A stretch of 64,000 nt of DNA from Planctomycetota bacterium (GTDB lineage Bacteria > Planctomycetota > Phycisphaerae > Phycisphaerales > UBA1924): NCBI GenBank assembly GCA_038748775.1, contig JBCDIT010000016.1, forward strand, positions 6,600 to 70,599. The letters run 5' to 3'. The notes below the pieces were generated by a model. That model was not told where the DNA came from and did not search any database. It worked only from the letters and a program-made list of their open reading frames with translations. Shown here one piece after another: positions 1 through 64,000 of this stretch. How positions within the stretch are numbered: position 1 is the first letter of the stretch; the number at the start of each line of letters is the position of its first letter. The translations under genes were made by a program, and so were the position numbers.

Positions 1-133
1 CATGGCGCCGAATATACACAAGGGTGCTGGTATTGTTTTTCTTGCTCGGAAGACACATCGGCGCTACGCTGTCCGCTAACTCGATTCTGTCGTCTGCTTG
101 CTCTGTGTGACACACAATTACGAGGCGAACCCC

Positions 134-508
134 ATGCCAACCGCACACATCTGTGCTTCCGAGGTTGTGGATTTAGAACTGAAAAGCGACAATTTTATTG
201 CGGATGTCAGTGCCGCTCCGCCGATCTCAACGCCTGATGCGGAGGAACTCGATCTAGGAGTTGGCTTGACGTACCGAGTTTTCTACGAACAAGAAGGCGA
301 CTGCGTGTACGCCGCGGTGACTTGTGCCGAAACCGAGGCGGCAATTCGTGCGTTGGTCCCCGTTGGTTACACCGAGCTTGGGCAGTTGTTCCGCGGCGCT
401 TCGATCGAGTCTGTAGAGGATGAGCTCATCGCTGCTCTTCGAGATCAAATGCAGTTGGATGACGATTTTGATATCAGGATTCAGAATCTTGCGAATCGTG
501 GTCTCTAG
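134..508 (+). CDS. hypothetical acidic protein
   Basis: The track ORF 98..508 starts at TTG; the first ATG is at 134. No recognisable motif. It lies in the visibly lower-G+C left edge and overlaps 474..1121 convergently by 35 nt. Confidence 0.3.
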   Translation: MPTAHICASEVVDLELKSDNFIADVSAAPPISTPDAEELDLGVGLTYRVFYEQEGDCVYAAVTCAETEAAIRALVPVGYTELGQLFRGASIESVEDELIAALRDQMQLDDDFDIRIQNLANRGL

Positions 509-1121
509 CTTCTAGCTGCAGCGGGTTGGGATTACTTTCTGTCGAAGTGGTCGTGACTGAAGTTGCGGTAATTCCCAGGCCGACGAAAATCCACATGATC
601 ATTCCCCATCTGGGGGCACCAACGAGCAGGTTGCGGGTGGGGCCTTGGCGATTGCAAAGAACCACGGGTAACTGATGATCGGTGCGTAAGCAGTCCTCGA
701 TGGACTCCAGGTGCTTGCGATGATTGGATAGGCAGCCGATTCCTGAATTGAGTGTTCGTTCGAATCCGAAGCTGATCATCAGTCCAGACGCGGACAAAAT
801 CGTCGCGAAGATGGCCACTCGCCATTCATTGCCGCTCCGTAAGGAGAGTGCTAGTGCGGCGAGCAATCCGGCTGTTAGATAGATATAAGAAAAAAACTTC
901 GCCCAGTTGTGTTGATCTTCGTGGATGACGAGCTTTGTGACAAGGTCCGCTGAAGTGTAGAGCACATCGATTTGTTCCTTTTTATCTTGTAGAGATGGGT
1001 TGATTAATCGTCCAGGCGGATCAGTGAAGGTGGGGAAGCGGAGATGATCGGGCTTGCCAACGAGCCAAGATTTTAGTTTTGCGAAACGTCGGGTGAGCAG
1101 ATTCATTTCTGCATTATACAA
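474..1121 (-). CDS. hypothetical multi-pass membrane protein
   Basis: 215-aa ORF with a soluble N-terminal part followed by 3-4 hydrophobic helices (FFSYIYLTAGLLAALALSL, VAIFATILSASGLMISFGF, MIMWIFVGLGITA). Lower G+C than the rest of the window. No family recognised. Confidence 0.45.
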   Translation of the reverse strand: MYNAEMNLLTRRFAKLKSWLVGKPDHLRFPTFTDPPGRLINPSLQDKKEQIDVLYTSADLVTKLVIHEDQHNWAKFFSYIYLTAGLLAALALSLRSGNEWRVAIFATILSASGLMISFGFERTLNSGIGCLSNHRKHLESIEDCLRTDHQLPVVLCNRQGPTRNLLVGAPRWGMIMWIFVGLGITATSVTTTSTESNPNPLQLEARDHDSQDSES

Positions 1122-1164
1122 TCACTTCCGGCAGATGCCTTCCGGCAATCAGATCCGGTTGGCA

Positions 1165-2265
1165 TCAGCGTTCCATGGTGGTCGAGGTGCGATCTCGCCC
1201 GAGCACGCCTAGCCCCCAGGTTGCGCCGATACCGAGGGCGATCAACCCAAGGCTGCCTGCGACGTGAACCACGCCCGGGGTGAAGAACGCTTCGTTCCAG
1301 TCTTTCGGATCGTCAAATTCTTCGAGGTTGTCTTCGGTCACCACAACACCATCGACGGTGTCGCCCGCCTCGGGGGGCACGCCCTGCTTGAACGGGTACA
1401 GACCAGCGGGCGCCGCGACGAGCAGGCCCAGCAGGACGCCCAGCGTTGCTTTCTCGTAACGGTGGAGCACGAACTTGAGAATGTTTGACACCACGACAAC
1501 GCCGGCGACCACCCCGAGACCCACAGGCACGATCACGCCGAGCTGAGCCATGACCGCGCCCACGTCGGCGTCTTTGAGTGCAGAAACGGTGTCCTTGATC
1601 GCCGCGATGATCGGCTCGTACTGACCGAGCAGCAGCAGGAGGTACGCCCCGCTCACGCCCGGCAAGATCATCGCGCTCGCCCCTGCGACCCCCCCGATGA
1701 AGAGCATCACCGCGTTGCTCGAGCCCGATCCGCCGCCGACATCGAGCGATTGCAGCACGACAAGCGCAAGCATGCACACGACGCCCCCGACGAGGCCGCC
1801 CCACGCCCCCGGTGTCATAGGGCGGGCGAGCCGGAGCATGATCGGCACGCCCCCGAGCGTCAGCCCGATGAACAGGCTGTACATCCCCCAGCGGAACTCG
1901 GCCAAACCCAGCGAGACCACGCCCGCGAGCCCGCCAATCGCGACGACCGCCGCGAGGACGACGACGCCGAGAACCGCGATCGGAGCCGGTTTCAGCTTGA
2001 GCCTCGTGACGTCACCGATCGCGTCGATAAACCGCTCGTACACCCCGGCCGCGACGAGCATCGTCCCGCCCGAGATCCCGGGCACAAGGTTCGCAAGGCC
2101 CATCAGAGCCCCGCCGACGCCGCACCGGGCGAGCAGCCCCGGAGACAGCTTCGCGTCTGCGCCGGTCGACCCTCCGGCTGATCCGTCTGCGGATCCAACG
2201 ACCGACGCGTCCGGTTGTTCGTTCTGGGGCGTCGCGTTCGGGGTCTCGGTGGCGTCGTCGGGCAT
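1165..2265 (-). CDS. DUF368 family membrane protein (polyprenyl-phosphate transporter-like)
   Basis: 366-aa polytopic ORF with two copies of the P-G-[IV]-S-G-[GA] signature (NLVPGISGGTMLV, ILPGVSGAYLLL) typical of DUF368/PF04018. ATG start at 2265. Confidence 0.75.
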   Translation of the reverse strand: MPDDATETPNATPQNEQPDASVVGSADGSAGGSTGADAKLSPGLLARCGVGGALMGLANLVPGISGGTMLVAAGVYERFIDAIGDVTRLKLKPAPIAVLGVVVLAAVVAIGGLAGVVSLGLAEFRWGMYSLFIGLTLGGVPIMLRLARPMTPGAWGGLVGGVVCMLALVVLQSLDVGGGSGSSNAVMLFIGGVAGASAMILPGVSGAYLLLLLGQYEPIIAAIKDTVSALKDADVGAVMAQLGVIVPVGLGVVAGVVVVSNILKFVLHRYEKATLGVLLGLLVAAPAGLYPFKQGVPPEAGDTVDGVVVTEDNLEEFDDPKDWNEAFFTPGVVHVAGSLGLIALGIGATWGLGVLGRDRTSTTMER

Positions 2266-2348
2266 CGGGTGGGTCCTGGTCTAGCCGATATGCTCCGCTC
2301 AACACGGCGCGCGTCGGCGGCGTACGCGGCGAGGATAGCGGTATCGAG

Positions 2349-2355
2349 AAAGGAG
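2349..2355 (+). promoter_or_regulatory. Shine-Dalgarno-like AAAGGAG upstream of the galE TTG start
   Basis: AAAGGAG ends 5 nt before the TTG at 2361. Confidence 0.4.
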
Positions 2356-2360
2356 CCCCC

Positions 2361-3398
<1,038 letters not shown>

Positions 3399-3415
3399 GC
3401 CGCGGCACGGCCCGG

Positions 3416-4828
3416 GTGGTCGCTCTCGCCCTGGGCATCACGGCCGCTGGCTGCGTCACGATCCAACCGGCGGCGTACGACCGATCGTCGTCGGATGCCC
3501 ACGTTGCTTCCGCCGAAGCGGCGTCGCCGTCCGAGTCGCGCTGGCCCTCGAGGTGGGGCGATGCGTCCGGTGCCAAGGGCGTGGTCGTCGCGTTGCCCGA
3601 CCCTGAGGTCCAACGCACCGGACGGCGGATCGGCCGGTTCCACGACCAGCGTCCCTCGGCCTCCGACGTGAAGCTCGTCGAACGCCTCGCGAAGGGGAGT
3701 GCCGATGTCGGGGGCTACCGATACCGAATGGAGGGCCCCGGGGGCTTCATCTTCGTTCCCGAGGAAGACTCGAACGGGCCCAAACGCCTCTCAAGGGGCA
3801 AGACGCCGGCGGAGATGCTGGTGTTCGTTTCGGGCAAGGTCACCGAGTCCAACGAGACGGTCGCCGGAGAGCCCGAAGAACGTGTCGTGATCCAAAGGAC
3901 GTGGGCGGCGCTCTACGAGCACGCATCAAAGTCCGATGAAAACGGACATGGGCTCGTCGTCGTCGCGCCAGGGTTGTTCGGCGTGCCCGAGCCGGTCATC
4001 GGGTCGATCGTTCAAGCCATCCGGAACGACGGGTGGAACGTCCTCCGCGTCCTCGCGCCCCCCTCGAGGTTCACCGAGCGAGCCGAGATCGAGATGATCT
4101 CGGTCAGTGTCACAACACCTGAGTCCTCCGACGAGGATGACACACCGATCGACCAAGAAATGTCGTTCCAACTCGAGTACAACTACGAGCGGTTTGCAGA
4201 GATGTCGGGCGACCGCGTCGCGGAGTACGCCTACGCGTGCGAAGCGCTCACGTCATGGGTCCGAGACAACCGGCCCGATCTCGCGCCCGGTCCGGGTCCG
4301 CTCATCTCGATGAGCGCCGGTGCAATCTCGACGCCGGCGATCCTCACGCGAGCGCCGGATCTGTACACAGGCACGCTTATGATCGCGGGCGGTGGCGACT
4401 TGCTCTCGGTAACCGCAAAGAGCAACTACACCGACCTCGTCGATGCGATCCGCCTCGATTGGTCGATCACGCTGCCCGATGGCGCAGACACCGGGTCGCT
4501 CTCGAACGACGCGGTCCCGACCATCGTCGACGAGATCGCGCCCCGCTACCTTGAGCACGCCCCGCTCGATCCGATCAACCTCGCGGCGGGGCTCAAGGAC
4601 CGCCCGATCGTCATGCTGCAGGGCTCGCAGGACAAGGCGGTGCCATCGGAGCACGGCGACCAACTCTGGGAAGCGCTCGGCGCCCCCGAGCGTTGGCTCA
4701 CGCCCCTCGACCATGGCCCCCTCTTCGTTGGTCTTTTCCTCTGGACGCCCCGGATGCTCACCTGGCTTGAGTCCGAAGAGAAGCGTCTGACCGAGGCGAT
4801 GCAACCGGTGGAAGAGGCTTCACCTTGA
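3416..4828 (+). CDS. alpha/beta-hydrolase-fold lipoprotein (putative)
   Basis: The track ORF starts at 3311 but would overlap galE by 88 nt. A GTG at 3416 gives a lipoprotein-like signal (VVALALGITAAGC). It has a nucleophile-elbow-like LISMSAGA and a C-terminal MLQGSQDKAVPSEHG typical of hydrolase Asp/His loops. The start is uncertain. Confidence 0.5.
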   Translation: MVALALGITAAGCVTIQPAAYDRSSSDAHVASAEAASPSESRWPSRWGDASGAKGVVVALPDPEVQRTGRRIGRFHDQRPSASDVKLVERLAKGSADVGGYRYRMEGPGGFIFVPEEDSNGPKRLSRGKTPAEMLVFVSGKVTESNETVAGEPEERVVIQRTWAALYEHASKSDENGHGLVVVAPGLFGVPEPVIGSIVQAIRNDGWNVLRVLAPPSRFTERAEIEMISVSVTTPESSDEDDTPIDQEMSFQLEYNYERFAEMSGDRVAEYAYACEALTSWVRDNRPDLAPGPGPLISMSAGAISTPAILTRAPDLYTGTLMIAGGGDLLSVTAKSNYTDLVDAIRLDWSITLPDGADTGSLSNDAVPTIVDEIAPRYLEHAPLDPINLAAGLKDRPIVMLQGSQDKAVPSEHGDQLWEALGAPERWLTPLDHGPLFVGLFLWTPRMLTWLESEEKRLTEAMQPVEEASP

Positions 4829-5781
4829 ACGACGACCGCGACCGGTTCACGATCGTCGTGAGCCCCTATCACCTCACGACGCGAGAAGCGCCCGCCATCG
4901 CCGCGGCCCAGATCGCAGACGAGATCGTGACGCTGGTGCCGGCGCCGATGACCGGTCGGGATGGTGTCAGGCCCGACGCCGGTCGCGCAACAGCCCTCGC
5001 CCGCTCCGCCCCGGTCTACGCAGAGATGATGGACTCCTGGTCTTGGTGCGCCGAGCTGTTTCGCGAAGGCATCATCGGCTCGGTCTTCGGTGGCGACGAC
5101 GCGGCCGACGACGCGCGGGCCGCGTGCGACCGGATCGGCATCGAAGAGTGGCTCGGGTCGCTCCGCCCGCTGGTGAGACCCGAGCTGTTCGACGACGACC
5201 GGACGTACCTCGGAGCCGTCGCCACCGACGTGCTTCGGGGCGGGCCCGATCCGGCGTTGTCTATCCCGCTCGCCGCCGGGCTCGACGCGTTCGCGGCCCG
5301 ACACGGCCTGGTGGTCGCGAGAGCCGCCGCGACGTCGATCGCGCAGAAGGCCGAGGCCAAGCACGCGACACGACGAGCTCAGTTCGCCGTCCCCGCCCTT
5401 GTTCAAGGCTCCGCCGACCGGCTCCTGCTCGCACGAGCGTTGTTCGACGAACCCCTGGCCGACCTTCGCGCCGCCCTCGCGGCCCTCGCGGCGGGCGAAG
5501 CCGCCGACGTGGAAGGCCCCGCACGGGCGTACACCGAGGCGTTTGCGATCGAGCGTGAGCACCTTCTCGCCCCGCCAGGGCCCAACGACGACGACGACGA
5601 GGTCCGCCCCGTCGAGGGCACGCTCGCGATGCAACTCGTCGAACTGCCCCGCGACGTTGTCTTCGAGGCGAGCGTCGAGGCCGCCGCGGTGCTCGAGGGC
5701 GTGCGTTCGGCGCCTCAAGACCGGGTCGCGTGTCCCGACGTCCTGACGTCATTGGTCGTGAAAGTCATCGGGCGCCGCTGA
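4825..5781 (+). CDS. hypothetical protein
   Basis: 318-aa ORF. Its TTG start overlaps the upstream stop (TTGA), indicating translational coupling. High GC3. No motif recognised. Confidence 0.5.
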   Translation: MNDDRDRFTIVVSPYHLTTREAPAIAAAQIADEIVTLVPAPMTGRDGVRPDAGRATALARSAPVYAEMMDSWSWCAELFREGIIGSVFGGDDAADDARAACDRIGIEEWLGSLRPLVRPELFDDDRTYLGAVATDVLRGGPDPALSIPLAAGLDAFAARHGLVVARAAATSIAQKAEAKHATRRAQFAVPALVQGSADRLLLARALFDEPLADLRAALAALAAGEAADVEGPARAYTEAFAIEREHLLAPPGPNDDDDEVRPVEGTLAMQLVELPRDVVFEASVEAAAVLEGVRSAPQDRVACPDVLTSLVVKVIGRR

Positions 5782-5812
5782 CAGGCGGTGGGGGCGGGCC
5801 AACACTCCGCCG

Positions 5813-8152
5813 ATGGCAAGCGAACCCACCAACCGTCTCGGGACCTCCACGAGCCCCTACCTGCTCCAGCACGCCTCGAACCCGGTGCACTGGCACGAGT
5901 GGGGGCCGGCCGCGTTCGAGGAAGCTCGCGAACGAGGCGTGCCGATCTTCTTGAGCATCGGCTACTCCACGTGCTACTGGTGCCACGTGATGGAGCGCGA
6001 GTCGTTCGAGTCGGACGACGTCGCCAGCGTGATGAACGAGTTGTTCGTTTGCATCAAGGCCGACCGCGAGCAACTCCCGGCCCTCGACGACGTGTACATG
6101 GCCGCCACCCAGCTCATGACCGGCCGAGGCGGCTGGCCCATGAGCGTGTTCCTGACGCCCGACACGCTCAAGCCCTTCTATTGCGGGACCTACTTCCCCG
6201 CCCAGCCCAGGCAGGGCATGCCAGGGTTCATTCAGGTCCTCCGAGGCCTCTCCGATGCGTACAAGAGTCGCACGGAAGAGGTTGTCGCTCAGGCCGACAA
6301 GCTCGCCGAGGGTGTGGTCGAATACCTCGGGGCCCAGCAAGCCCCCGTCGCGCTCGGGGCGAAGGAAGTCGAAGCCGCGGCCGGCGCGCTCATCCAGACC
6401 CACGACACCACCGATGGCGGTTTCGGCGGCGCCCCCAAGTTCCCCCAGCCGGCGTACATCGAGTTTCTGCTCGATGTTGCTTCGTCGGCGGATGAGAAAA
6501 CCCGCGACGCGATCGACCAGGTGATCACCCACACCCTCGACCGCATGGCGGTGGGGGGGCTGTTCGATCAGGTCGGTGGCGGGTTCCACCGGTACTGCGT
6601 CGACAAGACCTGGACGGTCCCGCACTTCGAGAAAATGCTCTACGACAACGCCCAACTCGTGAGCGTCTACGCCCGCGCCGCCGACGACTACTCCGACGGC
6701 TACTACGCCAAAATCGTGCGCCGGACCCTCGACTACGTGCTCCGCGAGATGGTCGGACCCGAGGGGCAGTTCTTCTCCGCCCAGGACGCCGAGGTCGACG
6801 GACGCGAGGGGCTCAACTACCTCTGGACGCGAGAGGAGGTCGAGCAAGTGCTGGCCGATGACCTCCCCGCGGTCGGCGTCGAGCTCTACGGGCTCGAAGA
6901 AACCAACTTCCAAGACCCGCACCACCCCGAGGACGGCCCCAAGAACGTGCTGAGACTCGAAGACCGCCCCGACCGCCTCGCCAAGCAGCACGGCGTCTCC
7001 GAACTCGAACTGGTCACACAACTCGGCTCGATCAACGATGAACTTCTTAAGGCCCGTGACCAGCGCACACCGGCGGCGACCGACGACAAGGCCCTCGCCG
7101 CGTGGAACGGGATGATGATCTCGGGCATGCTCGACGGGCACGCGCTCGTGGGTGAACAGGCGTACGCCGACGCGGCCCAGCAGGCCGCGGATTTCGTGCT
7201 CACCAAAATGCGCCACGCCGACGGCTCGCTCGTTCGCGACTATCGCGAGGGCAAGACCTCGGGCGAGGGCGTGCTCGAAGACCACGCGTGCATGCTCCGG
7301 GCACTGCTCGCGTTGCACGCGGCGGGTATCGGCGAGGGCAAGTACTTCGACGAAGCCAAAGCTCTGGCCGACGTCATCGAGTCGCGGTTTGCCGATGGTT
7401 CAGGCGGGTACTTCGACACGGTTGAAGGTGGCCAAGACCTGTTCGTGCGTCCTCGGACGTTCTATGACGGGGCCTCACCGTCCGGAGCCAGCACGCTACT
7501 CAATGCGCTGGTGACCTTCGCCAGGCTCGACACCGGAGGCCCTTGGCTCGGGCGTGCCGTGGGTCTTTGTCGTTCGCTCTCGGGACGCATCGCAGAGCAA
7601 CCGGTCGCGACGATCAACGCGACCCGGGGCCTCTTCCGCCTTTTGCAAACCGGCACCGAAGCCGCCGGGCAACTCGCCCAGGGTGAACAGCTGCCCGATT
7701 CCACCGACGACAGCGCCGCCCCGCCCCCGGTCGAGATCTACGCCGATTCCGAACGCCTGACCGTCACCGATGACACCCCAGCCGAACTCAACCTCGTTCT
7801 CCGCATCGCCCCGGGGTATCACGTGCTCGCGGCCGAGCCGGCTTCGCCCGACGCCGACCCGAGCGTTGTCCGGAGCCTGATCCCGCTCCGAGTGGGCCTG
7901 GTTTCGGGCCAGGGGATCGCGGTGTACGCCGACTATCCCGAGGGCCAGCCCTACGGCGCCGAGATGACCGGCTCAAATGACCTGCGTGTGTACCAGGGCG
8001 ACCTGGAGCTGCGCGTCGCCGTCGAGAAGGCCGACGGCATCGGCCCGACACCCGGGACACCGATCCTGGGCGTGACGTTCCAGGTGTGCACGGATACGGA
8101 ATGCTTGGAGCCGACGACGTTTGAGTTGGACGTGGCGGTGGACATCGCCTAG
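5813..8152 (+). CDS. thioredoxin-domain protein (DUF255/YyaL-SPATA20 family) with a C-terminal DsbD-N-like domain
   Basis: N-terminus SPYLLQHASNPVHWHEWG...GYSTCYWCHVME is the DUF255 thioredoxin-like signature, followed by a GlcNAc-2-epimerase-like alpha/alpha region. The last ~140 aa (LRIAPGYHVLAAEP ... FQVCTDTECLEP) resemble the DsbD N-terminal / DsbC-corrector fold. Confidence 0.85.
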   Translation: MASEPTNRLGTSTSPYLLQHASNPVHWHEWGPAAFEEARERGVPIFLSIGYSTCYWCHVMERESFESDDVASVMNELFVCIKADREQLPALDDVYMAATQLMTGRGGWPMSVFLTPDTLKPFYCGTYFPAQPRQGMPGFIQVLRGLSDAYKSRTEEVVAQADKLAEGVVEYLGAQQAPVALGAKEVEAAAGALIQTHDTTDGGFGGAPKFPQPAYIEFLLDVASSADEKTRDAIDQVITHTLDRMAVGGLFDQVGGGFHRYCVDKTWTVPHFEKMLYDNAQLVSVYARAADDYSDGYYAKIVRRTLDYVLREMVGPEGQFFSAQDAEVDGREGLNYLWTREEVEQVLADDLPAVGVELYGLEETNFQDPHHPEDGPKNVLRLEDRPDRLAKQHGVSELELVTQLGSINDELLKARDQRTPAATDDKALAAWNGMMISGMLDGHALVGEQAYADAAQQAADFVLTKMRHADGSLVRDYREGKTSGEGVLEDHACMLRALLALHAAGIGEGKYFDEAKALADVIESRFADGSGGYFDTVEGGQDLFVRPRTFYDGASPSGASTLLNALVTFARLDTGGPWLGRAVGLCRSLSGRIAEQPVATINATRGLFRLLQTGTEAAGQLAQGEQLPDSTDDSAAPPPVEIYADSERLTVTDDTPAELNLVLRIAPGYHVLAAEPASPDADPSVVRSLIPLRVGLVSGQGIAVYADYPEGQPYGAEMTGSNDLRVYQGDLELRVAVEKADGIGPTPGTPILGVTFQVCTDTECLEPTTFELDVAVDIA

Positions 8153-8345
8153 GGCGTTTTCACTGAACGTGTGGCGCCACGAGCTCAAATTTCTCGACCG
8201 GAATCCCGCCGGATTGACTCCGGCGCTAGTTCCGCAAGCGACTATGCAGACGGAGGCCGTTACGGCGCTATCAAATCCGCGCCTAGCCGTCTGAGGCGAG
8301 ACTTAGGTCGTCGCCAGCACGACATCCCGGGGTGGCCAGAGTTTT

Positions 8346-9011
8346 CTACGCGAAGAGCCCATGCTCGCGAAGCATCCTCAGCATCTGCCCCGCCGTATCC
8401 CCCTCATGGTTGATCAACGCCGATTTCCACCCGAGCCCCAACGCCGCATCGATGTTCTCTTGCAAGTCGTCAAAGAAGATCGCCTCCGCTGCGCGACCCT
8501 CAAACCCGCACGTTGCGAGTGTGCGGTCGTAGATCGACCGCTCCGGCTTCGCCACCCCCAGCTCATGGCTCATCGCTCGGTACCCAAGCTTCGATGGCGC
8601 CGGGAACTCGAGCGACCCGTCCGCGTTCCTCGATGATTGGCGCATCGCGTGGCTCGCGTTTGTGTTGCTCAGCAGCGCTGTCTGCAGCCCTGCCGCGTGA
8701 ATCTCGTCGATCAAGTCACTGACGCCTTCGTACTCGCCGATGAGCCATGCATCGTGCAGCGTCCGGATCTCCGCTTCGCTGTACGCCCCGCCCGTCCGCT
8801 CCGCCGCCTTCGCGAAGTACTCGTCGCAGGTCATCAGCCCCAGTTGGTATTGCCCGCTGAGTTCCTGGCGCGAGACGCGCAGCTCAGGGTGGGCCGCGAC
8901 GTCGCGGTACTCAATGCCAGTTCGTGCGCACGCTTCCTGCAGCGAGCGGCAGATCTTGATGAGCACACCGCCCCAGTCGAACACCACCAGGCCGATCTTG
9001 CTCTCACCCAT
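8346..9011 (-). CDS. HAD-superfamily hydrolase
   Basis: N-terminal LVVFDWGGVL (motif I variant), LLSNTN (motif II) and FFDDLQENI (motif IV-like). 221 aa. Confidence 0.7.
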   Translation of the reverse strand: MGESKIGLVVFDWGGVLIKICRSLQEACARTGIEYRDVAAHPELRVSRQELSGQYQLGLMTCDEYFAKAAERTGGAYSEAEIRTLHDAWLIGEYEGVSDLIDEIHAAGLQTALLSNTNASHAMRQSSRNADGSLEFPAPSKLGYRAMSHELGVAKPERSIYDRTLATCGFEGRAAEAIFFDDLQENIDAALGLGWKSALINHEGDTAGQMLRMLREHGLFA

Positions 9012-9034
9012 CTCGCGTTCCTCATCACCGGGCG

Positions 9035-10378
9035 TCAGTGCTCTTCGTTGTCGCCGTCGCTGGCGTCCTTGGCCATCGCGGCCTCGATCTGTTCCGCCGT
9101 CGGCTTCATGATCTCGGCCATCACCGTTGTCGCGAACGCGCCGCGAGGCAGGTCGAAAGCGCAGCGGACGTAGCCGCCGTGCTCGTCGACGCCGCCTTCA
9201 ACCTCGACGTTCCGCATCGCCACACGCAGAGGCCGGCGCGTCCCGCCGTGCATCGCGTCGGGGTCGTCGCGCCAGCGTTCCAGATCTTCGGGTCTTACTC
9301 CGAACGAACGCAACGCCCGAACCTCCGCTTCATCGGTCTCGCCCTTGGCTCGTTTCATCCGTGGGCCCCACATCGGGCCGGAGGCGGAGATCTCGAGTTG
9401 CTCAAGGTCGGTCTTGGTCGATTCGTCCAGCAAGGCGCTCTCGTCAACCTCGCGGCCTCCCCGTCCGCGTTCGCTCACGATCACGTCGCCCAGGCGCAGC
9501 TCACCCAACACTCCTTGTTCGACACGCTCGTCGAGAACAGCGTTGAACACCGCCGACTGGAACGCAGAATGCAGATAGTTCCGCACGTCGCGCTCGATCG
9601 ACATGATCGCCTGCTCCGGGCTTTCTCCATTGGCGAGAGAAGCGAGCACGCCCCGTTCGGTCCGGAAGCGTCGGGGGAACGCGCGCCGTGCTTCCGCGTA
9701 GTCCCCTTTCAAGAACGCCTCTCGTGCTTCCGCGTGGCTTCCCGGCGCCGTCGGGCTCGGCCCGAGCAAGGCACGGCACGCGCCCTCATAGTCTTCGAGA
9801 AAGAGCGCCCGTCCGACGACGTGGTTATTGAGGAGGTACCCGAACCGTTGCTCGCCGAATCGATCGGGCACGCCGGTTCGTTCCAAGATCCGGATCCCGC
9901 GCTGGGCGGGCAACGCGGCGGTCGCTTCCACACCCCGCACGCGGATGCTGAACCGGTTGCCGACCAAGTGGCCCCGCCTCAGCTTGTTGTCGTGGTAGTC
10001 GGCCCAGAGAATCGAAACCCGAGGGTGTTGAAGCTGAGGGAAGTCCTCGATCTTCTTACCAGGGACGTGCACCGACACGACTTGCCGCGTGACCGCCATC
10101 CGGTCCTTGAGGCCGGCGTACCCGAGCGCCCCGAGCCGGACACCGAAGTGTTTGGCGACGATGCGGAGCATCTCCATCGCCGTCAGCTCTCGTTTCTCGA
10201 CCATCAGGTAGACGTGTTCGCCTGTACCGCTCGGTTGGTAGAGGGGCAGCTCTTCAACAAAGAAGTCCCCAGCGCGCTCCTTGAGCCGCCCGCCGATCCC
10301 TGGGATGTCATCGGTCAGGTACCGGATCGGCACCGTGCGGACGCGTTCGATGTCATTCGGGCCCGGGCCCGGGGTCAC
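9035..10378 (-). CDS. truD: tRNA pseudouridine(13) synthase TruD
   Basis: FFVEELPLY...GEHVYLMVEK N-terminus and the catalytic GxKD motif (YAGLKDRMAVTRQ). GTG start overlaps the upstream stop (GTGA). Confidence 0.85.
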   Translation of the reverse strand: MTPGPGPNDIERVRTVPIRYLTDDIPGIGGRLKERAGDFFVEELPLYQPSGTGEHVYLMVEKRELTAMEMLRIVAKHFGVRLGALGYAGLKDRMAVTRQVVSVHVPGKKIEDFPQLQHPRVSILWADYHDNKLRRGHLVGNRFSIRVRGVEATAALPAQRGIRILERTGVPDRFGEQRFGYLLNNHVVGRALFLEDYEGACRALLGPSPTAPGSHAEAREAFLKGDYAEARRAFPRRFRTERGVLASLANGESPEQAIMSIERDVRNYLHSAFQSAVFNAVLDERVEQGVLGELRLGDVIVSERGRGGREVDESALLDESTKTDLEQLEISASGPMWGPRMKRAKGETDEAEVRALRSFGVRPEDLERWRDDPDAMHGGTRRPLRVAMRNVEVEGGVDEHGGYVRCAFDLPRGAFATTVMAEIMKPTAEQIEAAMAKDASDGDNEEH

Positions 10379-10824
10379 GATTCGTCTTCCATCGCCGCGT
10401 CGAGAACGCGTTCTTCGACAAAGATCGGCACACCGCTCGCGATGCCAAGGGCGATCGCGTCGCTGGGCCGGCTGTCGATTTCCACCAGCTCACCCGCCCC
10501 GTCGCGCACCCGGAGGATCGCGAAGAACGTGTGCTCGCTCAGATCGTTGATGCAGATGCTCTCGAGTTCGCCGCCCAGACGATCGATCACGCTCGCGAGA
10601 AGGTCATGCGTCTGAGGACGCTTGATCGTGATGCCGTTGAGTCGGCGTTCGATTGCCTGCGCCTCGGGAAGGCCGATCACGATGGGGAACCGTCTCGCGC
10701 TGTCCTCGAAAGGCGGCGCGTCGTTGCTGTCGGTCTCGCCCTCGACGACTTCGCGCAACTCGATAATCTGGTGGTCCACCAGTTCGCGGATCAGGATGCG
10801 GCTCAGCTCCATCCGAACGTTCAT
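10375..10824 (-). CDS. bifunctional nuclease (DUF151/BFN) family protein
   Basis: 149 aa. FPIVIGLPEAQAIERRL...RPQTHDLLASVI and SRPSDAIALGI match the BFN domain pattern. Confidence 0.75.
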   Translation of the reverse strand: MNVRMELSRILIRELVDHQIIELREVVEGETDSNDAPPFEDSARRFPIVIGLPEAQAIERRLNGITIKRPQTHDLLASVIDRLGGELESICINDLSEHTFFAILRVRDGAGELVEIDSRPSDAIALGIASGVPIFVEERVLDAAMEDES

Positions 10825-10863
10825 CCCGTCATCCTCTCCGCCGTCCCTGTCGGCGTCAACGCC

Positions 10864-11817
10864 TCACCCCTCGTCGTGGCCGTCCATGTACGGACCCGAC
10901 GCTCCCCTGGACCCGTGCGCCGGCGCTGTCGCCGGCGAGGGTTCGTCCGATTCGATGTCGCGGGCAAACCGGTCCGCCCAGTCCGGTTCGACCGCCTCGC
11001 CGAAGCGCTCGAGCAGCACGCCCGGCGCCCCGATCGGGGCGACGACGACCTCCCCCAGATACGGCTGCGCCGCGAGGGCCAGGAAGCCCCGCTTTAGACC
11101 GGCGAAGGTCACCGTGAGGTCCGCGTTGACGCACACGCCCGGAGTCTCGCCGGTGTCCGCGATCAGCCCGCTCGGGACGTCCGCCGACACCACCGTCGCG
11201 CCCGAGCCCGACAACGCATTGAGCGCGCCGATCAGCGCCGCCGCGGCGCCCTCAGGGGCCCGGCCGAGCCCTGTACCGAAGAGGGCATCGATCACGACCG
11301 CTGGCCTCGCCTCGCTAAACAGCGCTCGAATCGCCGAATCGACCTGCTCCGCACCGTCATCGGCCGCGAGTTCGACGATCCGGAGTTCCGCCTTACGGCA
11401 CGCCTCGAGTTGGATGGCCGCGTCGCCGGTGAACGCCTCGCCCGGAGCCGAGAGCACGACGCCCACGTCGACGCCCATCGCGTCGAGGTGCCTCGCGCTG
11501 GCCAGTCCGTCGCCACCGTTGTTGCCCGGCCCGCACACGATCAGGGTCGACGACCCGTTGAAGATGCTGAGCAGCCTCATCCCGGCCTCGCTGAGCTGCG
11601 ACGACGCATGCTCCATGAGCACCAGCGTGGGCAACCCGAACACCTCGGCGCACAGCCGGTCGATGTCACGAAGTTCGTCGGTTGAGTAGACGCGGACACC
11701 GGCGGTCACGCCGAACCCGCCATCGAACGCGTTCTCGTCCTGGGCGTCGGTAAGGTCCGCCTGGGGGCGAACACGTCTCGAATCGCTCTGGTCGTCTCGG
11801 GGCCCGCTTGGTTCCAT
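10864..11817 (-). CDS. nnrE: NAD(P)H-hydrate epimerase (YjeF N-terminal domain only)
   Basis: LMEHAS...LIVCGPGNNGGDGLASARHL signature of YjeF_N. There is no YjeF_C kinase-like dehydratase domain; instead there is an acidic C-terminal tail. Confidence 0.75.
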   Translation of the reverse strand: MEPSGPRDDQSDSRRVRPQADLTDAQDENAFDGGFGVTAGVRVYSTDELRDIDRLCAEVFGLPTLVLMEHASSQLSEAGMRLLSIFNGSSTLIVCGPGNNGGDGLASARHLDAMGVDVGVVLSAPGEAFTGDAAIQLEACRKAELRIVELAADDGAEQVDSAIRALFSEARPAVVIDALFGTGLGRAPEGAAAALIGALNALSGSGATVVSADVPSGLIADTGETPGVCVNADLTVTFAGLKRGFLALAAQPYLGEVVVAPIGAPGVLLERFGEAVEPDWADRFARDIESDEPSPATAPAHGSRGASGPYMDGHDEG

Positions 11818-13223
11818 CGGAAGAGTCTACGCTGTATTGGGCGGCGGCCCGCAAGACGAAACCGCGTCGGGCCCTCGCACCGCCCTCGCACTCGCCATCG
11901 AACAGGGATTCTCCCATCGACCTTCTTGTCTCCATTGCCGGCTTGGGGCTCGTTGCCACAAGCGTGGGGTGTTCGGTCTTGTGGGGGATTGCGCTCTGGA
12001 AGATCACCGAAACCACCCGCTCGCTCCCCAACGCCGGCGACGGGGTTGAGCTTGCCGACGCGGGTCAGACACCGGAGGGCGGTGTCTGCGTCGTCATCCC
12101 GGCGCACAACGAGGAGGGTGAGATCGCGGCGCTCGTCTCGTCGTTGAAGGGGCAAGAGCACCCCGACGCCAGCTTTGTCTTCGCGCTCGACCGATGCACC
12201 GACCGAACCCGCGCGATCGCCGAAGACGCGATCGGCGGCGATGACCGGTTCGAGATCGTCGAGATCAACGAATGCCCCGACGGCTGGGCTGGCAAGGTGC
12301 ACGCCGCGTGGACGGGGTTCTCCGAGTCGAAGACGGCACAAAGTTCAGAGTTTCTCGTCTTTACCGATGCAGACTGCCGGTTCGACCCGCGCTGTTTGGA
12401 GGCGACGCTCGCGCTGCTTGACAGGCGGGGGCTCGATTTCCTGAGCCTCCATTCCGATCAATCGAGCGTGACCTGGTTCGAGCGATGCGCCCAACCCGTC
12501 GCGTGCATGGAACTGCTCCGTCAGTATCCGCTTTCAAAGGCCAACCGGCACGACGAGAACGCCAGGCCCTTCGCCAACGGTCAGTTCATGCTCTTCCGGC
12601 GAAGCGCGTACGACGCGATCGGCGGTCACAGCGCCCGGCCCGCCCAACTCCTTGAGGACATCCACTTCGCCAGGCACGTGCGCAGGGCCGGGTTCAAGGG
12701 CGGCTTGCTCGCTTCTGGCGGCATGCTCTCGTGCCGCATGTACGACACGTGGAGCGCGTTCCGCCGGGGCTGGAAGCGGATTTACACCGAAGCTGCCAAC
12801 CGCAAATCAAAGCGCCTCCGCACCGCCGCGATGCGCCTGCGGCTCGCGGTCGGCCTCGTGCCTGCATTGGCTATCGTCGGGGGATTGAGCTGGTGGCCGC
12901 TCTGGAATCACGCGGAGACGTGGATGCAGGTCGCGTCGCTCGCGGTCCACGTGATCGCGATCGGTCTGTGGGCCACGGCGTCGGTTGCGTTCGCAAGGGC
13001 AGGCCGCATCCCGATCTCGGGACTCATGAGCTGGCCTTTCGGCGCGTGGCTTGTCGGGGGCATCCTTGTCGAAGCCGCGGCCGACTTGGAAGCCGGGACA
13101 CCGACCGAGTGGGGCGGGCGCATCTACGACCGCCCGGATCGCACGGACGAGGTCAATCAGGACGGGACCAATCAGGACGAGGCCGATCCGAAGCAGGCGC
13201 GGCCGGCGGAGACGCCCGCATGA
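11808..13223 (+). CDS. family-2 glycosyltransferase, membrane-bound
   Basis: VVIPAHNEEGEI, FTDADCRFDP (DxD) and FANGQFMLFRR motifs, with flanking TM helices. The annotated start overlaps the divergent nnrE start by 10 nt, so the true start may be further downstream. Confidence 0.75.
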   Translation: MVPSEESTLYWAAARKTKPRRALAPPSHSPSNRDSPIDLLVSIAGLGLVATSVGCSVLWGIALWKITETTRSLPNAGDGVELADAGQTPEGGVCVVIPAHNEEGEIAALVSSLKGQEHPDASFVFALDRCTDRTRAIAEDAIGGDDRFEIVEINECPDGWAGKVHAAWTGFSESKTAQSSEFLVFTDADCRFDPRCLEATLALLDRRGLDFLSLHSDQSSVTWFERCAQPVACMELLRQYPLSKANRHDENARPFANGQFMLFRRSAYDAIGGHSARPAQLLEDIHFARHVRRAGFKGGLLASGGMLSCRMYDTWSAFRRGWKRIYTEAANRKSKRLRTAAMRLRLAVGLVPALAIVGGLSWWPLWNHAETWMQVASLAVHVIAIGLWATASVAFARAGRIPISGLMSWPFGAWLVGGILVEAAADLEAGTPTEWGGRIYDRPDRTDEVNQDGTNQDEADPKQARPAETPA

Positions 13224-13744
13224 GCGTGAAGCCCGGATCGGTCCGCCTTGCCCGCCGCTCGCCCGACGTGCGCGTCGAACTGACGCCGCTCATCGACGTG
13301 GTCTTTCTTCTGCTCACGTTCTTTGTGTTCTCAATCGTGCTCATGGTGCGAGTCGATGCCCTTGACGTGACGCTGCCCGAACTCACCGGCGCTGCCGATG
13401 CGCCGCGGGGCCGCCTTGTGACCGTCGCGGTGACATCTGAGGGCGACATCCGCGTTGACGGGGAGCCAACCACGCTCGAGACGCTGGCCGCGGATACGCA
13501 GGCGGCCATCGACGCCGCGACCACAGGCCCTGCTGCCGGCGCCTCTGGGACGTCATCGGGGAACGCTCCCCGGCTGGTGCTCGCGATCGACACCGATGCT
13601 CCGGCCGGCGTGTTGATCGCCGTTGGCGGTGAACTGGCGCGGAACGGGCTGGGCGGGTTCAGCCTGGTCGGCACACCCGCGGGAGCCGGCGCCGGCGGTT
13701 CGCCGACGCCGAGGGGCAACGTGCCCAACAATCCAGGACCGTGA
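13220..13744 (+). CDS. exbD: biopolymer transport protein ExbD/TolR
   Basis: ATG at 13220 overlaps the GT2 stop (ATGA). ELTPLIDVVFLLLTFFVF is the ExbD/TolR TM signature. Confidence 0.75.
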   Translation: MSVKPGSVRLARRSPDVRVELTPLIDVVFLLLTFFVFSIVLMVRVDALDVTLPELTGAADAPRGRLVTVAVTSEGDIRVDGEPTTLETLAADTQAAIDAATTGPAAGASGTSSGNAPRLVLAIDTDAPAGVLIAVGGELARNGLGGFSLVGTPAGAGAGGSPTPRGNVPNNPGP

Positions 13745-14790
13745 CCGACCAGCGGGACACCCCATCACGATCTGGCCCAGGCGTCGCCCTGGTGCTGAGT
13801 TTGGTTGTCCACGCGATCGGCGGGCTGGCGTTGGTCACGCGGGACGGCGGCGCGTCGGCGTCCGCGACGGCCGAGTTTGAGGAGTTTGACTCGCCGCCCG
13901 AGGCCACACCCGTGGGGATCGCCGAGTCGTCCGCGATGACGCTGGATTGGCTCGGGTTCGCCGACCCCACCCCGCAGTCTGCTGAGAAGGCCGAGTCGAA
14001 TCAGGCTGCGCTCGCCCCCGATCCGTCCGACGCCGACGCTCCGGACCCCGCCGAAGCGGCGCCCGCACCGACGCCCCAGCCGCAAGACCCGCAGACTCCG
14101 ACGGAACCATCGGAATCGCCGACCGAGCAACAGCCCGACCCAACCCCTGACCCAGCGCAGGAGCCCTCAACCGAAACCCCCAGCGAGACCGAGCCGGCCG
14201 AGTCTCAGGCGGCGGAACTGACCGTGAACCCCGCCAAGCCTGGCGATGAAGCGGTTGTGCCGACCGACGCGACGCCGACGCCACCCGAGACGACAACGCC
14301 GCAAACGCCGCCCTCGTCCTCGCCATCTGAGGTTCGTCCCGAAACCCCACCGGCGGAGGGTTCGGCTCCGCAGACGACCCAGAGCGGGATACCGGCGATC
14401 AAAGACGACCGTCAGTCGGAGGCGACGTCGACCGAACCGCTCGAGGTGGCCCTTAACGGCAAGCCGGTGGCCCGCGAGGGTCTTCGGATCCAGACGGTCA
14501 AGCCGGAATTTTCTATCGCGACCCGGCTCACAGCCGCGCCCCGAAACCCCCTGGTCACCGTCGATTTCGGTGCCGACGGGCGCGTTCGCGACGTGCGGTT
14601 CGAGCGGGACCCGAAGACCAAGAAACCGCTGGATACCGGGTCACCCAGGGTCAACGAGCCGGTGGTCAATGCTCTCTACCGCTGGCGGGCGTCTGGGCCC
14701 CGGATCGAGGCCCTCAAGGAGCGGCCCCGGAAAGCCGACGGGTCTGCGAACACCGAGTCGGTCACAGTTCGTATCGTTCTTCGCCGATGA
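13741..14790 (+). CDS. TonB-like energy transducer (proline-rich)
   Basis: GTG overlaps the exbD stop (GTGA). N-terminal TM (VALVLSLVVHAIGGLALV), a long Pro/Glu/Thr-rich spacer and a C-terminal TonB_C-like segment (LVTVDFGADGRVRDVRFE...NALYRWRASG). Confidence 0.55.
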   Translation: MTDQRDTPSRSGPGVALVLSLVVHAIGGLALVTRDGGASASATAEFEEFDSPPEATPVGIAESSAMTLDWLGFADPTPQSAEKAESNQAALAPDPSDADAPDPAEAAPAPTPQPQDPQTPTEPSESPTEQQPDPTPDPAQEPSTETPSETEPAESQAAELTVNPAKPGDEAVVPTDATPTPPETTTPQTPPSSSPSEVRPETPPAEGSAPQTTQSGIPAIKDDRQSEATSTEPLEVALNGKPVAREGLRIQTVKPEFSIATRLTAAPRNPLVTVDFGADGRVRDVRFERDPKTKKPLDTGSPRVNEPVVNALYRWRASGPRIEALKERPRKADGSANTESVTVRIVLRR

Positions 14791-15386
14791 AGCCTCAGAT
14801 GAGCCCCAAGATCGCCCAGATCGCCGCCCTCTCGGTCGTCACGGCCGTTTCGGCGGCATCTGCACAGACGCTGGGCTGCTGCGGCCCGGAACACGACACC
14901 AACGGGTTCCGGCGGATCGACCTCCGGCAAGACCTGCTCGCGACCGGCGGTACCGAGCCGATCGCCGAGACGCTCGTCGCCGTTTCGGGCACCGGGCTCC
15001 AGGCCCTCTTCCCTCGGTCGGGACTCAACGCCGCGTTTGGCGAGGCGATGCCCGGGACGCAGTACGTCATCGGGGCGATCCCCGAGTGGCTCGCGGCTCA
15101 GCATGGGCTCCTCCCGACTGACGAGCCGCTCGGGCCGCCGCCCCCGACGCTGCTCGACCGGGCGCTTGGGCTCGACGAACTCGACCGTCGCCTCGTGACC
15201 GCCATTGCCACGGTCCGCCGAATTGAACCCGTCGTGTGGTCGACCGAGGCAAAGGCGGAACGCCGCACCGCGTTCGCAACCGCGAGCGGCGTGTCGGTGC
15301 GCACGCTCTTGTTGAAGGCTCTGGCTTCCGAGCGACGCGACCAGCACGTCGCGCCGGTGATCCACGCCGGTCAACTCGACGACTGA
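14787..15386 (+). CDS. hypothetical secreted protein
   Basis: ATG overlaps the upstream stop (ATGA). Signal peptide [16 protein letters not shown]. No family recognised. Confidence 0.5.
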
Positions 15387-16378
15387 CCGTTGTCGGCGTC
15401 GGGGTCGGCGATCGAAGAACGCATCTCGGTGTCGGCGATGACGTTCTTCATGCGGTAGTAGTCCATGATGCCCATGTTGCCCGATCGGAAGGCTTCGGAC
15501 ATCGCCTTGGGCACCTCGGCCTCGGCCAGCACGACCAGCGCCTTGTTCTTCTGTTCTTCAGCTTTGAACTCTTGTTCCTGAGCAAACGCGAGAGCGCGCC
15601 GCTTCTCGGCCTCGGCCTGGAACCTCTTCTTGTCGGCTTCGGCCTGGTCGGCCTGCAGACTCGCGCCGATGTTGCTGCCGACGTCGACGTCGGCGATGTC
15701 GATGGAGAGGATCTCGAAGGCCGTGCCGGCGTCGAGGCCGCGGGCCATCACCGTTCGCGAGATGTTGTCGGGGTTCTCGAGCACGACCTTGTGCGTGTCG
15801 GCCGAACCGATCGTCGACACGATGCCCTCGCCGACGCGGGCCACGATCGTTTCTTCGGTCGCACCACCGACGAGGCGGGCCAGGTTCGTGCGCACGGTCA
15901 CGCGGGCGCGGGCCTTGAGCTGGATCCCGTCCTTAGCGACCGCGTCGATCGTGGGGCGGCCGAGGTTGGGGTTGGGGCAGTCGATGACCTTCGGGTTCAC
16001 CGACGTGTTCACCGCGTCAAGAATGTCGCGACCTGCGAGGTCGATCGCCGCGGCGGTTTCCCAATCCAACTCGATCTTGGCTCGCTTGGACGCGATGAGG
16101 GCGCTCACGACATTGGGCACGCGGCCACCGGCGAGGTAGTGGGTTTCGAGTTGAGCCGTGGAGATCGTGAGCCCGGCCTTCACCGCCCTGATTCGGCTCA
16201 GCACGATCGTGCGGGCGTCGACCTTTCTGAACCGCATCCCGATGATGTCCGCGAGGCTGACACGGGCGCTCGAGAGCAAGGCCTGGAACCAGAGGCTGAA
16301 GAAGTTGCCGACCACGGCGATGGCGACGATGAGGATCAGTGCCCCGAGGATGGCGGCGATGATGATGATGGCCTGCAA
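15371..16378 (-). CDS. floA: flotillin-like protein FloA (UPF0365)
   Basis: N-terminal TM followed by [25 protein letters not shown], and overall similarity to YqfA/FloA. 335 aa. Confidence 0.85.
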
Positions 16379-16722
16379 GGTTGAGCTCCACTGAAAGGAC
16401 TACCGCGCCGGTGTGCCCGACGCCCGGGGAGTATAGAGGGCTTTCTGTTCGGGCCAATTCAGGCGATGACCTTGTGATAGATGGGGCAGTTCCCGGCTTG
16501 AGCGATGAGCTCGCGGAGGCCGCGGAAGGTGGGTTCGGCCGCGTGATTGGCTTTGCTCGCCCTGATCTGGTTGTCGACCATGGACCCCGGGCTCACACTC
16601 TGCGAAACGACGTCCCGACGAGGCCCTCAAAGCTGATCGGGACACCGCACAGAAGCAAATTCAGCCAGAGGCGGCACGTGATCACCCCGCCCTCAGACCC
16701 TGGTGAGAGTGTGCCAGACGGC

Positions 16723-17229
16723 TCAGGCGATCGGTTTGACACGGATGTGCGACGAGTCGACCTTCACCACCCGCACACGGGAGCCGGCGTCGACGAGGCC
16801 CGAGATCGCGGTTGCCTCGTACCGCTGACCGTCGATCCTGATTTCGCCCACCGGGCGAAGGTCGGTGAGGGTGATCGCCTCTTGGCCGACGAGGGCCGCC
16901 CGGTCAGCCTCTTCCTTCGACTCCGCGAGTTCGCGAGCCATCTCCTCTTCCTCGCTCGGGGCTCCGAGCAGAGCTCGCCCCATCGGCGTTTGTGGGAGCA
17001 TGTTGAGCGCGAAGAAGAAACTCGTCGGGCCGAGCACCATCACGAGCAAGAGCCCGATGACGCCCCACGACACGCTCACCCTGAAGAGAAACACCACGCC
17101 GGCAACGGCGCCGACCGCGGCAACCGCAGCGATCAGTCCCCCCGACGGAACAAAGGCCTCGACGATCAGCAGGAGGACGGCGGCCGCGATAAGCGCGAGC
17201 CCCCAGTAGAGCATCGCATCTCCGCTCAC
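16723..17229 (-). CDS. NfeD family protein (short form)
   Basis: Three TM helices followed by a C-terminal OB-fold-like segment (LRPVGEIRIDGQRYEATAISGLVDAGSRVRVVKV). GTG start overlaps the upstream stop. Confidence 0.7.
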   Translation of the reverse strand: MSGDAMLYWGLALIAAAVLLLIVEAFVPSGGLIAAVAAVGAVAGVVFLFRVSVSWGVIGLLLVMVLGPTSFFFALNMLPQTPMGRALLGAPSEEEEMARELAESKEEADRAALVGQEAITLTDLRPVGEIRIDGQRYEATAISGLVDAGSRVRVVKVDSSHIRVKPIA

Positions 17230-19133
17230 GCTTCGGCCTCCCCAGAAGAATCGATCGATTCGCTGTCGGTTTGTCCGCCCGTCGGCTCGACCACCCAGCT
17301 AAACCCCCTGCGTTCGAGCAGTATCACTCGGACGCCGGCTTCGATGAACGCGCCGTCTGCGACCGCGTCGACGACATCCCCGTCGATCTCGACGCTTCCC
17401 GATGGACGGAGCGGTGTGGTCGCTTCGCCGATCGCGCCGACCCGGGGCCCGGTCGTGACCGGCGGTGCCGCCGCGGCGAGTTCCGGATCGACCCGCTCTT
17501 CGTCCGTCGGGACAACGCCCGCTTCGGAAAGCACGAGCTTGCCGACGAACGGGATCGTCCCGAAGTGCTTGGCGATGAAATACACCCCGACCCCGGATGC
17601 CGCTACCGCGAGAACGACGGTCGTGACGCCGAACAACGCGTCGGTTTGTGCATCGCGGGTATCCGGGAACAGCCCGCCCGAGCCATCGGGGATGAACGTG
17701 CCGACGAGCCCGCCGAACAAGGCGACCAGCCCAAGGATCCCGAACACCCCGAACCCTGGGAGCACGAGGAGCTCGATCAAGATAAGGCAGATGCCGATGC
17801 CGATGGCCGCGATTTCCCACCACCCGGCCATCCCTATGAGTGCCGGCGGGGCGAGCAGCGCGACCAGGGCGCCCAGGGCCACGCCCCCCGGGAGCATCAT
17901 CCCCGGGCTGGTCATCTCGATGAACAACCCGAGCAGGAAGACCACGATCAAGATGCCCCGGACCGGCGTCAGTGTCAGGAACGAGACGAGGTGCTCGGAC
18001 CAGCTCCGGTTGGTGCGGGTCATGTTCTTGGCGCCGAAAAAGCTTTGGAGCTCGGCGTCGTTGTTGATCGTGGCGCTCGAGAGACCAAAACGAACGAAGT
18101 CGGCGTGGCTCAGCACCACCGCCGCCGTGCCGTCGCAGACGTAGACCGGATCGACGTACCGGCCTCGGTCCGACTCGGAAAGCTGCGGTCGCGTGGTCGC
18201 GGCAAGGGGCGAGACCTCGCCGCTCTCGGCGAACAAATCGGCGAGTTCCGGGGTGGCCGGGCGGAAGGCTCGGGCTGGGTCCACCGGTTCGATCGGCTTG
18301 GCCGGAGGGAGGTCCGCGTCGTCTGAGCCGGTGTCGTCCTCGCCCGTTGGTTCATCTGAGTCTTCGTCCGAGTCGCGGCCCGCTTGTTCTGCTTCGGCTT
18401 CCTCTCGCATCTGCGCGATCGAGTCTTCCCTGGTCGCGCCCTCGGGAACGCCAGCGAGGACCGGGCGCGAGCGGGGGGGTTCGCCGTCGAAGAGCATCGA
18501 GTACTCGATCTCGTTGATGAAGAGCCAGTCACCCGTTTGAGCGTCGCGCACCGCCCAGAGCTCGATGCCGTCGGTGCCGATCGCTTGAGCGAGGTACTCG
18601 TCGAATCCGTTGCGGCGGGCCGAGTCGACCGCGTCGGAAAGCAGCGGCGGGAGCATCTTGGTGCGCTCGGTCGCGGTGGGGGGCGCGATGCCGAAGGGGG
18701 TTTGCAAGATGAGCAGCGCATCCCCAAAGCTCGCAGGGTTGGTCGTCACGATTTCACGGCACGCCAGGCCGATGATGGCGCCGCCGGAGTAGGCCTGTGG
18801 GTTGATCCATGCGACGGTGTTCTGGATCGAGCTGGCCTTGATCGCGCCGGAGATCGCGAGGACGGCGCCGACGGCGCCGCCCGGGGAGTCGATCTCGAAG
18901 ACCATCGCGTTGGCACCGGAGTCTTCAGCGTTCTTGATCCGGCGCTTCACGCTCAGCTCGGTGATTGCCGTGATCGGGCCCTTAATGGTGATGATCGCGA
19001 CGTTGTCGGCCTGCCTGCTGGCGGGGACCGCGGTCGGTGCGCCCCCCGACGAGCCGTCTTGAGCCGCGATGGGCAGCACCCACACCAAGACAACAGCAAG
19101 AAGAGAAAGCACCGCGTTTCGCGTTCGGCCCAT
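17226..19133 (-). CDS. NfeD-type membrane-bound ClpP-class serine protease (long form)
   Basis: ClpP/SppA-like N-terminal domain (ITIKGPI...FEIDSPGGAVGAV), an acidic insert, several TM helices and a C-terminal NfeD OB fold (LRPSGSVEIDGDVVDAVADGAFIEAGVRV). Confidence 0.8.
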   Translation of the reverse strand: MGRTRNAVLSLLAVVLVWVLPIAAQDGSSGGAPTAVPASRQADNVAIITIKGPITAITELSVKRRIKNAEDSGANAMVFEIDSPGGAVGAVLAISGAIKASSIQNTVAWINPQAYSGGAIIGLACREIVTTNPASFGDALLILQTPFGIAPPTATERTKMLPPLLSDAVDSARRNGFDEYLAQAIGTDGIELWAVRDAQTGDWLFINEIEYSMLFDGEPPRSRPVLAGVPEGATREDSIAQMREEAEAEQAGRDSDEDSDEPTGEDDTGSDDADLPPAKPIEPVDPARAFRPATPELADLFAESGEVSPLAATTRPQLSESDRGRYVDPVYVCDGTAAVVLSHADFVRFGLSSATINNDAELQSFFGAKNMTRTNRSWSEHLVSFLTLTPVRGILIVVFLLGLFIEMTSPGMMLPGGVALGALVALLAPPALIGMAGWWEIAAIGIGICLILIELLVLPGFGVFGILGLVALFGGLVGTFIPDGSGGLFPDTRDAQTDALFGVTTVVLAVAASGVGVYFIAKHFGTIPFVGKLVLSEAGVVPTDEERVDPELAAAAPPVTTGPRVGAIGEATTPLRPSGSVEIDGDVVDAVADGAFIEAGVRVILLERRGFSWVVEPTGGQTDSESIDSSGEAEA

Positions 19134-19281
19134 GCGCCTGGCTCCCGACCTCAGCGACCCTACCGCCGCTCACTATCGACTCTAGGGGACTCTTTCGTGA
19201 CAAGGGCCCGACGGTTTCGTCGTCTGTGCGGGAACGGGCTTCGTTCTAGTGCGAAGCGCAAGATGGTCTCGGGCCTGGACT

Positions 19282-19797
19282 TCAGTGCTCGCTTTGCTCG
19301 ACGGTCCAGGAAATCTCTTCGCCCCGGCAGTCGATATGGACGCTGAAGAACCCGGGACGCTCTCCCTCGGGGGCTTCGTGGTCTCGAATAAGGGGCCAAA
19401 TGATCTTCCGGTCGGTCTCGGGAAGCGGCAGGTCCTCGATGGCCGAGGGCTCGTGCCACTCGAGGATCCCCTCGTCCATCTCGCCCGGTTCCACGCTCAC
19501 AGCGCCGAGCACGCGGTAATAGAAGAGCAACCAGTGTCCGGCGCCCTCGAACGCGGTTTCAGCGATCAGCCCGCCGAGGTGCAACCGATCGATCGGGACG
19601 TCGATCCCCGCTTCTTCTTGAATCTCGCGGATCGCGCACTGGGCCGGGCTCTCCCCGGTGGGCATGTCGAGCTTGCCACCGATGGGGCTGCAAAGACCTT
19701 TGTTCGGGCTGCGCTTGCGTCGGAGCAGCAGCAAACGCCCCGCGTCGTCGCGGAGATCGCAGAGGCAGGCGAGCTTGTAGGGCAGCGAGGCGCTCAT
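19282..19797 (-). CDS. NUDIX hydrolase
   Basis: Near-canonical Nudix box GGKLDMPTGESPAQCAIREIQEEAGI. An internal ATG at 19797 removes the overlap with murC that the track start (20010) would create. Confidence 0.75.
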   Translation of the reverse strand: MSASLPYKLACLCDLRDDAGRLLLLRRKRSPNKGLCSPIGGKLDMPTGESPAQCAIREIQEEAGIDVPIDRLHLGGLIAETAFEGAGHWLLFYYRVLGAVSVEPGEMDEGILEWHEPSAIEDLPLPETDRKIIWPLIRDHEAPEGERPGFFSVHIDCRGEEISWTVEQSEH

Positions 19798-19918
19798 CAG
19801 GCCAAGGGTACACCGGGCGGCTGGCGGGCGGACAGGGCCGCCGCCGATACCCTCACCTATGCGCACGGATGCGATTCGCGCGGGGGTTCCCGCTGAAGTG
19901 ACGGCAGGCCCTGTTCCG

Positions 19919-21394
19919 ATGGCCCTGAAGACGAAGACTCCATTCCTTATCGGCGTCGGCGGCGCCGGCATGTCCGCGCTGGCGAAGCTGCTGGCCGCGG
20001 ACCACGCCAAGGTGACCGGATCGGATTCGACTTCGACCGAAGTAACCGCCGAGCTTCAGGCTTCGGGGGTCCCGGTCCACGCCGACGCCGATCCGGGCGC
20101 GATCCCGGAGTCGACGGATCTGGTGATCACGTCTGCCGCGATCCGGCCAGACCATCCGCAGTTGCTCGAGGCCGCCCGTCGAGGGTTGCCCCATCTGACC
20201 TACGCGGAGGCGCTCGGGCGTTGCATGATGGGTCGGACCGGGGTCAGCGTGGCGGGGACGCACGGCAAGAGCACGACTACGGCGATGCTGGGCGTCGCGC
20301 TGACCGACGCCGGGCTCGATCCCTCGGTGATCGTCGGCGCGACGTGCGCGCAGTTGGCTGACGGTGCGCTCGCCGATTCGGACGCGTCGCCGGTGGCTTC
20401 GAGGCTCGGCGCTCGGACGGTGCCCGAGGGCCCGCTCGCGGAGAGGCCCGGGTTCCTGCTGGCCGAGGCGTGCGAGTACAACCGTTCGTTCCACCACCAC
20501 AGGCCGACGATCGCTTCGATCGCGAACGTCGAGGCTGACCATCTCGATATCTACGGATCGCTCGACGCGGTCGTCGAAGCGTTCGCCGGGTTCGCCCGGC
20601 TTGTGCCTTCCGAGTCGGAGGGGGGGCGGTTGCTCATCGGGCACGACGGGGCGCACCGGCGCGAGATCACGGCGGGGCTCGGGTGCCGCGTTGAGACGAT
20701 CGGGTTCAACCCCGCCGCCGACTGGCGGATCAGCTATGACGATGGGACGCACCGGGTGGGGGTGAGCGGCCCGGAGGGGCGGAGCGTGTCGTTCATTCTG
20801 GACATGCCCGGCCAGCACAACGCGACGAACGCGGCGGTCGCCGCGACGCTCTCGCTCATGGTCGGCGCTGACGCCGATCGTGTTTCACGATCGCTCTCGG
20901 CGTTCTCGGGTCTCGATCGGCGCATGAATCTGCGCGGCGAGAAGCCTCACCCAGTCGGCGGGACGGTGCGGGTGTACGACGACTACGGGCACCACCCGAC
21001 CGAGATCGATGCAACGCTCCGGGCGTTGCGTGCGCACGAGCGTCCTCACGAGCGGAACGCGCGCTTGATCGTCGTCTTTCAGCCTCACCAGCATTCGCGG
21101 ACACGGTTCTTGCTTGAGGAGTTCGCGACGAGCTTCGAGCATGCCGACGTGGTGATTGTTCCGCAGATCTACTTTGTCCGCGACTCGGAAGCGGAGAAGC
21201 AGCGTGTGAGCGCCGCGGATCTTGTCGATCGGCTTCGGTCACGAGGGGTTCGCGCGATGCACCTGCATCCGTTCGGCGCGATCGTCGAGGCGCTCGACGA
21301 CGTGTGCCGACCGGGCGACACACTGGTCGTGATGGGTGCGGGGCCTGTGTGGACGGTGGCGCGTGATTACCTCGCCGCGGCGCCGACGGCGTGA
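19919..21394 (+). CDS. murC: UDP-N-acetylmuramate--L-alanine ligase
   Basis: FLIGVGGAGMSALA N-terminus and Mur ligase P-loop VAGTHGKSTTTAMLG. The ATG at 19919 is preferred over the track start at 19859. Confidence 0.9.
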   Translation: MALKTKTPFLIGVGGAGMSALAKLLAADHAKVTGSDSTSTEVTAELQASGVPVHADADPGAIPESTDLVITSAAIRPDHPQLLEAARRGLPHLTYAEALGRCMMGRTGVSVAGTHGKSTTTAMLGVALTDAGLDPSVIVGATCAQLADGALADSDASPVASRLGARTVPEGPLAERPGFLLAEACEYNRSFHHHRPTIASIANVEADHLDIYGSLDAVVEAFAGFARLVPSESEGGRLLIGHDGAHRREITAGLGCRVETIGFNPAADWRISYDDGTHRVGVSGPEGRSVSFILDMPGQHNATNAAVAATLSLMVGADADRVSRSLSAFSGLDRRMNLRGEKPHPVGGTVRVYDDYGHHPTEIDATLRALRAHERPHERNARLIVVFQPHQHSRTRFLLEEFATSFEHADVVIVPQIYFVRDSEAEKQRVSAADLVDRLRSRGVRAMHLHPFGAIVEALDDVCRPGDTLVVMGAGPVWTVARDYLAAAPTA

Positions 21395-22287
21395 CGGCTT
21401 TGGCACTCGACGTCGAGACCAACGTTCCGATTCCGACCTGGTTCAAGGTTGGTGGTCGTGCGTCGCGTCTTGTCAGGCCGTCGACGGTCGACGAGCTGAG
21501 GGCGGCTCTGGAACTCGACCGCGAGGCGTCCATCCTTGGAGACGGAGCGAACCTGATCGTCGCCGATGGCGGTGTTGGTCAATTGGTAATCGATCTTTCG
21601 GCTCTCCGCGAAACGTCGATCGATGGCACCTCGGTGCGTGCTCAAGCGGGGGCGAGGTTACCTTCGCTGGTGACGCGCACGTCGAAACGTGGGCTCGCGG
21701 GGATGCACACTCTTGCCGGGGTGCCGGCGTCGGTCGGTGGGGCGATCGTGATGAACGCCGGAGGGGCCCACGGCCAGATCGCCGACACGGTGGCCTCGGT
21801 TACGGCGATGGACCGGAACGGTGAGGTCGTCACGTTTGGGCGCGGCGACATCTCGTTCGGCTATCGACGATCGGGCTTAAACCACCTGGTCGTCATCGGC
21901 GCGGAGTTTCGGTTGTCCGAGGGTGATGCCGGCGACCTCACCGCGTCGGTGAAGTCGATCATGCAGGCCAAGAAGGCATCGCAGCCTTTGGCCGACCGCT
22001 CGGCGGGGTGTTGCTTCAAAAACCCGACGTTAGAGCGTCTGATTGAGGGCATCGGCGACGCCGGCGCGCGCGTGAGCGCCGGGATGCTGATCGATCGAGC
22101 GGGGTGCAAGGCGCTCCGACGCGGCACGGCCGAGGTGTCGCCGATCCACGCGAACTTCATCACGCTGGATCGGACCGGGGGGCGAGCCGACGACGTGATT
22201 GGGCTGATGGGTGAGGTCGAACGCCGCGTGGAGGACGCCTTCGGGGTGGTCCTCGAACGCGAGGTTGTGGTCTGGGGTGATCGGTAG
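21391..22287 (+). CDS. murB: UDP-N-acetylenolpyruvoylglucosamine reductase
   Basis: GTG overlaps the murC stop. FAD-binding PCMH-type N-terminus (ILGDGANLIV) and SAGCCFKNP motif. Confidence 0.85.
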   Translation: MTALALDVETNVPIPTWFKVGGRASRLVRPSTVDELRAALELDREASILGDGANLIVADGGVGQLVIDLSALRETSIDGTSVRAQAGARLPSLVTRTSKRGLAGMHTLAGVPASVGGAIVMNAGGAHGQIADTVASVTAMDRNGEVVTFGRGDISFGYRRSGLNHLVVIGAEFRLSEGDAGDLTASVKSIMQAKKASQPLADRSAGCCFKNPTLERLIEGIGDAGARVSAGMLIDRAGCKALRRGTAEVSPIHANFITLDRTGGRADDVIGLMGEVERRVEDAFGVVLEREVVVWGDR

Positions 22288-22368
22288 CGGACCGCCCCAT
22301 GGTTTGGCCTGGGATGGGAACCATTACGCCCCGGAGGTCCAACCGACCGATACCCGACGAGTGCGCCC

Positions 22369-23346
22369 GTGCGCGACGTGAGTCGACGAATCCGCCTGCA
22401 GAGATGCCCGATGCCCCGAAAGCCTGCCTCGAAAGCCAGTAAGCGCAAGAAGAAAGCGGACGGTCCGTTCGACGCGATCCGTTGGGATGCGGTGCGGAGC
22501 CGTGCGAAACCCATTGCGATCGGGTTGGCGATCTTGGTCGCCGGCCTGGCGGTGACATCGGGTTTGAACGCGATCAACTCTCGCGCCGCCAGTGGCTTGG
22601 GCGCGGGACGGGCCGCCGATGAACTCCCCCTGGACATTCTCTGGCCCTCCGTTCCGGGCGGGGCCGAGGGCGAGACGTGGCTGCCCGAGGTCGAGCAGGC
22701 CGACATTTTGAGGGTGGCGCGGGCCGCGGTTCGCGAGCCGGACCCGCTCTCGGTGCGCCCTCTGGCCCAGGTGACGCAGGCCCTCGAAGAAACCGGTTGG
22801 TTCAACGGGGCTCCGTCGGCGAGGCGGAGCGAGAACGGCGCGATCGTGGTCAGCGGAAACTGGCGCGTGCCCGCCGCGGTGGTTCGGCACGCCGGCTGGG
22901 ACCACCTCGTGAGCTGGGATGCGATGCCGATGCCCAGGCGGTACGGGCCCGGCACCTCGAATCAGCGTCAGATCCTCAACGCCTCGTTCGCGCCGGGCCC
23001 TTATGACGATCCGGTCGATCGGTATCGTTCGCCCTGGCCTGGGGAAGACGTTGCCGGCGGGCTCGCGCTGTTGCGTTTGCTCGCGGAACGTGGTCTGGTG
23101 ACCGAGGTCGAGGCGATCGACGTGAAGGACCACGCCGAGGGTCGGCTCGAACTCGTCACGGTGCACAACACTCGGATCGAGTGGGGCTCGGCCCCGGGCC
23201 AATGGCGACCCGGGCAGGCCACCGACGAAGAACGCGTCGAGAGGCTCCAGCGCCTGGTGACCGAGTTCGGCCGCATCGACGGTGGGGCCGATTTGGTCCG
23301 GATCGCCGGTGCGCACGTCGAGCGGCACGGCACCGGGCGGCGTTAA
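22369..23346 (+). CDS. FtsQ/DivIB-like membrane-anchored protein (putative POTRA)
   Basis: Basic N-terminus and a single TM (IAIGLAILVAGLAVT). The following segment fits the FtsQ POTRA pattern (LAQVTQALEETGWFNGA...IVVSGNWRVPAAVV). It sits after murC-murB. Assignment rests on pattern and context only. Confidence 0.45.
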   Translation: MRDVSRRIRLQRCPMPRKPASKASKRKKKADGPFDAIRWDAVRSRAKPIAIGLAILVAGLAVTSGLNAINSRAASGLGAGRAADELPLDILWPSVPGGAEGETWLPEVEQADILRVARAAVREPDPLSVRPLAQVTQALEETGWFNGAPSARRSENGAIVVSGNWRVPAAVVRHAGWDHLVSWDAMPMPRRYGPGTSNQRQILNASFAPGPYDDPVDRYRSPWPGEDVAGGLALLRLLAERGLVTEVEAIDVKDHAEGRLELVTVHNTRIEWGSAPGQWRPGQATDEERVERLQRLVTEFGRIDGGADLVRIAGAHVERHGTGRR

Positions 23347-23532
23347 TCCGTCGACCGTCCGCCCGGCACCTATTCGGGCCGGGGGTTTCCGGTGACATCG
23401 GAATCTGAGTACTCATCGCGGTTTGGCGTGCAACAGACGGCCGGCGGACGGACTTCTGTTCTCGAGAACCGAGCCGCTGCGTAGACGCCACCGTTGGCGG
23501 CATGCGCGGTTGTTCCACCGAGAATTGGAGTG

Positions 23533-24276
23533 ATGAAGATGAATTCTGCTGTTGCTATCGCTGCGCTCGCCTTGAGCGGCGCCGCTCATGCCCAGTCTTT
23601 CACGACCGTCTTCGGCCCGAACGGCGGCGTCGGGGACGCAGTGCCCGACAGCGCGGTCCTGAACGGTCTGGAGTCTTTCACGACGTTCGGCGGTGCGAAC
23701 AACAACATCGGCCCGCAAGCCGGCTCGCCGAACACCGGTGAGGTGCTCTTCTTCCAGATCGGTCCGTTCTACGTCGGTGGCGCCGGCCCGGCGACGAGCA
23801 ACCCGCTGAGCGCACAGGGCCTCTCGAACCTCGGGGCCCCGGTCTCGAACAACAACGCGTACGGCGTCCTCGGTACCGGTCGTTCGGACATCATCTTCGA
23901 CCAGGGTGCTGTTGAGAGCGTGACGCTCCAGGTTCGCGGCACGGCCGATGGTCTGACGACCGGCTCGAGCCCGAACAACAGCTTCGGCGGTGTCCAGGAC
24001 CTCGCCGACGCCTCGGGTACGGTCCTGATCTGGACCGAACTCGGTCTCCAGGCGACTGTGAACAACGTCTCGTTGGATGACTTCCAGACCCTCGAGTTCG
24101 ACATCTCGGCTCTCGCCGGCGACTCGATCACCCGGATCAGCCTGATCAACGATGGCCCGTTCAACTCGGGGATCGTCCTCGGCGAACTGACGGTCGGCGT
24201 TGTTCCGTCGCCGGGCGCGGCCGCGGTGATCGGTCTCGGTGCGTTCGTTGCTGGGCGTCGTCGTCGGGGTCACTGA
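23533..24276 (+). CDS. PEP-CTERM-anchored secreted protein
   Basis: Signal peptide MKMNSAVAIAALALSGAAHAQ and C-terminus VVPSPGAAAVIGLGAFVAGRRRRGH (PEP-like motif, helix, Arg cluster). Confidence 0.7.
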   Translation: MKMNSAVAIAALALSGAAHAQSFTTVFGPNGGVGDAVPDSAVLNGLESFTTFGGANNNIGPQAGSPNTGEVLFFQIGPFYVGGAGPATSNPLSAQGLSNLGAPVSNNNAYGVLGTGRSDIIFDQGAVESVTLQVRGTADGLTTGSSPNNSFGGVQDLADASGTVLIWTELGLQATVNNVSLDDFQTLEFDISALAGDSITRISLINDGPFNSGIVLGELTVGVVPSPGAAAVIGLGAFVAGRRRRGH

Positions 24277-24291
24277 ACCACGAAACAGCGC

Positions 24292-24318
24292 GCGGCGACG
24301 TCCCACAGACGTCGTCGC
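24292..24318. terminator. hairpin between convergent genes (candidate bidirectional terminator)
   Basis: 10-bp stem GCGGCGACGT / ACGTCGTCGC (one G-U pair) with a 7-nt loop, between the stops at 24276 (+) and 24353 (-). Confidence 0.4.
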
Positions 24319-24352
24319 GATTCGAGAACTCGCGACGGCAGGGCTGGCGGGG

Positions 24353-24877
24353 TCAGGCCAGGAGCCGGTCGAACCACTCAAACGCGGATCGGGCGTGTTG
24401 GAATTCGGGATAGATGCGGTCCGGCTGCACAAGCTCGAAGTCGTCCCATTCGAATCCCGGGGAGACGGTGCAGCCCATGAGCGCGAACGCATCGGCATTG
24501 CCTTCGAGGTCGGCGGTCATGATCGCGCCTTGCCACCAGCCGGCTGGCACGACGACTTGCGGGCGTTGGCCGATCGTGATGTCCTGTCCGATGACGACGA
24601 CCTCGGCACGGCCTTCCGGGTCGACGCGGAGCTGTGTGACGGGGTCGCCCATGTAGTGGTGAAAGACCTCGTCTGACTTCACGCGATGCAGGGCGCTCAC
24701 CGCTCCGCTTCGGAGCAGGTAGTAGATCTGCGTGCTGCATGATCGCTCCGCTCCTTGCGTGGGCAGCGCAGCGCCCGGGATCGACGTGGAAGACTTGTAG
24801 GTTTCTCGATACCAGCCGCCTTCGCCTGGGAGGGGTTCAAGGCTTAGCAGCTCGATGATCTGGTCTGCGATCAGCAT
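24353..24877 (-). CDS. cupin-fold protein (DUF985 family)
   Basis: N-terminus IIELLSLEPLPGEGGWYRETYKS and FHHYMGDP are typical of DUF985 cupins. Confidence 0.75.
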   Translation of the reverse strand: MLIADQIIELLSLEPLPGEGGWYRETYKSSTSIPGAALPTQGAERSCSTQIYYLLRSGAVSALHRVKSDEVFHHYMGDPVTQLRVDPEGRAEVVVIGQDITIGQRPQVVVPAGWWQGAIMTADLEGNADAFALMGCTVSPGFEWDDFELVQPDRIYPEFQHARSAFEWFDRLLA

Positions 24878-24909
24878 CGGTCAGGGTACGCGACGCACTT
24901 TCTGCTGAC

Positions 24910-25224
24910 TCAAGCGTCGTCGCTGTTGCCTTCGTGACTCTCGTCGTCATCAACGTGCAAATCCTCATCGTCTGAAGTGGCCTGCGATGTACCGACGCTC
25001 ATGACGCCGACACCGATGGAGAGCCCGATGGCGGTGCCGATCGCGATGCCCATGCTGAGCCAGAAACCGATGTTGTCGGTCAGCACGCCGACGGTGGTAC
25101 CGAAGGCGACGCCCAAGCCGGCTCCAAGCGAGAGGCCAAGGTCGATGCCCGTGGATTTCGCTTGTTTGCGATCTGTCTTGTTGTGATCGGTCATTGCCAT
25201 TGCCGCTTCTTTGGAGAACGGCAA
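24910..25224 (-). CDS. small glycine-zipper membrane protein
   Basis: GLSLGAGLGVAFGTTVGV and IAIGTAIGLSIGVGV helices with an acidic tail. Start uncertain (ATGs at 25224, 25200 and 25194). Confidence 0.5.
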   Translation of the reverse strand: MPFSKEAAMAMTDHNKTDRKQAKSTGIDLGLSLGAGLGVAFGTTVGVLTDNIGFWLSMGIAIGTAIGLSIGVGVMSVGTSQATSDDEDLHVDDDESHEGNSDDA

Positions 25225-25293
25225 AGTGCGGTTTCTGCAATCCGCGGTCGGTGTTCGTTCATCCGCCGCGATCTATACGGCGGCTGTCGCTGT

Positions 25294-25815
25294 TCATGAC
25301 CACGTCCAGAGGTGGATCTCGCCTCGGTCACCTTGGTCTTCGACCGTCCAGAACGGGCTCGTCGGCAACCCTTCGACCCGGAATGAGACGTCCGTGATGG
25401 CGTACTCGGTCACGAGCCCCGGGTAGGAGCGCGACTCTTGGACATCGATGGACGGTCGCCCGACCGAGAGGCACGTCGTCCTGGAGGCATCGATCGCGAG
25501 TTCTTCGCAGAGTCCCCTGGTTCCTGTTTGCTGGGCAGACTCGCCCGGGAGCGCCTTCTCCGCCGGTTCTCGCCCACGGGCGTAGAAGGCACCTTGTTCG
25601 ATCACGCCGTGCTCGAGGAGCGTGCGGCCCCGGTCGTCGCGAACGATCATGCGGGAGATCGTGATTCGTCTAAGGCGGGCGTGGTCGTCGAGGACGGTTT
25701 CTCCGGCGTTGACTTCGCGTGCGAGGCCTTCGAGGGCTCGGCGTGCGTCACGCCATCGCGAGAGATCGAGCCCCCACGATTGGAGTTGAGCCTTGATGGA
25801 TTCGCGTGTGGCCAT
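25294..25815 (-). CDS. hypothetical protein (weak Nudix-fold resemblance)
   Basis: 173-aa ORF with good GC3. LPGESAQQTGTRGLCEELAI is only a degenerate Nudix-box-like string. Confidence 0.45.
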   Translation of the reverse strand: MATRESIKAQLQSWGLDLSRWRDARRALEGLAREVNAGETVLDDHARLRRITISRMIVRDDRGRTLLEHGVIEQGAFYARGREPAEKALPGESAQQTGTRGLCEELAIDASRTTCLSVGRPSIDVQESRSYPGLVTEYAITDVSFRVEGLPTSPFWTVEDQGDRGEIHLWTWS

Positions 25816-25830
25816 CGGAATACTGAGCGA

Positions 25831-26502
25831 TCAGGCCCCCGGCGTCATGTACATCAGCGCGTTGAAGTCGATCTCGCCCACCGGCGACCCGAAGTGTCTG
25901 AGCATGTTCATCGCCTGGGCGCGGTGGTGCACCTCATGGAAGACGAGTTGGCTGGCGACGTCGGCACGGCTCGCGAGGTATCTCGGGAGTTCATCGGATC
26001 CGGTCGTCACGTCAAGCGGAGTGTCCCAATCGGTCACGCCTCTGAGTTGTGCGAGTGATTGTTCCGCCTGTTCGCGCCAATGCTGCTCGAGTGAGCCGAA
26101 CGGGAAGGGGGTGTTTGGCTCGGGGTCTTGCTCGGGAAGGAGATCTCGAAGGGGGCCGGGTCGCCCGATGATCCGTTGCACGTAGCACCACTCAGCAGCC
26201 CTGACGTGGTGCAGCGTGAGGGCGAGCGACCCGAGGCCGATCGGGAAGACCTGTGCGTACTGCTCCGGCGTGAGCGTTCGGGTCCGGTCGAACACCTCTG
26301 CTCGCGATTTGGTCAGATACTCGTACAGGCGTGGCGGGTGCACTCGGGTTTCCTCTTGAGACCAGTCTACCCGTCGGTACCACGAATCGGTGTTCCGACC
26401 GGTTGCTGAGAGATCGCCCTTGCGTGTGACCCGAATGGGTGGTGCAAAGTCGACGTGGTACGTCACGCGGGTCGACCGTCGGCGTGAGGTGATCTCGAAC
26501 AC
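25831..26502 (-). CDS. DinB-family (DUF664-like) metal-dependent protein
   Basis: LTLHHVRAAEW and LVFHEVHHRAQAMNMLRHFG fit the DinB four-helix His triad. The true start is possibly downstream of the track start. Confidence 0.7.
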   Translation of the reverse strand: MFEITSRRRSTRVTYHVDFAPPIRVTRKGDLSATGRNTDSWYRRVDWSQEETRVHPPRLYEYLTKSRAEVFDRTRTLTPEQYAQVFPIGLGSLALTLHHVRAAEWCYVQRIIGRPGPLRDLLPEQDPEPNTPFPFGSLEQHWREQAEQSLAQLRGVTDWDTPLDVTTGSDELPRYLASRADVASQLVFHEVHHRAQAMNMLRHFGSPVGEIDFNALMYMTPGA

Positions 26503-26838
26503 ACCTCAGGATCGGGTCTTAGCGGGTCGGTCAACGTCACTTATGAGATCATTGGTGCGGTTGAACCGTTCACGCTTACGTCGTCCTGTGGGTTGGTCCT
26601 TGGAAATGGGCTGTTGTCCGCTGCGTCGATATCCGATGCGCGTAAGTGCATTGCAGAGTGTTCTTTGTGGTCTTTTTGGCATGGGCTTTGAGAAATAACT
26701 TGCGTCTCTCGTCTCAATCGTGAATCTACGTAAACCACGGGTCTCGTTCGTGGCAGAGCAGTAGCTGAGTGTTGCTTCGTTGTTCATCGGTCCGGCGTTG
26801 TGTCGGCCGATTCTGTTGTATCGCAATCAGAACTGGAG

Positions 26839-27633
26839 ATGGAAATGAAACGCAACGGTAAATCCGTTCGGCGTGGCTTCGCGCTGACCGCTTCAATCTT
26901 TGGCGGAGCCTTGGCCGTTGGTGCCGGCGTGGCGCTCCTGTACTCGGGGTCTCCTGCCGGGACGGCCGCGTCGCTCGCATCGGCTGCAGCGTCCACGGCC
27001 CAGGTCTCACCGAGCTCGCTCGCGAACGTCTGCGTTCGCGGCTTCAGCAAGGACTTTTGCAACGGGAGTCTCATCCCTGGGACGATCACGAGCGGGAGTT
27101 GTACCGCCGGCGGGAGTGCGTGCAAGACGTGGGTGGTGAGCAACGCGCGGCTCGACACGACGGTCGACTCGAACTTCCAGTTGTGTGCATCGAACGGGCG
27201 TTGCGACGAGGCCCCCGGGAAGAACGGGGACCTTCGGGCCGAGATTACCTACACGCTTCGCGCGCAGGACCCTTGTCCGTATCGGGGCTACTACGAGGGC
27301 AAATGGGAGCTCATCGCGGTCGACGGCACGGTGTACCAAGGGACGGTGACCGGGACGATCGGTGCCGGATCGCATCGGGAAACCGCTTGCGGCGCCGGCG
27401 CGGACAACTGCGAGCGGTGCGTCGACACCGAGTTCACCGGTGTTTGGCGTTTGGGGACGGAAGCGACCTTCAAGGGGGAGCGCATCGGCGGACCGCTGGG
27501 TATCCGTGACGAGATCGTCTTCTCGATGGCCGGTGATTTCATTTCACCGGCAACCGCCAGCGGCGGATTGAACGTGAACTCCGGTTGGGTCTTTGTTGGC
27601 AACGGCGACGGCGTGTACGTGTCGTGCCCGTGA
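26839..27633 (+). CDS. cysteine-rich secreted/anchored protein, unknown family
   Basis: ATG at 26839 (MEMKRNGKSVRRGFALTASIFGGALAVGAGVALL) and 14 Cys in the mature part. Lower-G+C patch. Confidence 0.55.
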   Translation: MEMKRNGKSVRRGFALTASIFGGALAVGAGVALLYSGSPAGTAASLASAAASTAQVSPSSLANVCVRGFSKDFCNGSLIPGTITSGSCTAGGSACKTWVVSNARLDTTVDSNFQLCASNGRCDEAPGKNGDLRAEITYTLRAQDPCPYRGYYEGKWELIAVDGTVYQGTVTGTIGAGSHRETACGAGADNCERCVDTEFTGVWRLGTEATFKGERIGGPLGIRDEIVFSMAGDFISPATASGGLNVNSGWVFVGNGDGVYVSCP

Positions 27634-27671
27634 TCTCGACTCCGGGCGTCCTTTCATCGGGGTGCCCGGGC

Positions 27672-28580
27672 TTACCGCATCCCTGGCGCATCGATAAGCG
27701 TCCACTGCGACGTTTGGAACTCGTGTACGCCGGGCCCGCTTATCGCCAACTCTATGGCTATCGATGAGAGTACTTTGAGCGCTTGGTCGTATGACCAGCG
27801 TACGCTCGAGACTAAGATCGAGCGAGACAGTTGATCTTCGAAGTCGTCCTCGATCGGGGCGTCGAGTGCTCGTCCTAATGTTGTGATAGGTTCGACAAGC
27901 GCTTCGCCGTTGACACGCGACACGCCGATGAACTCGACGATGCCTTCGGTCTCCGGATCGTCATTCAACTCTACCGTGACCGTTGCGGGAAGTGTTGCTT
28001 GTGAGATCAGTGTCGGCAAGAGGTATTCATCGAGGATCGGCTCGCCAGGTACGAGCGTCCAGCCGTAGCCGAAGAGGAACGGCGACATCTGGCCGACAAA
28101 CCCCTCAAGCATCGCGTCATAGGTCGCGAACGTGTCGGTCACGTACTCGACGGCTATATCGGCGCTTTCTTGTGATGTCAGGCCGGCTTCCACCTTCGCT
28201 CTCAGCATGGCGGTGCCGAGTGCTATGCCGGCATCTCGGTGAACCGTCCAGTCTCGCATCCCGACAATCGCGTGGTTCTCATCGAGAACAAATTCTACGG
28301 GGATCTCGAGCACGTCCTCGTCGACATTGAAGAGCGAAACCATTTGTTCTTTGGTAACTTCTCCCGAGAATTTGATCGTCATCGACAGAACGTCGGGTTC
28401 TCCCGGGTCGCTGATCAGGCGGATCACGTAGTCGACTTGTGTGCGATGCATCTGCCCGTCTTCGGTGACTGTCTTTTCGACTCGATACGTGTAGTTCGAC
28501 CCGCTCTTGAGACCGAAGGCGGCATGAAACGGCTCAGGGCTGGTCGCGGTTGCGATCAGCGTGAGGGTGGCGAGCAACAT
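27672..28580 (-). CDS. hypothetical secreted protein
   Basis: An internal ATG at 28580 gives the signal-like MLLATLTLIATATS and avoids overlap with the next gene. Lower G+C. No family recognised. Confidence 0.5.
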   Translation of the reverse strand: MLLATLTLIATATSPEPFHAAFGLKSGSNYTYRVEKTVTEDGQMHRTQVDYVIRLISDPGEPDVLSMTIKFSGEVTKEQMVSLFNVDEDVLEIPVEFVLDENHAIVGMRDWTVHRDAGIALGTAMLRAKVEAGLTSQESADIAVEYVTDTFATYDAMLEGFVGQMSPFLFGYGWTLVPGEPILDEYLLPTLISQATLPATVTVELNDDPETEGIVEFIGVSRVNGEALVEPITTLGRALDAPIEDDFEDQLSRSILVSSVRWSYDQALKVLSSIAIELAISGPGVHEFQTSQWTLIDAPGMR

Positions 28581-28605
28581 GGAATCTCCACTGAGTTTGG
28601 CTGGG

Positions 28606-28959
28606 TCACTCGGGCGAACGGTACAGCCCGATGGTCGTGCCCTCGGGGTCGGCGATCCAAGCAAACTCGCCCTTGCCGCCCGGGATCTCGGTGCGGGGGA
28701 TCAGGATGGTGCCGCCGAGTGATTCGGCTTTCTGCGCGACCGCGTCGATGTCGTCGACGCTCACGTAGATGTTGGTGTAGTTGTGCGGTTCGTGGCCCAG
28801 CGTGGTGAGCATTCCGTTGATGCCGCCACCGGCACCGGTGGTGAGTTCGGTCGACATCTCGCCCGGCTCGGCGGTCCAGCCGAAGAGGTCGCAGTAGAAC
28901 GCTCGTGTCTTCTGATTGTCGCGGCAGCCGATTTCGAAATGCACGACCGGGTAGCCCAT
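28606..28959 (-). CDS. VOC (glyoxalase/bleomycin-resistance) family protein
   Basis: ATG at 28959. MGYPVVHFEIGCRD...FYCDLFGW and FAWIADPEGTTIGL are typical of the VOC fold. Confidence 0.8.
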   Translation of the reverse strand: MGYPVVHFEIGCRDNQKTRAFYCDLFGWTAEPGEMSTELTTGAGGGINGMLTTLGHEPHNYTNIYVSVDDIDAVAQKAESLGGTILIPRTEIPGGKGEFAWIADPEGTTIGLYRSPE

Positions 28960-29022
28960 AGTGGTCTCCTCATAAGGGGTGAATTCTGAGTTTACAAAGG
29001 TGGCTGCCCGACGACGCACCGA

Positions 29023-29556
29023 TTACTCGGCGATTCGGGCGTACACGTCTTGATCCCAGAACCGCCCTTTCCAAAGGGCATAGTCGCGGAGCGTGCCCTC
29101 GTGCTGGAATCCGTGACGGGCGAGGACCCGCGCCGAACGCCCGTTCTCAGGCGATACGAAGGCTTCGAGTCTACGGAGGCCGAGGGTTTCGAACCCGGTC
29201 GCCACGAGGAAGGGCAGTAGGATGTCGATCGTCCCACGCCCCCAGTGAGACTTCGCGAGGTCGAAGGCGATCTCGCCTCGTGACGCCCTGTCGCGGGTGA
29301 TGCTGTTGAAGCCGCAGGTTCCGACGAACGCTCCCGACGTCTCGCGGACGACCCATCGACCGCCTCGTTCGGCTTGTTCGATGTCGGCCGCCCATCTGAT
29401 GATGGCCTCGGCGCCCGCGCGGTCGACCAGCGGATCGATATCCAAGTGCTCGGTCACGTCGGGATCTGAAAAGTGAGCGAACAGGTCGTCCGCGTCCGTC
29501 GCGTTCAACGGCGCCAGCATGAAGGTCTTGAGGTCAACCGTTTCTGGGAGTCCCAC
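29023..29556 (-). CDS. GNAT family N-acetyltransferase (RimJ/RimL-like)
   Basis: FAHFSDPDVTEHL, EIAFDLAKSHWGRG and ENGRSARVLARHGF motifs. 177 aa. Confidence 0.8.
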   Translation of the reverse strand: MGLPETVDLKTFMLAPLNATDADDLFAHFSDPDVTEHLDIDPLVDRAGAEAIIRWAADIEQAERGGRWVVRETSGAFVGTCGFNSITRDRASRGEIAFDLAKSHWGRGTIDILLPFLVATGFETLGLRRLEAFVSPENGRSARVLARHGFQHEGTLRDYALWKGRFWDQDVYARIAE

Positions 29557-29574
29557 GTCACAAGCGTATGAGAG

Positions 29575-29946
29575 TCACCCGCCCGATGCCTTCGCGCGGT
29601 ACCCGAACGAGGTGAGCCTGGACACGACTTCGTCGCGGTGGTCGCCCTGGAGGACGATCTCGGGGCCGGTCTCGGATTCAGAAAGGCCGCCGCCGGTTCC
29701 GAATCGTGTGCGGAGGTCTTTGAGCAGGGGCTTGAGGTCGGTCGAGCCCTCGCCGGGCGACGCGTGGATGTCCGCGATGATGGTGTTCCACTTGCCGCGA
29801 CGTTTCTCTCGCCGAACCCGGGGGCTTTGGGATTTCGGCGGGCATGCGTTGCCCTTCGCGTCTTTGGGGCACGCGCACGATTCGTTGTTGCAGTGCTCGC
29901 ATGTGACCGGGCGTTCGAGCGAGGTGCCGGCGAAGAGGCCTGACAT
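29575..29946 (-). CDS. SUI1/YciH-type translation initiation factor-like protein
   Basis: RREKRRGKWNTIIADI...LKDLRTRFGTGGG...EIVLQGDHRDEVVSRL matches the SUI1 domain. Cys-rich N-terminal extension. The start overlaps the upstream stop. Confidence 0.8.
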   Translation of the reverse strand: MSGLFAGTSLERPVTCEHCNNESCACPKDAKGNACPPKSQSPRVRREKRRGKWNTIIADIHASPGEGSTDLKPLLKDLRTRFGTGGGLSESETGPEIVLQGDHRDEVVSRLTSFGYRAKASGG

Positions 29947-30332
29947 CAGAACATCCCGTTGTCGTGCATCGACTCATTGGGGATCGTCTGGAGCACGTCC
30001 CAGTGCTCGATGATCTTCCCGTTGTCGTCGAACCTGAAGATGTCGATTCCGGCGTAGTCCTGGTCTCCGGGCCACGTCTGATAGCAATGAAGGACGACGA
30101 GGTCGCCCTCGCAGACGGCCCGCTTGAACTCGACGCGCTTGCCCGGGTACTCGGTGGCCATGCGTTCGAAGTAGGCGATGAACGGCTCGATCCCGTCGCC
30201 TACGAGCGGGTTGTGCTGGATGTATCGATCACCGACGAACTTCTCGGCGCCTTCGCGGGGTTTGCACTGGTTGAAGATCATGTCGTAGAACGCGATGGCG
30301 CGGTCTTTGAGTTCGTCGGGCGCGTGGGGCAT
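29946..30332 (-). CDS. SnoaL-like / NTF2-fold protein
   Basis: 128 aa. AFYDMIFNQCKPREGAEKFVGDRYIQHNP is typical of the SnoaL-like polyketide-cyclase fold. Confidence 0.7.
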   Translation of the reverse strand: MPHAPDELKDRAIAFYDMIFNQCKPREGAEKFVGDRYIQHNPLVGDGIEPFIAYFERMATEYPGKRVEFKRAVCEGDLVVLHCYQTWPGDQDYAGIDIFRFDDNGKIIEHWDVLQTIPNESMHDNGMF

Positions 30333-30386
30333 GGAGGGCCTCCTGTCGCGCAGACTGTATCGCGGCGATCGAACCCCGTCGCCAAC

Positions 30387-31100
30387 TCAGCGGCGCCGAC
30401 GCGCCGCGAGCGTCCCGAGGCATCCCATCAGTGTGACGGTCGCAGGCGTCGGCACAACGGTGAGGGTGGCGTCGAGGAACGCGACTTCTCCGAAGGTGGC
30501 ATCCGATGTCGCGGTCATGACCGTGAAGGAGTAGTCGCCTGCCGAGAGCGTGCCCATCCCGCTGAATGGGTCGGCGGCGCCGGCGACGGTGGGGGTGGCC
30601 TCGAAGACGACGGTGTCGGAGCTATCGGTGAGCCTGACAAACCAGTCGCCGCCGGTGAGATCGCCTTCGCCGGTGACGGCGAAGTCGGAGTTGCCGAGGA
30701 CGGTGAACGTCGTCGACGCGGCGGCAAAGGAGTTGCCTCCGGTGGTGAAGGCGAAGAAAGCGTCGGAGACGAGCGAGGTATCGAAGGTGAACTCACCGCC
30801 GCTGAGCGTGGCGTCGGCTTCGACCCCGGCGCTCGCGGTGTCGGCGTACGCGTTGGACAGGTTGCCACCGAACGCGAAGCGGTTGTAAGGCAAGATCTCG
30901 AAGCCACCGGAGTCTGCGAACGACCGGTTGCCCAGGTCGACTAGGTCGTACCCGTCGTAATCGAAGGCGTTGAGGCTGGTGTAGCCCTCGACCTCGAACG
31001 CGGCGGTCGTGACCTGGCCAAGCGCGACGGGGCTGAGGCCGGCGGTGGCAAGGGCGCCACCGAAAAGGAGAAGGTCTTTGGGCGCGAGGGGGGTCGGCAT
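30387..31100 (-). CDS. PEP-CTERM-anchored secreted protein
   Basis: C-terminus VVPTPATVTLMGCLGTLAARRRR. Thr/Ser/Gly-rich beta-type body. Confidence 0.7.
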   Translation of the reverse strand: MPTPLAPKDLLLFGGALATAGLSPVALGQVTTAAFEVEGYTSLNAFDYDGYDLVDLGNRSFADSGGFEILPYNRFAFGGNLSNAYADTASAGVEADATLSGGEFTFDTSLVSDAFFAFTTGGNSFAAASTTFTVLGNSDFAVTGEGDLTGGDWFVRLTDSSDTVVFEATPTVAGAADPFSGMGTLSAGDYSFTVMTATSDATFGEVAFLDATLTVVPTPATVTLMGCLGTLAARRRR

Positions 31101-31347
31101 GGCTCGGGTCTCCGGGTTGCTTCTCTTCGGCGTATTGACAGACGGGCGCGGTTCGCCCTTGGGGTGAGCGATGCCTGGACGGTCGCTTCACGGCGATTCG
31201 GGCAGCGAACCGGTCAGCCTCAGGAAGGGGCGCGGACGTACGGGCCGATCCAGGATGGGCTTGCGTTAAGCATTTAACTTCGATATCCTGTACACTACAG
31301 ACTCGGCGATTCTGCTCGAGCATTCACACCAGGTCGGAGGGGTTGCC

Positions 31348-32400
31348 ATGAGCACCAAGGGTCCCAGCTTCGCGCAACGCGCTGTTCTTTGGCTCGTCGT
31401 TATTGCGGTTGCCGCGGTGACCGGTGCGGTCGTTTGGCAGACGGGCGCGTACGCACCGCCCCCGAAGATCGCGCTCGTGGCTTCAACGGAGAGCGACTAC
31501 TGGAACGACGTCATTCTCGGGGCGCAGCACGCGGCTGCGCAGTACGACGCGGTGCTCACCGTCCACCAAGCGTCCGAGGGCGAGGGCGAGCAGACGCGCA
31601 TGCTCCGCGACCTGGCGGCCCAGAACGTCGATGGCATCGCGGTCAGCCCCCTCGATGCGAAGCGCCAGGTCACCCCGCTGAGCGAGATCGCGGCGAACAT
31701 CCCGCTGGTCACGTTCGACTCGGACAGCCCGCTCTCGGGCCGGCTCTGCTTCGTCGGCACCGACAACTACACCGCCGGCCGCCAGACCGCCCAACTCGTC
31801 CGCGAAGCGCTCCCCGAGGGCGGCACCGTCGTCATCGCGACGGGTAGCCTTGAAAAGGACAACGGACGCCTCCGTCGTCAGGGGTTGATCGATGCTCTGC
31901 TCGAGCGGTCGTTCGGCCCGGGCCGCCCGCCCGAGCCCTTGGGCGAGCCGCTCGTGGGCCCCGATTACACCGTTGTCACGACGCTTGTTGATGAAAACGA
32001 CCGCGCGCAGGCCAAGGCGAACATCGATTCAATGCTCGCGTCGGGCGAAACGCCCGACTGCATCGTCGGCCTCTATGCGTACAACGGGCCGGCCGCAGTC
32101 GACGCGTTGACCGAGGCCGGCAAACTCGACGACACCGTCGTGATCGGCTTCGACTACATCGAGGGCACACTCGAAGCGATCAAGGCGGGTCATATCTACG
32201 CGAGCATGGCCCAGGACCCGTACCACTATGGGTTCCACTCCGTCCGCATCCTGGCCGACGAAGCGCGTGGCAAGGCCCGCGCGATGCTGCCCTTGAACAC
32301 GATCATCGATATCCGGTGCTTCCCGATCCGGGCCAACAGCCTGGGTGAGTTCGAGGCGAAGCTTCAGACGAAGCGGTCGGGTGAGTGGATCCGGGACTGA
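31348..32400 (+). CDS. periplasmic-binding-protein (type I, sugar-binding-like) domain protein
   Basis: N-terminal TM, then IALVASTESDYWNDVILGAQHAA...VDGIAVSPLD and FVGTDNYTAGR, typical of the Peripla_BP_4/LacI-type fold. No ABC permease or ATPase nearby. Confidence 0.7.
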   Translation: MSTKGPSFAQRAVLWLVVIAVAAVTGAVVWQTGAYAPPPKIALVASTESDYWNDVILGAQHAAAQYDAVLTVHQASEGEGEQTRMLRDLAAQNVDGIAVSPLDAKRQVTPLSEIAANIPLVTFDSDSPLSGRLCFVGTDNYTAGRQTAQLVREALPEGGTVVIATGSLEKDNGRLRRQGLIDALLERSFGPGRPPEPLGEPLVGPDYTVVTTLVDENDRAQAKANIDSMLASGETPDCIVGLYAYNGPAAVDALTEAGKLDDTVVIGFDYIEGTLEAIKAGHIYASMAQDPYHYGFHSVRILADEARGKARAMLPLNTIIDIRCFPIRANSLGEFEAKLQTKRSGEWIRD

Positions 32401-32485
32401 CGCGGCTCACCGTTACCGCCGATTTCTCGACGATGAAAGGTCTCGGACGAGGCTCGCTGTCTGTCCGCCGCGCGATGGCGCCCGC

Positions 32486-33688
32486 TTACTGAAGTGTTCG
32501 CATCCAGTGGTCCAATGCCGCGCCTTGGGTGTCGGCGGTCGGACGGAAGAAGGCGGAATGGACGCCGTATTTCAGTCTGAGCTGTTCAAACAGGTTGAGG
32601 TTGCAAAGGCTTGGGTCCCAGGTGGCAGATCCGTATGAGGTATCCGGTGACATCGACGCCGCGCCGCCACCGGCTTCGAACCGCGACGACATCGGGTCCG
32701 GCTCAGATTCGTAGTTCGTCCATCGGCGTACGGCGCCGGGGATGACTTCGCGGTCTCGGTAGAACCCGGGAAACAACGACGCAATGAGATCATACGGGTG
32801 ACCAAAAGTCGCAAGCTCGTACGTGACATCATCGCGGAAGTGCTCGGATCGGCTGATGTACTCCGTTGCGGCGATCGCGCCCATGCTAAAGCCGAGGAGA
32901 TGGATCGGACTGCTCAGGTCGGTCGTAGGGCTCGAGTCGACGATGATGTCGATCGCCGTTCGCACGCACTTCGCGATACGCCGAGATGAACGACTGAACG
33001 GCGAGCGGAGCAGCGAGACAAGCGACACGAATTCCGACGATGCCTTTCCCGTCGCTCGGAACAACTGAGGCCACGCAAATCGCAGGATGATCCCGATCGC
33101 GCCGACGCCCGCGAATGCCGTCACCACCGGATTCTCCGCGACGTCCAGCCCTTCGAGCAGCGGAACTTGATCGAGCAACGCCACCACGCCAAAGGCGGCC
33201 GCGAGCGCGAGCAGCATCGCCAAGACGCCGCTCGCGAAGAGTATGAAGATGTACGCGATCGTCAGCGGCTTCGAGGGTCCTCGGACCAGCAAACGGGCGA
33301 TACGCCAGGTTTCCGTGAGTGGGGCGATGTTCCTGAAAAGCCCGGCGACGCCCTCGACCTTTGTGTTGCCCTCGAGGCACGCGAGCACGCTGAGTGAGTG
33401 AACCGTCGCGAACGCTTGATTCTTGCGCCGGATCGATGCCCGTTGCACGACAGTTCCGTCAGGCAGCACGAGCGAAGATCGGTCCGAGACTTCGAACGTA
33501 CCTCCCAAGACCCGCTTGCCGGCGCTCGCGATGCGATGGGCAACAGTGCTTGCTGATTGGTCGAGAATCTTCTCCGACACCATGCCCTGGATGAACAAGA
33601 TGCGCATGGGTGTCGACAAGGCGGGCGTTCTGTCCGACGGCTGGTTCATCTTGGGCGAAGCGTAACCCGGGACCGGACGTTGAGTCAC
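32486..33688 (-). CDS. membrane protein with lipase/esterase-like GxSxG site
   Basis: 400-aa ORF with central TM helices (IAYIFILFASGVLAMLLALAAAFGVVALL, FAGVGAIGIILRF) and a nucleophile elbow IHLLGFSMGAIAATEY. Lower G+C. Start uncertain. Confidence 0.5.
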   Translation of the reverse strand: MTQRPVPGYASPKMNQPSDRTPALSTPMRILFIQGMVSEKILDQSASTVAHRIASAGKRVLGGTFEVSDRSSLVLPDGTVVQRASIRRKNQAFATVHSLSVLACLEGNTKVEGVAGLFRNIAPLTETWRIARLLVRGPSKPLTIAYIFILFASGVLAMLLALAAAFGVVALLDQVPLLEGLDVAENPVVTAFAGVGAIGIILRFAWPQLFRATGKASSEFVSLVSLLRSPFSRSSRRIAKCVRTAIDIIVDSSPTTDLSSPIHLLGFSMGAIAATEYISRSEHFRDDVTYELATFGHPYDLIASLFPGFYRDREVIPGAVRRWTNYESEPDPMSSRFEAGGGAASMSPDTSYGSATWDPSLCNLNLFEQLRLKYGVHSAFFRPTADTQGAALDHWMRTLQ

Positions 33689-33778
33689 CGAACCTCGAAT
33701 TCAAAGGCAATCGACGAGACGATTCGTTGTGCGTGCATCGACCTCGCTGACGTCCAGGACGCGAAGGGGCTTGGCGGG

Positions 33779-33883
33779 GTCCGAAGGGCAAGCCTTGCGG
33801 ACCGTTGCGGGACGCCTGCCCAAACCGAATCTGGAGTGATCGTCGCCTTGGCCGGCAGGTTCTGCAAGCCAGATCCAGGCATC
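33779..33883. repeat. degenerate copy of the ~125-nt palindromic repeat unit
   Basis: TCCGAAGGGCAAGCCTTGCGGACCGTTGCGGGACGCCTGCCC...TCTGCAAGCCAGATCC aligns by eye with the unit at 36147-36269. Confidence 0.45.
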
Positions 33884-34116
33884 TTCGGTCGGCGATTTGA
33901 AATCGCGGTCTTGCCGTGGTCTCGGCCGACGCGCACCTCAGGAGTTCTTCGTTGTATCACCTCAGATGTCCGGTTTGTCGCTCAACTCGGGTCCGCCCTA
34001 CTTTCTGCGGTTGCACCCGAGTTTGTGCTGGTATCCCACCCATGACTCGATACCGTGGAACCTTGGGTGGCTCTGAGTTCACGCCGCCCGATTCGAAGTC
34101 GCTGGGGAGCGAATAG

Positions 34117-34824
34117 ATGAAGAAGCTTTCTCTTGGTGTCGTCGCGATGGCGGCGTCCGTGCTGTCGGCGGCGCCGACGACGTTCTTTGGTTTGGATGCC
34201 GGGGTCAATCCAACAGATCCGCGGCCGCGCTCCGATGCCGCGCGTGATCGTTTCCTGAACGCGGCCGGGTCCGTTTCCACGCTGACCTACGACGGTCTGA
34301 GCACGACGGCGAATGACACGTCTGCGAAGAACGTCGGGCTCGGAGTGCTGATGTCGGTCTCCGGCGATATGCGGAGCGGCATCCGCTCGACGCCCGGGTC
34401 GGCCTCGAACGGTTTCCGGACTTCGGGTGCGAACCGTTTCTTCCTGAGCGATACTAATGGAGCGATGGGCGGGGCGCCGGTGCTCACGATCGATTTCGCG
34501 GCGCCGGTCGATTCGTTCGGCAGCTACTTCACCGGGCTCAGCACCGCCGGCGGCAACACCCTGACGCTGACGTACTCCGATGGCGGGGTCGAACAACTTT
34601 CGTTGTCTGGCGCGCTGACCGGCGGGTCGCTCTACTTCGGGTTTGTCGACGCTGGCCGGAGCATCTCGCAGCTGCGCATCTCGTCGGCCAACGCGGGCGA
34701 CAGTTTCTCTCTCGACGACACGTCATTCCGCCTCACGTCGGCCCCCATCCCGCTGCCGACCGCATCGGCGATGGGGCTCGTGGGTCTCTCGCTCGTCGGG
34801 TTCGGTCGCCGTCGTTCAACTTGA
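34117..34824 (+). CDS. PEP-CTERM-anchored secreted protein
   Basis: Signal peptide MKKLSLGVVAMAASVLSA and C-terminus APIPLPTASAMGLVGLSLVGFGRRRST. Confidence 0.7.
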   Translation: MKKLSLGVVAMAASVLSAAPTTFFGLDAGVNPTDPRPRSDAARDRFLNAAGSVSTLTYDGLSTTANDTSAKNVGLGVLMSVSGDMRSGIRSTPGSASNGFRTSGANRFFLSDTNGAMGGAPVLTIDFAAPVDSFGSYFTGLSTAGGNTLTLTYSDGGVEQLSLSGALTGGSLYFGFVDAGRSISQLRISSANAGDSFSLDDTSFRLTSAPIPLPTASAMGLVGLSLVGFGRRRST

Positions 34825-34923
34825 TCGCGTGCGGCCGCGAGGTCCAAGGTGTGCATCCGAGACTCGTGCGCTGACGGCGCCAACCGACACCGGTCGACGA
34901 CACGGCCGTGAGGGGTGAGACGC

Positions 34924-35051
34924 GGGTGCCACGGGTCGACCCGAAGGACAACCCGTGAGGTCCCTCGTGGCACGTGTGTCCGACCGGTGTTTCTGGGGTG
35001 GTCGCCGTCTCGGACGGCACGGTTTGCCCTTCGGGTCAAACCGTGGCACCC
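34924..35051. repeat. 128-nt palindromic (REP/BIME-like) unit
   Basis: Bounded by GGGTGCCACGG (34924-34934) and CCGTGGCACCC (35041-35051). Internal hairpin CACGGTTTG...CAAACCGTG. It ends exactly at the RAYT stop codon. Confidence 0.75.
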
Positions 35052-35648
35052 TCAGTCGGAGACCTCGCGTGACGGTGGTGGGGGAGACGACCGGTGGTCG
35101 ATGTCGGGCCACAACGTGTCCATGCGCTTCCACGCCCTCGCGGACGACCACGGCCAGTCGGTCGAAACTTCGACCAATCCTCGGCGCACTGGGTTGTCGT
35201 GGATGTACCCGATCTTCTCGACCAGCTCGTCCTCGCTGAAGATGTTCCGGTCGTACCCACCGCCCGCCTGCCAGAACCGGTCCCCGGTCGCAAGGCCCCG
35301 CTCGCGACCAAGCCTTCGGACGCTCGTCGCGACGGGCCGCTTGATCGCGCTCAAGATCCGCGCCACGTCCGCCCCCTCGGGCAGATCGGGCATCACGAGC
35401 AGGTGCACGTGCTCGGGCATCACCACCCACGCGAAGAGTCGGAACCCGAGCCGTGTGCGGGTCCACGCGAGTTGATCGGCGAACACGGTGCGTCCGTGCT
35501 CGTCGAGCGTCGGTTCACGCCGGTACGTCGAGAACGTCAGAAACCGAGCATGCCCCGGGATCTCGTACCGACGGAGTGTCTTGCGGATCGACACGCAAAG
35601 AGCGAACCACGATCCAAGCCCAATGTCAACGACGCGGCCAAGTTCCAC
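35052..35648 (-). CDS. REP-associated tyrosine transposase (IS200/IS605-type Y1 family)
   Basis: HUH motif VVMPEHVHLLV and catalytic-Tyr motif IGYIHDNPVRRGLV, with flanking REP-like hairpins. Possibly starts at a downstream codon. Confidence 0.8.
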   Translation of the reverse strand: MELGRVVDIGLGSWFALCVSIRKTLRRYEIPGHARFLTFSTYRREPTLDEHGRTVFADQLAWTRTRLGFRLFAWVVMPEHVHLLVMPDLPEGADVARILSAIKRPVATSVRRLGRERGLATGDRFWQAGGGYDRNIFSEDELVEKIGYIHDNPVRRGLVEVSTDWPWSSARAWKRMDTLWPDIDHRSSPPPPSREVSD

Positions 35649-35691
35649 ATGTCTGTGTCCCCACCCGGCCGAAGCGAGGATCCCCGCCCAA

Positions 35692-36311
35692 GGGTGCCAC
35701 GGCTTGACCCGAAGGGCAAGCCGTGCGGTCCGTCGCGGGACGCGTGTCCGAACGGTGTTTCTGGGATAGTCGCCGCCTCGGACGGCACGGTCTGCAAGTC
35801 AGACCGTGGCACCCTTGGTTCGGTGTCTGCGGCGACGATCAAGCAGTGGCACCCGGCTGCCGCCTCGAACGGCACGGTCTGCAAGTCAGACCGTGGCACC
35901 CTTGGCTTGACGACGGCGGTGACGGCCAAGCAGTGGCACCTGGCGGGATGCGTGTCCGACCGGTGTTTCTGGGGTGGTTGCCGCTTCGGACGGCACGGTC
36001 TGTAAGTCAGACCGTGGCACCCTTGGTTTCGGGGTCTGTGGTGACGGTCAACCAGTGGCACCCGGCACCCTTGGTTCGGCGTCTGTGGTGACGGCCAAGC
36101 AGTGGCACCCGGCCATCACCCAACCGAAGCGAGGGCCTCCATCAAAGGGTGCCACTGCTTGACCCGAAGGGCAAGCCGTGCGGTCCGTTGCGGGACGCGT
36201 GCCCGAGCGGTGTTTCTGGGGTGGTCGCCGCCCTGGACGGCACGGTCTGCAAGTCAGACCGTGGCACCCTTGGTTCGGCGTCTGTGGTGACGGCCAAGCA
36301 GTGGCACCCGG
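35692..36311. repeat. array of REP/BIME-like repeats (two unit types)
   Basis: Full ~123-nt units at 35692-35814 and 36147-36269, and 3' partial units at ~35858-35901 and 35950-36022. Five ~40-nt units ending CAGTGGCACC(C/T)GG lie at ~35815-35856, 35902-35943, 36023-36065, 36066-36112 and 36270-36311. Recurrent hairpin CACGGTCTG-CAAGT-CAGACCGTG. Confidence 0.8.
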
Positions 36312-36412
36312 CACCACCGGTAGCGCGTCGCGTGTGAACGCCAGTTTGTTCGGGATTCGAGGGGAATCGTCTTGGCGGTCATGGATTCGGGGCCGCGATG
36401 CCGATATGCTGA

Positions 36413-37168
36413 ATGCTATCGAGCAAAAAACTGGGCAGGAGATCGCCATTGCTTGACCAGATCATCGACCCGTTCGCATTCAGGTCCATCTCACGCTGGG
36501 GCATTCGGACCGGATTTGGAACCGCGTTGTTGGACTCATGTGAGTTGGCAGCGAGTTGCTTGGAAGAGATGAAGACCGGGCGGGTGGGTAGTCGGACAGC
36601 ACGCAATCGATTGCAGGAAGTGTCGTCCGACACATTGGCTGACTTCGTCCTCTCTGATGATCTAGCCAACCCTTGGGTCCCCAGGCCCTTGGCCGGGGGA
36701 GGGCACGAGTTCGTGATGCCAGGCGTTTGCGTGGTCCGACTCAAGGCAATCCACTCGGAAACCCATGCAGTGAGCGGCGCGAACGTTCATACGGGGCTGG
36801 GATTCCGTTTCGCCCAGCACACAGGTCCGACGTGGAATCAGCAACTTCCGCTCTTCGAGGGGCCTGTGACGCGAGCGATGCTCAGCGGGTGGCGAAAGAG
36901 CCGTGTTACAGAGTTCGCCGATCTCTGCGTACTTACGCTCGGCATGGATATGCGGCCGGATGCGGAGGACGGATGGCGAGGCTGCGTGTTTGAGAACGTG
37001 ATCGTTGCGTACAGAGCGCCCGTGAACCAGACGATTTGGTCATTCTCGGCGCGTGAGTTGCTCGGTCGGACGGTTGCGCAGGTCGAAGATGAGTTGGATC
37101 TGACCCAGCCGGCAACCGTCCGTGTGTTGGATGACGCGGCGGAGCTTCGTCGCAAGTACGGCGCCTAA
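36413..37168 (+). CDS. hypothetical protein (no recognisable family)
   Basis: 251-aa ATG-initiated ORF, 40 nt upstream of the XRE-ImmA gene on the same strand. Visibly lower G+C than core genes. Confidence 0.5.
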   Translation: MLSSKKLGRRSPLLDQIIDPFAFRSISRWGIRTGFGTALLDSCELAASCLEEMKTGRVGSRTARNRLQEVSSDTLADFVLSDDLANPWVPRPLAGGGHEFVMPGVCVVRLKAIHSETHAVSGANVHTGLGFRFAQHTGPTWNQQLPLFEGPVTRAMLSGWRKSRVTEFADLCVLTLGMDMRPDAEDGWRGCVFENVIVAYRAPVNQTIWSFSARELLGRTVAQVEDELDLTQPATVRVLDDAAELRRKYGA

Positions 37169-37208
37169 GGCCGATCCGCGTTCATCGCGCGTAGAGGGGA
37201 ACTGAGCG

Positions 37209-38285
37209 ATGATTAACAGTGAGTGGTTTGTAGTTGCGCGCCAAGCCAGCGGCATGTCGCAATCCGCGGTTGCGAAGACGACAGGAATTTCTTCCGCACG
37301 GTTATCGCGGATAGAAAACGGACTGCTCATTCCTGCAGTCCACGAGATTGATGCGATCGCCGCAGCGCTCGGAGTTCGTCGAGAGTTGTTTTCTGACTCG
37401 TCGACGATCCGTGGGCCTGGGACGTCAGTCGTCCACCATCGCGCGCTTCGTCGGGCCCGACGTCGCGATGTCGAGCGCGTGCATGCGAGAATGGCGCTTT
37501 TTGATTTGCAGTTGAGACGACTGCTTCGGCATGTTGAGCCGGAACACGACGGCGAGTTGATACCCGATCTGTCGATTGCAACGTTCGACGATGATGGGGC
37601 CGAGATTGCCCGCGAAGCGAGGTCGATCTTGCGGTTACCACCCGGACCCGTAAAAACTCCAAGTCGTGTCATTGAACGAAGCGGTGGAATAGTCGTTGAA
37701 GCCCGGTTCTTGACGGACGCTGTGAGCGCCATCTATCGCCTTACGCCAGAGCTTCCCCCGATGTTCTTTATCAACTATGTACACCCTGGCGATCGAACTC
37801 GCTTTAGCCTTGCCCATGAATTGGGGCATGCAGTAATGCACCGTCACATTGGAGCTGATGATGATCGGGTCGAACAACAGGCGGATGCATTTGCTGGCGA
37901 GTTTCTTGTTCCCAGAGACTGGTTGGTCGATCGTGTCCGTTCCGCGGTTACGGTCTCGCTGCTGTGTGATCTCAAGCAGGAAACTGGATTTTCGATTGCG
38001 ATGCTCGCGCGGCAGACAGCCAACGCTGGATTGATCAGCCCGCGACGTTTTCAGAACATCATGATCGAGTTGTCGAAGCGAGGGTGGCGAACCAGAGAAC
38101 CAATCGACGTTCCTCGTGAAACTCCGGAGTTGTTTAGAGGCATGGTCGGGTCACTGCGGCACGACCTCGGTTACCAGCAGGCCGAGATTGAGCACGTATT
38201 GCTCCGCGACGATCGCGCACGACAAGACGACGAGTTCCTGGTTGCGATTTCGGACGATGACGGTCCTCGATTGCGACTCGTTTAA
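37209..38285 (+). CDS. XRE-family HTH fused to ImmA/IrrE (M78, COG2856) zinc metallopeptidase
   Basis: N-terminal HTH ([29 protein letters not shown]) and HEXXH in [13 protein letters not shown], followed by a ~130-aa C-terminal region. Confidence 0.8.
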
Positions 38286-38520
38286 CCCATGTGCTTCACA
38301 ATCGCCGCCCCGAACTCCGAGCATTTCAGAAGCGTCGCACCCTCCATCAATCGCTCGAAGTCGTAGGTCACCGTCTTCGCCGTGATCACCCCCTCGATCC
38401 CCTTCACAATCAGGTCCGCGGCCTCCTGTCAGCCTATGTGCTCGAGCACCAAGACACCCGAGAGGATGACCGAGCCAGGGTGCACCTTGTCCTGGCCAAC
38501 GCACTTAGGGGACGTGCCGC
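38282..38520 (-). pseudogene. duplicated 3'-terminal fragment of isocitrate dehydrogenase gene (icd')
   Basis: Aligns by eye with 39555-39793 (roughly 85 % nt identity). It translates to [77 protein letters not shown], with TGG>TGA at 38429-38431. Homology stops at the stop codon. Confidence 0.8.
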
Positions 38521-38601
38521 CGGCGGGCGTGCGCGCTGTTCCTCAACGACAACGGCCCGAGCCTGGGCCCGGGCCGCGTCGGTGGCGTTTGAGTTGTGCG
38601 A

Positions 38602-39384
38602 TCAGCGGCGGCGGCGGGCGGCGGTGAGGCCGGCGAGGGCGAGGGCGGTGGCTCCGCTGGGGGGCGGGACGGTGGCGAAGAACTCGAATCCCTGGTGGAA
38701 GCCGATGTTGGCGTATCCGGCGGGGACGGAGCCGTCGCCGGTGAAGGGGACGAAGACCTCGACGGGGCTTCCGGCGTTGACGGCGGCGACCTGGACTTCC
38801 ACGCCGCTGAAGCCGGGGCTGGGCAGGAAGGCGTTGAACTCGAGGGCGAGGCCGGTGCGGATGGAGAAGGCGATGTCGGCGGACGAGACGGTGATGATGA
38901 AGCCGTCGGCCTGGCCGCCGCGGGTGTAGTCGACGCTCTGTCCGTGGCCGCGGCGTTCGAGGGTGCCGACCTGGGTGTCGTTGCCCCCTGGCGCCGATGA
39001 CGTGGCTATCTCCTGCCAGGACATGGCGGCTCGGAAGATGTCGGCGTCGTTTCGCGACGTGATACGGAAGGTGCCGTCGTTGACTTCGACGGACTGGTCG
39101 ACGGGGGCGCCGGTGAAGGCGTTGGTGGCGTTGTTGACAAAGAAGGAACCAACGAGGCGGTGGCCACCGAACTCGGCGGGGCCGGCGAGCGTCGTGGTGG
39201 CGGCGACCGAGGTGGCTGGCTGGACCGGTGCCATTTCGGTGAAGACGTTGCCGGCGGAGAAGTCGTCGATGAGATCGAGCTTCGTGCCGTTTGAATTGCC
39301 GAAGTGGATCGACTGGATTTCGATCGTCGCGGCGTGTGCGGGCGCAACGATCGCCAGGACGGACATGACAACTGCTCGGTGCAT
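38602..39384 (-). CDS. PEP-CTERM-anchored secreted protein
   Basis: ATG at 39384 (MHRAVVMSVLAIVAPAHA) and C-terminus VPPPSGATALALAGLTAARRRR. Confidence 0.7.
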   Translation of the reverse strand: MHRAVVMSVLAIVAPAHAATIEIQSIHFGNSNGTKLDLIDDFSAGNVFTEMAPVQPATSVAATTTLAGPAEFGGHRLVGSFFVNNATNAFTGAPVDQSVEVNDGTFRITSRNDADIFRAAMSWQEIATSSAPGGNDTQVGTLERRGHGQSVDYTRGGQADGFIITVSSADIAFSIRTGLALEFNAFLPSPGFSGVEVQVAAVNAGSPVEVFVPFTGDGSVPAGYANIGFHQGFEFFATVPPPSGATALALAGLTAARRRR

Positions 39385-39555
39385 GGGTCTCTCTCCTTGG
39401 TCTGTGCTCTCTCTGCGACTCTCTTCGTCCGCCTTGGGAGGCAGACTGTGCGGCGAATATAGCAACCCCCGTTCCGGGATGCAGGGGTATCCCGAGACGG
39501 GGGTTGCTGTTGACGGGTGGATCCGTGTTGGCTGGTTGGCGCGGTCGGGCTGTGA

Positions 39556-40788
39556 TCAGCCCATGTGCTTCACAATCGCCGCCCCAAACTCCGAGCACTT
39601 CAAGAGCGTTGCTCCCTCCATCAACCGCTCGAAGTCGTAGGTCACCGTCTTGGCGGTGATCGCACCCTCGATGCCCTTGACGATCAGGTCCGCGGCTTCT
39701 TGCCAGCCCATGTGTTCGAGCATGAGGACTCCCGAGAGGATGACGGAGCCGGGGTTGACCTTGTCCTGGCCGGCGTACTTGGGGGCCGTGCCGTGGGTGG
39801 CTTCGAAGATCGCGTGCCCGGTGTCGTAGTTGATGTTGGCTCCGGGTGCGATGCCGATGCCTCCGACGCAGGCGGCCAGCGCATCCGAGATGTAGTCGCC
39901 ATTGAGGTTCATGGTCGCGATGACCGAGTACTCCGCGGGGCGGGTGAGGATCTGCTGGAGGAAGGCGTCGGCGATGACGTCCTTGATGACGATGTCCTTG
40001 CCGGTCTTCGGGTTCTTGAGCGTGTGCCAGGGGCCTCCGTCGAGCGGGGTGGCGCCGAAGTGCTCGGCGCTGACCTCGTAGCCCCATTGCATGAAGGCAC
40101 CCTCGGTGAACTTCATGATGTTGCCCTTGTGCACCAGCGTGACCGAGGGCTTGTCGTGGTCGATGGCGTATTGGATGGCGGCGCGGACGATGCGCTCGGT
40201 GCCTTCCTGTGACACCGGCTTGATGCCGATGCCGGCGGTCTCGGGGAAGCGGACCTTCTTGAAGCGGTCGGGGAAGGCCTCGGCCAGCATCGCCTTGAAC
40301 TTCTTGTTGTCGTCCGTCCCCTGCTCGAACTCGATGCCGGCGTAGATGTCTTCGGAGTTCTCACGGAAGATGACCATGTCGGTCTTCTCCGGGTGCACGA
40401 CCGGGCTGGGCACGCCCTTGAAGTAGCGGACGGGGCGGAGGCAGGTGTACAGGTCGAGGATCTGACGCAACGCGACGTTCAGCGAGCGGATGCCTCCGCC
40501 GGTGGGGGTGGTCAGCGGGCCTTTGATGCCGACGAGGTACTTCTTGAAGTCGTCGAGCGTCGCCTGGGGCAGCCAGTCGCCGGTCGCGTTGTGCGATTTC
40601 TCGCCGGCCGCGACTTCGTGCCAGTGGATCTTCTTGGCGCCGCCGTAGGCCTTCTCGACCGCGGCGTCGAAGACCATGACCGAGGCGTTCCAGATGTCGG
40701 GCCCGGTGCCGTCGCCCTCGATGAAGGGGATGATGGGGTCGTTGGGGACCTGGAGGCCGGCGTCGGTCATGGTGATGGGGCTTGGCAT
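39556..40788 (-). CDS. icd: NADP-dependent isocitrate dehydrogenase
   Basis: Full-length 410-aa match to the prokaryotic IDH pattern ([39 protein letters not shown]). Confidence 0.95.
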
Positions 40789-40956
40789 GGTTTCGGGCTC
40801 TTCTGGGGTGTAGTGATTTGGTTCTTGCGTCGCCCACTGTAGGAGCGGATCGTCGGGAGTTGGGCCGTGCGGGGTGTGCAGATCGGGGCGGGCGGGTGCG
40901 CCGCGGTGGACCGCTTGCGCTTGCTGTTTCAGGACACGCGACTACAGTTTGATACG

Positions 40957-42462
40957 ATGACCGAACAGCCGACCCGCTCGCGGGCTCTCCGGCGCGTCCA
41001 GGGGCGCGAAGACTGGTCGCTTCTCGAAGAGCTGAACCACGTTCATTGGTGGCTGATCATTTCGATGGCGCTGGGGCCGGCGCTCGGGGTGTTGACGTTC
41101 TGGATCTTGGGGTCTCGCGCGGCGGATCTCGGTCTGACGAGCGACGGCGTCGTGATGGCGGGCATCTTCGTGCTCGCGGTGTGGTACTGGGTCAGCGGGG
41201 CGATCCCTCCGTTCGCGACGGGGATCGTGGTGATCGCGCTGTGCGCGTATCTGCTCGGGCTTCCTGCGGAATTGGGGCGGCCGTTCGGGCTGACCGGGGC
41301 GGGGTCCGCGGTGACAGGATGGCGCGAGTTCGTGGAGGTCGCCGCGGCGCCGGTGATCATTCTGATGCTGGGCGGCTTCACGCTCGGGGCGGCGTCGCAC
41401 AAGCACGGTCTTGACGCGATGCTCGCGCGCGGTTTGCTCACGGTGTTCCGAGGCGGCCCGCGGCGGTTGATTCTGGGGGTGCTGCTGATCACGGCGGTGC
41501 TGAGCATGTGGATGAGCAACACAGCGACCGCGGCGATGATGGTGACGCTGGTGACGCCGATCGCGCTTCGTTCGCCCGAGGGATCTGCGATGCGGCGTGG
41601 GCTGCTGCTGGCGGTTCCGCTCGGGGCGAACATCGGGGGGATGGGGACGCCGATCGGCACGCCTCCGAACGCGATCGCGTTCAGCTTGCTCCGCGCCGAG
41701 GGCGTTGAGATCAGCTTCCTCGGGTGGATGACCTTCGCGCTGCCGGTTGCGATGGTCTTGCTCGCGACGGCGTGGGTCTTCCTCGCGTTCGGGATGGGGA
41801 AGTTCGGAGACGAAGCCGCCGACGTCGAATCGGATCAGGAATCCGAGGTTGAGTCGGTGTGGACTGCGCGTCGGATCGTTGTCGCGTTGACCTTCGTTGC
41901 GACGATTGTGCTTTGGGTGACGGGTCGCTGGACCGGCATCCACATGGCGCTGGCGGCGGTTTTGCCGATCGCGGTTTTTCCCGCGTTTCGGATCCTCGAT
42001 CGGCACGATATCAACACGCTGGATTGGGACATCGTGTTGCTGATGGCCGGCGGGCTAGCGCTCGGTGCAGGGATGTCGCAGACGGGGCTCGCGGGGTGGA
42101 TCGTGGAGAGCCTGCCCCTGCAGAGTTTGGCGCCGGCGTTGTCGCTCGCGGTGTTTGTGGTGCTGACGACGATGCTCGCAACGTTTATGAGCAACACGGC
42201 GGCGGCGAACCTTGTGCTTCCGATCGCGATCGGCGTGGCTGGGGCGAGCGCTGCGCTCGGGGTGCCTCAGATCGGTGTGGCGGTGGCGCTCGCGGCGTCG
42301 GTCGGGATGGCGCTCCCGGTGTCGACGCCTCCGAATGCGATCGCGTTCGCGACGGGGCACGTTCGAACCGGTGAGTTCATCCGCTCGGCGGTGCTGATCG
42401 ACGCGACGGCGTTCGTGTTGATCATGGGTGTGGCGCTTTACGCGCTGCCGCATCTGGTCTGA
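40957..42462 (+). CDS. SLC13/DASS-family anion:sodium symporter
   Basis: Polytopic, with the duplicated SNTA motif (MSNTATAAMM, MSNTAAANLV) and GTPPNAIAF / STPPNAIAF hairpin motifs. The ATG at 40957 is preferred. Confidence 0.8.
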   Translation: MTEQPTRSRALRRVQGREDWSLLEELNHVHWWLIISMALGPALGVLTFWILGSRAADLGLTSDGVVMAGIFVLAVWYWVSGAIPPFATGIVVIALCAYLLGLPAELGRPFGLTGAGSAVTGWREFVEVAAAPVIILMLGGFTLGAASHKHGLDAMLARGLLTVFRGGPRRLILGVLLITAVLSMWMSNTATAAMMVTLVTPIALRSPEGSAMRRGLLLAVPLGANIGGMGTPIGTPPNAIAFSLLRAEGVEISFLGWMTFALPVAMVLLATAWVFLAFGMGKFGDEAADVESDQESEVESVWTARRIVVALTFVATIVLWVTGRWTGIHMALAAVLPIAVFPAFRILDRHDINTLDWDIVLLMAGGLALGAGMSQTGLAGWIVESLPLQSLAPALSLAVFVVLTTMLATFMSNTAAANLVLPIAIGVAGASAALGVPQIGVAVALAASVGMALPVSTPPNAIAFATGHVRTGEFIRSAVLIDATAFVLIMGVALYALPHLV

Positions 42463-42558
42463 GGTGTGCCCGGGCGTGGTGGTCGTCGTTGTTCGCGCGT
42501 GTCCACGGACTCCTTAGAGATCGTCCTGGTGATTTCGTTTGCGATGTATCGAGCGCGG

Positions 42559-45500
42559 TCAGCGCGTCGCGGTCGGCGCAAAGAGTGACTTTCCGGCGGT
42601 GCTCGTCCGGAGCGCAAACAGCGTGAACGCGCCGACGATGACCGCCGGCGTGAGGGCCGACGGGGCCCACCATTGGTCGTAGGGCGCTAAGTCGACGAAG
42701 TAGCTGAGCAGGGTCATCGAGGTGATCGTCGCGGCGGCCGCGAGCAGACCGACGCGGTCGAGCACGACGAGGACGAGCGTGACGCCGGCGAGCATCGCGA
42801 TGCGGTCGAGCGGGCCTTGGTTGGGTGCGACGAGCGACTGGGCGGCGACGAGCACCACGACGATCGCGATCGCCGGCCAGCGGCGTTTGACCTTGAGCAG
42901 CCCGAGCAGCACCATCACGATGAGGACGACGAACGCGAGGGCCGCCGCGTTGATGAGTCCGACCGCGACCTGGGCGAGGCTCAGGCCCAGCATGTCTCGC
43001 ATCCCGGTAAGCCCGCTCATCGTCCCGTTCATCGTTGGGAGACCGGTGTCGGCGCCGATCGAGGGCGCGAGGATCGGAGCGAAGAACTGGGCGAGAGACG
43101 CCGCCAGCCGGACGGCGACGCCGGCCGCGATCCCGAGGAGCAGGTCGCGGCCGATCATCGGGTCGGTGTACGCCCCTCCGAACAGACGCGTCCACGAGAC
43201 CAGCGACCCGGGCCAGCGCGATCTCGCGAGCGGCTCGACCGCGATGTAGCACGCGATGAGCACGAGCGCGAAGCCGAGCCCATAGGCATAGAGCGGGAAC
43301 GGACCGACGAACGCCTCGAACGTGATGATCGAAACATCGGCGCCCAACGCCGCGGAGAGTGTTGTAAACCCGAAGACGGTGAGGCCCAGCGTTGTCGCAC
43401 GCCGGAGGTCGCACCGCCCGAGGCGATAGTTGCGATAGGCCATGACGCCGGCGACAACGGTGATGATGAGGAAGACCAGCAGCCTCGCGATGCCGGCGAT
43501 GTACTGGACGACGACCGAGTCGGCGTTGATGCGGGCCGGGGGCGGCGCGTCGGGGGCGTTGGGCGACTCGAGGTGCCTCGGGGGTGTTTCGCCGAAGAAA
43601 TCTTGGCCCGGGGCTTTGGTTTCGGGTTCCTCGGGTTGTGTGCTCGCCTCAGTCGGGCTGCTTTCACCCGGTTGCGTTGCGCCGTCCGATGGGGCTCCGC
43701 CGTCTGCCTCGGGTCGGGCTTGGATTCTCGCCTCGGGTGCAGGGTCGGCACGCCATATCGAGAACTCAACGATGCGGCCATCGGCGGCCCCGGCGAACAC
43801 CTCGATCTCGTGCTCGGGCAGGACCGCTTCCGGGTCGGGCCAGACGCCTCGCCAGCCGCGGCGAACGTCGGCGTCCGCCCCGTCGCGGCGGATGGTCTCG
43901 GTCGGCTCGAAGAGCGAGACGTCGAGCCCCGCTGCCTCGAACGCGATCGACCAGTCGGGCTCTTGGGTCGATGGGATCCGGTCGTCGCCCCTGACCTCGG
44001 TCTGCGGGATGACTTTCAGAGATTGCAGGCGACGCTGCCCGTCGAGCATTATCTGGACCGCGCCCGGACCGACCGGGGCCGGGTCGGTCTGGTCGACGAC
44101 GTAGGCGGGGTTGATCGGGCTGAACCCGTCGGGCTCAAGGCGCAGCCAGAAGAGCAACGGGTCAGCGGTGGGCTCGGAGAGCGCATCCCACGAGTCGAGG
44201 TCTTCGGTCGAGATCGCGGTCGCGACACGGGCAAGCGTGTTGCCCGAGTAGTTCCACCCGGTGCGGATCGGGGCGTCGTCGGGCACGCTATGCCCGAGCG
44301 ATTCGAGCACTTCGAGCGCCGTTTCTTCCATCAACACCGGCGCCGAGGGCGCGGACGCGGTGGTGAGCAGCGTCGTCCCGTTGCCCAGCAGGACAGAGAG
44401 CGCCGTGAAGACGATGATTGCGCCGGTCAACGCCATCGCGATGGCTGGCTTCAGCGCGCCCTTGCCGCCCGAGGCGGCGATGAGTTCCGGGCTGGGTGTT
44501 TCGCCCGCCGCGATCGCGGCCGCGACGGGGTCGGCGCCGGGCAAGGCCGCGGCGACCGCCAGGGCGGACGCGGGGCGGTCAGCGGGGTCGGTCTCGGTGC
44601 ACCGTTCGACGAGCGCAGCGAGCGCCGGGTCGATGCCTCGGGTGCTGATCGAACTCAGTCCCACCGGGGTCGCGGTCGCTTCCCGCAGGGTCCTGAGCTC
44701 TGCGTAGCTCTTGGCGTCCCAGGCGGGCTTGCCGGTGAGGGTCTCGAAGATGACGAGCCCGAGGGCGTAGATGTCCGACGCCTTGCTGACGGCCCGCCCT
44801 TCGAACTGTTCGGGCGCCATGTAGGCGGGCGTGCCGGCGTTGGCCTCGGCGCCCGTCGTCACGTCACCGAACGCTCCGTCGCCGAATGCCCCTTCGCCGA
44901 ACGCGCCTTCATCGATGGCCGCGATCCCGAAGTCGGTGAGTCGGACGTTGCCCCGCCCGTCGAGCATGACGTTGGCCGGCTTCAGGTCGCGGTGGATCAC
45001 GCCCTGATCGTGAGCCGCGGCGAGCGCGGCGCAGAGCTGGCGAGCGACGTCGATCGCCTTGTCTTGGGGCAGCTTGCCGATGCGCCGGAGCAACGTCTGC
45101 AGGTCTTCCCCGTCGACGTACTCCATCGAGATGAACAGGTCGCCCCCCTGGTCGTCGGGGAGGCGGGCGATGTCGTGGATACGGCAGACGTTCTTGTGCG
45201 AGATACCCCGGGCCATTCGAACCTCGGCCCGGACACGCTCGGTCAGGTTGGCGTCGGCGGCGACGTGGCTGGGCAGCAGCTTGATCGCCACCGACTGGGC
45301 GAGCTCGAGGTCATCGGCCCGGTAGACCTCGCCCATACCGCCTCGACCCAGGAAGGCGACGACGCGGTAGCGTCCGGCGAGGGTGTCGCCTGGGTTGAAG
45401 CGTTGCGTCCGGATTAGGGATGGATCGCCAGCGGTGGCGCTGGCTTGGGTGGTGCGGGCGGGGCCCGGCGCGGGGTTGGGCGTCGAACCCGGGTTCTCGG

Positions 45501-45573
45501 GTGGCGTAGTACCTTCCCCGGGGATCGGCGTGGGGTCTTGGGTTTCGTCGATTTCTCGGGGCACCGGACTCAT
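42559..45573 (-). CDS. Ser/Thr protein kinase with large polytopic C-terminal membrane domain
   Basis: Hanks kinase motifs (GRGGMGEVY, AIK, HRDLKPANV, DFG, APE) and about 10 predicted helices in the C-terminal half. 1004 aa. Confidence 0.85.
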   Translation of the reverse strand: MSPVPREIDETQDPTPIPGEGTTPPENPGSTPNPAPGPARTTQASATAGDPSLIRTQRFNPGDTLAGRYRVVAFLGRGGMGEVYRADDLELAQSVAIKLLPSHVAADANLTERVRAEVRMARGISHKNVCRIHDIARLPDDQGGDLFISMEYVDGEDLQTLLRRIGKLPQDKAIDVARQLCAALAAAHDQGVIHRDLKPANVMLDGRGNVRLTDFGIAAIDEGAFGEGAFGDGAFGDVTTGAEANAGTPAYMAPEQFEGRAVSKASDIYALGLVIFETLTGKPAWDAKSYAELRTLREATATPVGLSSISTRGIDPALAALVERCTETDPADRPASALAVAAALPGADPVAAAIAAGETPSPELIAASGGKGALKPAIAMALTGAIIVFTALSVLLGNGTTLLTTASAPSAPVLMEETALEVLESLGHSVPDDAPIRTGWNYSGNTLARVATAISTEDLDSWDALSEPTADPLLFWLRLEPDGFSPINPAYVVDQTDPAPVGPGAVQIMLDGQRRLQSLKVIPQTEVRGDDRIPSTQEPDWSIAFEAAGLDVSLFEPTETIRRDGADADVRRGWRGVWPDPEAVLPEHEIEVFAGAADGRIVEFSIWRADPAPEARIQARPEADGGAPSDGATQPGESSPTEASTQPEEPETKAPGQDFFGETPPRHLESPNAPDAPPPARINADSVVVQYIAGIARLLVFLIITVVAGVMAYRNYRLGRCDLRRATTLGLTVFGFTTLSAALGADVSIITFEAFVGPFPLYAYGLGFALVLIACYIAVEPLARSRWPGSLVSWTRLFGGAYTDPMIGRDLLLGIAAGVAVRLAASLAQFFAPILAPSIGADTGLPTMNGTMSGLTGMRDMLGLSLAQVAVGLINAAALAFVVLIVMVLLGLLKVKRRWPAIAIVVVLVAAQSLVAPNQGPLDRIAMLAGVTLVLVVLDRVGLLAAAATITSMTLLSYFVDLAPYDQWWAPSALTPAVIVGAFTLFALRTSTAGKSLFAPTATR

Positions 45574-45800
45574 GCTACCTCACGATGAATCTCTGGCTTT
45601 GGTCGATCTCGGGTCGACGTCGACGTGCCCGCGGACGCGCCATTCAGCGGCGCACCTTTCTCTGGGCCGTCAGCTAGGAGGACAGACCAATTTACTGTTT
45701 CTATGAGGAAATCTGCTGTCGTTGGAGCCTTGGGTGGCGCGCTTTGCGGTCATCACTCGCGTCAGTCCTGGTCCGTTGCGGCGCGTGATAGGAGCAATCG

Positions 45801-47273
45801 ATGTCAGATGTCAGCTCATCCGCTGGGAACGAGGCTGCGGACCCTCGTGCGGGACGGCCCGAGCCCTCAAAGCTCATCGAGCCAAGTGCCGGGTCCGTGC
45901 CGGGGGACCTGCCAGATCGGATTGCGGGCACTTCCGCGACCGGTCAAACGACCGGAGAGAAAGACAAGGATTCGGCGTCGGTGGATGCCGTAATTCGACT
46001 GGTCGTGTCTTGGATCTGGAAGGCTATAACCAAGGCGGTGCTCAAGCAGATCGGTGGGTTCTTGGGTCAGCTCTTTCATCGAGCGAGCCTCTGGGTTGTT
46101 GGGAGTTTGTCCGTTCTTTTGGGTGGCGCCGCGTCTCCGTTCGTGCTCGGGTGGCTCGGTTTCGGTAGTTCGTCTCTGATACCGGCTGGAACGGTTTACG
46201 TCGTTCCGACCGCGTACAAGACTGCCCTGAAGGAGGTCGTCGATTCATTCCAAGATGCCTATGACGACGATCCTTCGCTCAGTCAATGGCCTCTCGAAAT
46301 CTTGGACGCACCCACGACGACCGACGCTGACGAACGCGAGCTACAGCTCGAGCGGATGACGAAGCGAGCTCTAAACGGAGACCCCGCGCTGCTCGTCAGT
46401 ATCGGGACTCCTTCGTTCAAGCAAGCGATCATGAATGCCCCCGGGCCAACGCCGGTGGCCTTTTCGGCAACGACGAATCACTCCGATACCGTGAGCCAGA
46501 TGCAATCAAACGGTGACTCGATATCGAGCACGTTTGATTGGTTCGGAATCGACAATTACTCACCGGCGATCGCGGAAGAAATCGTAAGGGCCGTGAAGGA
46601 GCTGGTCGGTATGGACGCGGTCATCGTCTTTGTTCGCTCAAAGACCGAAGCGAACTCCATCGAGCTCTTCGAGGGTCTCAAGAGCGAATGGCGCGGCAGC
46701 CACGGCGTTCAAATGATTTCGGCCGACGAATGGGCGGGTGATGCGGAATTCAAGATCAATGCGTACTTGGCTGGGGATTCGTATGAGTGGTTTAATCCGG
46801 CAGTGGGCCGGACGGAGGCAATAAATCCGGAGCGATTGAGTGCTGATGTATTCGTCGCTGGATACGACAATCTGGTTGCCGGGTACACGTCCGAGGTTGT
46901 CAGGCAGATTAAACGAAGTGGAAGCCCGGTTCTTCTGGTTTCGGCAAGCTTGGGAGATGTTTCCGCGGGCCGAGCACACTTCGCGTTCGGATTCGATTAC
47001 GAGGAAATGGGCGTCGCGACATATCGGCTAGTCAAGGACTGGCTCTTCCGTGTCCATGAGTTGAAGGGGGATGAGTTTGAGTATCGACCGAAGCCGGCTG
47101 CAATGATAGACGTTGATCGGCTCAGCCGGACATTGTTCGTGCGCGACAATGAGCTTGATCAAAAAGGCGTGATTCATGGCAAGATACGGAGTTATATAAA
47201 AACACTAAAAGAGTACGAGGACGAGGGTGGTGCATCGGTAGAAGTTCGATACGTCCTGTCGGGTGATACTTGA
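45801..47273 (+). CDS. hypothetical membrane-anchored protein (possible periplasmic-binding-like fold)
   Basis: 490-aa ORF with N-terminal hydrophobic helices (LWVVGSLSVLLGGAASPFVLGWLGF). Its alternating beta-alpha-like body resembles an ABC substrate-binding fold only weakly. Low G+C. Confidence 0.5.
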   Translation: MSDVSSSAGNEAADPRAGRPEPSKLIEPSAGSVPGDLPDRIAGTSATGQTTGEKDKDSASVDAVIRLVVSWIWKAITKAVLKQIGGFLGQLFHRASLWVVGSLSVLLGGAASPFVLGWLGFGSSSLIPAGTVYVVPTAYKTALKEVVDSFQDAYDDDPSLSQWPLEILDAPTTTDADERELQLERMTKRALNGDPALLVSIGTPSFKQAIMNAPGPTPVAFSATTNHSDTVSQMQSNGDSISSTFDWFGIDNYSPAIAEEIVRAVKELVGMDAVIVFVRSKTEANSIELFEGLKSEWRGSHGVQMISADEWAGDAEFKINAYLAGDSYEWFNPAVGRTEAINPERLSADVFVAGYDNLVAGYTSEVVRQIKRSGSPVLLVSASLGDVSAGRAHFAFGFDYEEMGVATYRLVKDWLFRVHELKGDEFEYRPKPAAMIDVDRLSRTLFVRDNELDQKGVIHGKIRSYIKTLKEYEDEGGASVEVRYVLSGDT

Positions 47274-48232
47274 GTTCCAGTCGTGCCAATGCAGGTCTGT
47301 CGGTGGGTGTTCTGGGTGTCGGCCGGGTCGGTGCCGCGCTCGTCCGTCAGCTTTTCTTTTCGAAGGGCTGTCGTTCGATTACGTTGTATAACCGTGACCG
47401 TGCCGTGGATCGAGAGCTGGCGGCAGAACTCGAGGCGTGCCGCGTCTGTGATCCGACACTTGAGGACGCGCCGCGCGTTCGCTCTGCGCTCGCGTTACGA
47501 CAGTTGATTGATCACGATGTCGTCGTTGTCTCGATCAGGGGCAGGCGGCAGATAAACGTGTCGCCGGATGCGCCCGCTGCCGCCCGGGCCGAGGGCCTCA
47601 AGGACGTACCGGTGATGCGCAAGCTGGCCCATGAGCTTCGGGACTTCGGTGGCACCGTTATGCTGATCACAAACCCGGTTGAGGCAATGTGTCACGTTTG
47701 GGAAGACACCATTGAGGCGCGCGGAGCCAGCGTTGTTGGTCTGGGGCTCTCGCTGGACGCTGCTAGAGCTGAAGGCTTACTCAGGCGCCGGCTCAGCGGA
47801 GTCGGAAGGGCGTCGAACCAGTCACTTGGTTTGGTCGCTGTCGGGGGGCACGCGCTCGGTCCGGTTTTAGTCGCTCCAGCGTCGACGCAGGGCCGCTTTC
47901 AGCAAGCGCTCGATACGCTCGGGACAACCGCTGAGCAGCTCGTGTGGGAATGCCGGACGTCGGTCATGCGTCGGATGCACGAATTTCGGCGAACTTCGAT
48001 CGAGCCGGCCCGAGTTTTCAGTCGCGATATCACGCGAATGCAACAAAGCGAAGCCATCAACGTCTCGTGGAGTGTCTTCGGCCCGAGCGGCGAGTCTGTC
48101 GGTGGGCTTGTTCGCCGACAAAACGGTCGGCTGGTTCCCTGCGCGGTACAGCCCGGTGACGCGGAATCGAATCGCCGGGCGGTTGTCGAGTTCCATGCTC
48201 AGCTTGCGGGTGTCGTCAGTCAGGCGCCGTAG
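47270..48232 (+). CDS. divergent lactate/malate dehydrogenase-family oxidoreductase
   Basis: TTG start overlaps the upstream stop. Rossmann VGVLGVGRVGAAL, MLITNPVEAM (NPVD-like), GLGLSLDAARAEG (GxGxxLDxxR-like) and GGHALGP (GEHGD-like). The substrate-loop region is atypical. Confidence 0.6.
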   Translation: MSSSRANAGLSVGVLGVGRVGAALVRQLFFSKGCRSITLYNRDRAVDRELAAELEACRVCDPTLEDAPRVRSALALRQLIDHDVVVVSIRGRRQINVSPDAPAAARAEGLKDVPVMRKLAHELRDFGGTVMLITNPVEAMCHVWEDTIEARGASVVGLGLSLDAARAEGLLRRRLSGVGRASNQSLGLVAVGGHALGPVLVAPASTQGRFQQALDTLGTTAEQLVWECRTSVMRRMHEFRRTSIEPARVFSRDITRMQQSEAINVSWSVFGPSGESVGGLVRRQNGRLVPCAVQPGDAESNRRAVVEFHAQLAGVVSQAP

Positions 48233-48370
48233 CGGCTGGCTTGAAGCCGTGCATCTGGTCGGCCCGAGGAGCTACGCTGTGGTGCTGGTACGCCCAGGAT
48301 CTTGGTTCATCTGCTGTCAGGGACCTCGCAAGGTGCTTTGTTCCTCGGAGGCTTGGCGTCTCCTCTGCCC

Positions 48371-51300
48371 ATGTCCGACCTTCCCACGAAACTCGCCCAG
48401 TACGTCGTCGAGCGAGAGCTCGGCCGTGGTGGCATGGGGGTGGTCTATCTCGCTTGCGACCCCAAGCTCGACCGCCCCGTCGCGATCAAGGTCTTGCCCG
48501 ATTCGATGACCGAGCACCCCGATCGGCTGGCTCGGTTTAGCCGCGAGGCGAAGATCGTCGCGCAGCTCAACCACCCCAACATCGCCGGCGTGTATGCGCT
48601 CCACGAGCACCTGGGTCGCCAGATGCTCGTGATGGAGTATGTCGAGGGCGTGAACCTCGACGAAAGGCTGAGCGCCGGCATGGCGCTGACGGTTCAGGAG
48701 GCGATTCAGATCTGCGTGCAGACAGCCGCGGGGCTCGAAGCGGCCCACACCCACGGCGTGATCCACCGCGACCTCAAGCCCGGGAACATCCGTATCCGCA
48801 AGGACGGGATGGTTAAGGTGCTGGACTTCGGGCTCGCCAAACCCGAGGCCGATGCACACGGGGCCGGTGCCGACAGCGACGACACGATGAGCCTGGCGGC
48901 GACCGAAGCGGGGCGGGTGCTGGGCACCGCCGGCTATATGAGCCCCGAGCAAGCACGCGGCAAGCCCGTCGACAAGCGGACCGATGTCTGGGCCTTTGGA
49001 TGTGTGTTGTACGAGTGTCTCACAAGCACGCGTGCGTTCGGGGGTGACACGGCGATGGACGCGATGGTCGCCGTGCTCGAGAAGCAGCCGGCGTGGGAAC
49101 GCTTGCCAGAGCAGTTGCCCGACAGCCTCGCCGATCTGCTGAGGCGTTGCCTCGAGAAAGACGCCGACCGACGGGCACGCGACATCGGTGACGTTCGCCT
49201 GCAGCTCGAGGACGCCCTTGCGTCGTGGGGCACCGCCGGGTCGGTTGCCTACGGGGGGTGGCGGTCGCGCAGCGGTACCGGGTCGACGACCGGATCTGCG
49301 ACGGGGTCTGCGACCGGAGCGACGGCCGGTCGTTCGTCGAACGCGTCACCCGGCGCGTCGTCATCGGCATCTTCGCAAGGCGGACCGGGTCGGCCGGTCT
49401 TCAATGTCGGGAGTGGCGGCTCTGGCTCGGGCGTCGCAGGTCTCGCGACGCCGACGAACCTCAAGGCGCAGCTCACCAAGTTCATCGGTCGCGGCGCGAT
49501 CTTGAGCGACCTCAGCTCGCTCATCGAAGAGCAGCGGCTGCTCACGCTCACCGGCGCCGCCGGGTGCGGGAAGACAAGGCTCGCGATCGAAGCCGCGGCG
49601 AGGCGAGCGTCCGAGCACCGGGGCGGCGTGTGGATCGTCGAGCTCGGCGCCCTCGATCCTGCGTCGGCGAACGCGGACCGGGTGGCGGTTGAGATCGCGA
49701 CGGTCTTGGGCGTGCCGATCGCCGATGGAGCGTCACCGGCCGACCAGCTGATCGTTGCCCTCGCGGGTCGCGAGGCCTTGCTGATTATGGACAACTGCGA
49801 GCACGTGCTCGAGCCGGTCGACGAGATCGTCGCGAGGCTGCTCAGCGTGTGCCCGGGGGTACGCGTGCTGGCAACGGCGCGAGAGGCCCTGGGGCTTCCG
49901 GGTGAGACGGTCCTCAGCGTGCCCCCGATGGACGTGCCCCCGCCCGATGGTGCGTCGGATCCGGAGCTGCTCGAGGCCAACGAGTCGGTGCAGTTGTTCC
50001 TCGATCGCGCCCGCGCTGTGCGACCGAGGTTCTGTCTGACACCGAGCAACATCGGCGCCGTGGTCCGCGTGTGCCGGGAACTCGACGGGATCCCGCTCGC
50101 GATCGAACTCGCCGCGGCCCGGGTGAAGCTGTTGAGCGTTGAACAGATCGCCGAGCGTCTGGGTCAGCGGTTCAAGCTTCTCCGGGGCGGTGGCAAGCAG
50201 ACGCCGACGCGGCAGCAGACGCTTCACGCGGCGATCGCGTGGAGCTACGACAATCTCGAACCGTCCGAGCAAGCGGCGATGCGCCGCCTCAGCGTGTTCG
50301 GCTCGGGCTTCACGCTCGGGGCCGCGGAGGCGGTCAGCTCGGGCGAGTATGCCGAGCACGCCACCCCGGGCGATCTGAACGAAGACTCGGTCCTCGAAGA
50401 GTGGGAGGTGATCGATCTCGTCGGCCAACTGCTCGACAAGAGCCTGCTCATCGTCGACGAGGGGATCGATGACACGCGACCGTCCGACGAGCCGCGGTAC
50501 CGCATGCTCGAGACGATACGTCAGTTTGGCTTGCTTCAGCTCGAGTCCGGAGGCGAGTCTGAAGAAGCGCAGAACCGCCTCCTGGCATGGATGGCCGGCG
50601 TCGCCGCCGAAGCCGGCGAAGGTCTCGTCGGCCCGGACCAATCAACGTGGTTCGACCGGCTCGATCGGGAGCAAGCGTCGATCAGGGCGGCGCTCGGGTG
50701 GGTGCTTTCGGGCAAAGGCGATCTTGAGCGTGGTCGTCAGCTCGCCGCCGGCGTGTGGCGTTTCTGGGCGTACCGGGGGTACATGGGCGAGGGACGCTCT
50801 CTGCTCACCCGGCTCGACGCGGCCGGCGCCGGGGGTGAACCGACCGCCGCGTGGGCGCGGCTGCGTGAGGGGATCAGTTGGACCGCGATGCTCATCGGTG
50901 ATCTCGGGTCGGCGATCGCGTTCGGGCGGTCAGGGCTCGAGATGGCGCGCGCTTCGGGTGATGAGTTGGCAGTATCGAATCTCCTGAACTGTCTCGGAGC
51001 CGCGTGTCTCGGTGAGGGGTTGGCCGATCAAGCGGCCGACTACTTCGAGCAGTCGTTGATGATCCGCAAGCGGTTCAACAAGTTGACACTCGCCGCGGCG
51101 TGCCTGAACAACTTGGGCGAGTGCCGCCGCCAGTCACGCGCGTTCGCCGAGGCGCGCGAGCTGTACCGTGAGGCCGCGCTGGCGTTGGGCGGATCGACTG
51201 ATGTCTTGCTCCGCGCGACGATCTCGCAGAACCTCGGTTGGCTCGCGCTCGCCGAGGATGATCCGGCGATCGCCGGTGAGCATGCCGAGGCGGCGCTCGA

Positions 51301-51604
51301 AGTGGTCGCATCGGCGGGCGCCGAGGGCGAGGCGCCGGCGCTGCTCGAACTGTGCGCTTCGATCGCCAGCGCAAGCGAAGACCATCCAACCGCCGTGCTG
51401 CTCTTCGCCGCCGCGGAGAGCAACCGCGAGAAACAGGGAAGCCCGCCTCGGCCGAGCGTGCGTCGCGACTTCGAGCCTTGGCTTCGTCGCTCGTTCGACG
51501 CGCTGCCCGTCGCGGAGCTCAGTCGCGCGAGGGCGTCGGGCATCTCCATGTCGATCCGATCCGCGATCCAAGCGGCGCTCTCACCGCGAATCGACGGCGG
51601 ATAA
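48371..51604 (+). CDS. Ser/Thr kinase fused to STAND/AAA ATPase and TPR repeats (PknK-like architecture)
   Basis: The ATG at 48371 gives MSDLPTKLAQYVVERELGRGGMGVVY. Kinase motifs HRDLKPGNI and DFGLA, Walker A LTGAAGCGKTRLA, Walker B LLIMDNCEHV, and a C-terminal TPR-like helical repeat region. Confidence 0.85.
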   Translation: MSDLPTKLAQYVVERELGRGGMGVVYLACDPKLDRPVAIKVLPDSMTEHPDRLARFSREAKIVAQLNHPNIAGVYALHEHLGRQMLVMEYVEGVNLDERLSAGMALTVQEAIQICVQTAAGLEAAHTHGVIHRDLKPGNIRIRKDGMVKVLDFGLAKPEADAHGAGADSDDTMSLAATEAGRVLGTAGYMSPEQARGKPVDKRTDVWAFGCVLYECLTSTRAFGGDTAMDAMVAVLEKQPAWERLPEQLPDSLADLLRRCLEKDADRRARDIGDVRLQLEDALASWGTAGSVAYGGWRSRSGTGSTTGSATGSATGATAGRSSNASPGASSSASSQGGPGRPVFNVGSGGSGSGVAGLATPTNLKAQLTKFIGRGAILSDLSSLIEEQRLLTLTGAAGCGKTRLAIEAAARRASEHRGGVWIVELGALDPASANADRVAVEIATVLGVPIADGASPADQLIVALAGREALLIMDNCEHVLEPVDEIVARLLSVCPGVRVLATAREALGLPGETVLSVPPMDVPPPDGASDPELLEANESVQLFLDRARAVRPRFCLTPSNIGAVVRVCRELDGIPLAIELAAARVKLLSVEQIAERLGQRFKLLRGGGKQTPTRQQTLHAAIAWSYDNLEPSEQAAMRRLSVFGSGFTLGAAEAVSSGEYAEHATPGDLNEDSVLEEWEVIDLVGQLLDKSLLIVDEGIDDTRPSDEPRYRMLETIRQFGLLQLESGGESEEAQNRLLAWMAGVAAEAGEGLVGPDQSTWFDRLDREQASIRAALGWVLSGKGDLERGRQLAAGVWRFWAYRGYMGEGRSLLTRLDAAGAGGEPTAAWARLREGISWTAMLIGDLGSAIAFGRSGLEMARASGDELAVSNLLNCLGAACLGEGLADQAADYFEQSLMIRKRFNKLTLAAACLNNLGECRRQSRAFAEARELYREAALALGGSTDVLLRATISQNLGWLALAEDDPAIAGEHAEAALEVVASAGAEGEAPALLELCASIASASEDHPTAVLLFAAAESNREKQGSPPRPSVRRDFEPWLRRSFDALPVAELSRARASGISMSIRSAIQAALSPRIDGG

Positions 51605-51668
51605 CGCCCGCTCGGCACCGGTGTCTCATCAACCTTCTGAAACCGTCGCGCGAACATGAATCTTCCGA

Positions 51669-51692
51669 GCGGTGTACTCGAAGTACACCCCG
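51669..51692 (+). terminator. candidate stem-loop downstream of the STAND kinase gene
   Basis: Perfect 8-bp stem GGTGTACT-CGA-AGTACACC (51671-51689) with flanking G/C pairs. No clear U-tract. Confidence 0.35.
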
Positions 51693-51852
51693 CTAAGGTC
51701 GCGCGACGAGTCCGTTCGCGCGAAGACCTATCGCCCCGATAGCTTCGATGCCCGCTCTCCATCGCAGCGCACCCGCCGCGGCGTGACATCTCTCCCCTCA
51801 AGGCCCAGGCGTTGGGCTCAGAATCGGGGATCAAATGAGATCTGGAGAGACC

Positions 51853-52656
51853 ATGAAGACTCACAGTGTTATCGCCGCCATCGCCGTTTCTGCTGGGGCG
51901 TTCGCAGCTTCGGCGCAGTCCGTACAGGTCACGTTCGAGAACGTCAACGCAGAGGGCGGGTTCTTCTTCACTCCGGTGTGGGTGGGCCTGCACGATGGAT
52001 CGTTCGACTCGTACGACGGAGGAACGCTCGCCTCGAACTGGCCCGGGCTCACCCCGCTGGCTGAGGAAGGCGACGTCGGACCGATCAGCAACGCCTTCGA
52101 CGCGGCCACCGGAGGTGTCGGCGTTGACGGGACCGTGTTCGGAAACGTCGGTCACCCGACCCTCGCCCCGGGTGAGTCGGGGTCGGTCACCCTCGACGCC
52201 GTCGACAGCACTGTCAACCGTTACTTTAGTTTCGCCACCATGCTCGTTCCGTCGAACGACCTCTTCGCCGCGAACGGGAACCCTTTCGCCCACGAGATCT
52301 TCGACGCGGCCGGCAACTTCAACGGCCCGCTCGTCATCGAGATCTACGGCCGCGACCTCAACGACAACGGGACCGAAGTCAACGACGCGTTCGGAGGGGC
52401 CGCGTTCAGCGCGAACGGTGGTGTCGGCGCCGATGAGAGCGTCGTGATCCGGAACTTCTTCGAGGGTTCAAACCTCGCGGACGACTCGCAGTACATCGCC
52501 TCGTTCATCGGGACGAACACCGCCACCGGCGAACTGATCACCCATGCCTTTGGACGCGACAAGCTGCTGGGTCGTATAACGATCGTGCCGACTCCGGGGG
52601 CCGCCGCCGTGCTCATGCTCAGCGGTCTCGCCGCCGGGCGCCGCCGTCGGGCCTGA
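51853..52656 (+). CDS. spondin-N-like domain protein with PEP-CTERM anchor
   Basis: The ATG at 51853 gives signal MKTHSVIAAIAVSAGAFAASAQ. FFFTPVWVGLHDGSFD...LAEEGD...FATMLVPSNDLF fits the bacterial Spond_N pattern. C-terminus IVPTPGAAAVLMLSGLAAGRRRRA. Confidence 0.6.
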   Translation: MKTHSVIAAIAVSAGAFAASAQSVQVTFENVNAEGGFFFTPVWVGLHDGSFDSYDGGTLASNWPGLTPLAEEGDVGPISNAFDAATGGVGVDGTVFGNVGHPTLAPGESGSVTLDAVDSTVNRYFSFATMLVPSNDLFAANGNPFAHEIFDAAGNFNGPLVIEIYGRDLNDNGTEVNDAFGGAAFSANGGVGADESVVIRNFFEGSNLADDSQYIASFIGTNTATGELITHAFGRDKLLGRITIVPTPGAAAVLMLSGLAAGRRRRA

Positions 52657-52684
52657 TCAATCCACGTCTCCCCGCGCGAATTGG

Positions 52685-52715
52685 AGCCGGGCCGGCGCGT
52701 TGCGCTGGCTCGGCT
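52685..52715. terminator. strong GC-rich hairpin between convergent genes
   Basis: 14-bp stem AGCCGGGCCGGCGC / GCGCTGGCTCGGCT (two G-U pairs) with loop GTT. It abuts the LysR stop codon at 52716. Confidence 0.5.
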
Positions 52716-53615
52716 TCATCGCTTTGTGCCGGCGGACCGCAGATGATCAGAGAACAGCCTGGCGAGACAGACCGCAAGCTCTGACTTCGGTCGTCCGGCC
52801 TTCCACACCAATGACACTGGTCTCGTCGGCGTTCCAGAGCTCACCTCGCGCGCCGCAATGCCCGCAAGATTGAACGAGCCGAGCGACGACTCGGGCACGA
52901 GCGAAAGACCGAGATTGCGGCGCACGAGTTCAAGGACCGTCGCGATCTGGCCCGAGTCGATCTGGGTGATCTTGTCGAGGTTCTGGATCTCGCAAAACTC
53001 GATGGTCTGATCGCCCAAGCAATGCAACTCACTCAGGATCACCACGCCGGCCTCGTTGAAGTCGTCCTTGCACACGCGATCGCGTTGTGCCCAGGGGCTG
53101 TCGCTGGCCATAACCACAACCAGCGGCTCGTCGTAGACGTGCTCGAAGCGACAACGGTCGTCGTTCACGTGAGACGCGATCAGACCGACGTCAACGAGTC
53201 CGCGCGCCACGAGCCCGACGACGTCGACCGTTGGGGATTCCGAAAGGTACACGTTCACCTTGGGGTATTCGTCGCGGAACGCCCGCAGGGGACCGGGCAG
53301 CAGGAAGGGCACCAGCGTTGGGATCGCGGCGACGTGTATCGAGCCTTGTGTCGTTCGCTCGGTGTCGCGAAGTGTGCGACGCGTCTCGTCGAAGAGGCTC
53401 AGGATCTCGTACGCCCGATCGCGGAGCGCGAGCCCGGCCGTTGTGAGGTCGACCCCGTCGGCGCGCCTGTCGAACAACTCGACGCCGAGGGTGTCCTCGA
53501 GGCGGCCGATCTGCTGGCTCAGCGAAGGTTGGCGCACACCCAAACGCCTCGCGGCTTCGCGGAAGCTGCCTGTCTCGATCACCGTCACGAATGCCTTAAG
53601 GTGTCTCTGTTCCAC
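52716..53615 (-). CDS. LysR-family transcriptional regulator
   Basis: N-terminal HTH LKAFVTVIETGSFREAARRLGVRQPSLSQQIGRLE and a LysR substrate-binding-type C-terminal half. Confidence 0.9.
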   Translation of the reverse strand: MEQRHLKAFVTVIETGSFREAARRLGVRQPSLSQQIGRLEDTLGVELFDRRADGVDLTTAGLALRDRAYEILSLFDETRRTLRDTERTTQGSIHVAAIPTLVPFLLPGPLRAFRDEYPKVNVYLSESPTVDVVGLVARGLVDVGLIASHVNDDRCRFEHVYDEPLVVVMASDSPWAQRDRVCKDDFNEAGVVILSELHCLGDQTIEFCEIQNLDKITQIDSGQIATVLELVRRNLGLSLVPESSLGSFNLAGIAAREVSSGTPTRPVSLVWKAGRPKSELAVCLARLFSDHLRSAGTKR

Positions 53616-53672
53616 ATCGACAGCGTATCGATCGACCGACGGCAGACGAGGCCTTGTCGGGGAAAGCTGTCG

Positions 53673-54269
53673 TTATCGTCGACGCCGCGACGCGGCCAAG
53701 CCGAGCACCCCGAAGCTGCAAACAACGCCCGGTGCCGGCACCGCCGTGAGCCGGACGTTGTCGAAATTCGCCTGGAAGGGGCCCCAGAGGCTGATCGCGA
53801 CCGACCGGCCGAGCAACGCGTCGTCGGCGGTCGCCGTGTACGTCACGACGGTGGTCACCGATCCGCCAACCACAGGCGTGAGCGAACTCGCGTCCTCCGC
53901 GATCGTTCGACCCCCAGCCAGCAGCCGCACGGCGTACCCGTCGAAAAGGCCCGGCCGAGCGATGATGTCGACGGTGAGTTCGTATGTCACGCCGGCTTCG
54001 AGCACCTCACCTGTCACTTGAGTCGCCGTGCCACCGTTCGTGAAGAGCACGTGGTCGCCGTCGGTCGCCTCGTATCCGTAGGTGTCGATGGTGGGGTGGA
54101 ACGTACCGAGCGTGTTCTCGATCCCAGACCACCCGTTGGGCGCAAGCAGATCGAACCCGCCCGCGCCATGCGAAGCGTCTTCAAAGCTCGAGTTGACCAG
54201 AGTGACCGGTTCCGCGGCGGTGACCGCGGAGAGCGCACACAGCGCTCCGAGCGTCGTCCAGCGTCTCAT
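53673..54269 (-). CDS. PEP-CTERM-anchored secreted protein (paralogue A)
   Basis: Signal peptide, VTLVNSSFE start of the mature part and C-terminus AVPAPGVVCSFGVLGLAASRRRR. Clearly homologous to 54537-55136. Confidence 0.7.
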   Translation of the reverse strand: MRRWTTLGALCALSAVTAAEPVTLVNSSFEDASHGAGGFDLLAPNGWSGIENTLGTFHPTIDTYGYEATDGDHVLFTNGGTATQVTGEVLEAGVTYELTVDIIARPGLFDGYAVRLLAGGRTIAEDASSLTPVVGGSVTTVVTYTATADDALLGRSVAISLWGPFQANFDNVRLTAVPAPGVVCSFGVLGLAASRRRR

Positions 54270-54536
54270 CTCTCTGTTCCCGTCTTGTCAACGCCGAAGG
54301 GCGTCCGTCTCTCTTGTCCCGTCAACGGTATCGATCAGCCCGATCGATCGCGACAGGAAAACATAGCAGCGGCGGGTGATTCCTCTAGGTTTAGATCAGA
54401 GAGAACATGAGGAATGCGCGCAAAGACAACATGAGAGGCGACCGGCACCGCCAATATCGGGTAGATACGACGCGCAGGGCTCGCGGACCGTTGAAGAAAG
54501 CGAGCGACGACCCCTCGGCCGTCGCCGCGATGTCCG

Positions 54537-55136
54537 TTAGCGACGACGACGGAAGCCGAGCGCCGCGAGCCCGAACAGAGCGCTCGCGGCCGGGGCCGGA
54601 ACGAGCGTCGCGTCAAGGCTGACGTTGTCGAGATTGGTCTGGAACGCGCCGGTCAGGCGAACGGTGATCGCCTCGCCAAGCAGCGAGCCATCCGCCGGAG
54701 CGGTATAGGTGAGGATCGACGTCAGGAACTGGCCGTCATCCGGGTTCTGCGAACCGTCGTCGAACGCGATGACGGTATCGCCCGCCAACAGTTCGATGAG
54801 GTACCCATTGTGAAGGCCCGGGCGGGCAATCACGTCGACCGACAGCGTGTAGGTCGTTTCGGCTTCCAGGACGGCCGACGTGGTCTGCTGAACACCACCG
54901 GAGTTGATGTAGAGCAGGTTGTTGCCCTCGGAGGCCGAGTACCCGAAGTTGTCCATCGACGGGGCGAAGGTCCCGACGTTGCCGCCGAAAGCCTGCCAGC
55001 CGATGGGAGCCGTGGTGTCGAAGCTGTCCATGCCAAGCGCCGCCTGCTCGAACCCGCCGTTTTGAATCGTGATCGGCGCGGCGAGCGCAGCGGGCACAGC
55101 GATAGCTGCAACCAACGATGTCATCGTTCGATTCAT
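54537..55136 (-). CDS. PEP-CTERM-anchored secreted protein (paralogue B)
   Basis: ITIQNGGFE..., shared blocks (VDVIARPGLHNGY / VDIIARPGLFDGY; NLDNVSL / NFDNVRL) and C-terminus LVPAPAASALFGLAALGFRRRR. Confidence 0.7.
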   Translation of the reverse strand: MNRTMTSLVAAIAVPAALAAPITIQNGGFEQAALGMDSFDTTAPIGWQAFGGNVGTFAPSMDNFGYSASEGNNLLYINSGGVQQTTSAVLEAETTYTLSVDVIARPGLHNGYLIELLAGDTVIAFDDGSQNPDDGQFLTSILTYTAPADGSLLGEAITVRLTGAFQTNLDNVSLDATLVPAPAASALFGLAALGFRRRR

Positions 55137-55263
55137 CTCTCGTTCCCTTCACCAGGGTGTCCGGGCGAGGCTCTCACCACGCCGCTTCCGTGCTCTCGCG
55201 GTGACAGTGCACCGCTGATCGGAACCTACACGCGCACCCGGGGGCGACCACAAACTTCAGTAT

Positions 55264-56490
55264 TCACGGGTCAAAATGCCCCGTTTGGGTGTGCAGGTTC
55301 TTTGATGACACAAGCTTGCGTACGAGGGTTTCTACCCCGTCAATCACCCTTGCCATCCGCTCGTAGTCGAGCGTCTCGGGCAGGTCGCCGGCCGTGTGGT
55401 AGTTCTTGTTCCGGTAGAACGCCGTGTCGGTCACCATGACCGCCCGGTACCCCGCCTCCCAAAAGGACCGATGATCCGAGAAGCCGATCCCTGGCACCGC
55501 CTCGGGGAGCGCCGCGCCTTCGATCGGAAAGTTGATCGCTGAGCGCCAGTCTCGCACGAACCGGCGCACAAGCCCGACCGAGCGCACGTTGCCCACGATG
55601 GCGACGAAATCTCCGGTATCCGGGTAGAACAGCGATATGGGCATCGGGTACGTCTGCGATCCCGGTGCATCGTCGTAGAACCCGATCATTTCAAGGTTGA
55701 TCATCGCGGTGATGTCATCGCCCCGCGCTCGGGCGGCATCGGCCGCGAGGGCGCTGCCCATCCGCTCGGTCATGAAGTGGGGGGGTTCTTCGTTCCCGTA
55801 CAACTCGAACCGGATCGGGATCGCCGCCGGGCGTTTCTTGAATCGCGCCGCGAGCTCGAGCACCCCAGCAACACCCGACGCGTTGTCATCGGCGCCGGGC
55901 GTCATGCAATACGTGTCATAATGAGCGCCGATGACGACGATCGGTGACGGAGCGTGCGTTCCGTCAACGGTTGCATCGATGTTGATGCAAGGCGTCGGCG
56001 AGCCAGCGAACTGGTGTTCGGAGATGCTCGGTTCGAGCCCGGTGCGAGCCAGCCGTCGCGCGAGGTACATCACCGCGGCTCTCGTCGACGCTTCGTTGTA
56101 CGTGTGTCGCTGATCGTGCTGGTGCGCAAGCACGCGAACGTCCGATTCGAGACGATCCGCCGTGGCGCGTTGCGCGTTGGTCAGGGATGGCAACGGACCT
56201 TCGTGATCCGAGCCGGGCATCCGGATCAGCGTCGCCCACGCGGCACCCAATCCTGCAGCGCCAACACCCGCTCCGATCAATAGGCGGTGAAACGCGCGGC
56301 GAGTGAACACGCGGAAACGCGTCTTCTCGGCGTTCGATTGCGTACGAGACGTCTTCGCCCGGGCGCGTCGACCGCGCCCGGGCCCTTCGGTTGCTTTGGG
56401 AGGCATACACCGACCCTCGCCCCCAGCGAGCGTGGTTTGGTTGTGGTTCCCAGCCGGCCCCGCGGCGTCCTGCCACAGGGCTTCCTTCAT
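55264..56490 (-). CDS. M28-family aminopeptidase, probably Tat-exported
   Basis: GADDNASGVAGVLELA zinc-site motif and twin-arginine-like FTRRAFHRLLIGAGVGAAGLGAAWA. The start may be the internal ATG at 56406. Confidence 0.8.
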   Translation of the reverse strand: MKEALWQDAAGPAGNHNQTTLAGGEGRCMPPKATEGPGRGRRARAKTSRTQSNAEKTRFRVFTRRAFHRLLIGAGVGAAGLGAAWATLIRMPGSDHEGPLPSLTNAQRATADRLESDVRVLAHQHDQRHTYNEASTRAAVMYLARRLARTGLEPSISEHQFAGSPTPCINIDATVDGTHAPSPIVVIGAHYDTYCMTPGADDNASGVAGVLELAARFKKRPAAIPIRFELYGNEEPPHFMTERMGSALAADAARARGDDITAMINLEMIGFYDDAPGSQTYPMPISLFYPDTGDFVAIVGNVRSVGLVRRFVRDWRSAINFPIEGAALPEAVPGIGFSDHRSFWEAGYRAVMVTDTAFYRNKNYHTAGDLPETLDYERMARVIDGVETLVRKLVSSKNLHTQTGHFDP

Positions 56491-56545
56491 CGATACGCTT
56501 ACAGATCACACGGGTTCCGGGCATAGGCCCGGCGGAGGCCCAGGT

Positions 56546-57088
56546 ATGCACGAATACGCGGTCTATGCAGGTAGTTTCGATCCGCCCACCAAAGGGCACG
56601 TATGGATGATCGAGCAGGCGTCGGCGATGTTCGACAAGCTCATCGTCGCCGTGGCACGCAACCCGGAGAAGACGTATACGTTCGACGTGAAGCTGCGTGA
56701 AGCTTGGCTCAACCAGGTCGCGGAACGGTTCTCGAATGTCGAGGTCGCGACGCTCGAGAACGAGTTCCTGAGCCACTACGCCCAGGCACGCGGCGCTCGC
56801 TTCATCGTCCGCGGCATCCGCAACGAAGATGACTACCAATATGAACGAGCGATGCGCTACGTCAACGCCGACCTCGCGCCGGGATTGACGACGGTGTTTC
56901 TCATCCCGCCGCGTGAGTTGTGCGAGGTGTCGTCGAGCTTCGTCAAGGGCATGGTGGGCCCGGTCGGCTGGGAACCGATTGTCGAGGGCTACGTGCCCGG
57001 GCCCGTCTACGCGCACCTCCGCGAGTGGGCCAACTCACCGCACACGAGACCGGAGGCCGCCGAGGGCGCGGTGGGGGACGGCAGCTAA
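56546..57088 (+). CDS. coaD: pantetheine-phosphate adenylyltransferase
   Basis: ATG at 56546. AVYAGSFDPPTKGHVWMI (T/HxGH nucleotidyltransferase motif), RGIRNEDDYQYE and ISSSFVK-like SSSFVKGM. Confidence 0.9.
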   Translation: MHEYAVYAGSFDPPTKGHVWMIEQASAMFDKLIVAVARNPEKTYTFDVKLREAWLNQVAERFSNVEVATLENEFLSHYAQARGARFIVRGIRNEDDYQYERAMRYVNADLAPGLTTVFLIPPRELCEVSSSFVKGMVGPVGWEPIVEGYVPGPVYAHLREWANSPHTRPEAAEGAVGDGS

Positions 57089-57150
57089 ACAATGAAGCGT
57101 CGGGAATCTCGTCCAGAGGCTCCGCGGGTGAGCCACACCCAGAGTCAAAC

Positions 57151-57510
57151 ATGAGTGCTGCCCGCGCGACGCGCGATCACCGCTTCCCGAGTTGGCTTAA
57201 GGTGATGGGCTTCATCGTCGCGATGGTCGTGCTCGTCGTGACCGGGTACTACGTCGAGTCGGAAATGGAAAGGGACGTCCTCGAGGCGACGGGATTCCTG
57301 CGCTGGGACGGCCCCGATTCGGACATTCGCGTCGTCCAGCTCAATCCTCCACCCGAACAACTTCTCTCGGTCTTTCAACCAAACAGCGACGCAAAGTCCG
57401 CAAAGTACGTCGGGTACGTCTTCGCAACGCACTTTGGATCGTTGATGAACACGTTCGGACGTCGCAGCGCGATCAACGCCATCGACATCGCCATCCGGTG
57501 GTCGTCATAG
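57151..57510 (+). CDS. possible small membrane protein
   Basis: ATG at 57151, one TM (VMGFIVAMVVLVVTGYYV) and high GC3 over the first ~75 codons. The last 136 nt overlap the aroA 3' end convergently, so the real end is doubtful. Confidence 0.3.
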   Translation: MSAARATRDHRFPSWLKVMGFIVAMVVLVVTGYYVESEMERDVLEATGFLRWDGPDSDIRVVQLNPPPEQLLSVFQPNSDAKSAKYVGYVFATHFGSLMNTFGRRSAINAIDIAIRWSS

Positions 57511-58763
57511 GTGTCAAAGTGCACCGGTGCGCAGGTCGGCGAGCAGTCGATGCCGCCCTCCGGTGGATCGATCGACATCACGTCAGGATCTCCGTTCACG
57601 TTCTCGTTGACGGTCACACCCAGTTTGGCCAACTCGATCCGCAGCGCCGCGATGCGGTCGGTCTCTTTGACGCGAAGCGTGCGGACGCCGCGGAGCACGC
57701 TCGTCCCCGGCGCGAACGCGCAGCACGCGGCCAGCGTCATCGTCGCGTCGGGCATGTCGCTCATGTCGGCGAGGACCGGCCGGAACGCGTCGGGACCCTT
57801 GCTGAAGACGGTGTCGCCCTCTTCTGAGATCGACGCGCCCATCCGAGCCAACAACTCGTGGAACCGCGCGTCACCCTGGAAGCTCGCTTCGCTCAGGCCT
57901 CGCACACCGACCTGCCCGTCCGGGAGCATCGCGCCCGCGGCCCAGAAGTACGTCGCGCCGGAGGCATCGGGCTCCACGTCGTACTCGAACGCCTCGAACC
58001 CGGGGAGAACGCGGATCACCCGGAGGTCTTCGGCGGTGCGGATGTTCGTCCCGAGCTTCTCCAGCAGGTTGACCGTCATGCGGACATAGCTGGCCGACGT
58101 GATATCGCCGGTCAACCGAAGCGTGAGCCCCTCGGGTAAAAACGGCGCCACGAGCAGCAGAGCGCTCACAAACTGACTCGATTGCGTCTGGCCGATCTTA
58201 AGTGCCTCGGTCGGTCGGATGCCTCCTTCGGGAGGCGTGATCGTCACCGGCGGGCACCCCGGATCCATCGTGTGCTCGATCGACGCCCCGAGCGACCGGA
58301 GCAACGCGGTCAATTCGGAGATCGGACGCTGGCGCATCCGCGCGTTGCCGTCGATGGTGATCGGGCCCGGGCTCGCCAGCGCCGCGGCACACAAGAACCG
58401 TGTCGCCGTGCCGGCGTTGTTGAGGTTGACGGTGGCACCCTCCGGTCCGACGCTCCAACGCCCCCCGACGCCCTTGACACGGACCTCGCCGTCGGAGGGT
58501 GTCACCTCACACCCCAGTGTTCGCAGCGCCGCCATCATCCGCTGCGCGTCGTCCGCCGCGAGGAGCGGGAAGCGCAGCACCGACTCGCCCGGCGCAAGAC
58601 CGGCGAGCAGGAACGCTCGGTTGGTCAGCGACTTTGATCCGGGCGGACGGATCACGGCCCTGGCCGGAGCCGCGCCGGGCGAGCGATCGGGCGTGGGCAG
58701 AGGCAGCGGATCGGGCAGCTCTTCGGGCGGACGGCGCAGGATGTCGAGTTCGGGCGTCTCCAC
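57375..58763 (-). CDS. aroA: 3-phosphoshikimate 1-carboxyvinyltransferase (EPSP synthase)
   Basis: PPGSKSLTNRAFLLAGLA, LNNAGTATRFL and KETDRIAAL motifs. 462 aa. Confidence 0.9.
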   Translation of the reverse strand: METPELDILRRPPEELPDPLPLPTPDRSPGAAPARAVIRPPGSKSLTNRAFLLAGLAPGESVLRFPLLAADDAQRMMAALRTLGCEVTPSDGEVRVKGVGGRWSVGPEGATVNLNNAGTATRFLCAAALASPGPITIDGNARMRQRPISELTALLRSLGASIEHTMDPGCPPVTITPPEGGIRPTEALKIGQTQSSQFVSALLLVAPFLPEGLTLRLTGDITSASYVRMTVNLLEKLGTNIRTAEDLRVIRVLPGFEAFEYDVEPDASGATYFWAAGAMLPDGQVGVRGLSEASFQGDARFHELLARMGASISEEGDTVFSKGPDAFRPVLADMSDMPDATMTLAACCAFAPGTSVLRGVRTLRVKETDRIAALRIELAKLGVTVNENVNGDPDVMSIDPPEGGIDCSPTCAPVHFDTYDDHRMAMSMALIALRRPNVFINDPKCVAKTYPTYFADFASLFG

Positions 58764-58795
58764 GCATAAAGCGTAGCGACTGTTCCCAACCGCGA

Positions 58796-60313
58796 TCAGC
58801 GTTCTGCGGGGCTCGAGAGCACAAGCCAGTCGCCATCCGGGACGAGGGCGCTGACCTCGCCCGCGGCCGTCAGAACGGACCAGTACGCGACGTCGGGGCT
58901 TCGCGGCGAGGGGACCGGAGACACAATGACCGGCTCCGTCTCGTCTCGGTCGCGGTCGGTTCCCGTCGAGATCAACTCGAGACGTCCACGCGGCAGGCGA
59001 TACCGGAACGCCGCGCCCGACATCGGGTCGACATGCTCCGGGCGGGCGAGCAGGTCGTGCGCGACCGCGGACCCGGGGTCGGGGAACACCCCGGTCTCAG
59101 TCCGTACGCTCGCGAGTTCGATGAATAGCAGCGTCGCGTTCAGCTCGGTCTCCAGCCGCACAGCCTCGGCGAGGAGAACGTTGAGATCCGGGATAGTCCC
59201 TTTGGTCAGCGTTGCGTTGGCGCTTCCGGACAGAAACCACGCCTGTTTGTGCAGCGTGAGGAGATCTCGGTGCAGCCGCATCGGGCTCGGCCCGCGTCGG
59301 CGCCAAGCCGGGATCACAGTCAACTCCGCAAACCGATCAAACACGGCGTTCGGCACAGCGAGAGCGCCGTCGGCATCTGCGAATCGAAGCAACATCCACA
59401 CGTTGCCTGGAATGGTGTCCGCCGGGTCGAACTCCGTTCCCCATTTCCCAACTGCTACGAGGAAGGCACCGGGGTGAAGGCGCCCGTTCCGAAAGAGCCG
59501 TTGAACGACGTCGGCCGACTGAGCCCGTTCGAACGAAAGATCGGGCGCAGCGAACGCCCGTAGCTCCGAGAGCGCTTCTCGCATCCGAGCGAGGGACTCA
59601 GCCGTGAGCGCCAAGGGGTTCGCGGAGATGGCCGCTTGTGTGCTGCGCGCCGCGATCCGACCGATCCGGATCGCAACGACCCCGGAGATCGCGGAGCGCG
59701 GACGTGATGCGTGCTCGACGGCCCGGACCAACGACGCGAGGGCGGCCTCAGCACCGTCGGCGTCACCGGCCATCGCGGATTCGATGAGTCGCACGCGCTC
59801 GAGCACCGCGAATTGTCGGAGGGTGCCGAGATGGGGAAACACGCAGTTCGAGAGCAACGGCGTGCCGTTGTCTTCGTCTTCGATCCAGTCCGGCGCGTCG
59901 CTGCACGCGACCCCAGGGCGGAGGCGGCGCAGCGTGGCTCGGAACCGGTCGGCTTCGTCTCCGAGCGAGCGAGCCCTCGATACGAGGGCGGCCCAACCCG
60001 CGTCGGTTGGGAGGACGTTCTGGTCGGTGTGGGCGTCGGGCCAGACCGTGTCTGCGACGCTCTGAAACCTGAGCACCGACTCGGTCAGACGCTCGGGTTG
60101 GGTCTCTCGCAAAACGCGTGCATCGTGCTCGTGCACGAAGTCTCGGCTGGGCGAGTAAAAGACCTCGGCGCCCTCATCCAGGACGTCCGGCCCGACGACC
60201 AAGGCATCGGGCACTCGGGCGGGTATGCGATCGAGCCAAGCGAACTGTCCGGCCGCGCTCCCGGCAAGGCCCGACAGGACGAGCCCAACACAGCTCGGTG
60301 TCGCGGCAATCAT
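58796..60313 (-). CDS. hypothetical secreted protein
   Basis: 505-aa ORF with signal-like VGLVLSGLAGSAAGQ. The start overlaps the groES-like stop. No family recognised. Confidence 0.55.
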   Translation of the reverse strand: MIAATPSCVGLVLSGLAGSAAGQFAWLDRIPARVPDALVVGPDVLDEGAEVFYSPSRDFVHEHDARVLRETQPERLTESVLRFQSVADTVWPDAHTDQNVLPTDAGWAALVSRARSLGDEADRFRATLRRLRPGVACSDAPDWIEDEDNGTPLLSNCVFPHLGTLRQFAVLERVRLIESAMAGDADGAEAALASLVRAVEHASRPRSAISGVVAIRIGRIAARSTQAAISANPLALTAESLARMREALSELRAFAAPDLSFERAQSADVVQRLFRNGRLHPGAFLVAVGKWGTEFDPADTIPGNVWMLLRFADADGALAVPNAVFDRFAELTVIPAWRRRGPSPMRLHRDLLTLHKQAWFLSGSANATLTKGTIPDLNVLLAEAVRLETELNATLLFIELASVRTETGVFPDPGSAVAHDLLARPEHVDPMSGAAFRYRLPRGRLELISTGTDRDRDETEPVIVSPVPSPRSPDVAYWSVLTAAGEVSALVPDGDWLVLSSPAER

Positions 60314-60630
60314 CCTGCCCGGAACACTGCGACGACGTCCTCGATCGGGATGACGAACAGCCGGTTGTCGCCCTCAAGATCGACCGGGATCGCTCGTTTG
60401 GGGTTGAAGAGGACCCGGTCATACTGCGACACCGGGTAGTCCTCGTCTGACTCGACCTGGGCCGACACAGCGACGATTCGCCCTGTGAGCGTCGGGATCT
60501 CGATCTTGTCGGGCAGGTGAATCCCGCTCTTGGTCTGCTTCTTGTCCTCGTCTTTGCGGATGAGGACGCGGGTCCCAATCGGTTCGACGGTTTCGAGCTT
60601 GGCGTTGGCAACGGGGTCGGACTTGCTCAT
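60310..60630 (-). CDS. groES: GroES/Cpn10-like co-chaperonin (orphan)
   Basis: ATG at 60630. EPIGTRVLIRKDEDKKQTKSGIHLPD...GRIVAVS...YDRVLF...FVIPIEDVVAVF follows the Cpn10 pattern. No groEL in the window. Confidence 0.7.
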   Translation of the reverse strand: MSKSDPVANAKLETVEPIGTRVLIRKDEDKKQTKSGIHLPDKIEIPTLTGRIVAVSAQVESDEDYPVSQYDRVLFNPKRAIPVDLEGDNRLFVIPIEDVVAVFRAG

Positions 60631-60708
60631 CGAGATACTGTAGGGCCGATGATGGGTACTCTCCTGGGAACCATCCGACGTCTCGCCCACCTCTGAGGTT
60701 GCTGCCCA

Positions 60709-61260
60709 ATGACCTTGCACGACCCCGACCCGTCGCCGATCGAATACCTCGAAGGGCTTATCGCCGACGTGCCCGATTTTCCCAAGCCCGGGATCATCTT
60801 CAAGGACATCTCCCCGATGCTCGCCGACGCCAGGGCGTTGCCGCTCGCGGTCGAACTCATGGCGAGCCCGTACCGAGGCACCGGCATCACCGCCGTCGTC
60901 GGGGCGGAGAGCCGGGGGTTCATTTTCGGAACCGCGATCGCACAGGCCCTGAGCGCCGGGTTCGTCCCGGTCCGCAAGCCCGGAAAGCTGCCGCGCGAGG
61001 TGTACGGCGTCGACTACGACCTCGAGTACGGGACCGACCGACTCGAAATGCACGTCGACGCCATCGGCGAGGGGCAGAAGGTCCTTCTTGTCGACGATCT
61101 GTTGGCCACCGGCGGCACCATGGCCGCCGCGTGCGATCTTGTAAAGGCCGCGGGCGCAGAGATCGCGGCCGTAACCGTGTTCATCGAACTGACGGCTCTC
61201 GAGGGCGTGAAGAAACTCCAGGGACACGCCGATCGCGTTCACGCGGTGCTTCGGTACTAG
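60709..61260 (+). CDS. apt: adenine phosphoribosyltransferase
   Basis: DFPKPGIIFKDISP, VVGAESRGFIFG and PRPP motif [13 protein letters not shown]. Confidence 0.9.
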   Translation: MTLHDPDPSPIEYLEGLIADVPDFPKPGIIFKDISPMLADARALPLAVELMASPYRGTGITAVVGAESRGFIFGTAIAQALSAGFVPVRKPGKLPREVYGVDYDLEYGTDRLEMHVDAIGEGQKVLLVDDLLATGGTMAAACDLVKAAGAEIAAVTVFIELTALEGVKKLQGHADRVHAVLRY

Positions 61261-61263
61261 CGG

Positions 61264-61887
61264 CTATCGCCGGCGCCGCGTGGCGATCAGGCCGAACACG
61301 ACGAACACACCGGCGCTGCTTGGGTTCGGAGAGAAGTACACAAGTCGATCGAAGTCGACAACGTCGTACGGGGTCGACGGCTGAAACGGAGCGGCAACGC
61401 CCGTTGCGGCGCCGAACGCAGACACCGTCCCCTGGCTCAACTCCACGCCAAAGTTTACCTCCGGACGGTTGACGTTGGGGCCGACGAACTCGACGTCGAA
61501 GCTAAATAGAGGGCCGTTCCCCGAGAAGTTATTGCCGGTAAAGCTGTTGGAATTGAAGCTGATGTCGAATCCATCATCGTCGGAGACGATGTTGGCATTC
61601 CCGAAGATCTCATTCGTCACCGTCACTGATCCGTCAACGAAGCTTGTGTTTCCAAGGGTGTCCACCCGGAGGTTGACACCGTTGATGCCGCTACCGTTGC
61701 CGATCTGGCCGGCCGTCGCTTGTCCGAAAACATCGAACGATATCACGAATCCGGGCGAGAACACCGAACCGATAAGCAACGCCTGAAAGTCCGTCGTGAT
61801 GCGGTACTCCGCAACGCTCTGCGCCGATGCTAAACCCGGGAGCGCGAGAGCGGCTCCAAGGCAAAGAGTTCGCATGTTCTTGATCAT
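61264..61887 (-). CDS. PEP-CTERM-anchored secreted protein, FGQATAGQIGN family member 1
   Basis: ATG at 61887 (MIKNMRTLCLGAALALPGLASAQSVAEY), shared block VFGQATAGQIGNGSGINGVNL and C-terminus PNPSSAGVFVVFGLIATRRRR. Confidence 0.7.
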   Translation of the reverse strand: MIKNMRTLCLGAALALPGLASAQSVAEYRITTDFQALLIGSVFSPGFVISFDVFGQATAGQIGNGSGINGVNLRVDTLGNTSFVDGSVTVTNEIFGNANIVSDDDGFDISFNSNSFTGNNFSGNGPLFSFDVEFVGPNVNRPEVNFGVELSQGTVSAFGAATGVAAPFQPSTPYDVVDFDRLVYFSPNPSSAGVFVVFGLIATRRRR

Positions 61888-62064
61888 TTGGTTCTCTCTG
61901 CATTCTGCCGCCGTACGAACGTGCCAGCGAGAAGGCCTGCCGAGACCAAATGGCATTTCCGCTCGCGCCGTTAGATCCTAATCGACAGTAACTAGTCTAT
62001 CACCGCATACAGCGCTTCGGTTAAAAATATTGAAATTTCGACGGTCCATTATGACTCGACACAA

Positions 62065-62088
62065 ATCCTGGGTACTTGAACCCAGGAT
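62065..62088 (-). terminator. perfect 9-bp hairpin just after the stop of the short paralogue
   Basis: ATCCTGGGT-ACTTGA-ACCCAGGAT, with the 3' arm ending at the stop codon (62088-62090). On the minus strand it is followed by TTTGTG and an AT-rich tract (62024-62040). Confidence 0.45.
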
Positions 62089-62333
62089 CAGCCGATACCG
62101 ATGAGCCCACCTGTGACCGTCGTGTCGACGTTGACGCCGCCGATCCCGCTGTTGTTGCCGACCTGGTTCTGCACCGCGTCTGCGGTCACGTCGAACCGCA
62201 CCGTCTCACCAAGATTGACCGTCATCTCCGACGGAGTGATCGTGAAGGCGGCGACCGAATCGCTCGGGTCGAACTGAGCGAGGGTCGGGGCGGCAACGAC
62301 GGTCGAGACGATGATGGCGATCGTCTTGTTCAT
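62088..62333 (-). CDS. short secreted paralogue lacking the PEP-CTERM anchor
   Basis: ATG at 62333 (MNKTIAIIVSTVVAAPTLAQ). It retains a QVGNNSGIGGVNVD block related to the family motif but ends after 81 aa. It could be a decayed copy. Confidence 0.4.
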   Translation of the reverse strand: MNKTIAIIVSTVVAAPTLAQFDPSDSVAAFTITPSEMTVNLGETVRFDVTADAVQNQVGNNSGIGGVNVDTTVTGGLIGIG

Positions 62334-62714
62334 GTCAGATCTCCTTATGAGTGCCACGTTCCCGCGGCTCGTTGACGTGCAGCGGTGGAGCAACGGATGG
62401 CCATGGAACGCCCGCGGACCGGGCGAGACGTACGCGTCACCGGACCCGGGAGTGCGCATCGGGTCTTTCTCGAAACGCGGAGTGGCGCGATGGCTTTGGA
62501 TCGTCCTACCGCAAAGCACGAACGGAATCCCGGAACCAGACGTTGTTGTGCCGAAAGATGTCGGCCAAAGCAGCGCCGAACGACACCGCTGACACGGTCA
62601 CCGTGCGCATTGACAGGTCCCTTTCTTCTCAGAACTCACGATCGGACGGCGTGCCGGCGCGACGAGTCGAATCTCGAAGTTGCGACGCCAGCTCTCGCTC
62701 GCGTCGCGGATAGG

Positions 62715-63275
62715 TCAGCGTCGGCGACGCGTCAGCATCAACCCACCGAGCCCGAGTACGCCAACCGTTGCGGGCGCAGGGATCTGGTGGAGTTCCGCGA
62801 AATTGATCACGTCGTACGCGATCGAGGGCTGGAACGCACCGGGGAGTCCTGTGGCGGCCGCGAAGGTCGAGATTGTTCCTCGGCTCGAAGTGATCGAGTA
62901 CGCGCCCATGAATGGAACGATGTCGATGGTAAAGGAGAGCAACGGAACCCCGGCTGAGAAGTTGTTGCCGGTGAAGCTATCGGAGCTAAAGCTCACGTCA
63001 AAGCCCTCGGCATCCTCGACGATGTTGGTCACCCCGAAGACTTCACCGTTTGACGTGATCGAACTGATATCAACAGTGGCGTTGTTGATCTCGAAGCTTA
63101 GATTCACGCCGTTTATCCCGCTGTTGTTACCGATCTGCCCCGCCGTTGCCTGTCCGAAGAGCTGCACGTCCACCTCTCCGCCGAGAATGAACGGGTCTGC
63201 GACAAGCGTGTACGTCGCGACGCTTTGGCCAAAAGCGACTCCCGCCGGCACAGCGACAATGCAAGCTTTCAACAT
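62715..63275 (-). CDS. PEP-CTERM-anchored secreted protein, FGQATAGQIGN family member 2
   Basis: LFGQATAGQIGNNSGINGVNL, AATGLPGAFQPSIAYDV and C-terminus IPAPATVGVLGLGGLMLTRRRR. Confidence 0.7.
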   Translation of the reverse strand: MLKACIVAVPAGVAFGQSVATYTLVADPFILGGEVDVQLFGQATAGQIGNNSGINGVNLSFEINNATVDISSITSNGEVFGVTNIVEDAEGFDVSFSSDSFTGNNFSAGVPLLSFTIDIVPFMGAYSITSSRGTISTFAAATGLPGAFQPSIAYDVINFAELHQIPAPATVGVLGLGGLMLTRRRR

Positions 63276-63390
63276 CGTGAGTCTCCCTTTTCTTCCACAG
63301 CATCGAAGCCGAAAGTGTTCGGAAGGCGCACCGATGGCCCTCGCCGACGGTGGGAGTCGATTCTGACCCAGTGTCCCGGGGCCGGTTCAG

Positions 63391-63972
63391 CTAGCGACGC
63401 CGACGCGCCGCACCGATCCCGACCAATCCGAACGCCGCGGCAGCGCCGGGCGTTGGAATGTTGATGATCGCGAGCCCATGATTCACCACGTCATAAGGCA
63501 CCGAGGGCTGGAACGCGCCGGGCAAGCCCGTTGCCGTGTTAAAGCTCGAAAGTGTGCCTTGATCCGAAGTTACAAAGATGGTCTGAAACTCGGTGACGAC
63601 GACATTAAACGAAAACAGCGCGACTGCATCGAAGTTGTTGCCGGCAAAGCTGTTGGCCGAGAAGCTGATGTCAAAGCCTCCGGCGTCCGCCGCGACGTTC
63701 GTCGTACCGAAGACTTGGCTGTTCGACACAATCGAGTCAAGATCGGCGACAGCACCGTTGGTGATATCGATGCTCAGATTGACACCGTTGATGCCGCTTG
63801 CGTTACCAATCTGGCCAGCGGTTGCCTGGCCGAACACGGTGATGGTCACCGATTCATCAACCCCGGCGAAGAAAGCACTCTGCGCAAACGTGTACTCCGC
63901 AACGCTCTGTGCAGAGGCGCTTCCTGCGCTGATGGCCGCGAGAACACCCAACGACTGTTTCGCGTTTTTCAT
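63391..63972 (-). CDS. PEP-CTERM-anchored secreted protein, FGQATAGQIGN family member 3
   Basis: Signal peptide ...SASAQSVAEY, VFGQATAGQIGNASGINGVNL, TATGLPGAFQPSVPYDV and C-terminus IPTPGAAAAFGLVGIGAARRRR. Confidence 0.7.
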   Translation of the reverse strand: MKNAKQSLGVLAAISAGSASAQSVAEYTFAQSAFFAGVDESVTITVFGQATAGQIGNASGINGVNLSIDITNGAVADLDSIVSNSQVFGTTNVAADAGGFDISFSANSFAGNNFDAVALFSFNVVVTEFQTIFVTSDQGTLSSFNTATGLPGAFQPSVPYDVVNHGLAIINIPTPGAAAAFGLVGIGAARRRR

Positions 63973-64000
63973 GGTTGGGGGCTCCCTCTTTGTCTCCGGA

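Follow-up and report, generated by a model that had tools for sequence, protein, structure and literature searches.

A probable REP-RAYT locus with GGGTGC-tagged repeats in a Phycisphaerales-like Planctomycetota bacterium

A RAYT gene of the TnpAREP type

The 64-kb stretch of DNA analysed here (hereafter the window) contains one copy of a gene for a RAYT, a TnpAREP-type HUH/Y1 transposase of 180 aa, on the minus strand at 35052..35594. The maximal open reading frame, 35052-35648 (-), carries the motifs VVMPEHVHLLV and IGYIHDNPVRRGLV, as a first-pass annotation had described; a GTG codon at 35594 is the likeliest start, on which the homologues and the NCBI record MEM1186486.1 agree. Four independent tests concurred that the product of this ORF is a RAYT. 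The Pfam profile Y1_Tnp (PF01797), proposed earlier as a check, matched residues 38-140 with 27.8 bits (cut-off 23), and the NCBIfam equivalog model REP_Tyr_transpos (NF047646) gave 98 bits (cut-off 80). A phmmer search of solved structures revealed E. coli TnpAREP (4ER8) as the top match (E = 6e-8), with the HUH and YI.xNP motifs aligned. When an AlphaFold model of the protein (pLDDT 90.8) was compared with known structures using Foldseek, 4er8_A again ranked first (E = 5e-10, TM 0.65/0.70), and the IS200/IS608-type transposases ISDra2 and IS608 followed four orders of magnitude behind (E ~6e-6 or weaker).

The HUH motif corresponds to H62/H64 (PEHVHLL) and the catalytic tyrosine to Y130 in YIHDNP. 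H62, H64, Y130 and N134 were invariant across 21 homologues with 49-65% identity. The Y-x3-NP signature present in the protein is that of class 2 in the scheme of Quentin 2018 (PMC6006769). Assignment to a subclass of this scheme by motif was abandoned, as the combination EHVH / WQ / YIHDNP fits no single consensus row; the supplements of that study do not mention Planctomycetes genera. By sequence and predicted fold, these analyses show the gene product to be a putative class-2 HUH/Y1 single-strand DNA endonuclease-transposase of the TnpAREP (RAYT) type.

A Y1_Tnp domain would also be present if the locus were an autonomous IS200/IS605-type insertion sequence, with the flanking hairpins as the left and right ends of a self-copying element. 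However, the protein failed the IS200 equivalog model (NF033573), scoring only 22.7 bits where 55 are required, its tyrosine motif is Y-x3-NP (class 2) and not Y-x3-Q (class 1), and its fold is nearer to TnpAREP than to IS608 or ISDra2. No OrfB/TnpB-like domain was found in the ORFs neighbouring the gene, which is present as a single copy in the 64-kb window. An IS200/IS605 identity was rejected on the basis of the model score and the tyrosine motif.

Organisation of the repeat array

The RAYT gene sits between two REP doublets. Doublet A (34924..35051, +), a REPIN-like unit of 128 nt, abuts the RAYT stop codon, with its 3' end one base before it; covariance modelling identified its REP h1 at 34924-34957 (+, 50.0 bits) and a long-loop REP h2 at 35018-35051 (-, 57.3 bits). 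On the other side of the gene, doublet B (35692..35814, +; 123 nt) consists of REP h1 at 35692-35725 (+, 59.3 bits) and a REP h2 with the short loop CAAGT at 35786-35814 (-, 41.3 bits), the arms being parted by a conserved 60-nt spacer. Doublet C (36147..36269, +; 123 nt) has its REPs at 36147-36180 (h1, +, 54.1 bits) and 36241-36269 (h2, -, 41.3 bits). Two 5'-truncated copies of the long unit were also identified: copy D (35858..35901, +) keeps REP h2 (35873-35901, -, 41.3 bits), and copy E (35944..36022, +) keeps the spacer and REP h2 (35994-36022, -, 38 bits). A decayed copy F (33768..33883, +) lies in the next intergenic region; its tag is lost and its folding is close to that of shuffled sequence (z = -0.67). 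The gene is bracketed by a 52-nt inverted repeat (87%) formed by the 5' arm of doublet B and the 3' arm of doublet A.

All the features listed in the first-pass annotation were found where it had placed them. The full-length copies had been recognised there, and all three (A, B and C) align at 84-87% identity. Some of the dimensions given there changed: the terminal inverted repeat of unit A spans 40 nt with 85% complementarity instead of 11 nt, and the gap between doublet B and the gene is 97 nt from the GTG start at 35594, not 44 nt. The partial copy at 35858-35901 stood as placed, whereas the second begins at about 35944 and not 35950, and the degenerate copy extends over about 33768-33883 and not 33779-33883.

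Interleaved with the long units are five short units on the plus strand, S1 (35815..35857), S2 (35902..35943), S3 (36023-36066), S4 (36067-36113) and S5 (36270..36312), all of which end in CAGTGGCACC(C/T)GG, in agreement with the earlier description; their mean column identity was 90%. S1 resembles the 3' half of a REP, ends in CAAGCAGTGGCACCCGG and has no significant hairpin of its own, and S4 starts with CACCC, a remnant of a REP end. For the short units, folding was no stronger than in shuffled controls (z from -0.45 to +1.1), so they are not independent hairpins. In contrast, single-stranded DNA folding, which had been suggested as a check along with a covariance model, gave z values of about -5 for units A and B and -2.6 for unit C.

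A search of the 64-kb window with covariance model R1 returned eight REPs of 38-59 bits, all at 34924-36269, and neither this model nor motif searches found GGGTGC-tagged REPs in the window outside the RAYT locus. A weak match (16 bits, E = 0.04) within a long ORF, at 49042-49075, was treated as chance. The motif GGGTGCCACGG (up to one mismatch) occurred 15 times compared with 2.66 expected, 12 of the 15 being at the locus; none of 100 shuffles contained as many. The internal hairpin CACGGTCTG-CAAGT-CAGACCGTG occurred four times in the window at up to one mismatch. In unit A the stem reads CACGGTTTG...CAAACCGTG, with both arms altered. This had been interpreted as a compensatory change, and the paired alteration was confirmed, but because the loop (CCCTTCGGGT) differs as well, unit A represents a distinct REP subtype and not a point-mutated copy.

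The modules of the array (full, 5'-truncated and half-REP) all share one orientation. The block 36117-36312, comprising a 30-nt leader, doublet C and S5, is an 89% copy of the block 35662-35857; some of the array stems from local duplication of this 196-nt block. Units A, B, C and E have the spacer of the long unit (57-60 nt, GTGYCCGANCGGTGTTTCTGGGRT) in conserved form. A CRISPR-like reading was rejected, as the spacing is irregular (40, 47, 121, 41, 47, 159 and 40 nt), repeats also make up the intervening segments, and no Cas domain was present in the neighbouring ORFs scanned. A search of the window for a tRNA or tmRNA that could mark an integration site found none.

Structure of the REP and its doublets

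The REP consists of an unpaired 5' tag, GGGTGC, followed by a 9-bp stem CACGGNTTG/CAANCCGTG topped by a mini-hairpin or short loop, most commonly CCC-GAA-GGG. The most common hairpin has a bulged A, an apical 3-bp stem and a GAA or GCA triloop. GAA or GCA loops closed by a C-G pair form very stable DNA mini-hairpins. The apical loops of the REP are often of this C-G-closed type, which points to a structure at the DNA level.

Related sequences were searched with a pattern from which the 3' arm of the stem was left out. In the sites recovered, the 3' arm covaried with the 5' arm: stem position 5 was C:G in 61 cases, G:C in 61 and T:A in 3. Across the alignment 98.7% of cells were paired and five pairs had changed on both sides, a result matched by none of 500 shuffles. 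The GGGTGC tag was present at 129 of 129 sites, a count partly imposed by the pattern, and was also found on partner hairpins outside the pattern. By the criterion of Di Nocera 2013 for the GTAG superfamily, GTAG or a GYRG/GTGG variant lies beside the stem; here the tag in this position is GGGTGC, which places the REP outside that superfamily.

REP doublets comprise two inverted REPs bounded exactly by GGGTGC...GCACCC. In the relatives, 59 doublets of 72-96 nt had these sharp ends, and their flanks were unconserved apart from a C/G bias at position +/-1. In the window, units A, B and C display the same REPIN geometry of inverted REPs, a short spacer and sharp ends. What had been called an unusually long composite unit is a REP doublet, though one in which the spacer takes up 57-60 nt compared with 72-96 nt for the entire doublet in relatives. 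In 30 of the 43 doublets with both hairpins perfect, the two REPs were mismatched with each other and the changes were compensatory within each hairpin. The spacers of the relatives' doublets varied in length and sequence even inside one genome; likeness of spacers within genomes was weak (p = 0.015) and was clear in two genomes only. Such variable spacers fit poorly with a simple REPIN mobility in which the doublet is copied as a unit.

Distribution of the REP in related genomes

Among the matches listed, the REP pattern was present at 129 sites on at least 118 stretches in 33 other species-representative genomes. The labels of 32 of these 33 genomes, among the matches listed, were Phycisphaerae-lineage, Planctomycetota or 'uncultured bacterium'; the other was a 1.6-kb contig labelled Actinomycetota. 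In one relative, at least 17 contigs carried a REP match. The REP directly flanked a RAYT homologue in 10 loci (L011, L016, L069, L090, L094, L095, L113, L119, L120 and L121), and in L108 the nearest REP doublet lay ~415 nt upstream of the homologue. In the closest relatives, the gene had on either side a single inverted hairpin, 25-90 nt from its end, with the tag pointing outward. No RAYT was present nearby in about 110 of the 118 REP stretches. Where a RAYT-bearing locus was found (8 genomes, among the matches listed), there was one per genome, a figure that comes from a biased scan. Together with the array in the window, these comparisons show the GGGTGC-tagged REP to be the predicted cognate DNA element of the RAYT.

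These data bear on the insertion-sequence reading introduced above. The outward-tagged hairpins close to the gene ends in the closest relatives do resemble the ends of an IS. However, the hairpins occur mostly on stretches with no RAYT nearby, and when this is set beside the model score, tyrosine motif and fold, an autonomous IS200/IS605-type element is very improbable.

Several features of the window would suit a different explanation, namely a Y1 gene that is a relict and, next to it, an array produced solely by tandem or segmental duplication on the spot, with repeats that are neither dispersed nor mobile here and a RAYT that is perhaps inactive. All eight strong REP matches in the 64 kb fall within 34924-36269, the block 35662-35857 recurs at 89% identity as 36117-36312, and the spacer is kept among units A, B, C and E as would be expected of local copies. 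Neither the 118 related loci nor two metagenome scans yielded the 123-128 nt long unit; the scans used as motifs the conserved spacer and the short-loop hairpin with its GGTCTG stem. No counterpart of the spacer or of the short units was seen in those 118 loci either, except that the 3' half of S5 resembles the right half of a related-locus REP over 22-23 nt, the sole such match. The cluster of 11 tags at the RAYT locus also exceeds all 170 clusters in related loci, the largest of which has 7. Against this explanation, the GGGTGC REP is dispersed over many contigs in the 33 related species (among the matches listed), the catalytic residues of the RAYT are all intact, and repeat copies in the window occupy three different intergenic regions. 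Contig 1 of JAVJSB01 contains at least eight exact-pattern matches in 1.41 Mb, a density at which zero further copies in the remaining ~62 kb is the expected outcome (estimated probability ~0.7). Local duplication as an account of the whole locus is thus unlikely, although it accounts for part of the array.

REP centres were depleted from coding ORFs as defined by GC3 (37 of 108 compared with 85 expected, p = 2e-23). A location largely outside coding sequence would also be compatible with hairpins that mainly serve the host, for instance by terminating transcription, stabilising mRNA or binding proteins, or that encode a structured RNA, the link with the RAYT being incidental; individually conserved hairpins with drifting spacers likewise suggest selection at each site. 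In contrast, Rfam at gathering thresholds gave zero matches, and the array is free of terminator-like T runs and promoters. HUH recognition sites typically carry an invariant unpaired tag beside a stem, the frequent C-G-closed GAA or GCA apical loops point to DNA, and in 10 related loci a RAYT homologue is immediately adjoined by REPs. A mainly host-regulatory role for the hairpins can hardly be credited on these data.

Discussion

Profile, motif and structure tests of the protein, in combination with REP hairpins that have covarying stems, bear out the central claim of the first-pass annotation that this is a RAYT-REP system. This is very probably a chromosomal REP-RAYT locus ('REPtron') in a Phycisphaerales-like Planctomycetota bacterium. 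RAYT-REP is an ordinary kind of bacterial system, found here in the little-studied Phycisphaerales (Planctomycetota), and the GGGTGC repeat family appears not to have been described before. To our knowledge, nearly all work on REP-RAYT systems has concerned Proteobacteria. The lineage had been called poorly described, fairly so, since the literature searched contained no paper that joins Phycisphaer* with REPs; however, there are reports on Rhodopirellula baltica (PMC3733652) and names already in use at NCBI.

The REP repeats are presumably acted on by the RAYT. By analogy with E. coli TnpAREP, the protein would bind the REP once it has folded in single-stranded DNA, such as that at a replication fork, read the tag beside the stem, and cut and rejoin at the REP boundary via a covalent 5'-phosphotyrosine at Y130, with H62/H64 holding a metal ion. 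Local duplication, along with recurrent events at the GGCACCC end that the units share, may have enlarged the 0.6-kb array upstream of the gene; this would explain why full, 5'-truncated and half-REP modules are found in one orientation.

In the E. coli TnpAREP (YafM) REPtron (PDB 4ER8), the gene is flanked by inverted REPs and the tag read by the protein is GTAG (Ton-Hoang 2012; Messing 2012 PMC3479197). E. coli TnpAREP is the best sequence and structure match of the window protein among solved structures, and the two share the HUH motif, the catalytic tyrosine in YI.xNP and a similar size (165 aa chain versus 180 aa). Both genes are flanked by inverted REPs, both REPs combine an unpaired tag with an imperfect hairpin, and the window REPs cluster in arrays with linker motifs, like E. 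coli BIMEs. The systems differ in host (Planctomycetota versus Gammaproteobacteria), in tag (GGGTGC versus GTAG) and in the bulged A, apical 3-bp stem and GAA/GCA triloop of the commonest hairpin; protein identity is only 25%.

The REPIN-RAYT systems of Pseudomonas and Enterobacteria have sharp-ended doublets of inverted REPs and a flanked RAYT, as in the window (Bertels & Rainey 2011 PMC3116915; Bertels 2017 PMC5581495, groups 2 and 3), and share with the GGGTGC REPs a persistence across many species. In contrast, of the 43 GGGTGC doublets with both hairpins perfect, 30 have mismatches between the two REPs, and even one genome holds spacers of differing length and sequence. Copies number at least tens per genome, which are lower bounds, compared with 57 and 140 occurrences per replicon for the flanking 16-mers of group 2 and group 3 RAYTs (Bertels 2017 PMC5581495).

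Within the phylum, R. baltica, also a planctomycete, is reported to possess RAYT/TIRYT genes that have repeats on their flanks (Di Nocera 2013 PMC3733652), and class 3 TnpAY1 proteins of Planctomycetes/Acidobacteria are defined by Y-x4-Q, W[TA] and a CnGA foot (Quentin 2018 PMC6006769). Like the window gene, these are Y1 genes decorated by repeated hairpins or inverted repeats. With its Y-x3-NP, WQ and GGGTGC tag, however, the window protein belongs to class 2 and not class 3, and the tag does not match the GGGGWSAS motif of TIRs. IS608 and ISDra2 of the IS200/IS605 family share the HUH/Y1 fold, and their recognition of subterminal hairpins on single-stranded DNA is a likeness to REP-RAYT; they differ in that the window protein is under the IS200 cut-off, has another tyrosine motif and has neighbours that lack a tnpB-like domain, and in that the GGGTGC hairpins are dispersed without the gene.

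A broader proposal, which we consider possible but doubtful, is that the GGGTGC REP and its RAYT form an old, vertically maintained, Phycisphaerales-specific system beyond the described RAYT groups and tag superfamilies (GTAG, CGTC, CnGA), in which spacers vary freely and the window unit is an enlarged REPIN. If so, the hairpins would have stayed near-invariant across species although the RAYTs are only 50-65% identical, site-by-site selection or continuous RAYT-driven homogenisation would be at work and not REPIN copy-and-drift, and the 123-128 nt unit with its structured spacer would be a lineage-specific enlarged REPIN.

The window locus and the 33 genomes with its REP (among the matches listed) provide a second, phylogenetically distant data set. 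Its useful features are an unusually clear candidate recognition element (a 6-nt tag without variation plus a 9-bp stem whose pairs covary), a non-GTAG tag, and doublets with constant arms and drifting spacers. The system could thus serve as a test case for how a RAYT reads its REP and for whether REP populations are kept by selection, homogenisation or transposition. For annotation, MEM1186486.1 can be given the name REP-associated tyrosine transposase, and entries for the repeats on either side can be added. The NCBI record MEM1186486.1 itself is annotated merely as 'transposase', and some Phycisphaerales homologues are already listed at NCBI as 'REP-associated tyrosine transposase'.

A RAYT gene at 35 kb

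All of the features listed by the first-pass annotation were present in the 33.7-36.4 kb region, including a maximal open reading frame (35052-35648, minus strand) in which VVMPEHVHLLV is the HUH motif and IGYIHDNPVRRGLV the tyrosine motif. The closest database entry, NCBI MEM1186486.1 ('MAG: transposase [Planctomycetota bacterium]'), is the window protein begun at the GTG at 35594. An equivalent start, M-x-x-RK-x-LRRYE, is used by all close homologues, and the gene was therefore placed at 35052-35594 (minus strand, 180 aa).

Profile analysis of this protein revealed a match to Pfam Y1_Tnp (27.8 bits). Its identification as a REP-associated tyrosine transposase (RAYT, TnpAREP type) was borne out by the NCBIfam equivalog REP_Tyr_transpos (98 bits, cut-off 80), by sequence and fold, and by its tyrosine signature. 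Escherichia coli TnpAREP (4ER8) was the only significant sequence match among solved structures (E = 6e-8), with PEHVH and YIHDNPV of the window protein aligned to PEHMH and YIYINPV. An AlphaFold model built with 21 homologues had a mean pLDDT of 90.8, and its top Foldseek match was 4er8_A (E = 5e-10, TM 0.65/0.70, 175 aligned columns), followed by IS200/IS608/ISDra2 transposases at E ~6e-6 or weaker. Across homologues with 49-65% identity, H62, H64, Y130 and N134 were invariant, as were G112, G113, D115, R116 and N117 of the GGGYDRN block and S150, S151 and A152 of WSSAR; the predicted catalytic residues of a class 2 HUH/Y1 enzyme are thus shown to be intact. Quentin et al. (2018) defined class 2 (TnpAREP) by Y-x3-NP, class 1 (IS200) by Y-x3-Q and the planctomycete-rich class 3 by Y-x4-Q (PMC6006769). 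The window RAYT carries Y-x3-NP and was therefore assigned to class 2; classes 1 and 3 were rejected, as neither signature fits. Motifs by themselves did not single out a subclass. An autonomous IS200/IS605 element is a highly improbable explanation of the locus, since the IS200 equivalog scored only 22.7 bits (cut-off 55), the tyrosine motif differs, the fold ranks TnpAREP above IS200/IS608/ISDra2, and REPs occur without the gene.

REP doublets and half-REPs at the locus

Three full long units are present, A (34924-35051), B (35692-35814) and C (36147-36269), with 84-87% identity on alignment. Two 5'-truncated copies, D (35858-35901) and E (35944-36022), and a decayed copy, F (~33768-33883), align with them. 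The motif GGGTGCCACGG (at most one mismatch) occurred 15 times in the window versus 2.7 expected, with 12 of the 15 at the locus. Each long unit consists of two REPs in inverted orientation, and each REP comprises an unpaired GGGTGC tag, a 9-bp stem (CACGGNNTG/CANNCCGTG) and a loop, which is either long (an apical mini-hairpin, A-CCC-GAA-GGG-C) or short (5 nt, CAAGT). B and C have the long loop on the 5' REP and the short loop on the 3' REP; A has the long loop on both. The long composite unit described in the first-pass annotation is therefore real, but it is a REP doublet, the architecture named REPIN by Bertels and Rainey (PMC3116915). Spacers in the window long units are 57-60 nt and conserved (80-90%), as expected for recent local copies.

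Folding as single-stranded DNA gave z of about -5 for A and B. A covariance model of the REP, built from REPs of relatives and the window, recovered eight REPs in the 64-kb window (38-59 bits), all within 34924-36269; the next-best match scored 16 bits. The five short units, S1-S5 (mean column identity 90%), folded no better than shuffled sequence (z -0.45 to +1.1). The 3' half of each is similar to the right half of a long-loop REP, and we therefore read the short units as half-REPs.

Upstream of the gene, the repeats form five modules in one orientation, each a long-unit 3' end (ending GGCACCC) followed by a short unit; the long-unit part is, in turn, full length, 44 nt, 79 nt, 5 nt and full length. 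The block 35662-35857 is repeated at 36117-36312 with 89% identity, and at least part of the array therefore arose by local duplication. The array (35693-36301) contains 11 tags in ~610 nt, a higher density than in any of 170 tag clusters from 118 related stretches, the largest of which has 7 tags.

The REP is dispersed in related genomes

Motif, hairpin and covariance model searches identified no REP outside the locus within the 64-kb window. GTDB representatives, one genome per species, were scanned for GGGTGCCACKGNNTGACYYGMAGR, which revealed at least 129 sites in at least 118 stretches from at least 33 genomes. The record titles of 32 genomes read Phycisphaerae, Phycisphaerales, Phycisphaeraceae, 'Planctomycetota bacterium' or (one) 'uncultured bacterium'. 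The remaining genome of the 33 is represented by an Actinomycetota-binned 1.6-kb contig (CAZSQF010000532.1, 1597 nt) with an exact Phycisphaerales REP, probably a binning error. REPs were found on at least 17 contigs of SLDI01, in at least 11 stretches of JBLHKT01, at least 10 each of JAFIFX01 and JAVJSB01, and at least 9 of JBCDEF01. The REP is clearly a dispersed family in these relatives. A 1.41-Mb contig of JAVJSB01 carries at least eight exact matches; at this density, by our own estimate, zero further copies in ~62 kb is the likely outcome, so the absence of other REPs from the window is uninformative. Local duplication alone, without dispersal in the source genome, is an unlikely account of the repeats.

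Sequence beyond the element was unrelated from site to site, the sole flank signal being an excess of C at -1 and of G at +1, and megablast of the window against the scanned loci gave only short REP matches (up to 47 nt). REP centres fell within GC3-defined coding ORFs in 37 of 108 cases compared with 85 expected (P = 2e-23), a conservative test because its stop-to-stop ORFs overestimate coding sequence. A RAYT homologue (53-60% identity) was present in only 8 of the 118 stretches.

Covariation and doublet structure

The search pattern did not include the 3' arm of the hairpin, yet this arm changes with the 5' arm at the positions left free: the pair at stem position 5 is C:G at 61 sites, G:C at 61, T:A at 3 and T:G at 2, and position 3 is G:C at 122 and T:A at 3. 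When 31 distinct REPs were aligned, 98.7% of cells were paired and 5 of 11 pairs showed changes on both sides, a level of covariation reached by none of 500 shuffles; shifting the partner by 1-3 columns reduced pairing to 29-39%. Judged from these alignments, REP structure is under selection. Apical stems are also compensatory (CCC/GGG, CCG/CGG, CCGC/GCGG, TCGC/GCGA). Apical loops of long-loop REPs are mostly GAA, GCA or 4-nt, whereas the short-loop form lacks an apical stem and has a loop of 5 nt. DNA mini-hairpins of the C-GAA-G and C-GCA-G types are very stable, and these loops are consistent with a structure read on DNA.

The relatives contain at least 59 doublet sites of 72-96 nt, and both hairpins are perfect (9/9) in 43. 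In 30 of these 43, there are mismatches between the arms of the two REPs and compensatory changes keep each hairpin perfect; the constrained unit is therefore the individual hairpin rather than a long inter-REP hairpin. The individual hairpin is also what TnpAREP binds in 4ER8. Across 33 species, 94 of 127 sites carry an identical 34-nt REP. Doublet spacers in the relatives (9-26 nt) vary in length and sequence even within one genome, and pairs from one genome resemble each other only weakly more than pairs from different genomes do (P = 0.015). This combination is not predicted by copying as a unit followed by neutral drift. Each hairpin may instead be subject to selection or homogenisation, or REPs may insert singly beside one another.

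Other repeats with the tag GGGTGCCAC and unrelated stems, such as GGGTGCCACACAGCA...TGCTGTGTG and GGGTGCCACTGACAAGGCC...GGCCTTGTCAG, were present in three SLDI01 stretches (L001, L109 and L116). The clade seems to have a wider REP superfamily, with the tag as its constant part.

Linkage of RAYT genes and REPs

The window RAYT gene lies between the arms of a 52-nt inverted repeat (87% complementarity), one arm being the 3' REP of A and the other the 5' REP of B. The loci of the two closest homologues retrieved (P0004, 66% identity, and P0005, 62%) have one sense REP 30-65 nt upstream and an inverted REP ~25-30 nt past the stop. Seven of the eight genome-scan RAYT loci have a sense REP 25-70 nt upstream, with an inverted REP or doublet downstream where contig sequence allows; in the eighth (L108) the nearest doublet is ~415 nt upstream. 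In total, gene and REPs are physically linked in the window and 11 related loci, ten directly flanked and one at ~415 nt. Tags in the relatives face outward, placing the gene inside a REP pair; the nearest tags in the window face inward, placing it between two complete doublets. The genes beside the RAYT vary from locus to locus, so position is not syntenic at this distance.

Unit A ends one base short of the RAYT stop codon, which directly adjoins this doublet. The RAYT C-terminus (35052-35096, minus strand) is ~14 residues longer than in close homologues (...IDHRSSPPPPSREVSD versus ...IDR[CW]), which suggests that the original gene end was replaced through arrival of the repeat or through a rearrangement.

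Proposed mechanism and relation to known systems

The repeat is a tag-plus-hairpin DNA element with covarying stems and sharp boundaries, and REPs are dispersed without the gene. The window system is very probably a RAYT with its cognate REPs; any specific cleavage site is far less certain. By analogy with E. coli and IS608 (PMC3479197, PMC6006769), the RAYT would bind the folded REP on single-stranded DNA, read the GGGTGC tag, and cleave and rejoin at the REP boundary via a 5'-phosphotyrosine intermediate at Y130. The array could have grown through repeated events at the GGCACCC end that its modules share, combined with ordinary duplication. A primarily regulatory or RNA role may exist as an additional function, though no result favoured it.

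There is a well-established literature on RAYTs, REPtrons and REPINs (PMC3116915, PMC3479197, PMC5581495, PMC6006769), the PVC group and R. baltica have been noted to carry REPs and Y1 genes flanked by repeats (PMC3733652), and several Phycisphaerales homologues are already named REP-associated tyrosine transposases at NCBI. A literature search found no publication linking Phycisphaerae and REPs, and among the matches listed for GGGTGCCAC none concerned REPs. With its GGGTGC tag the REP falls outside the GTAG and CGTC superfamilies, and the tag is unlike the CnGA foot of class 3 and the GGGGWSAS TIR motif. The biology is ordinary; what is new is the lineage and, apparently, the repeat family.

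Neighbouring genes

An ORF pair (36413-38285, plus strand) lies in a GC dip (0.56-0.60 versus ~0.65) directly adjoining the REP array. The second ORF (37209-38285) contains HTH_3 and Peptidase_M78 domains and is matched over its full length by PADLOC models of RmrA (best E = 1.3e-45); in RosmerTA defence systems, RmrA is the component that resembles an antitoxin. The ORF upstream of it, in the same orientation (36413-37168, 251 aa), had no Pfam, NCBIfam or PADLOC match and could be the cognate toxin. By inspection of the sequence, two further ORFs without a family match (34117-34824, plus strand; 38602-39465, minus strand) have a C-terminus similar to a PEP-CTERM sorting signal, in which basic residues follow a hydrophobic stretch (e.g. 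...PLPTASAMGLVGLSLVGFGRRRST).

Follow-up and report, generated by a model that had tools for sequence, protein, structure and literature searches.

The analysed window, a stretch of 64,000 nucleotides, contains a two-gene cassette that is best explained as a self-contained, horizontally acquired toxin-antitoxin or abortive-infection operon of the Rosmer type (RmrT/RmrA), with a probability of about 0.6. Its two open reading frames (ORFs) occupy 36413-37168 and 37209-38285, encode 251 and 358 aa respectively, and run in the same direction on the forward strand with 40 nt between them, just as they had been read originally. The cassette is flanked by a REP array on one side and by a 241-nt fragment of the icd 3' end (icd') on the other. 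The original prediction placed it exactly between icd' and a REP array ending at 36311. The placement holds, but the REP-type repeats reach further, to about 36312-36343. The reported overlap of stop codons is real, with TAA of gene 2 at 38283-38285 and TAA of icd' on the minus strand at 38282-38284. G+C is indeed lower in both genes: it falls from 0.647 in the window as a whole to 0.60 in gene 1 and 0.56 in gene 2, and their GC3 values of 0.70 and 0.565 compare with 0.75-0.93 in neighbouring genes. The composition of the cassette is foreign, and the cassette was acquired horizontally. Its features are as follows; P0001 is the homologue of gene 1 and L001 the locus that carries it.

36380..36448, forward strand: 5' leader of the operon (window 36290-36520 aligned with L001 340-575)
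36449..37168, forward strand: gene 1, candidate effector or toxin, RmrT-like by position (ORF; homologue P0001; dN/dS)
37169..37208, forward strand: intergenic spacer of 40 nt (sequence)
37209..38285, forward strand: gene 2, putative RmrA-like antitoxin or regulator of 358 aa (Pfam, PADLOC, PHROG, NCBIfam)
37815..37829, forward strand: HELGH zinc-binding/catalytic motif, aa 203-207 of gene 2 (sequence; homologue alignment)
38282..38526, reverse strand: icd', context only, outside the cassette (85% identity to 39560-39800)

Gene 2 resembles RmrA over its full length

The N-terminal domain of gene 2 is an XRE-type HTH (Pfam HTH_3, 3.5e-11) at residues 10-59 (37236-37385). It is followed by an ImmA/IrrE zinc peptidase domain (Pfam Peptidase_M78, 3.1e-15) at residues 160-268 (37686-38012). 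The HELGH motif is intact, and so are E222 and the AxxFAxxxLxP motif downstream of it. Residues H203, E204, H207, E222, A225, F228, A229, L233 and P235 are invariant in an alignment of 26 homologous sequences. These features bear out the earlier description of the gene as a fusion of an XRE HTH with an ImmA/IrrE M78 peptidase.

A search with a defence or toxin-antitoxin finder, which had been proposed as a check, recognizes one gene of the two: 15 RmrA (Rosmer antitoxin) models of PADLOC match gene 2, while gene 1 has no PADLOC match. The best model, PDLC03949 (1.3e-45), aligns residues 1-329 of 358 with profile positions 1-320 of 363. Gene 2 also matches phrog_2439 (4.3e-62), and it matches antitox_spr1629 of NCBIfam with 1.3e-21, which is under the cutoff of that model. 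Weaker PADLOC matches are made by capP to the protease core (1.1e-14) and by capH to the HTH (7.8e-4). A sequence search of the PDB with gene 2 returns no solved relative at E <= 0.01. Judged by its profile matches, gene 2 is a full-length RmrA-type protein composed of HTH and M78 domains.

Gene 1 is a real gene with a single close homologue

The longest ORF of gene 1 starts at ATG 36413 and encodes the 251 aa given originally. The ORF stands, but its true start is probably TTG 36449 (239 aa), a codon that lines up with the GTG at which the only homologue starts and that follows a conserved CAGGAG. Searches of 5.8 and 1.8 billion cluster representatives (~15 billion sequences) yield one true homologue, P0001, which is 62% identical, 240 aa long and aligns with gene 1 end to end. 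When 1.84 billion representatives are searched exhaustively with a HMMER profile, the only returns are the two known gene 1 sequences and one spurious match (6e-4). From these searches gene 1 appears to be an orphan, nearly unique in public databases. Its close family has two members, and conservation of the pair with gene 2 is therefore n = 2.

Gene 1 could also be read as a non-functional chance ORF in G+C-rich DNA, or as real only in its C-terminal 150 aa, the part annotated by NCBI. The short annotation, the near lack of homologues and the AlphaFold pLDDT of 35-45 would fit such a reading, which the codon-substitution analysis effectively refutes. Between gene 1 and P0001, dN/dS is ~0.13 (pN 0.26, pS 0.72), and the differences are distributed over the three codon positions as 76/48/141, the third dominating. 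The N-terminal 100 residues, though outside the NCBI annotation, are conserved and under purifying selection as well (pN 0.23 and pS 0.68 for the first 90 codons). The full-length alignment with P0001 and the conserved start context with its Shine-Dalgarno sequence also speak against a chance ORF. Gene 1 is a real gene with purifying selection on both its parts, coding and conserved as had been supposed.

The original prediction saw no recognizable motif in gene 1. As far as libraries go this is right, with no match in Pfam, PADLOC, NCBIfam or PHROG, but a probable remote family membership can be added (see below). The gene 1 profile has no match in the PDB at E <= 10, tblastn against phages and plasmids gives none at E <= 1, and degenerate-pattern scans of metagenome and viral contigs give none either. 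With a maximum KD19 hydropathy of 0.92, the product is predicted to be soluble and to have no transmembrane segment. Structure prediction followed by Foldseek, also suggested at the outset, did not place the protein. AlphaFold2 gives pLDDT 35 with a 2-sequence alignment and pLDDT 44.7 with pTM 0.48 with a 5-sequence alignment. The best Foldseek hit in the PDB, a fructose-1,6-bisphosphatase (E 0.015, TM 0.29), was rejected as noise from a low-confidence model.

The pairing with an upstream partner is widespread

At L001, P0001 is followed 21 nt on by a homologue of gene 2, and the contig flanks of L001 are unrelated to the window. Such linkage is common. Among RmrA-like loci fetched with enough upstream DNA, 148 of 154 are preceded by an ORF in the same direction. 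This ORF encodes 180-290 aa in 125 of the 148, and for these the median gap is 5 nt; the partner is typically ~200-240 aa. Among the 40 fetched relatives with the highest similarity to gene 2, 38 have an upstream gene that belongs to one uncharacterized family of 180-290 aa, here called family U (phrog_15813). Approached from the partner side, family U occurs in one phage and six plasmid records and has a ~355-aa ImmA/IrrE or XRE gene directly downstream in 7/7 inspected. These 7 records are the independent check, since the majority of family U loci had been gathered from the DNA preceding RmrA homologues. The expected co-occurrence with COG2856/XRE genes is thus found for P0001 and for every family U record inspected. 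Examples of the pair are gp30-gp31 of Acinetobacter phage vB_AbaM_ABMM1 and pairs on plasmids of Roseicitreum, Polaromonas, Rhizobium and Devosia. The pairs of family U (phrog_15813) and phrog_2439 have the same architecture, tight spacing and sizes (~200-240 and 350-370 aa) as the cassette, and their protease-HTH proteins are 28-38% identical to gene 2.

Related cassettes adjoin IS1595, IS1 or DDE transposases, DNA methylases and a PD-(D/E)XK nuclease, and some lie inside prophages. Homologous pairs are common among IMG/VR viral contigs. Phage ABMM1 has antirepressor and repressor genes at a distance of ~1-2 kb from the pair, and a tyrosine recombinase adjoins one plasmid copy. Among ten downstream neighbours tested, none is an integrase.

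Gene 1 has the position and size of a family U member (239-251 aa, co-directional, 40 nt upstream of a gene 2 of the phrog_2439 clade). With hhalign, it aligns collinearly with a 69-sequence family U profile over 187 columns, with a score of 32.7, P 8.4e-5 and an HH probability of only 60%, a signal that is seen only with this profile. Column shuffles score 12.5 on average and 19.7 at most, block shuffles reach 22, and this is the highest value among 220 shuffles. Reversing the sequence gives 10.6, and comparison with six other partner clusters gives 13.8-18.2. The similarity is beyond sequence-to-profile detection (hmmsearch E = 0.2-0.7 against family U). Pairwise BLASTP is not significant, and hhalign against a 3-member sub-family of the nearest partners gives a probability of 0.2%. 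Gene 1 retains about half of the most conserved positions of family U (K111, T127, G150, W209 and P233). The RxK, N-x-x-T, LP-G and W motifs are kept, while the second Lys of RFKK and a conserved Tyr are gone, and there is an insertion of ~35-40 residues at roughly aa 140-175 (251-aa numbering). In all likelihood gene 1 belongs to this unnamed partner family as a very remote relative. Gene 1, P0001 and 16 family U members give no PADLOC RmrT match and one marginal PADLOC match (PDC-M13B, E 0.0069). A standard defence finder would therefore miss a Rosmer system here.

Leader and operon structure

The similarity between the window and L001, the only homologous locus, begins at ~36380, with none further upstream (window 36290-36520 against L001 340-575). 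The leader shares the blocks ATGGnnTnGGGGCCG and ATCGA(G)CAAAAAAnTGGG(A)CAGGAG with L001 and includes the Shine-Dalgarno sequence for TTG 36449. We presume that 36380-36448 is the promoter and operator region, bound by the HTH of gene 2. The operator role is something we only infer, because the region upstream of gene 1 contains no match to the sigma-70 consensus and no operator-like inverted repeat or palindrome. No Rfam family is found around the cassette. The spacer 37169-37208 has a purine-rich ribosome-binding site, GAGGGGAA, before the ATG of gene 2. It has no terminator-like site, and gene 1 and gene 2 therefore form an operon.

The icd' fragment

The intact icd gene lies on the minus strand at 39556-40788, and fragment icd' (38286-38526) shares 85% identity with its segment 39560-39800. 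The fragment corresponds to approximately the last 80 codons of isocitrate dehydrogenase and is pseudogenized, with an in-frame stop. The two copies differ by 24 synonymous and 10 non-synonymous codons. In E. coli, the icd-targeting elements e14 and phage 21 carry their own icd 3' end. Fragment icd' was left behind by an icd-targeting integration or duplication event. The interval from icd to icd' is ~1 kb long and holds a single gene of native composition (GC3 0.85), and the cassette lies outside it. A search of 20 surrounding ORFs, between 21.4 and 51.6 kb of the window, found no Pfam domain of an integrase, excisionase or phage. A candidate third icd remnant of 26 nt (36357-36382) would have put the cassette within a tandem-integration scar. 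It was rejected because 3% of random 151-nt windows align locally just as well (score 14). An empty site was not found: in the GTDB genomes with the closest icd relatives, Phycisphaerales MAGs with amino-acid identities of up to 85%, synteny does not extend past icd itself.

Alternative readings of the pair

The original prediction offered, as its second option, that the pair is what survives of the regulatory end of a decayed element. Such an element could be integrative or a prophage, and the pair its induction switch like ImmR/ImmA or CI. Gene 2 would then be a repressor with a built-in protease, gene 1 an accessory lysogeny gene and icd' the scar of an att site. The foreign cassette meets the icd fragment stop to stop, and the mainly synonymous icd differences (24 versus 10) are expected if an element that targets icd brought along a 3' end of the gene. 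The frequency of the pair in viral contigs, its place near the repressor genes of ABMM1 and the plasmid copy beside a tyrosine recombinase point in the same direction. Against this, HTH and protease are joined in one protein, unlike ImmR/ImmA, and the RmrA profile matches gene 2 end to end. The cassette lies outside the icd-to-icd' interval, whose one gene is native, and the putative third remnant does no better than 3% of random windows. Integrase, excisionase and phage domains are absent from all 20 surrounding ORFs tested, and integrases from the 10 downstream neighbours tested. The pair also occurs in the unrelated context of L001, beside IS elements and on plasmids that have no prophage. 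Neither gene is disrupted, and purifying selection acts on gene 1. These observations speak against a decayed element, which we consider quite improbable.

Gene 2 might otherwise be a damage-sensing protease-repressor like IrrE or CapP in a stress-responsive pair that has no toxin, gene 1 being a non-toxic co-factor, sensor, adaptor or substrate. The M78 proteases IrrE and CapP are signal-sensing regulators, and the capP model matches the core of gene 2. Gene 1 and family U appear soluble. They show no signature of a nuclease, a pore or another toxin, and toxin libraries contain no match to them. The strict co-inheritance of family U with the protease would be expected of an obligate subunit no less than of a toxin. 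However, the N-terminal HTH of gene 2 gives a domain order unlike that of IrrE, and the operon stops against icd' with no regulated cargo such as CBASS downstream. The pair behaves like a mobile, self-contained unit, found in phages, on plasmids and at IS-flanked sites, which is typical of addiction or defence modules. In experimentally tested systems with this antitoxin architecture, the partners are toxic (PMC10440598; bioRxiv 10.1101/2022.05.11.491447). We regard a toxin-free pair as unlikely.

Proposed mechanism and significance

The stand-alone module of the original prediction, an Xre-COG2856 antitoxin with a variable upstream partner, is supported in its architecture by the RmrA match, by the pair kept at L001 and by the usual presence of linked partners. 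The toxicity of gene 1, its neutralization by gene 2, autoregulation, the trigger and an anti-phage function are what we infer from this architecture. In the Rosmer-type operon that we favour, the XRE HTH of gene 2 would bind the leader upstream of gene 1 and repress the operon. The M78 domain would restrain the partner by binding or proteolysis and serve as the switch. Gene 1, with its soluble, cytoplasmic product of ~239 aa, would be the matching partner encoded upstream, presumably the effector or toxin, and a highly diverged member of family U. Phage infection, DNA damage or a similar trigger might cause RmrA to be inactivated, self-cleaved or titrated. Loss of RmrA would free the effector or lead to its over-expression, and the cell would arrest.

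A protease-HTH antitoxin with interchangeable toxins is already described, and the cassette extends this known theme. It documents cassettes of this kind in Phycisphaerales-like planctomycetes, whose defence systems are little studied. The phrog_15813-like partner family and its extreme planctomycete outlier escape current defence and toxin-antitoxin finders, and the truncated public annotation of gene 1 (150 aa) is corrected here. The icd 3'-end duplication records, in a distant phylum, an arrangement resembling e14-type integration. More tentatively, at somewhat less than even odds, gene 1 and family U may represent a new soluble effector fold that is the obligate partner of a large HTH-M78 clade. 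This clade with family U is found in phages, plasmids and several phyla, and family U is invisible to Pfam, NCBIfam and PADLOC. If the fold is new, it would define a widespread, unrecognized Rosmer subtype, which would kill or sense in a way unlike the membrane-depolarizing RmrT studied to date.

Comparison with known systems

[quoted passage not shown] 2022, bioRxiv 10.1101/2022.05.11.491447). ImmA/RmrA is a hub antitoxin with many unrelated toxin partners, the toxin gene coming first in 58%, and RmrT of Gordonia phage Kita depolarizes the membrane (Ernits et al. 2023, PMC10440598). The cassette shares with RosmerTA the two-gene operon, the N-terminal HTH and ImmA-type Zn peptidase of the second gene, a variable partner with no recognizable domains and the common toxin-first order. 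RosmerTA-type systems occur in prophages, plasmids and chromosomal islands. The cassette differs in that gene 1 lies outside all PADLOC models including RmrT, so the partner gene is present but of an unmodelled family. Gene 1 is also predicted to have no transmembrane segment, unlike RmrT of phage Kita. The host is a Phycisphaerales-like planctomycete, and toxicity and defence are for this cassette presumptive.

ImmR/ImmA of ICEBs1 and phage anti-repressor switches combine an M78 metallopeptidase with an XRE-type HTH, as gene 2 does, and a protease-based switch that targets an HTH repressor may plausibly be common to them. ImmR and ImmA are separate genes, whereas here both domains are in one 358-aa ORF. 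The cassette further differs in having no adjacent integrase or element genes among the tested ORFs and in having an extra conserved upstream partner.

IrrE(PprI)/DdrO of Deinococcus and CapP/CapH of CBASS resemble gene 2 in the M78 core and in the logic of a protease that senses damage or infection. Their repressor and protease are separate genes, unlike gene 2, and no regulated downstream defence operon is present at the cassette, unlike at CapP/CapH. IrrE/PprI has an N-terminal M78 domain, then the HTH, then a C-terminal GAF-like domain, whereas in gene 2 the HTH is N-terminal and the peptidase central.

Elements of the e14/phage 21 type duplicate the icd 3' end with copies that differ mostly at synonymous sites, as seen here. 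In e14, lit and mcrA adjoin the att sites. Unlike in the e14 type, no integrase is found here, and the cassette lies outside the duplicated-icd interval. A likeness to e14 is that a protease-type, defence-like cassette lies directly beside the duplicated icd segment here.

Organization and composition of the cassette

The two co-directional genes of the original prediction are present, with its coordinates and its 40-nt gap, and the two-gene module is real. The cassette and its neighbors are arranged as follows.

Features of the cassette locus
34924 to about 36312-36343, REP-like repeat array directly left of the cassette; repeat families of 40-200 nt, direct and inverted
35052-35648, IS200-like Y1 transposase gene within the array; Pfam Y1_Tnp 3e-06
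36413-37168, + strand, gene 1, longest ORF, 251 aa
37209-38285, + strand, gene 2, 358 aa
38286-38526 (with its stop, from 38282), - strand, icd', a displaced 3' fragment of icd; 85% identity to 39560-39800 of intact icd
38602-39465, - strand, only gene between the icd copies; 287 aa, no Pfam domain, native composition (GC3 0.85)
39556-40788, - strand, intact icd; Pfam Iso_dh 5e-93

The TAA stop of gene 2 (38283-38285) shares two bases with the opposite-strand stop of icd' (38282-38284), which is the overlap that had been claimed. The G+C content is 0.54-0.61 over 36200-38400 and 0.63-0.72 in the surroundings, and the GC3 values of gene 1 (0.70) and gene 2 (0.565) compare with 0.75-0.93 in ten neighboring genes. 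The lower G+C ascribed to both genes is therefore correct, and because both measures fall below those of the neighbors, the cassette is compositionally foreign. The REP array is also where it had been placed, except that its repeats reach about 36312-36343 and do not end exactly at 36311. With the Y1 transposase gene inside it, the array has a REP/RAYT-type organization, here in a planctomycete-like genome. A 400-aa ORF at 32486-33688 (-; lower G+C, 0.61; GC3 0.75), without a Pfam match, may have been acquired as well; it has hydrophobic segments and, in GFSMG, a motif similar to a lipase/esterase nucleophile elbow. The regions 42559-45573 (-) and 48302-51604 (+) each encode a large Ser/Thr protein kinase, and in the second of these Pkinase is joined to an NB-ARC/AAA (STAND) module and TPR repeats. 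Related cassettes at two fetched loci (L003 and L096) likewise adjoin kinase genes, a proximity that probably arises by chance from the gene content of planctomycetes.

Gene 2 is a member of the RmrA family

Gene 2 contains the Pfam domains HTH_3 (aa 10-59) and Peptidase_M78 (aa 160-268). Fifteen PADLOC RmrA models match it end to end (best 1.3e-45, residues 1-329), phrog_2439 matches at 4e-62, and the NCBIfam 'spr1629 family repressor/antitoxin' model gives 1e-21, under its cutoff. An alignment with 25 homologs shows no variation in the zinc-binding/catalytic residues H203, E204, H207 and E222 or in the AxxFAxxxLxP motif. Gene 2 is thus an RmrA family member. [quoted passage not shown] Many unrelated toxins pair with the ImmA/RmrA domain in the NetFlax network, which makes it a hub antitoxin; an N-terminal HTH is often present, and 58% of pairs have the toxin gene first (PMC10440598).

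Gene 1 is a genuine, nearly orphan gene

No motif had been recognized in the 251-aa protein, and it indeed has no match in Pfam, PADLOC, NCBIfam or PHROGs, among PDB sequences, or in phage and plasmid records; degenerate-pattern scans of metagenome and viral contigs were also without match. Only two sequences emerge from a word-indexed search across 5.8 billion cluster representatives and from HMMER run exhaustively over 1.84 billion representatives. One is the NCBI annotation of the same locus (MAG Planctomycetota bacterium, AAGI53_15970, 150 aa), which begins at Met102 of gene 1 and leaves 36413-36715 uncalled. The other is P0001, a 240-aa JGI protein with 62% identity across its whole length, and its alignment takes in the N-terminal 100 residues absent from the NCBI call. 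Gene 1 and P0001 show pN 0.26 and pS 0.72 (dN/dS about 0.13), with 76/48/141 differences per codon position, and the first 90 codons behave alike (pN 0.23, pS 0.68). This conservation and dN/dS show the first 100 or so residues to be coding and the public annotation to be too short. The GTG start of P0001 aligns with TTG 36449 of the window and a conserved CAGGAG precedes both, so the real product probably starts at this TTG and has 239 aa. No transmembrane segment is found in it (maximum 19-residue hydropathy 0.92). The proposed structure prediction and Foldseek search gave AlphaFold2 models of low pLDDT (35 with two sequences, 44.7 with five), and the Foldseek matches of the latter, low-confidence model are noise.

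Pairing with gene 2 and the upstream partner family

On the contig encoding P0001, a gene-2 homolog follows 21 nt after the gene-1 homolog. Similarity to the window begins within a common leader, about 70 nt before the start codon. The flanks show no similarity to the window, and upstream lies an apparent GMC-oxidoreductase C-terminus, not REP elements. The cassette therefore occupies two unrelated contexts, and gene 1 and gene 2 are a unit.

The nearest gene-2 homologs (31-38% identity) all have a co-directional upstream gene without Pfam domain, of 198-235 aa in six and 97 aa in one, at gaps of -17 to +30 nt. From metagenome and IMG/VR contigs, we fetched another 160 loci carrying RmrA-like genes. 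At least 600 nt of upstream sequence is available at 154, and 148 of these have a co-directional upstream ORF; 125 of the 148 ORFs are 180-290 aa long (median gap 5 nt). By all-against-all phmmer, 78 of the 144 partners group together in a single family, here called family U, present at 38 of the 40 loci with RmrA most similar to gene 2 and at 55 of the top 60. Its PHROG match is phrog_15813, of unknown function, and no convincing hit comes from Pfam, NCBIfam or PADLOC. Searching from the partner's side, which avoids the circularity of the RmrA-based collection, finds members in a single phage, Acinetobacter phage vB_AbaM_ABMM1, and in six records of a plasmid collection. These seven records were inspected, and in each the gene directly downstream, of about 355 aa, is an 'ImmA/IrrE family metallo-endopeptidase' or an 'XRE family regulator'; the expected co-occurrence with COG2856/XRE genes thus holds for these as for P0001.

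Cassette neighbors include IS1595, IS1 and DDE transposases, N6 DNA methylases, a PD-(D/E)XK nuclease, a tyrosine recombinase and phage structural genes, and none of ten large ORFs downstream of related cassettes is an integrase.

Transposase genes flanking the closest cassettes
L002, 334-1296
L003, 1430-2098
L005, 59-1081
L006, 1081-2169
L007, 4130-5017
L099, 1896-2825
L182, 3579-4451

Transposase genes thus repeatedly border the cassettes closest to that of the window, with IS1595 divergently upstream at four loci and IS1-like genes downstream at three, which suggests that the pair hitch-hikes with IS elements. In a plasmid of Devosia sp. (CP104975.1), the family U partner at 2501-3105, which precedes an ImmA/IrrE gene, is seemingly disrupted, with a tblastn match in two pieces and an annotated CDS of only 213 nt; this may be a decayed toxin with its antitoxin retained.

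Relationship of gene 1 to family U

Sequence-to-profile search does not place gene 1 in family U (E = 0.2-0.7), and a 3-sequence sub-profile gives nothing. Profile-profile comparison of the gene-1 pair with a 69-sequence family U alignment scores 32.7 (P 8.4e-5, probability 60%). The alignment is collinear and nearly end-to-end over 187 columns, pairing residues 5-248 with 4-203 of 214.

Control scores for the profile-profile comparison
120 column shuffles: mean 12.5, sd 2.35, maximum 19.7
100 shuffles of 10-residue blocks: mean 13.9, maximum 22.0
Reversed sequence: 10.6
Gene-1 profile against six other partner clusters: 13.8-18.2

Several of the positions most conserved in family U are retained by gene 1, among them a Lys from RFKK (in RLKAI), N-x-x-T from SNiPT (here ANVHT), LP..G, a near-invariant Trp and a C-terminal Pro; the second Lys and a conserved Tyr are lost, and an insertion is present. 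From these alignments, we put the probability that gene 1 is remotely homologous to family U at roughly 0.7. Homologous or otherwise, it holds exactly the slot of family U beside the closest gene-2 relatives.

The icd duplication and the origin of the cassette

The original prediction allowed either a stand-alone effector/antitoxin-like module or the regulatory remnant of a decayed element, and the former is the better reading. The duplicated part of icd is its last 80 or so codons (38282-38526 against 39556-39800), and icd' has an in-frame stop in place of Trp. The two 3' ends differ by 24 synonymous and 10 non-synonymous codons, so their divergence took place mostly under purifying selection, a pattern to be expected had one of them arrived with an element carrying its own icd 3' end. 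Such elements are e14 and phage 21. Against the best Phycisphaerales icd, the intact 3' end is closer (73 of 80 residues) than icd' (63 of 80). The duplication resembles what an e14-like icd-targeting element would leave behind. Unlike the e14 type, the copies here are only about 1 kb apart, with one native-composition gene between them and no integrase found. The cassette lies outside the icd-to-icd' interval, and its 20 neighboring ORFs contain no integrase or phage domain. The icd relatives are too distant for an empty-site comparison. Given the stop-to-stop junction, the cassette and the icd' segment may have moved together.

Immediately before the cassette leader, a sequence of 26 nt (36357-36382; 77% identity to icd 39635-39660, 69% to icd') was rejected as a third eroded icd remnant, as 3% of random windows score equally. 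The gene between the icd copies and a second one without Pfam domain (34117-34824, +, 235 aa) have signal-peptide-like N-termini and C-termini that by eye resemble PEP-CTERM-type sorting signals (a hydrophobic stretch, then RRRR/RRR).

Proposed mechanism and comparison with RosmerTA

As a stand-alone module, the two genes probably form a Rosmer-type operon, which the gene-2 HTH may repress through the conserved leader; neither a palindrome nor a sigma-70 consensus was found in the leader region. The gene-1 product would be neutralized or controlled by the M78 domain until a trigger, for example infection or DNA damage, lifts this control; the soluble effector, once released, would then arrest growth. 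The analogy with ImmA/ImmR, IrrE/DdrO and CapP/CapH makes proteolysis of the HTH-bearing protein itself a possible switch. Such self-proteolysis has been suggested for Rosmer-like systems (PMC10440598).

A system of this known type will not surprise a specialist. Its modest interest lies in a widespread partner family that is unmodelled, in what is probably the extreme planctomycete outlier of that family, and in a corrected annotation. The cassette differs from RosmerTA in one membership criterion, in that its partner is not a recognized RmrT, and is like it in having a gene 2 of the RmrA family and in its predicted mode of working.

Follow-up and report, generated by a model that had tools for sequence, protein, structure and literature searches.

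The window, that is, the whole 64,000-nt stretch of Phycisphaerales (Planctomycetota) DNA that was analysed, carries on its minus strand an intact icd gene whose 410-aa product is an NADP-dependent isocitrate dehydrogenase (NCBIfam PRK07006 with 717 bits and TIGR00183 with 680 bits, both above cut-off), 100% identical to P0121, a protein of an NCBI Planctomycetota MAG. About 1.3 kb downstream of it lies an orphan icd tail, and the features of the locus in window coordinates are the following:

29947..39555, no strand assigned: variable interval from icd to a conserved SUI1 gene (29575-29946)
36413..37168, plus strand: 251-aa gene upstream of the XRE-ImmA gene, low GC3 (0.69), from ORF and composition
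37209..38285, plus strand: XRE-HTH + M78 (ImmA/IrrE-type) fusion regulator (Pfam HTH_3, Peptidase_M78)
38282..38526, minus strand: orphan icd 3' fragment (pseudogene), lacking the 5' part, with an in-frame TGA at 38429-38431, from the alignment
38527..38601, minus strand: junction from the end of the cargo gene to the start of the orphan copy, with a GC hairpin at 38554-38569
38602..39384, minus strand: lone gene between the repeats, encoding a 260-aa predicted secreted orphan protein, from ORF and translation
39385..39555, minus strand: spacer past the working icd stop, carrying the ribosome-binding region of the cargo gene, from sequence reading
39556..39800, minus strand: resident copy of the repeated 3' end (icd nt ~989-1233), in frame and working, from repeat and codon alignment
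39556..40788, minus strand: intact icd (Pfam Iso_dh, E = 5e-93)

A repeat search over the window returned one two-copy family, 38286-38526 and 39560-39800 (241 nt, 85% identity, spacing 1274 nt), and blastn of the icd tail against the orphan copy within the window gave an E-value of 1.5e-77. The orphan copy (38282-38526) and the icd 3' end (39556-39800) are on the same strand at an offset of 1274 nt, which bears out the same-strand duplication about 1 kb downstream of icd put forward in a preliminary description of this DNA; the orphan start given there, 38282, holds, and the resident copy has to be moved by one position, to 39556-39794 instead of 39555-39793. Homology ends at the stop codon, as had also been stated (resident TGA at 39556-39558 vs. 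orphan TAA at 38282-38284), and at the other end it extends weakly to 38526/39800, where the first ~25 nt are only ~70% identical, with identical blocks of at most 6 nt. The longest identical blocks, of 26 nt, are internal to the repeat (nt 1138-1163 and 1204-1229), so that homology would be available on both sides of any crossover. An independent Logan assembly (L001, SRR22824304) has the same arrangement with 100% identity. No third icd remnant was found in the window beyond chance-level matches (masked blastn with word size 7; tblastn with E ≤ 5), and the window had no tRNA or tmRNA genes.

Codon alignment of the orphan with the resident tail on the minus strand gave 34 nucleotide differences over 79 codons, among them 24 synonymous changes, 7 amino-acid replacements and the TGG>TGA change at 38429-38431, matching the earlier count of roughly 34 differences with 8 at the amino-acid level. 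By the Nei-Gojobori method, pS was 0.43 and pN 0.046-0.06, with a dN/dS of 0.07-0.10. The two tails diverged while both were functional and under purifying selection, which is what the preliminary description had deduced from the excess of silent changes.

A single ORF (38602-39384) lies between the copies, as reported before; its earlier label as a PEP-CTERM gene comes down to a resemblance, as the PEP-CTERM HMMs (PF07589 / TIGR02595) gave no match to the protein at E ≤ 10 and its tail alone, run against HMMs, matched only VPDSG-CTERM (E = 0.43). The protein carries a signal peptide, and its C-terminal tail, ...VPPPSGATALALAGLTAARRRR, has a PEP-CTERM likeness visible by eye (VPPPS, a hydrophobic stretch and RRRR). 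It matched no Pfam, PHROG or NCBIfam HMM, and among 5.8 billion proteins it matched only itself. A GC hairpin with a 10-bp stem can be read from the sequence of the spacer in front of this gene (39462-39507), of which a terminator scan recovered only the inner 5-bp stem (39490-39502, plus strand), with a regional count not above the shuffled expectation.

The fusion regulator on the other side, of a type known from phages and mobile elements, matched phrog_2439 over its full length (E = 4e-62); the window gave no matches to PHROG structural or replication genes. The regulator gene converges on the orphan copy, with its stop codon (38283-38285, plus strand) overlapping that of the orphan. Composition separates the two sides, with a GC3 of 0.57 for the XRE-ImmA gene and 0.69 for the gene at 36413 vs. 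0.88 for the cargo gene, which is host-like, and 0.94 for the icd body; the gene at 36413..37168 probably belongs to the same foreign block as XRE-ImmA. The suggestion that there were successive events, with the XRE-ImmA side as the older one, fits both this composition and the overlapping stops.

Three other Phycisphaerales genomes (L082, L164, and L170) have an orphan icd tail behind an intact icd, with 0.5-2.5 kb of cargo between them. In L082, icd is followed by a dockerin-type gene, a 44-nt icd piece (nt 949-992), a YHS gene and an orphan tail from nt 1016; in L164 by a 100-aa ORF, an orphan tail from nt 1089 and an nSTAND NTPase; and in L170 by two genes and an orphan starting at nt 1149, then by one more gene, a second orphan starting at nt 1143, and GmrSD. 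The same anatomy was found in L215 (GC 0.45). L129 has an integrase-less 2.4-kb module between icd and an orphan tail, followed by an integrase-bearing prophage. The dN/dS between tails was 0.14 in L082 and 0.06 in L164. In L082, the two tails fall in different clades: the intact icd tail of the relative L163 is 93.9% identical to the orphan and 85.9% to the working tail, and it sides with the orphan at 22 sites and with the working tail at only 5. By this comparison, L082 is shown to carry a native tail as its orphan and an imported one as its working tail, as in E. coli e14; the e14-like pattern of one working and one displaced tail, claimed earlier for the window and followed by its structure, is thereby directly documented in a relative. 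In L164, the working tail is 95.0% identical to that of the relative L166 and the orphan 88.7%, and the direction of replacement is therefore not uniform.

The surroundings of icd also vary between genomes. In the window, L082, L251, and L252, SUI1 is found 2.4-9.6 kb downstream of icd, with unrelated genes between, and L164 and L166 have icd (95% nucleotide identity) and OsmC (97%) in common with different genes between them. Many of the genes found from icd to SUI1 or OsmC are defence-like (GmrSD, nSTAND NTPase, AIPR, R-M methylase, helicase + DUF7002). Judged by gene content, the icd-SUI1 interval is a variable island hotspot for small accessory DNA blocks in Phycisphaerales.

No Phage_integrase, Arm-DNA-bind or recombinase domain was detected in the 59 composition-supported ORFs of window positions 1-57100, in keeping with the earlier observation that no integrase is present, and none among the called genes beside the scars of L082, L164, and L170. 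The sequence available comprised 64 kb for this genome and, for the others, flanks of 10 kb; an integrase encoded elsewhere in these genomes may act in trans. The orphans begin, at their left ends, at differing icd positions, ~992 in the window, 1016 in L082, 1089 in L164 and 1143/1149 in L170. A lambdoid att core is expected to leave an identity block at the homology boundary, and no block longer than 6 nt was found at that of the window. In L082 and L164, blocks of perfect identity (28 and 54 nt, respectively) sit right at the left boundary, the pattern to be expected of a site-specific core. The two orphans of L170 start within 6 nt of each other and have a further ~120-nt non-icd upstream arm in common (repeated unit 87% identical over 207 nt, including 71 nt at 98.6%), which resembles the conserved end of an element (an att arm) but could also stem from tandem duplication; this arm was absent from the window and from all other loci searched. 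The proposal that icd is or was an attachment site is thus partly supported, among other things by the recurrence of orphan tails (L082, L164, L170), and finds no support as to a defined site used by an integrase, with an integrase at none of the four scars, four breakpoints, no core in the window and a position other than the e14 site.

A single crossover at icd nt ~1143 for all four genomes was also considered, since the first mismatch in L082 and L164 is at 1143, the L170 orphans start at 1143/1149 and an identical block of the window spans 1138-1163; it was not adopted, as nt 991-1142 are simply more conserved and the statistics are weak.

Comparison with five relatives bears on the origin of the two window tails. 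All five agree with the working copy at 18-23 of the copy-differing sites in nt 995-1137, and their siding with working vs. orphan copy is 18-23 to 1-6 upstream of nt 1138 and 2-3 to 3-5 downstream of it. The 7 amino-acid changes of the orphan are all unique to it and all fall within nt 995-1127, with none in the last 106 nt (35 codons; P about 0.01-0.016). Both patterns are as expected if the orphan is a hybrid from a crossover near nt 1138-1163. The contrast between upstream and downstream parts, drawn post hoc, has the same sign with the five relatives, with a Fisher P of 0.0015 for L165 and no significance for L164 and L082. Over the whole tail, identity to relatives is 0.79-0.82 for the orphan and 0.86-0.91 for the working tail, which places the orphan about twice as far from them. 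As to which tail is the immigrant, the relatives would favour the working copy as native upstream of nt 1138 and neither copy downstream.

Several searches were made for the donor and for the undisturbed site. An empty site was not found among genomes of which the nearest have at most 91% icd amino-acid identity, and a scan of genome contigs for icd gave no relative closer than 85% and no synteny; in the metagenome contig scan, the matches listed were mostly non-Phycisphaerales icd genes. No donor arrangement (icd followed by the cargo gene) was found. IMG/VR viral contigs held no Phycisphaerales-like icd tail, the best matches (GC 0.38-0.51) being mostly enterobacterial proviruses, and a scan of viral contigs for XRE-ImmA gave no match. 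In these enterobacterial proviruses, icd tails adjoin lambda-type integrases, and the icd fragments start at codon 354-355, where e14 and phage 21 cross over (MLRHMGW, codon ~354).

In E. coli, a duplicated icd tail is a textbook mark of lambdoid elements. The window resembles e14 and phage 21 in that the target is the icd 3' end, the enzyme stays whole thanks to the alternative tail brought in, the displaced tail persists as a pseudogene on the same strand, and the differences between tails are mostly synonymous; the e14/icdC architecture is described in PMC13626634 (Hill et al. 1989 as cited there). The window differs in scale and in machinery, as e14 spans 15 kb and encodes an integrase and an excisionase of its own, whereas the window has a 1.27-kb unit with one gene and no integrase within 57 kb. 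It also differs in its joint: e14 has a fixed crossover at MLRHMGW (codon ~354, the last ~165 nt), whereas the window has a 241-nt repeat starting near codon 331 and lacks an identity core at the boundary, its relatives have other breakpoints, and the phylum is Planctomycetota.

Other known systems share parts of this anatomy. CIMEs, known from streptococci, are att-flanked elements without an integrase that accrete in tandem beside ICEs, and the icd loci likewise have small recombinase-less modules bounded by target-gene-end repeats and stacked (L170, L082, possibly the window); CIMEs, however, have defined att sites and a cognate integrase in the neighbouring ICE, and at these loci neither a cognate integrase nor a conserved core was seen. 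Insertion-duplication by a single homologous crossover and homology-facilitated illegitimate recombination are laboratory observations from transformation genetics in Acinetobacter and Streptococcus. There, as here, integration of a 3' gene fragment yields one complete gene and one 5'-truncated copy with no recombinase involved, and the breakpoint of the truncated copy lies wherever the fragment ended and is hence variable. We know of no description of either process as a route that, in nature, repeatedly builds an island beside icd. Core-gene-flanked defence or accessory hotspots are similar in that each genome has unrelated genes between conserved icd and SUI1/OsmC, but in the usual hotspot models one block cleanly replaces another between two homologous flanks, while at the icd loci partial duplicates of the flanking core gene remain.

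The orphan copy is a recombination scar and not a working device. To the explanation that it marks an icd-anchored hotspot, with homology-anchored joining likelier than a resident lambdoid-type element, we give about half of our confidence. A foreign tract consisting of the last ~240 nt of another lineage's icd and adjoining cargo would have been joined at the end of the resident gene, with one tail kept in frame, such that icd was never lost, and the other severed from the gene body and beginning to decay (the nonsense codon and the 7 unique replacements). The joining would be the work of host general recombination with the conserved icd tail as homology arm, either by a Campbell-type single crossover of a circularised fragment or with one homologous and one illegitimate end. 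The variable end of the truncated copy, the lack of a recombinase and homology on both sides of the crossover are what homology-anchored insertion would leave, and the anatomy of the locus is what points to this pathway. For the window, the most economical history would have two steps, an older event that set the low-GC XRE-ImmA block directly against the icd tail, and a later one that put the present working tail, together with the secreted-protein gene, ahead of that block.

The arm shared in L170, the boundary blocks of L082 and L164, the post hoc nature of the hybrid test and the opposite direction in L164 were counted against homology-anchored joining, as were the outcome of the searches, in which neither donor nor empty site was found, and the possibility of an integrase working in trans.

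The strongest competitor, which we regard as possible while leaning against it, is an e14-like site-specific integration, in which a tyrosine-integrase element, or an integrase-less one mobilised in trans (CIME-like), entered icd through an internal att core and supplied a new tail; the 1.27-kb module would then be the whole mini-element or what is left of a larger one after loss of its integrase. The match with e14/icdC (PMC13626634) would speak for this, together with the IMG/VR enterobacterial proviruses that carry icd tails beside lambda-type integrases, the order in L129 of integrase-less module and integrase-bearing prophage, and the imported working tail of L082. The repeated non-icd arms and near-coincident breakpoints of L170, the boundary identity blocks of L082 and L164, and XRE-M78 regulators, which are typical of phages and ICEs, point the same way. 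It is opposed by the missing integrase (0/4 Phycisphaerales loci, none in 57 kb of the window), the four different left breakpoints, the window boundary without an identity block, the lack of a Phycisphaerales-like icd tail in IMG/VR viral contigs and a cargo of 0.5-2.5 kb without phage or conjugation genes.

We consider it improbable that the orphan is a passenger, i.e., that a donor tract ending in its own icd tail and carrying XRE-ImmA and neighbours was inserted downstream of a native pair of icd and secreted-protein gene, with nothing displaced and the working tail native. The relatives do match the working copy at the majority of informative sites and are about twice as distant from the orphan (identity 0.79-0.82 vs. 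0.86-0.91), XRE-ImmA is compositionally foreign and stands stop-to-stop with the orphan, the cargo gene is host-like, and L164 has the same polarity. Nevertheless, the replacements are all in the upstream 60% of the orphan and none in its last 35 codons, which is unexpected for uniform decay, true tail replacement occurs in the clade (L082), and the cargo gene is without a homologue in any relative, so that its native status is unsupported. A local tandem duplication of the icd end, with neutral decay of one copy and later gene insertion between the copies, is hardly credible despite the closely spaced same-strand direct repeats and the L170 modules, whose shared arms and C-terminal gene segments could reflect such a duplication, because both tails diverged while functional (24 synonymous vs. 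7-8 non-synonymous changes, a dN/dS of about 0.1, by which it is effectively refuted), pS of 0.43 is as large as between icd of different genera (0.29-0.41), and the L082 tails are in different clades.

A further reading, doubtful and offered only tentatively, is that the modules are integrase-free, self-restoring cassettes, for which the icd tail would serve as a portable homology arm; host RecA could loop them out as circles by way of the direct repeats on either side and, once they have been transferred, put them back into any related icd without inactivating it, and successive insertions would build an island of accessory, defence and surface-protein genes downstream of icd in Phycisphaerales, perhaps elsewhere (compare L215).

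An e14-type signature thus recurs in Planctomycetota with 0.5-2.5 kb of cargo and without an integrase, which suggests that the end of a conserved core gene can nucleate an island hotspot by homology-anchored, gene-preserving capture. If confirmed, this would let defence and surface-protein genes gather beside core genes in a simple way that needs no recombinase, and orphan gene tails could be used as datable markers of successive acquisitions. Care would also be needed in annotation, given that a working icd tail can be xenologous (L082) and that gene calling turns short icd fragments into small "hypothetical" or "partial IDH" genes.

Some candidate fragments had a more ordinary origin. P0002/L083, which had appeared as an isolated icd fragment, was rejected as it comes from a frameshift-ridden long-read assembly, and fragments that seemed in tblastn to start at codon 344-350 were ordinary e14-type fragments starting at codon ~354.

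The icd gene of this GC-rich window (about 65%) has a second copy of its 3′ end downstream, and a repeat search of the window recovered the two as a single two-copy direct repeat (38286–38526 and 39560–39800, 241 nt, 85% identity, spacing 1274) that matched in blastn at E = 1.5e-77. The in-frame 3′ end (39556–39800) is referred to as the working tail and the cut-off second copy (38282–38526) as the orphan. The duplication reported in the preliminary description was thus confirmed, with its second interval off by one base (true offset 1274).

39556–40788, minus strand: icd, 410 aa (Pfam Iso_dh, E = 5e-93; NCBIfam NADP-IDH equivalogs above cut-off)
38602–39384, minus strand: cargo ORF between the two tails, 260 aa, with a signal peptide and the tail VPPPSGATALALAGLTAARRRR

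Aligned codon by codon on the minus strand, the two tails show 34 nucleotide differences in 79 codons (24 synonymous, 7 replacements, and TGG>TGA at 38429–38431), in line with the roughly 34 nucleotide and 8 amino-acid differences first counted. The resulting values (pS 0.43, pN 0.046–0.06, dN/dS 0.07–0.10) bear out the earlier view that the copies diverged as functional tails; the synonymous divergence is as large as that between genera (0.29–0.41), and dN/dS and pS both exclude a local duplication that decayed neutrally. The stop codons mark the end of homology, and the orphan's stop is overlapped by that of a convergent XRE-M78 ORF (37209–38285). A Logan contig (SRR22824304) was 100% identical to the window across 36283–39763, which rules out an assembly artefact confined to a single data set.

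No PEP-CTERM HMM matched the cargo protein, so the label it had been given is a resemblance only, and a search of 5.8 billion proteins for homologues returned only the protein itself. Its GC3 is 0.88, compared with 0.94 for the icd body; by composition, the foreign-looking DNA lies left of the orphan and not between the repeats. To the left of the orphan, the following genes occur (nearest to farthest):

37209–38285: XRE-HTH and M78 (ImmA/IrrE-like) regulator in one polypeptide, GC3 0.57 (the lowest among 11 genes measured around icd), phrog_2439 at E = 4e-62 over its full length
36413–37168: unknown gene, GC3 0.69
33781–36343: cluster of a REP-associated tyrosine transposase (RAYT) and REP-like units
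34117–34824: weak PEP-CTERM protein
next: unknown gene, 400 aa
next: periplasmic binding protein
next: SnoaL
29575–29946: SUI1

The regulator also resembles the spr1629 repressor/antitoxin family, with a score below threshold, and the gene directly upstream of it may be its partner. As previously noted for integrases, scanning 59 composition-supported ORFs (1–57100) turned up no integrase or other recombinase domain apart from the RAYT (35052–35798, minus strand; NCBIfam NF047646, 97 bits, cut-off 80; Pfam Y1_Tnp), which together with its REP-like palindromes is a different kind of element. It lies within ~40-nt palindromic units (GGGTGCCACGG.TTGACCCGAAGGGCAAGCCGTGCGGTCC) that occur as direct and as inverted copies, and a RAYT 48% identical to it occurs about 8 kb downstream of icd in another locus (L011). 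The window contains no tRNA genes.

The best icd matches were Phycisphaerales and Planctomycetota MAGs, and the window organism belongs to Phycisphaerales; the nearest non-identical icd proteins were 88–91% identical, so no same-genus genome was among those compared. On the other side of icd, the window encodes two very large Ser/Thr protein kinases (42559–45579 and 48245–51604; NB-ARC/AAA and TPR domains in the second), and both are conserved there in loci L252 and L253. Downstream, L252 has both SUI1 and DinB, while L082 and L251 have SUI1. The distance between icd and SUI1 is 2.4 kb (L252), about 5 kb (L082), about 9 kb (L251), and 9.6 kb (window), with unrelated intervening genes. Loci L164 and L166 share 95% nucleotide identity in icd and 97% in OsmC, yet carry different genes in between (an nSTAND NTPase in L164, a helicase and DUF7002 in L166), while further genomes have GmrSD, AIPR, or an R-M methylase there. 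Given this unrelated gene content, the interval downstream of icd is a variable hotspot in Phycisphaerales. Secreted proteins of dockerin/EF-hand or PEP-CTERM-like type also occur between icd and SUI1/OsmC/DinB (window 29575–39555; L082, L163, L164, L166, L170, L251–L253).

Each fetched locus was searched with its own icd tail, after short IDH "proteins" on long contigs had been inspected. Three further Phycisphaerales loci carried orphaned tails (positions numbered along icd):

L082 (Phycisphaera sp. GCA_003712165.1): intact icd, dockerin-type gene, 44-nt icd piece (nt 949–992), YHS gene, orphan from nt 1016
L164 (Phycisphaerales JB054): intact icd, 100-aa ORF, orphan from nt 1089, nSTAND NTPase
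L170 (ENA ERZ926297): intact icd, two genes, orphan from nt 1149, one gene, orphan from nt 1143, GmrSD

Working and orphan tails gave dN/dS of 0.14 in L082 and 0.06 in L164, where the first 54 nt of the orphan are identical to the working copy. In L170 (11634–11841 and 13448–13651), the two orphans also have ~120 nt of non-icd upstream sequence in common (71 nt of it 98.6% identical), which is either the conserved arm of an element or the result of a tandem duplication; the genes adjoining the orphans share a C-terminal segment. The isolated L082 piece (9374–9417, 84% identity) sits between two cargo genes, some 600 nt upstream of the main orphan, and is probably what remains of an intermediate orphan from an earlier insertion. 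No integrase was present among the called genes of these three loci, and about a dozen other Phycisphaerales loci had no tail duplicate.

Outside Phycisphaerales, duplicates were of two kinds: enterobacterial e14-type copies, which start at MLRHMGW and adjoin lambda-type integrases, and one metagenome case (L215, Ga0306907_1000247, GC 0.45, 10234–14051), where a 1059-aa TonB-type outer-membrane barrel gene, with no integrase, separates icd from an orphan covering aa 366–410 at 93% identity. An enterobacterial provirus from IMG/VR (L129, 1–4076) has the icd end, a 2.4-kb module of two ORFs (one of them Mom-like) that lacks an integrase, an orphan (aa 359–409), and then a lambda-type integrase and prophage, and is a case of tandem accretion at icd in Enterobacteria.

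The L082 orphan bears the clade-typical C-terminus ...TLRKCSEFGDDIVKWMG (icd proteins P0133, P0135, P0138, P0143, P0144), and the working gene has that of another clade. The orphan is also closer in nucleotide sequence to the intact L163 tail (93.9% vs. 85.9% identity; 22 informative sites vs. 5). On these comparisons the working tail of L082 is clearly imported and the native one displaced, as in e14, where the imported tail is in use (PMC13626634). Identity along icd between L082 (6865–8097) and L163 (8001–9230) is mosaic, 80–91% in some 90-nt bins and 97–100% in others, which suggests repeated recombination tracts between lineages. Relative to L166, the polarity of L164 is reversed (working tail 95.0%, orphan 88.7%). 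In the window, five relatives match the working copy at 18–23 sites and the orphan at 1–6 over nt 995–1137, and split 2–3 vs. 3–5 over nt 1138–1233. All 7 replacements and the nonsense codon are orphan-only and fall within nt 995–1127, and over the last 35 codons the differences are 10 synonymous and 0 non-synonymous (clustering P about 0.01–0.016). This clustering, together with the shift from nt 1138 on, suggests that the orphan is a hybrid from a crossover near a 26-nt identical block (nt 1138–1163). The contrast is, however, significant against one relative only, and nt 991–1142 is the more conserved part of icd anyway, so that either of the window's tails may be the native one.

The reading we favour, at about an even chance, is homology-anchored recombination at an icd-flanked hotspot, which would proceed by a Campbell-type route or with one homologous and one illegitimate end. 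A site-specific event, perhaps driven by an integrase in trans, ranks second and seems rather unlikely; it is consistent with the boundary identity blocks of L082 and L164, the common arm and near-coincident breakpoints in L170, and the regulator of phage/MGE type next to the window's orphan. The preliminary description had proposed an icd attachment site with either an element remnant or an older element displaced by successive integrations: its e14-like displaced tail finds a parallel in L082, but several observations speak against a resident or decayed lambdoid-type element. None of the four loci has an integrase, the cargo is very small and free of phage genes, the left breakpoint falls at four different positions, and the window's homology boundary has no identity core. 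That the orphan arrived as a passenger fragment with the XRE-ImmA block to its left, the third-ranked explanation, is improbable.

Among known systems, e14/phage 21 in E. coli icd comes closest and shares with the window the target gene, a replacement tail, an orphaned pseudogene, and synonymous-rich divergence. The window differs in phylum, size, crossover position, and the absence of an integrase and boundary core, and its relatives in their variable breakpoints. Alone, the scar is modestly interesting; if recurrent integrase-free modules prove general, they would represent a way of building islands beside conserved genes.

Elsewhere in the window, two tandem HpiC1-like cyclase paralogues adjoin a LysR regulator (53673–55148), and four similar ORFs with internal repeat families and lower GC (0.58–0.61) lie in a run at 61264–63999 (minus strand).
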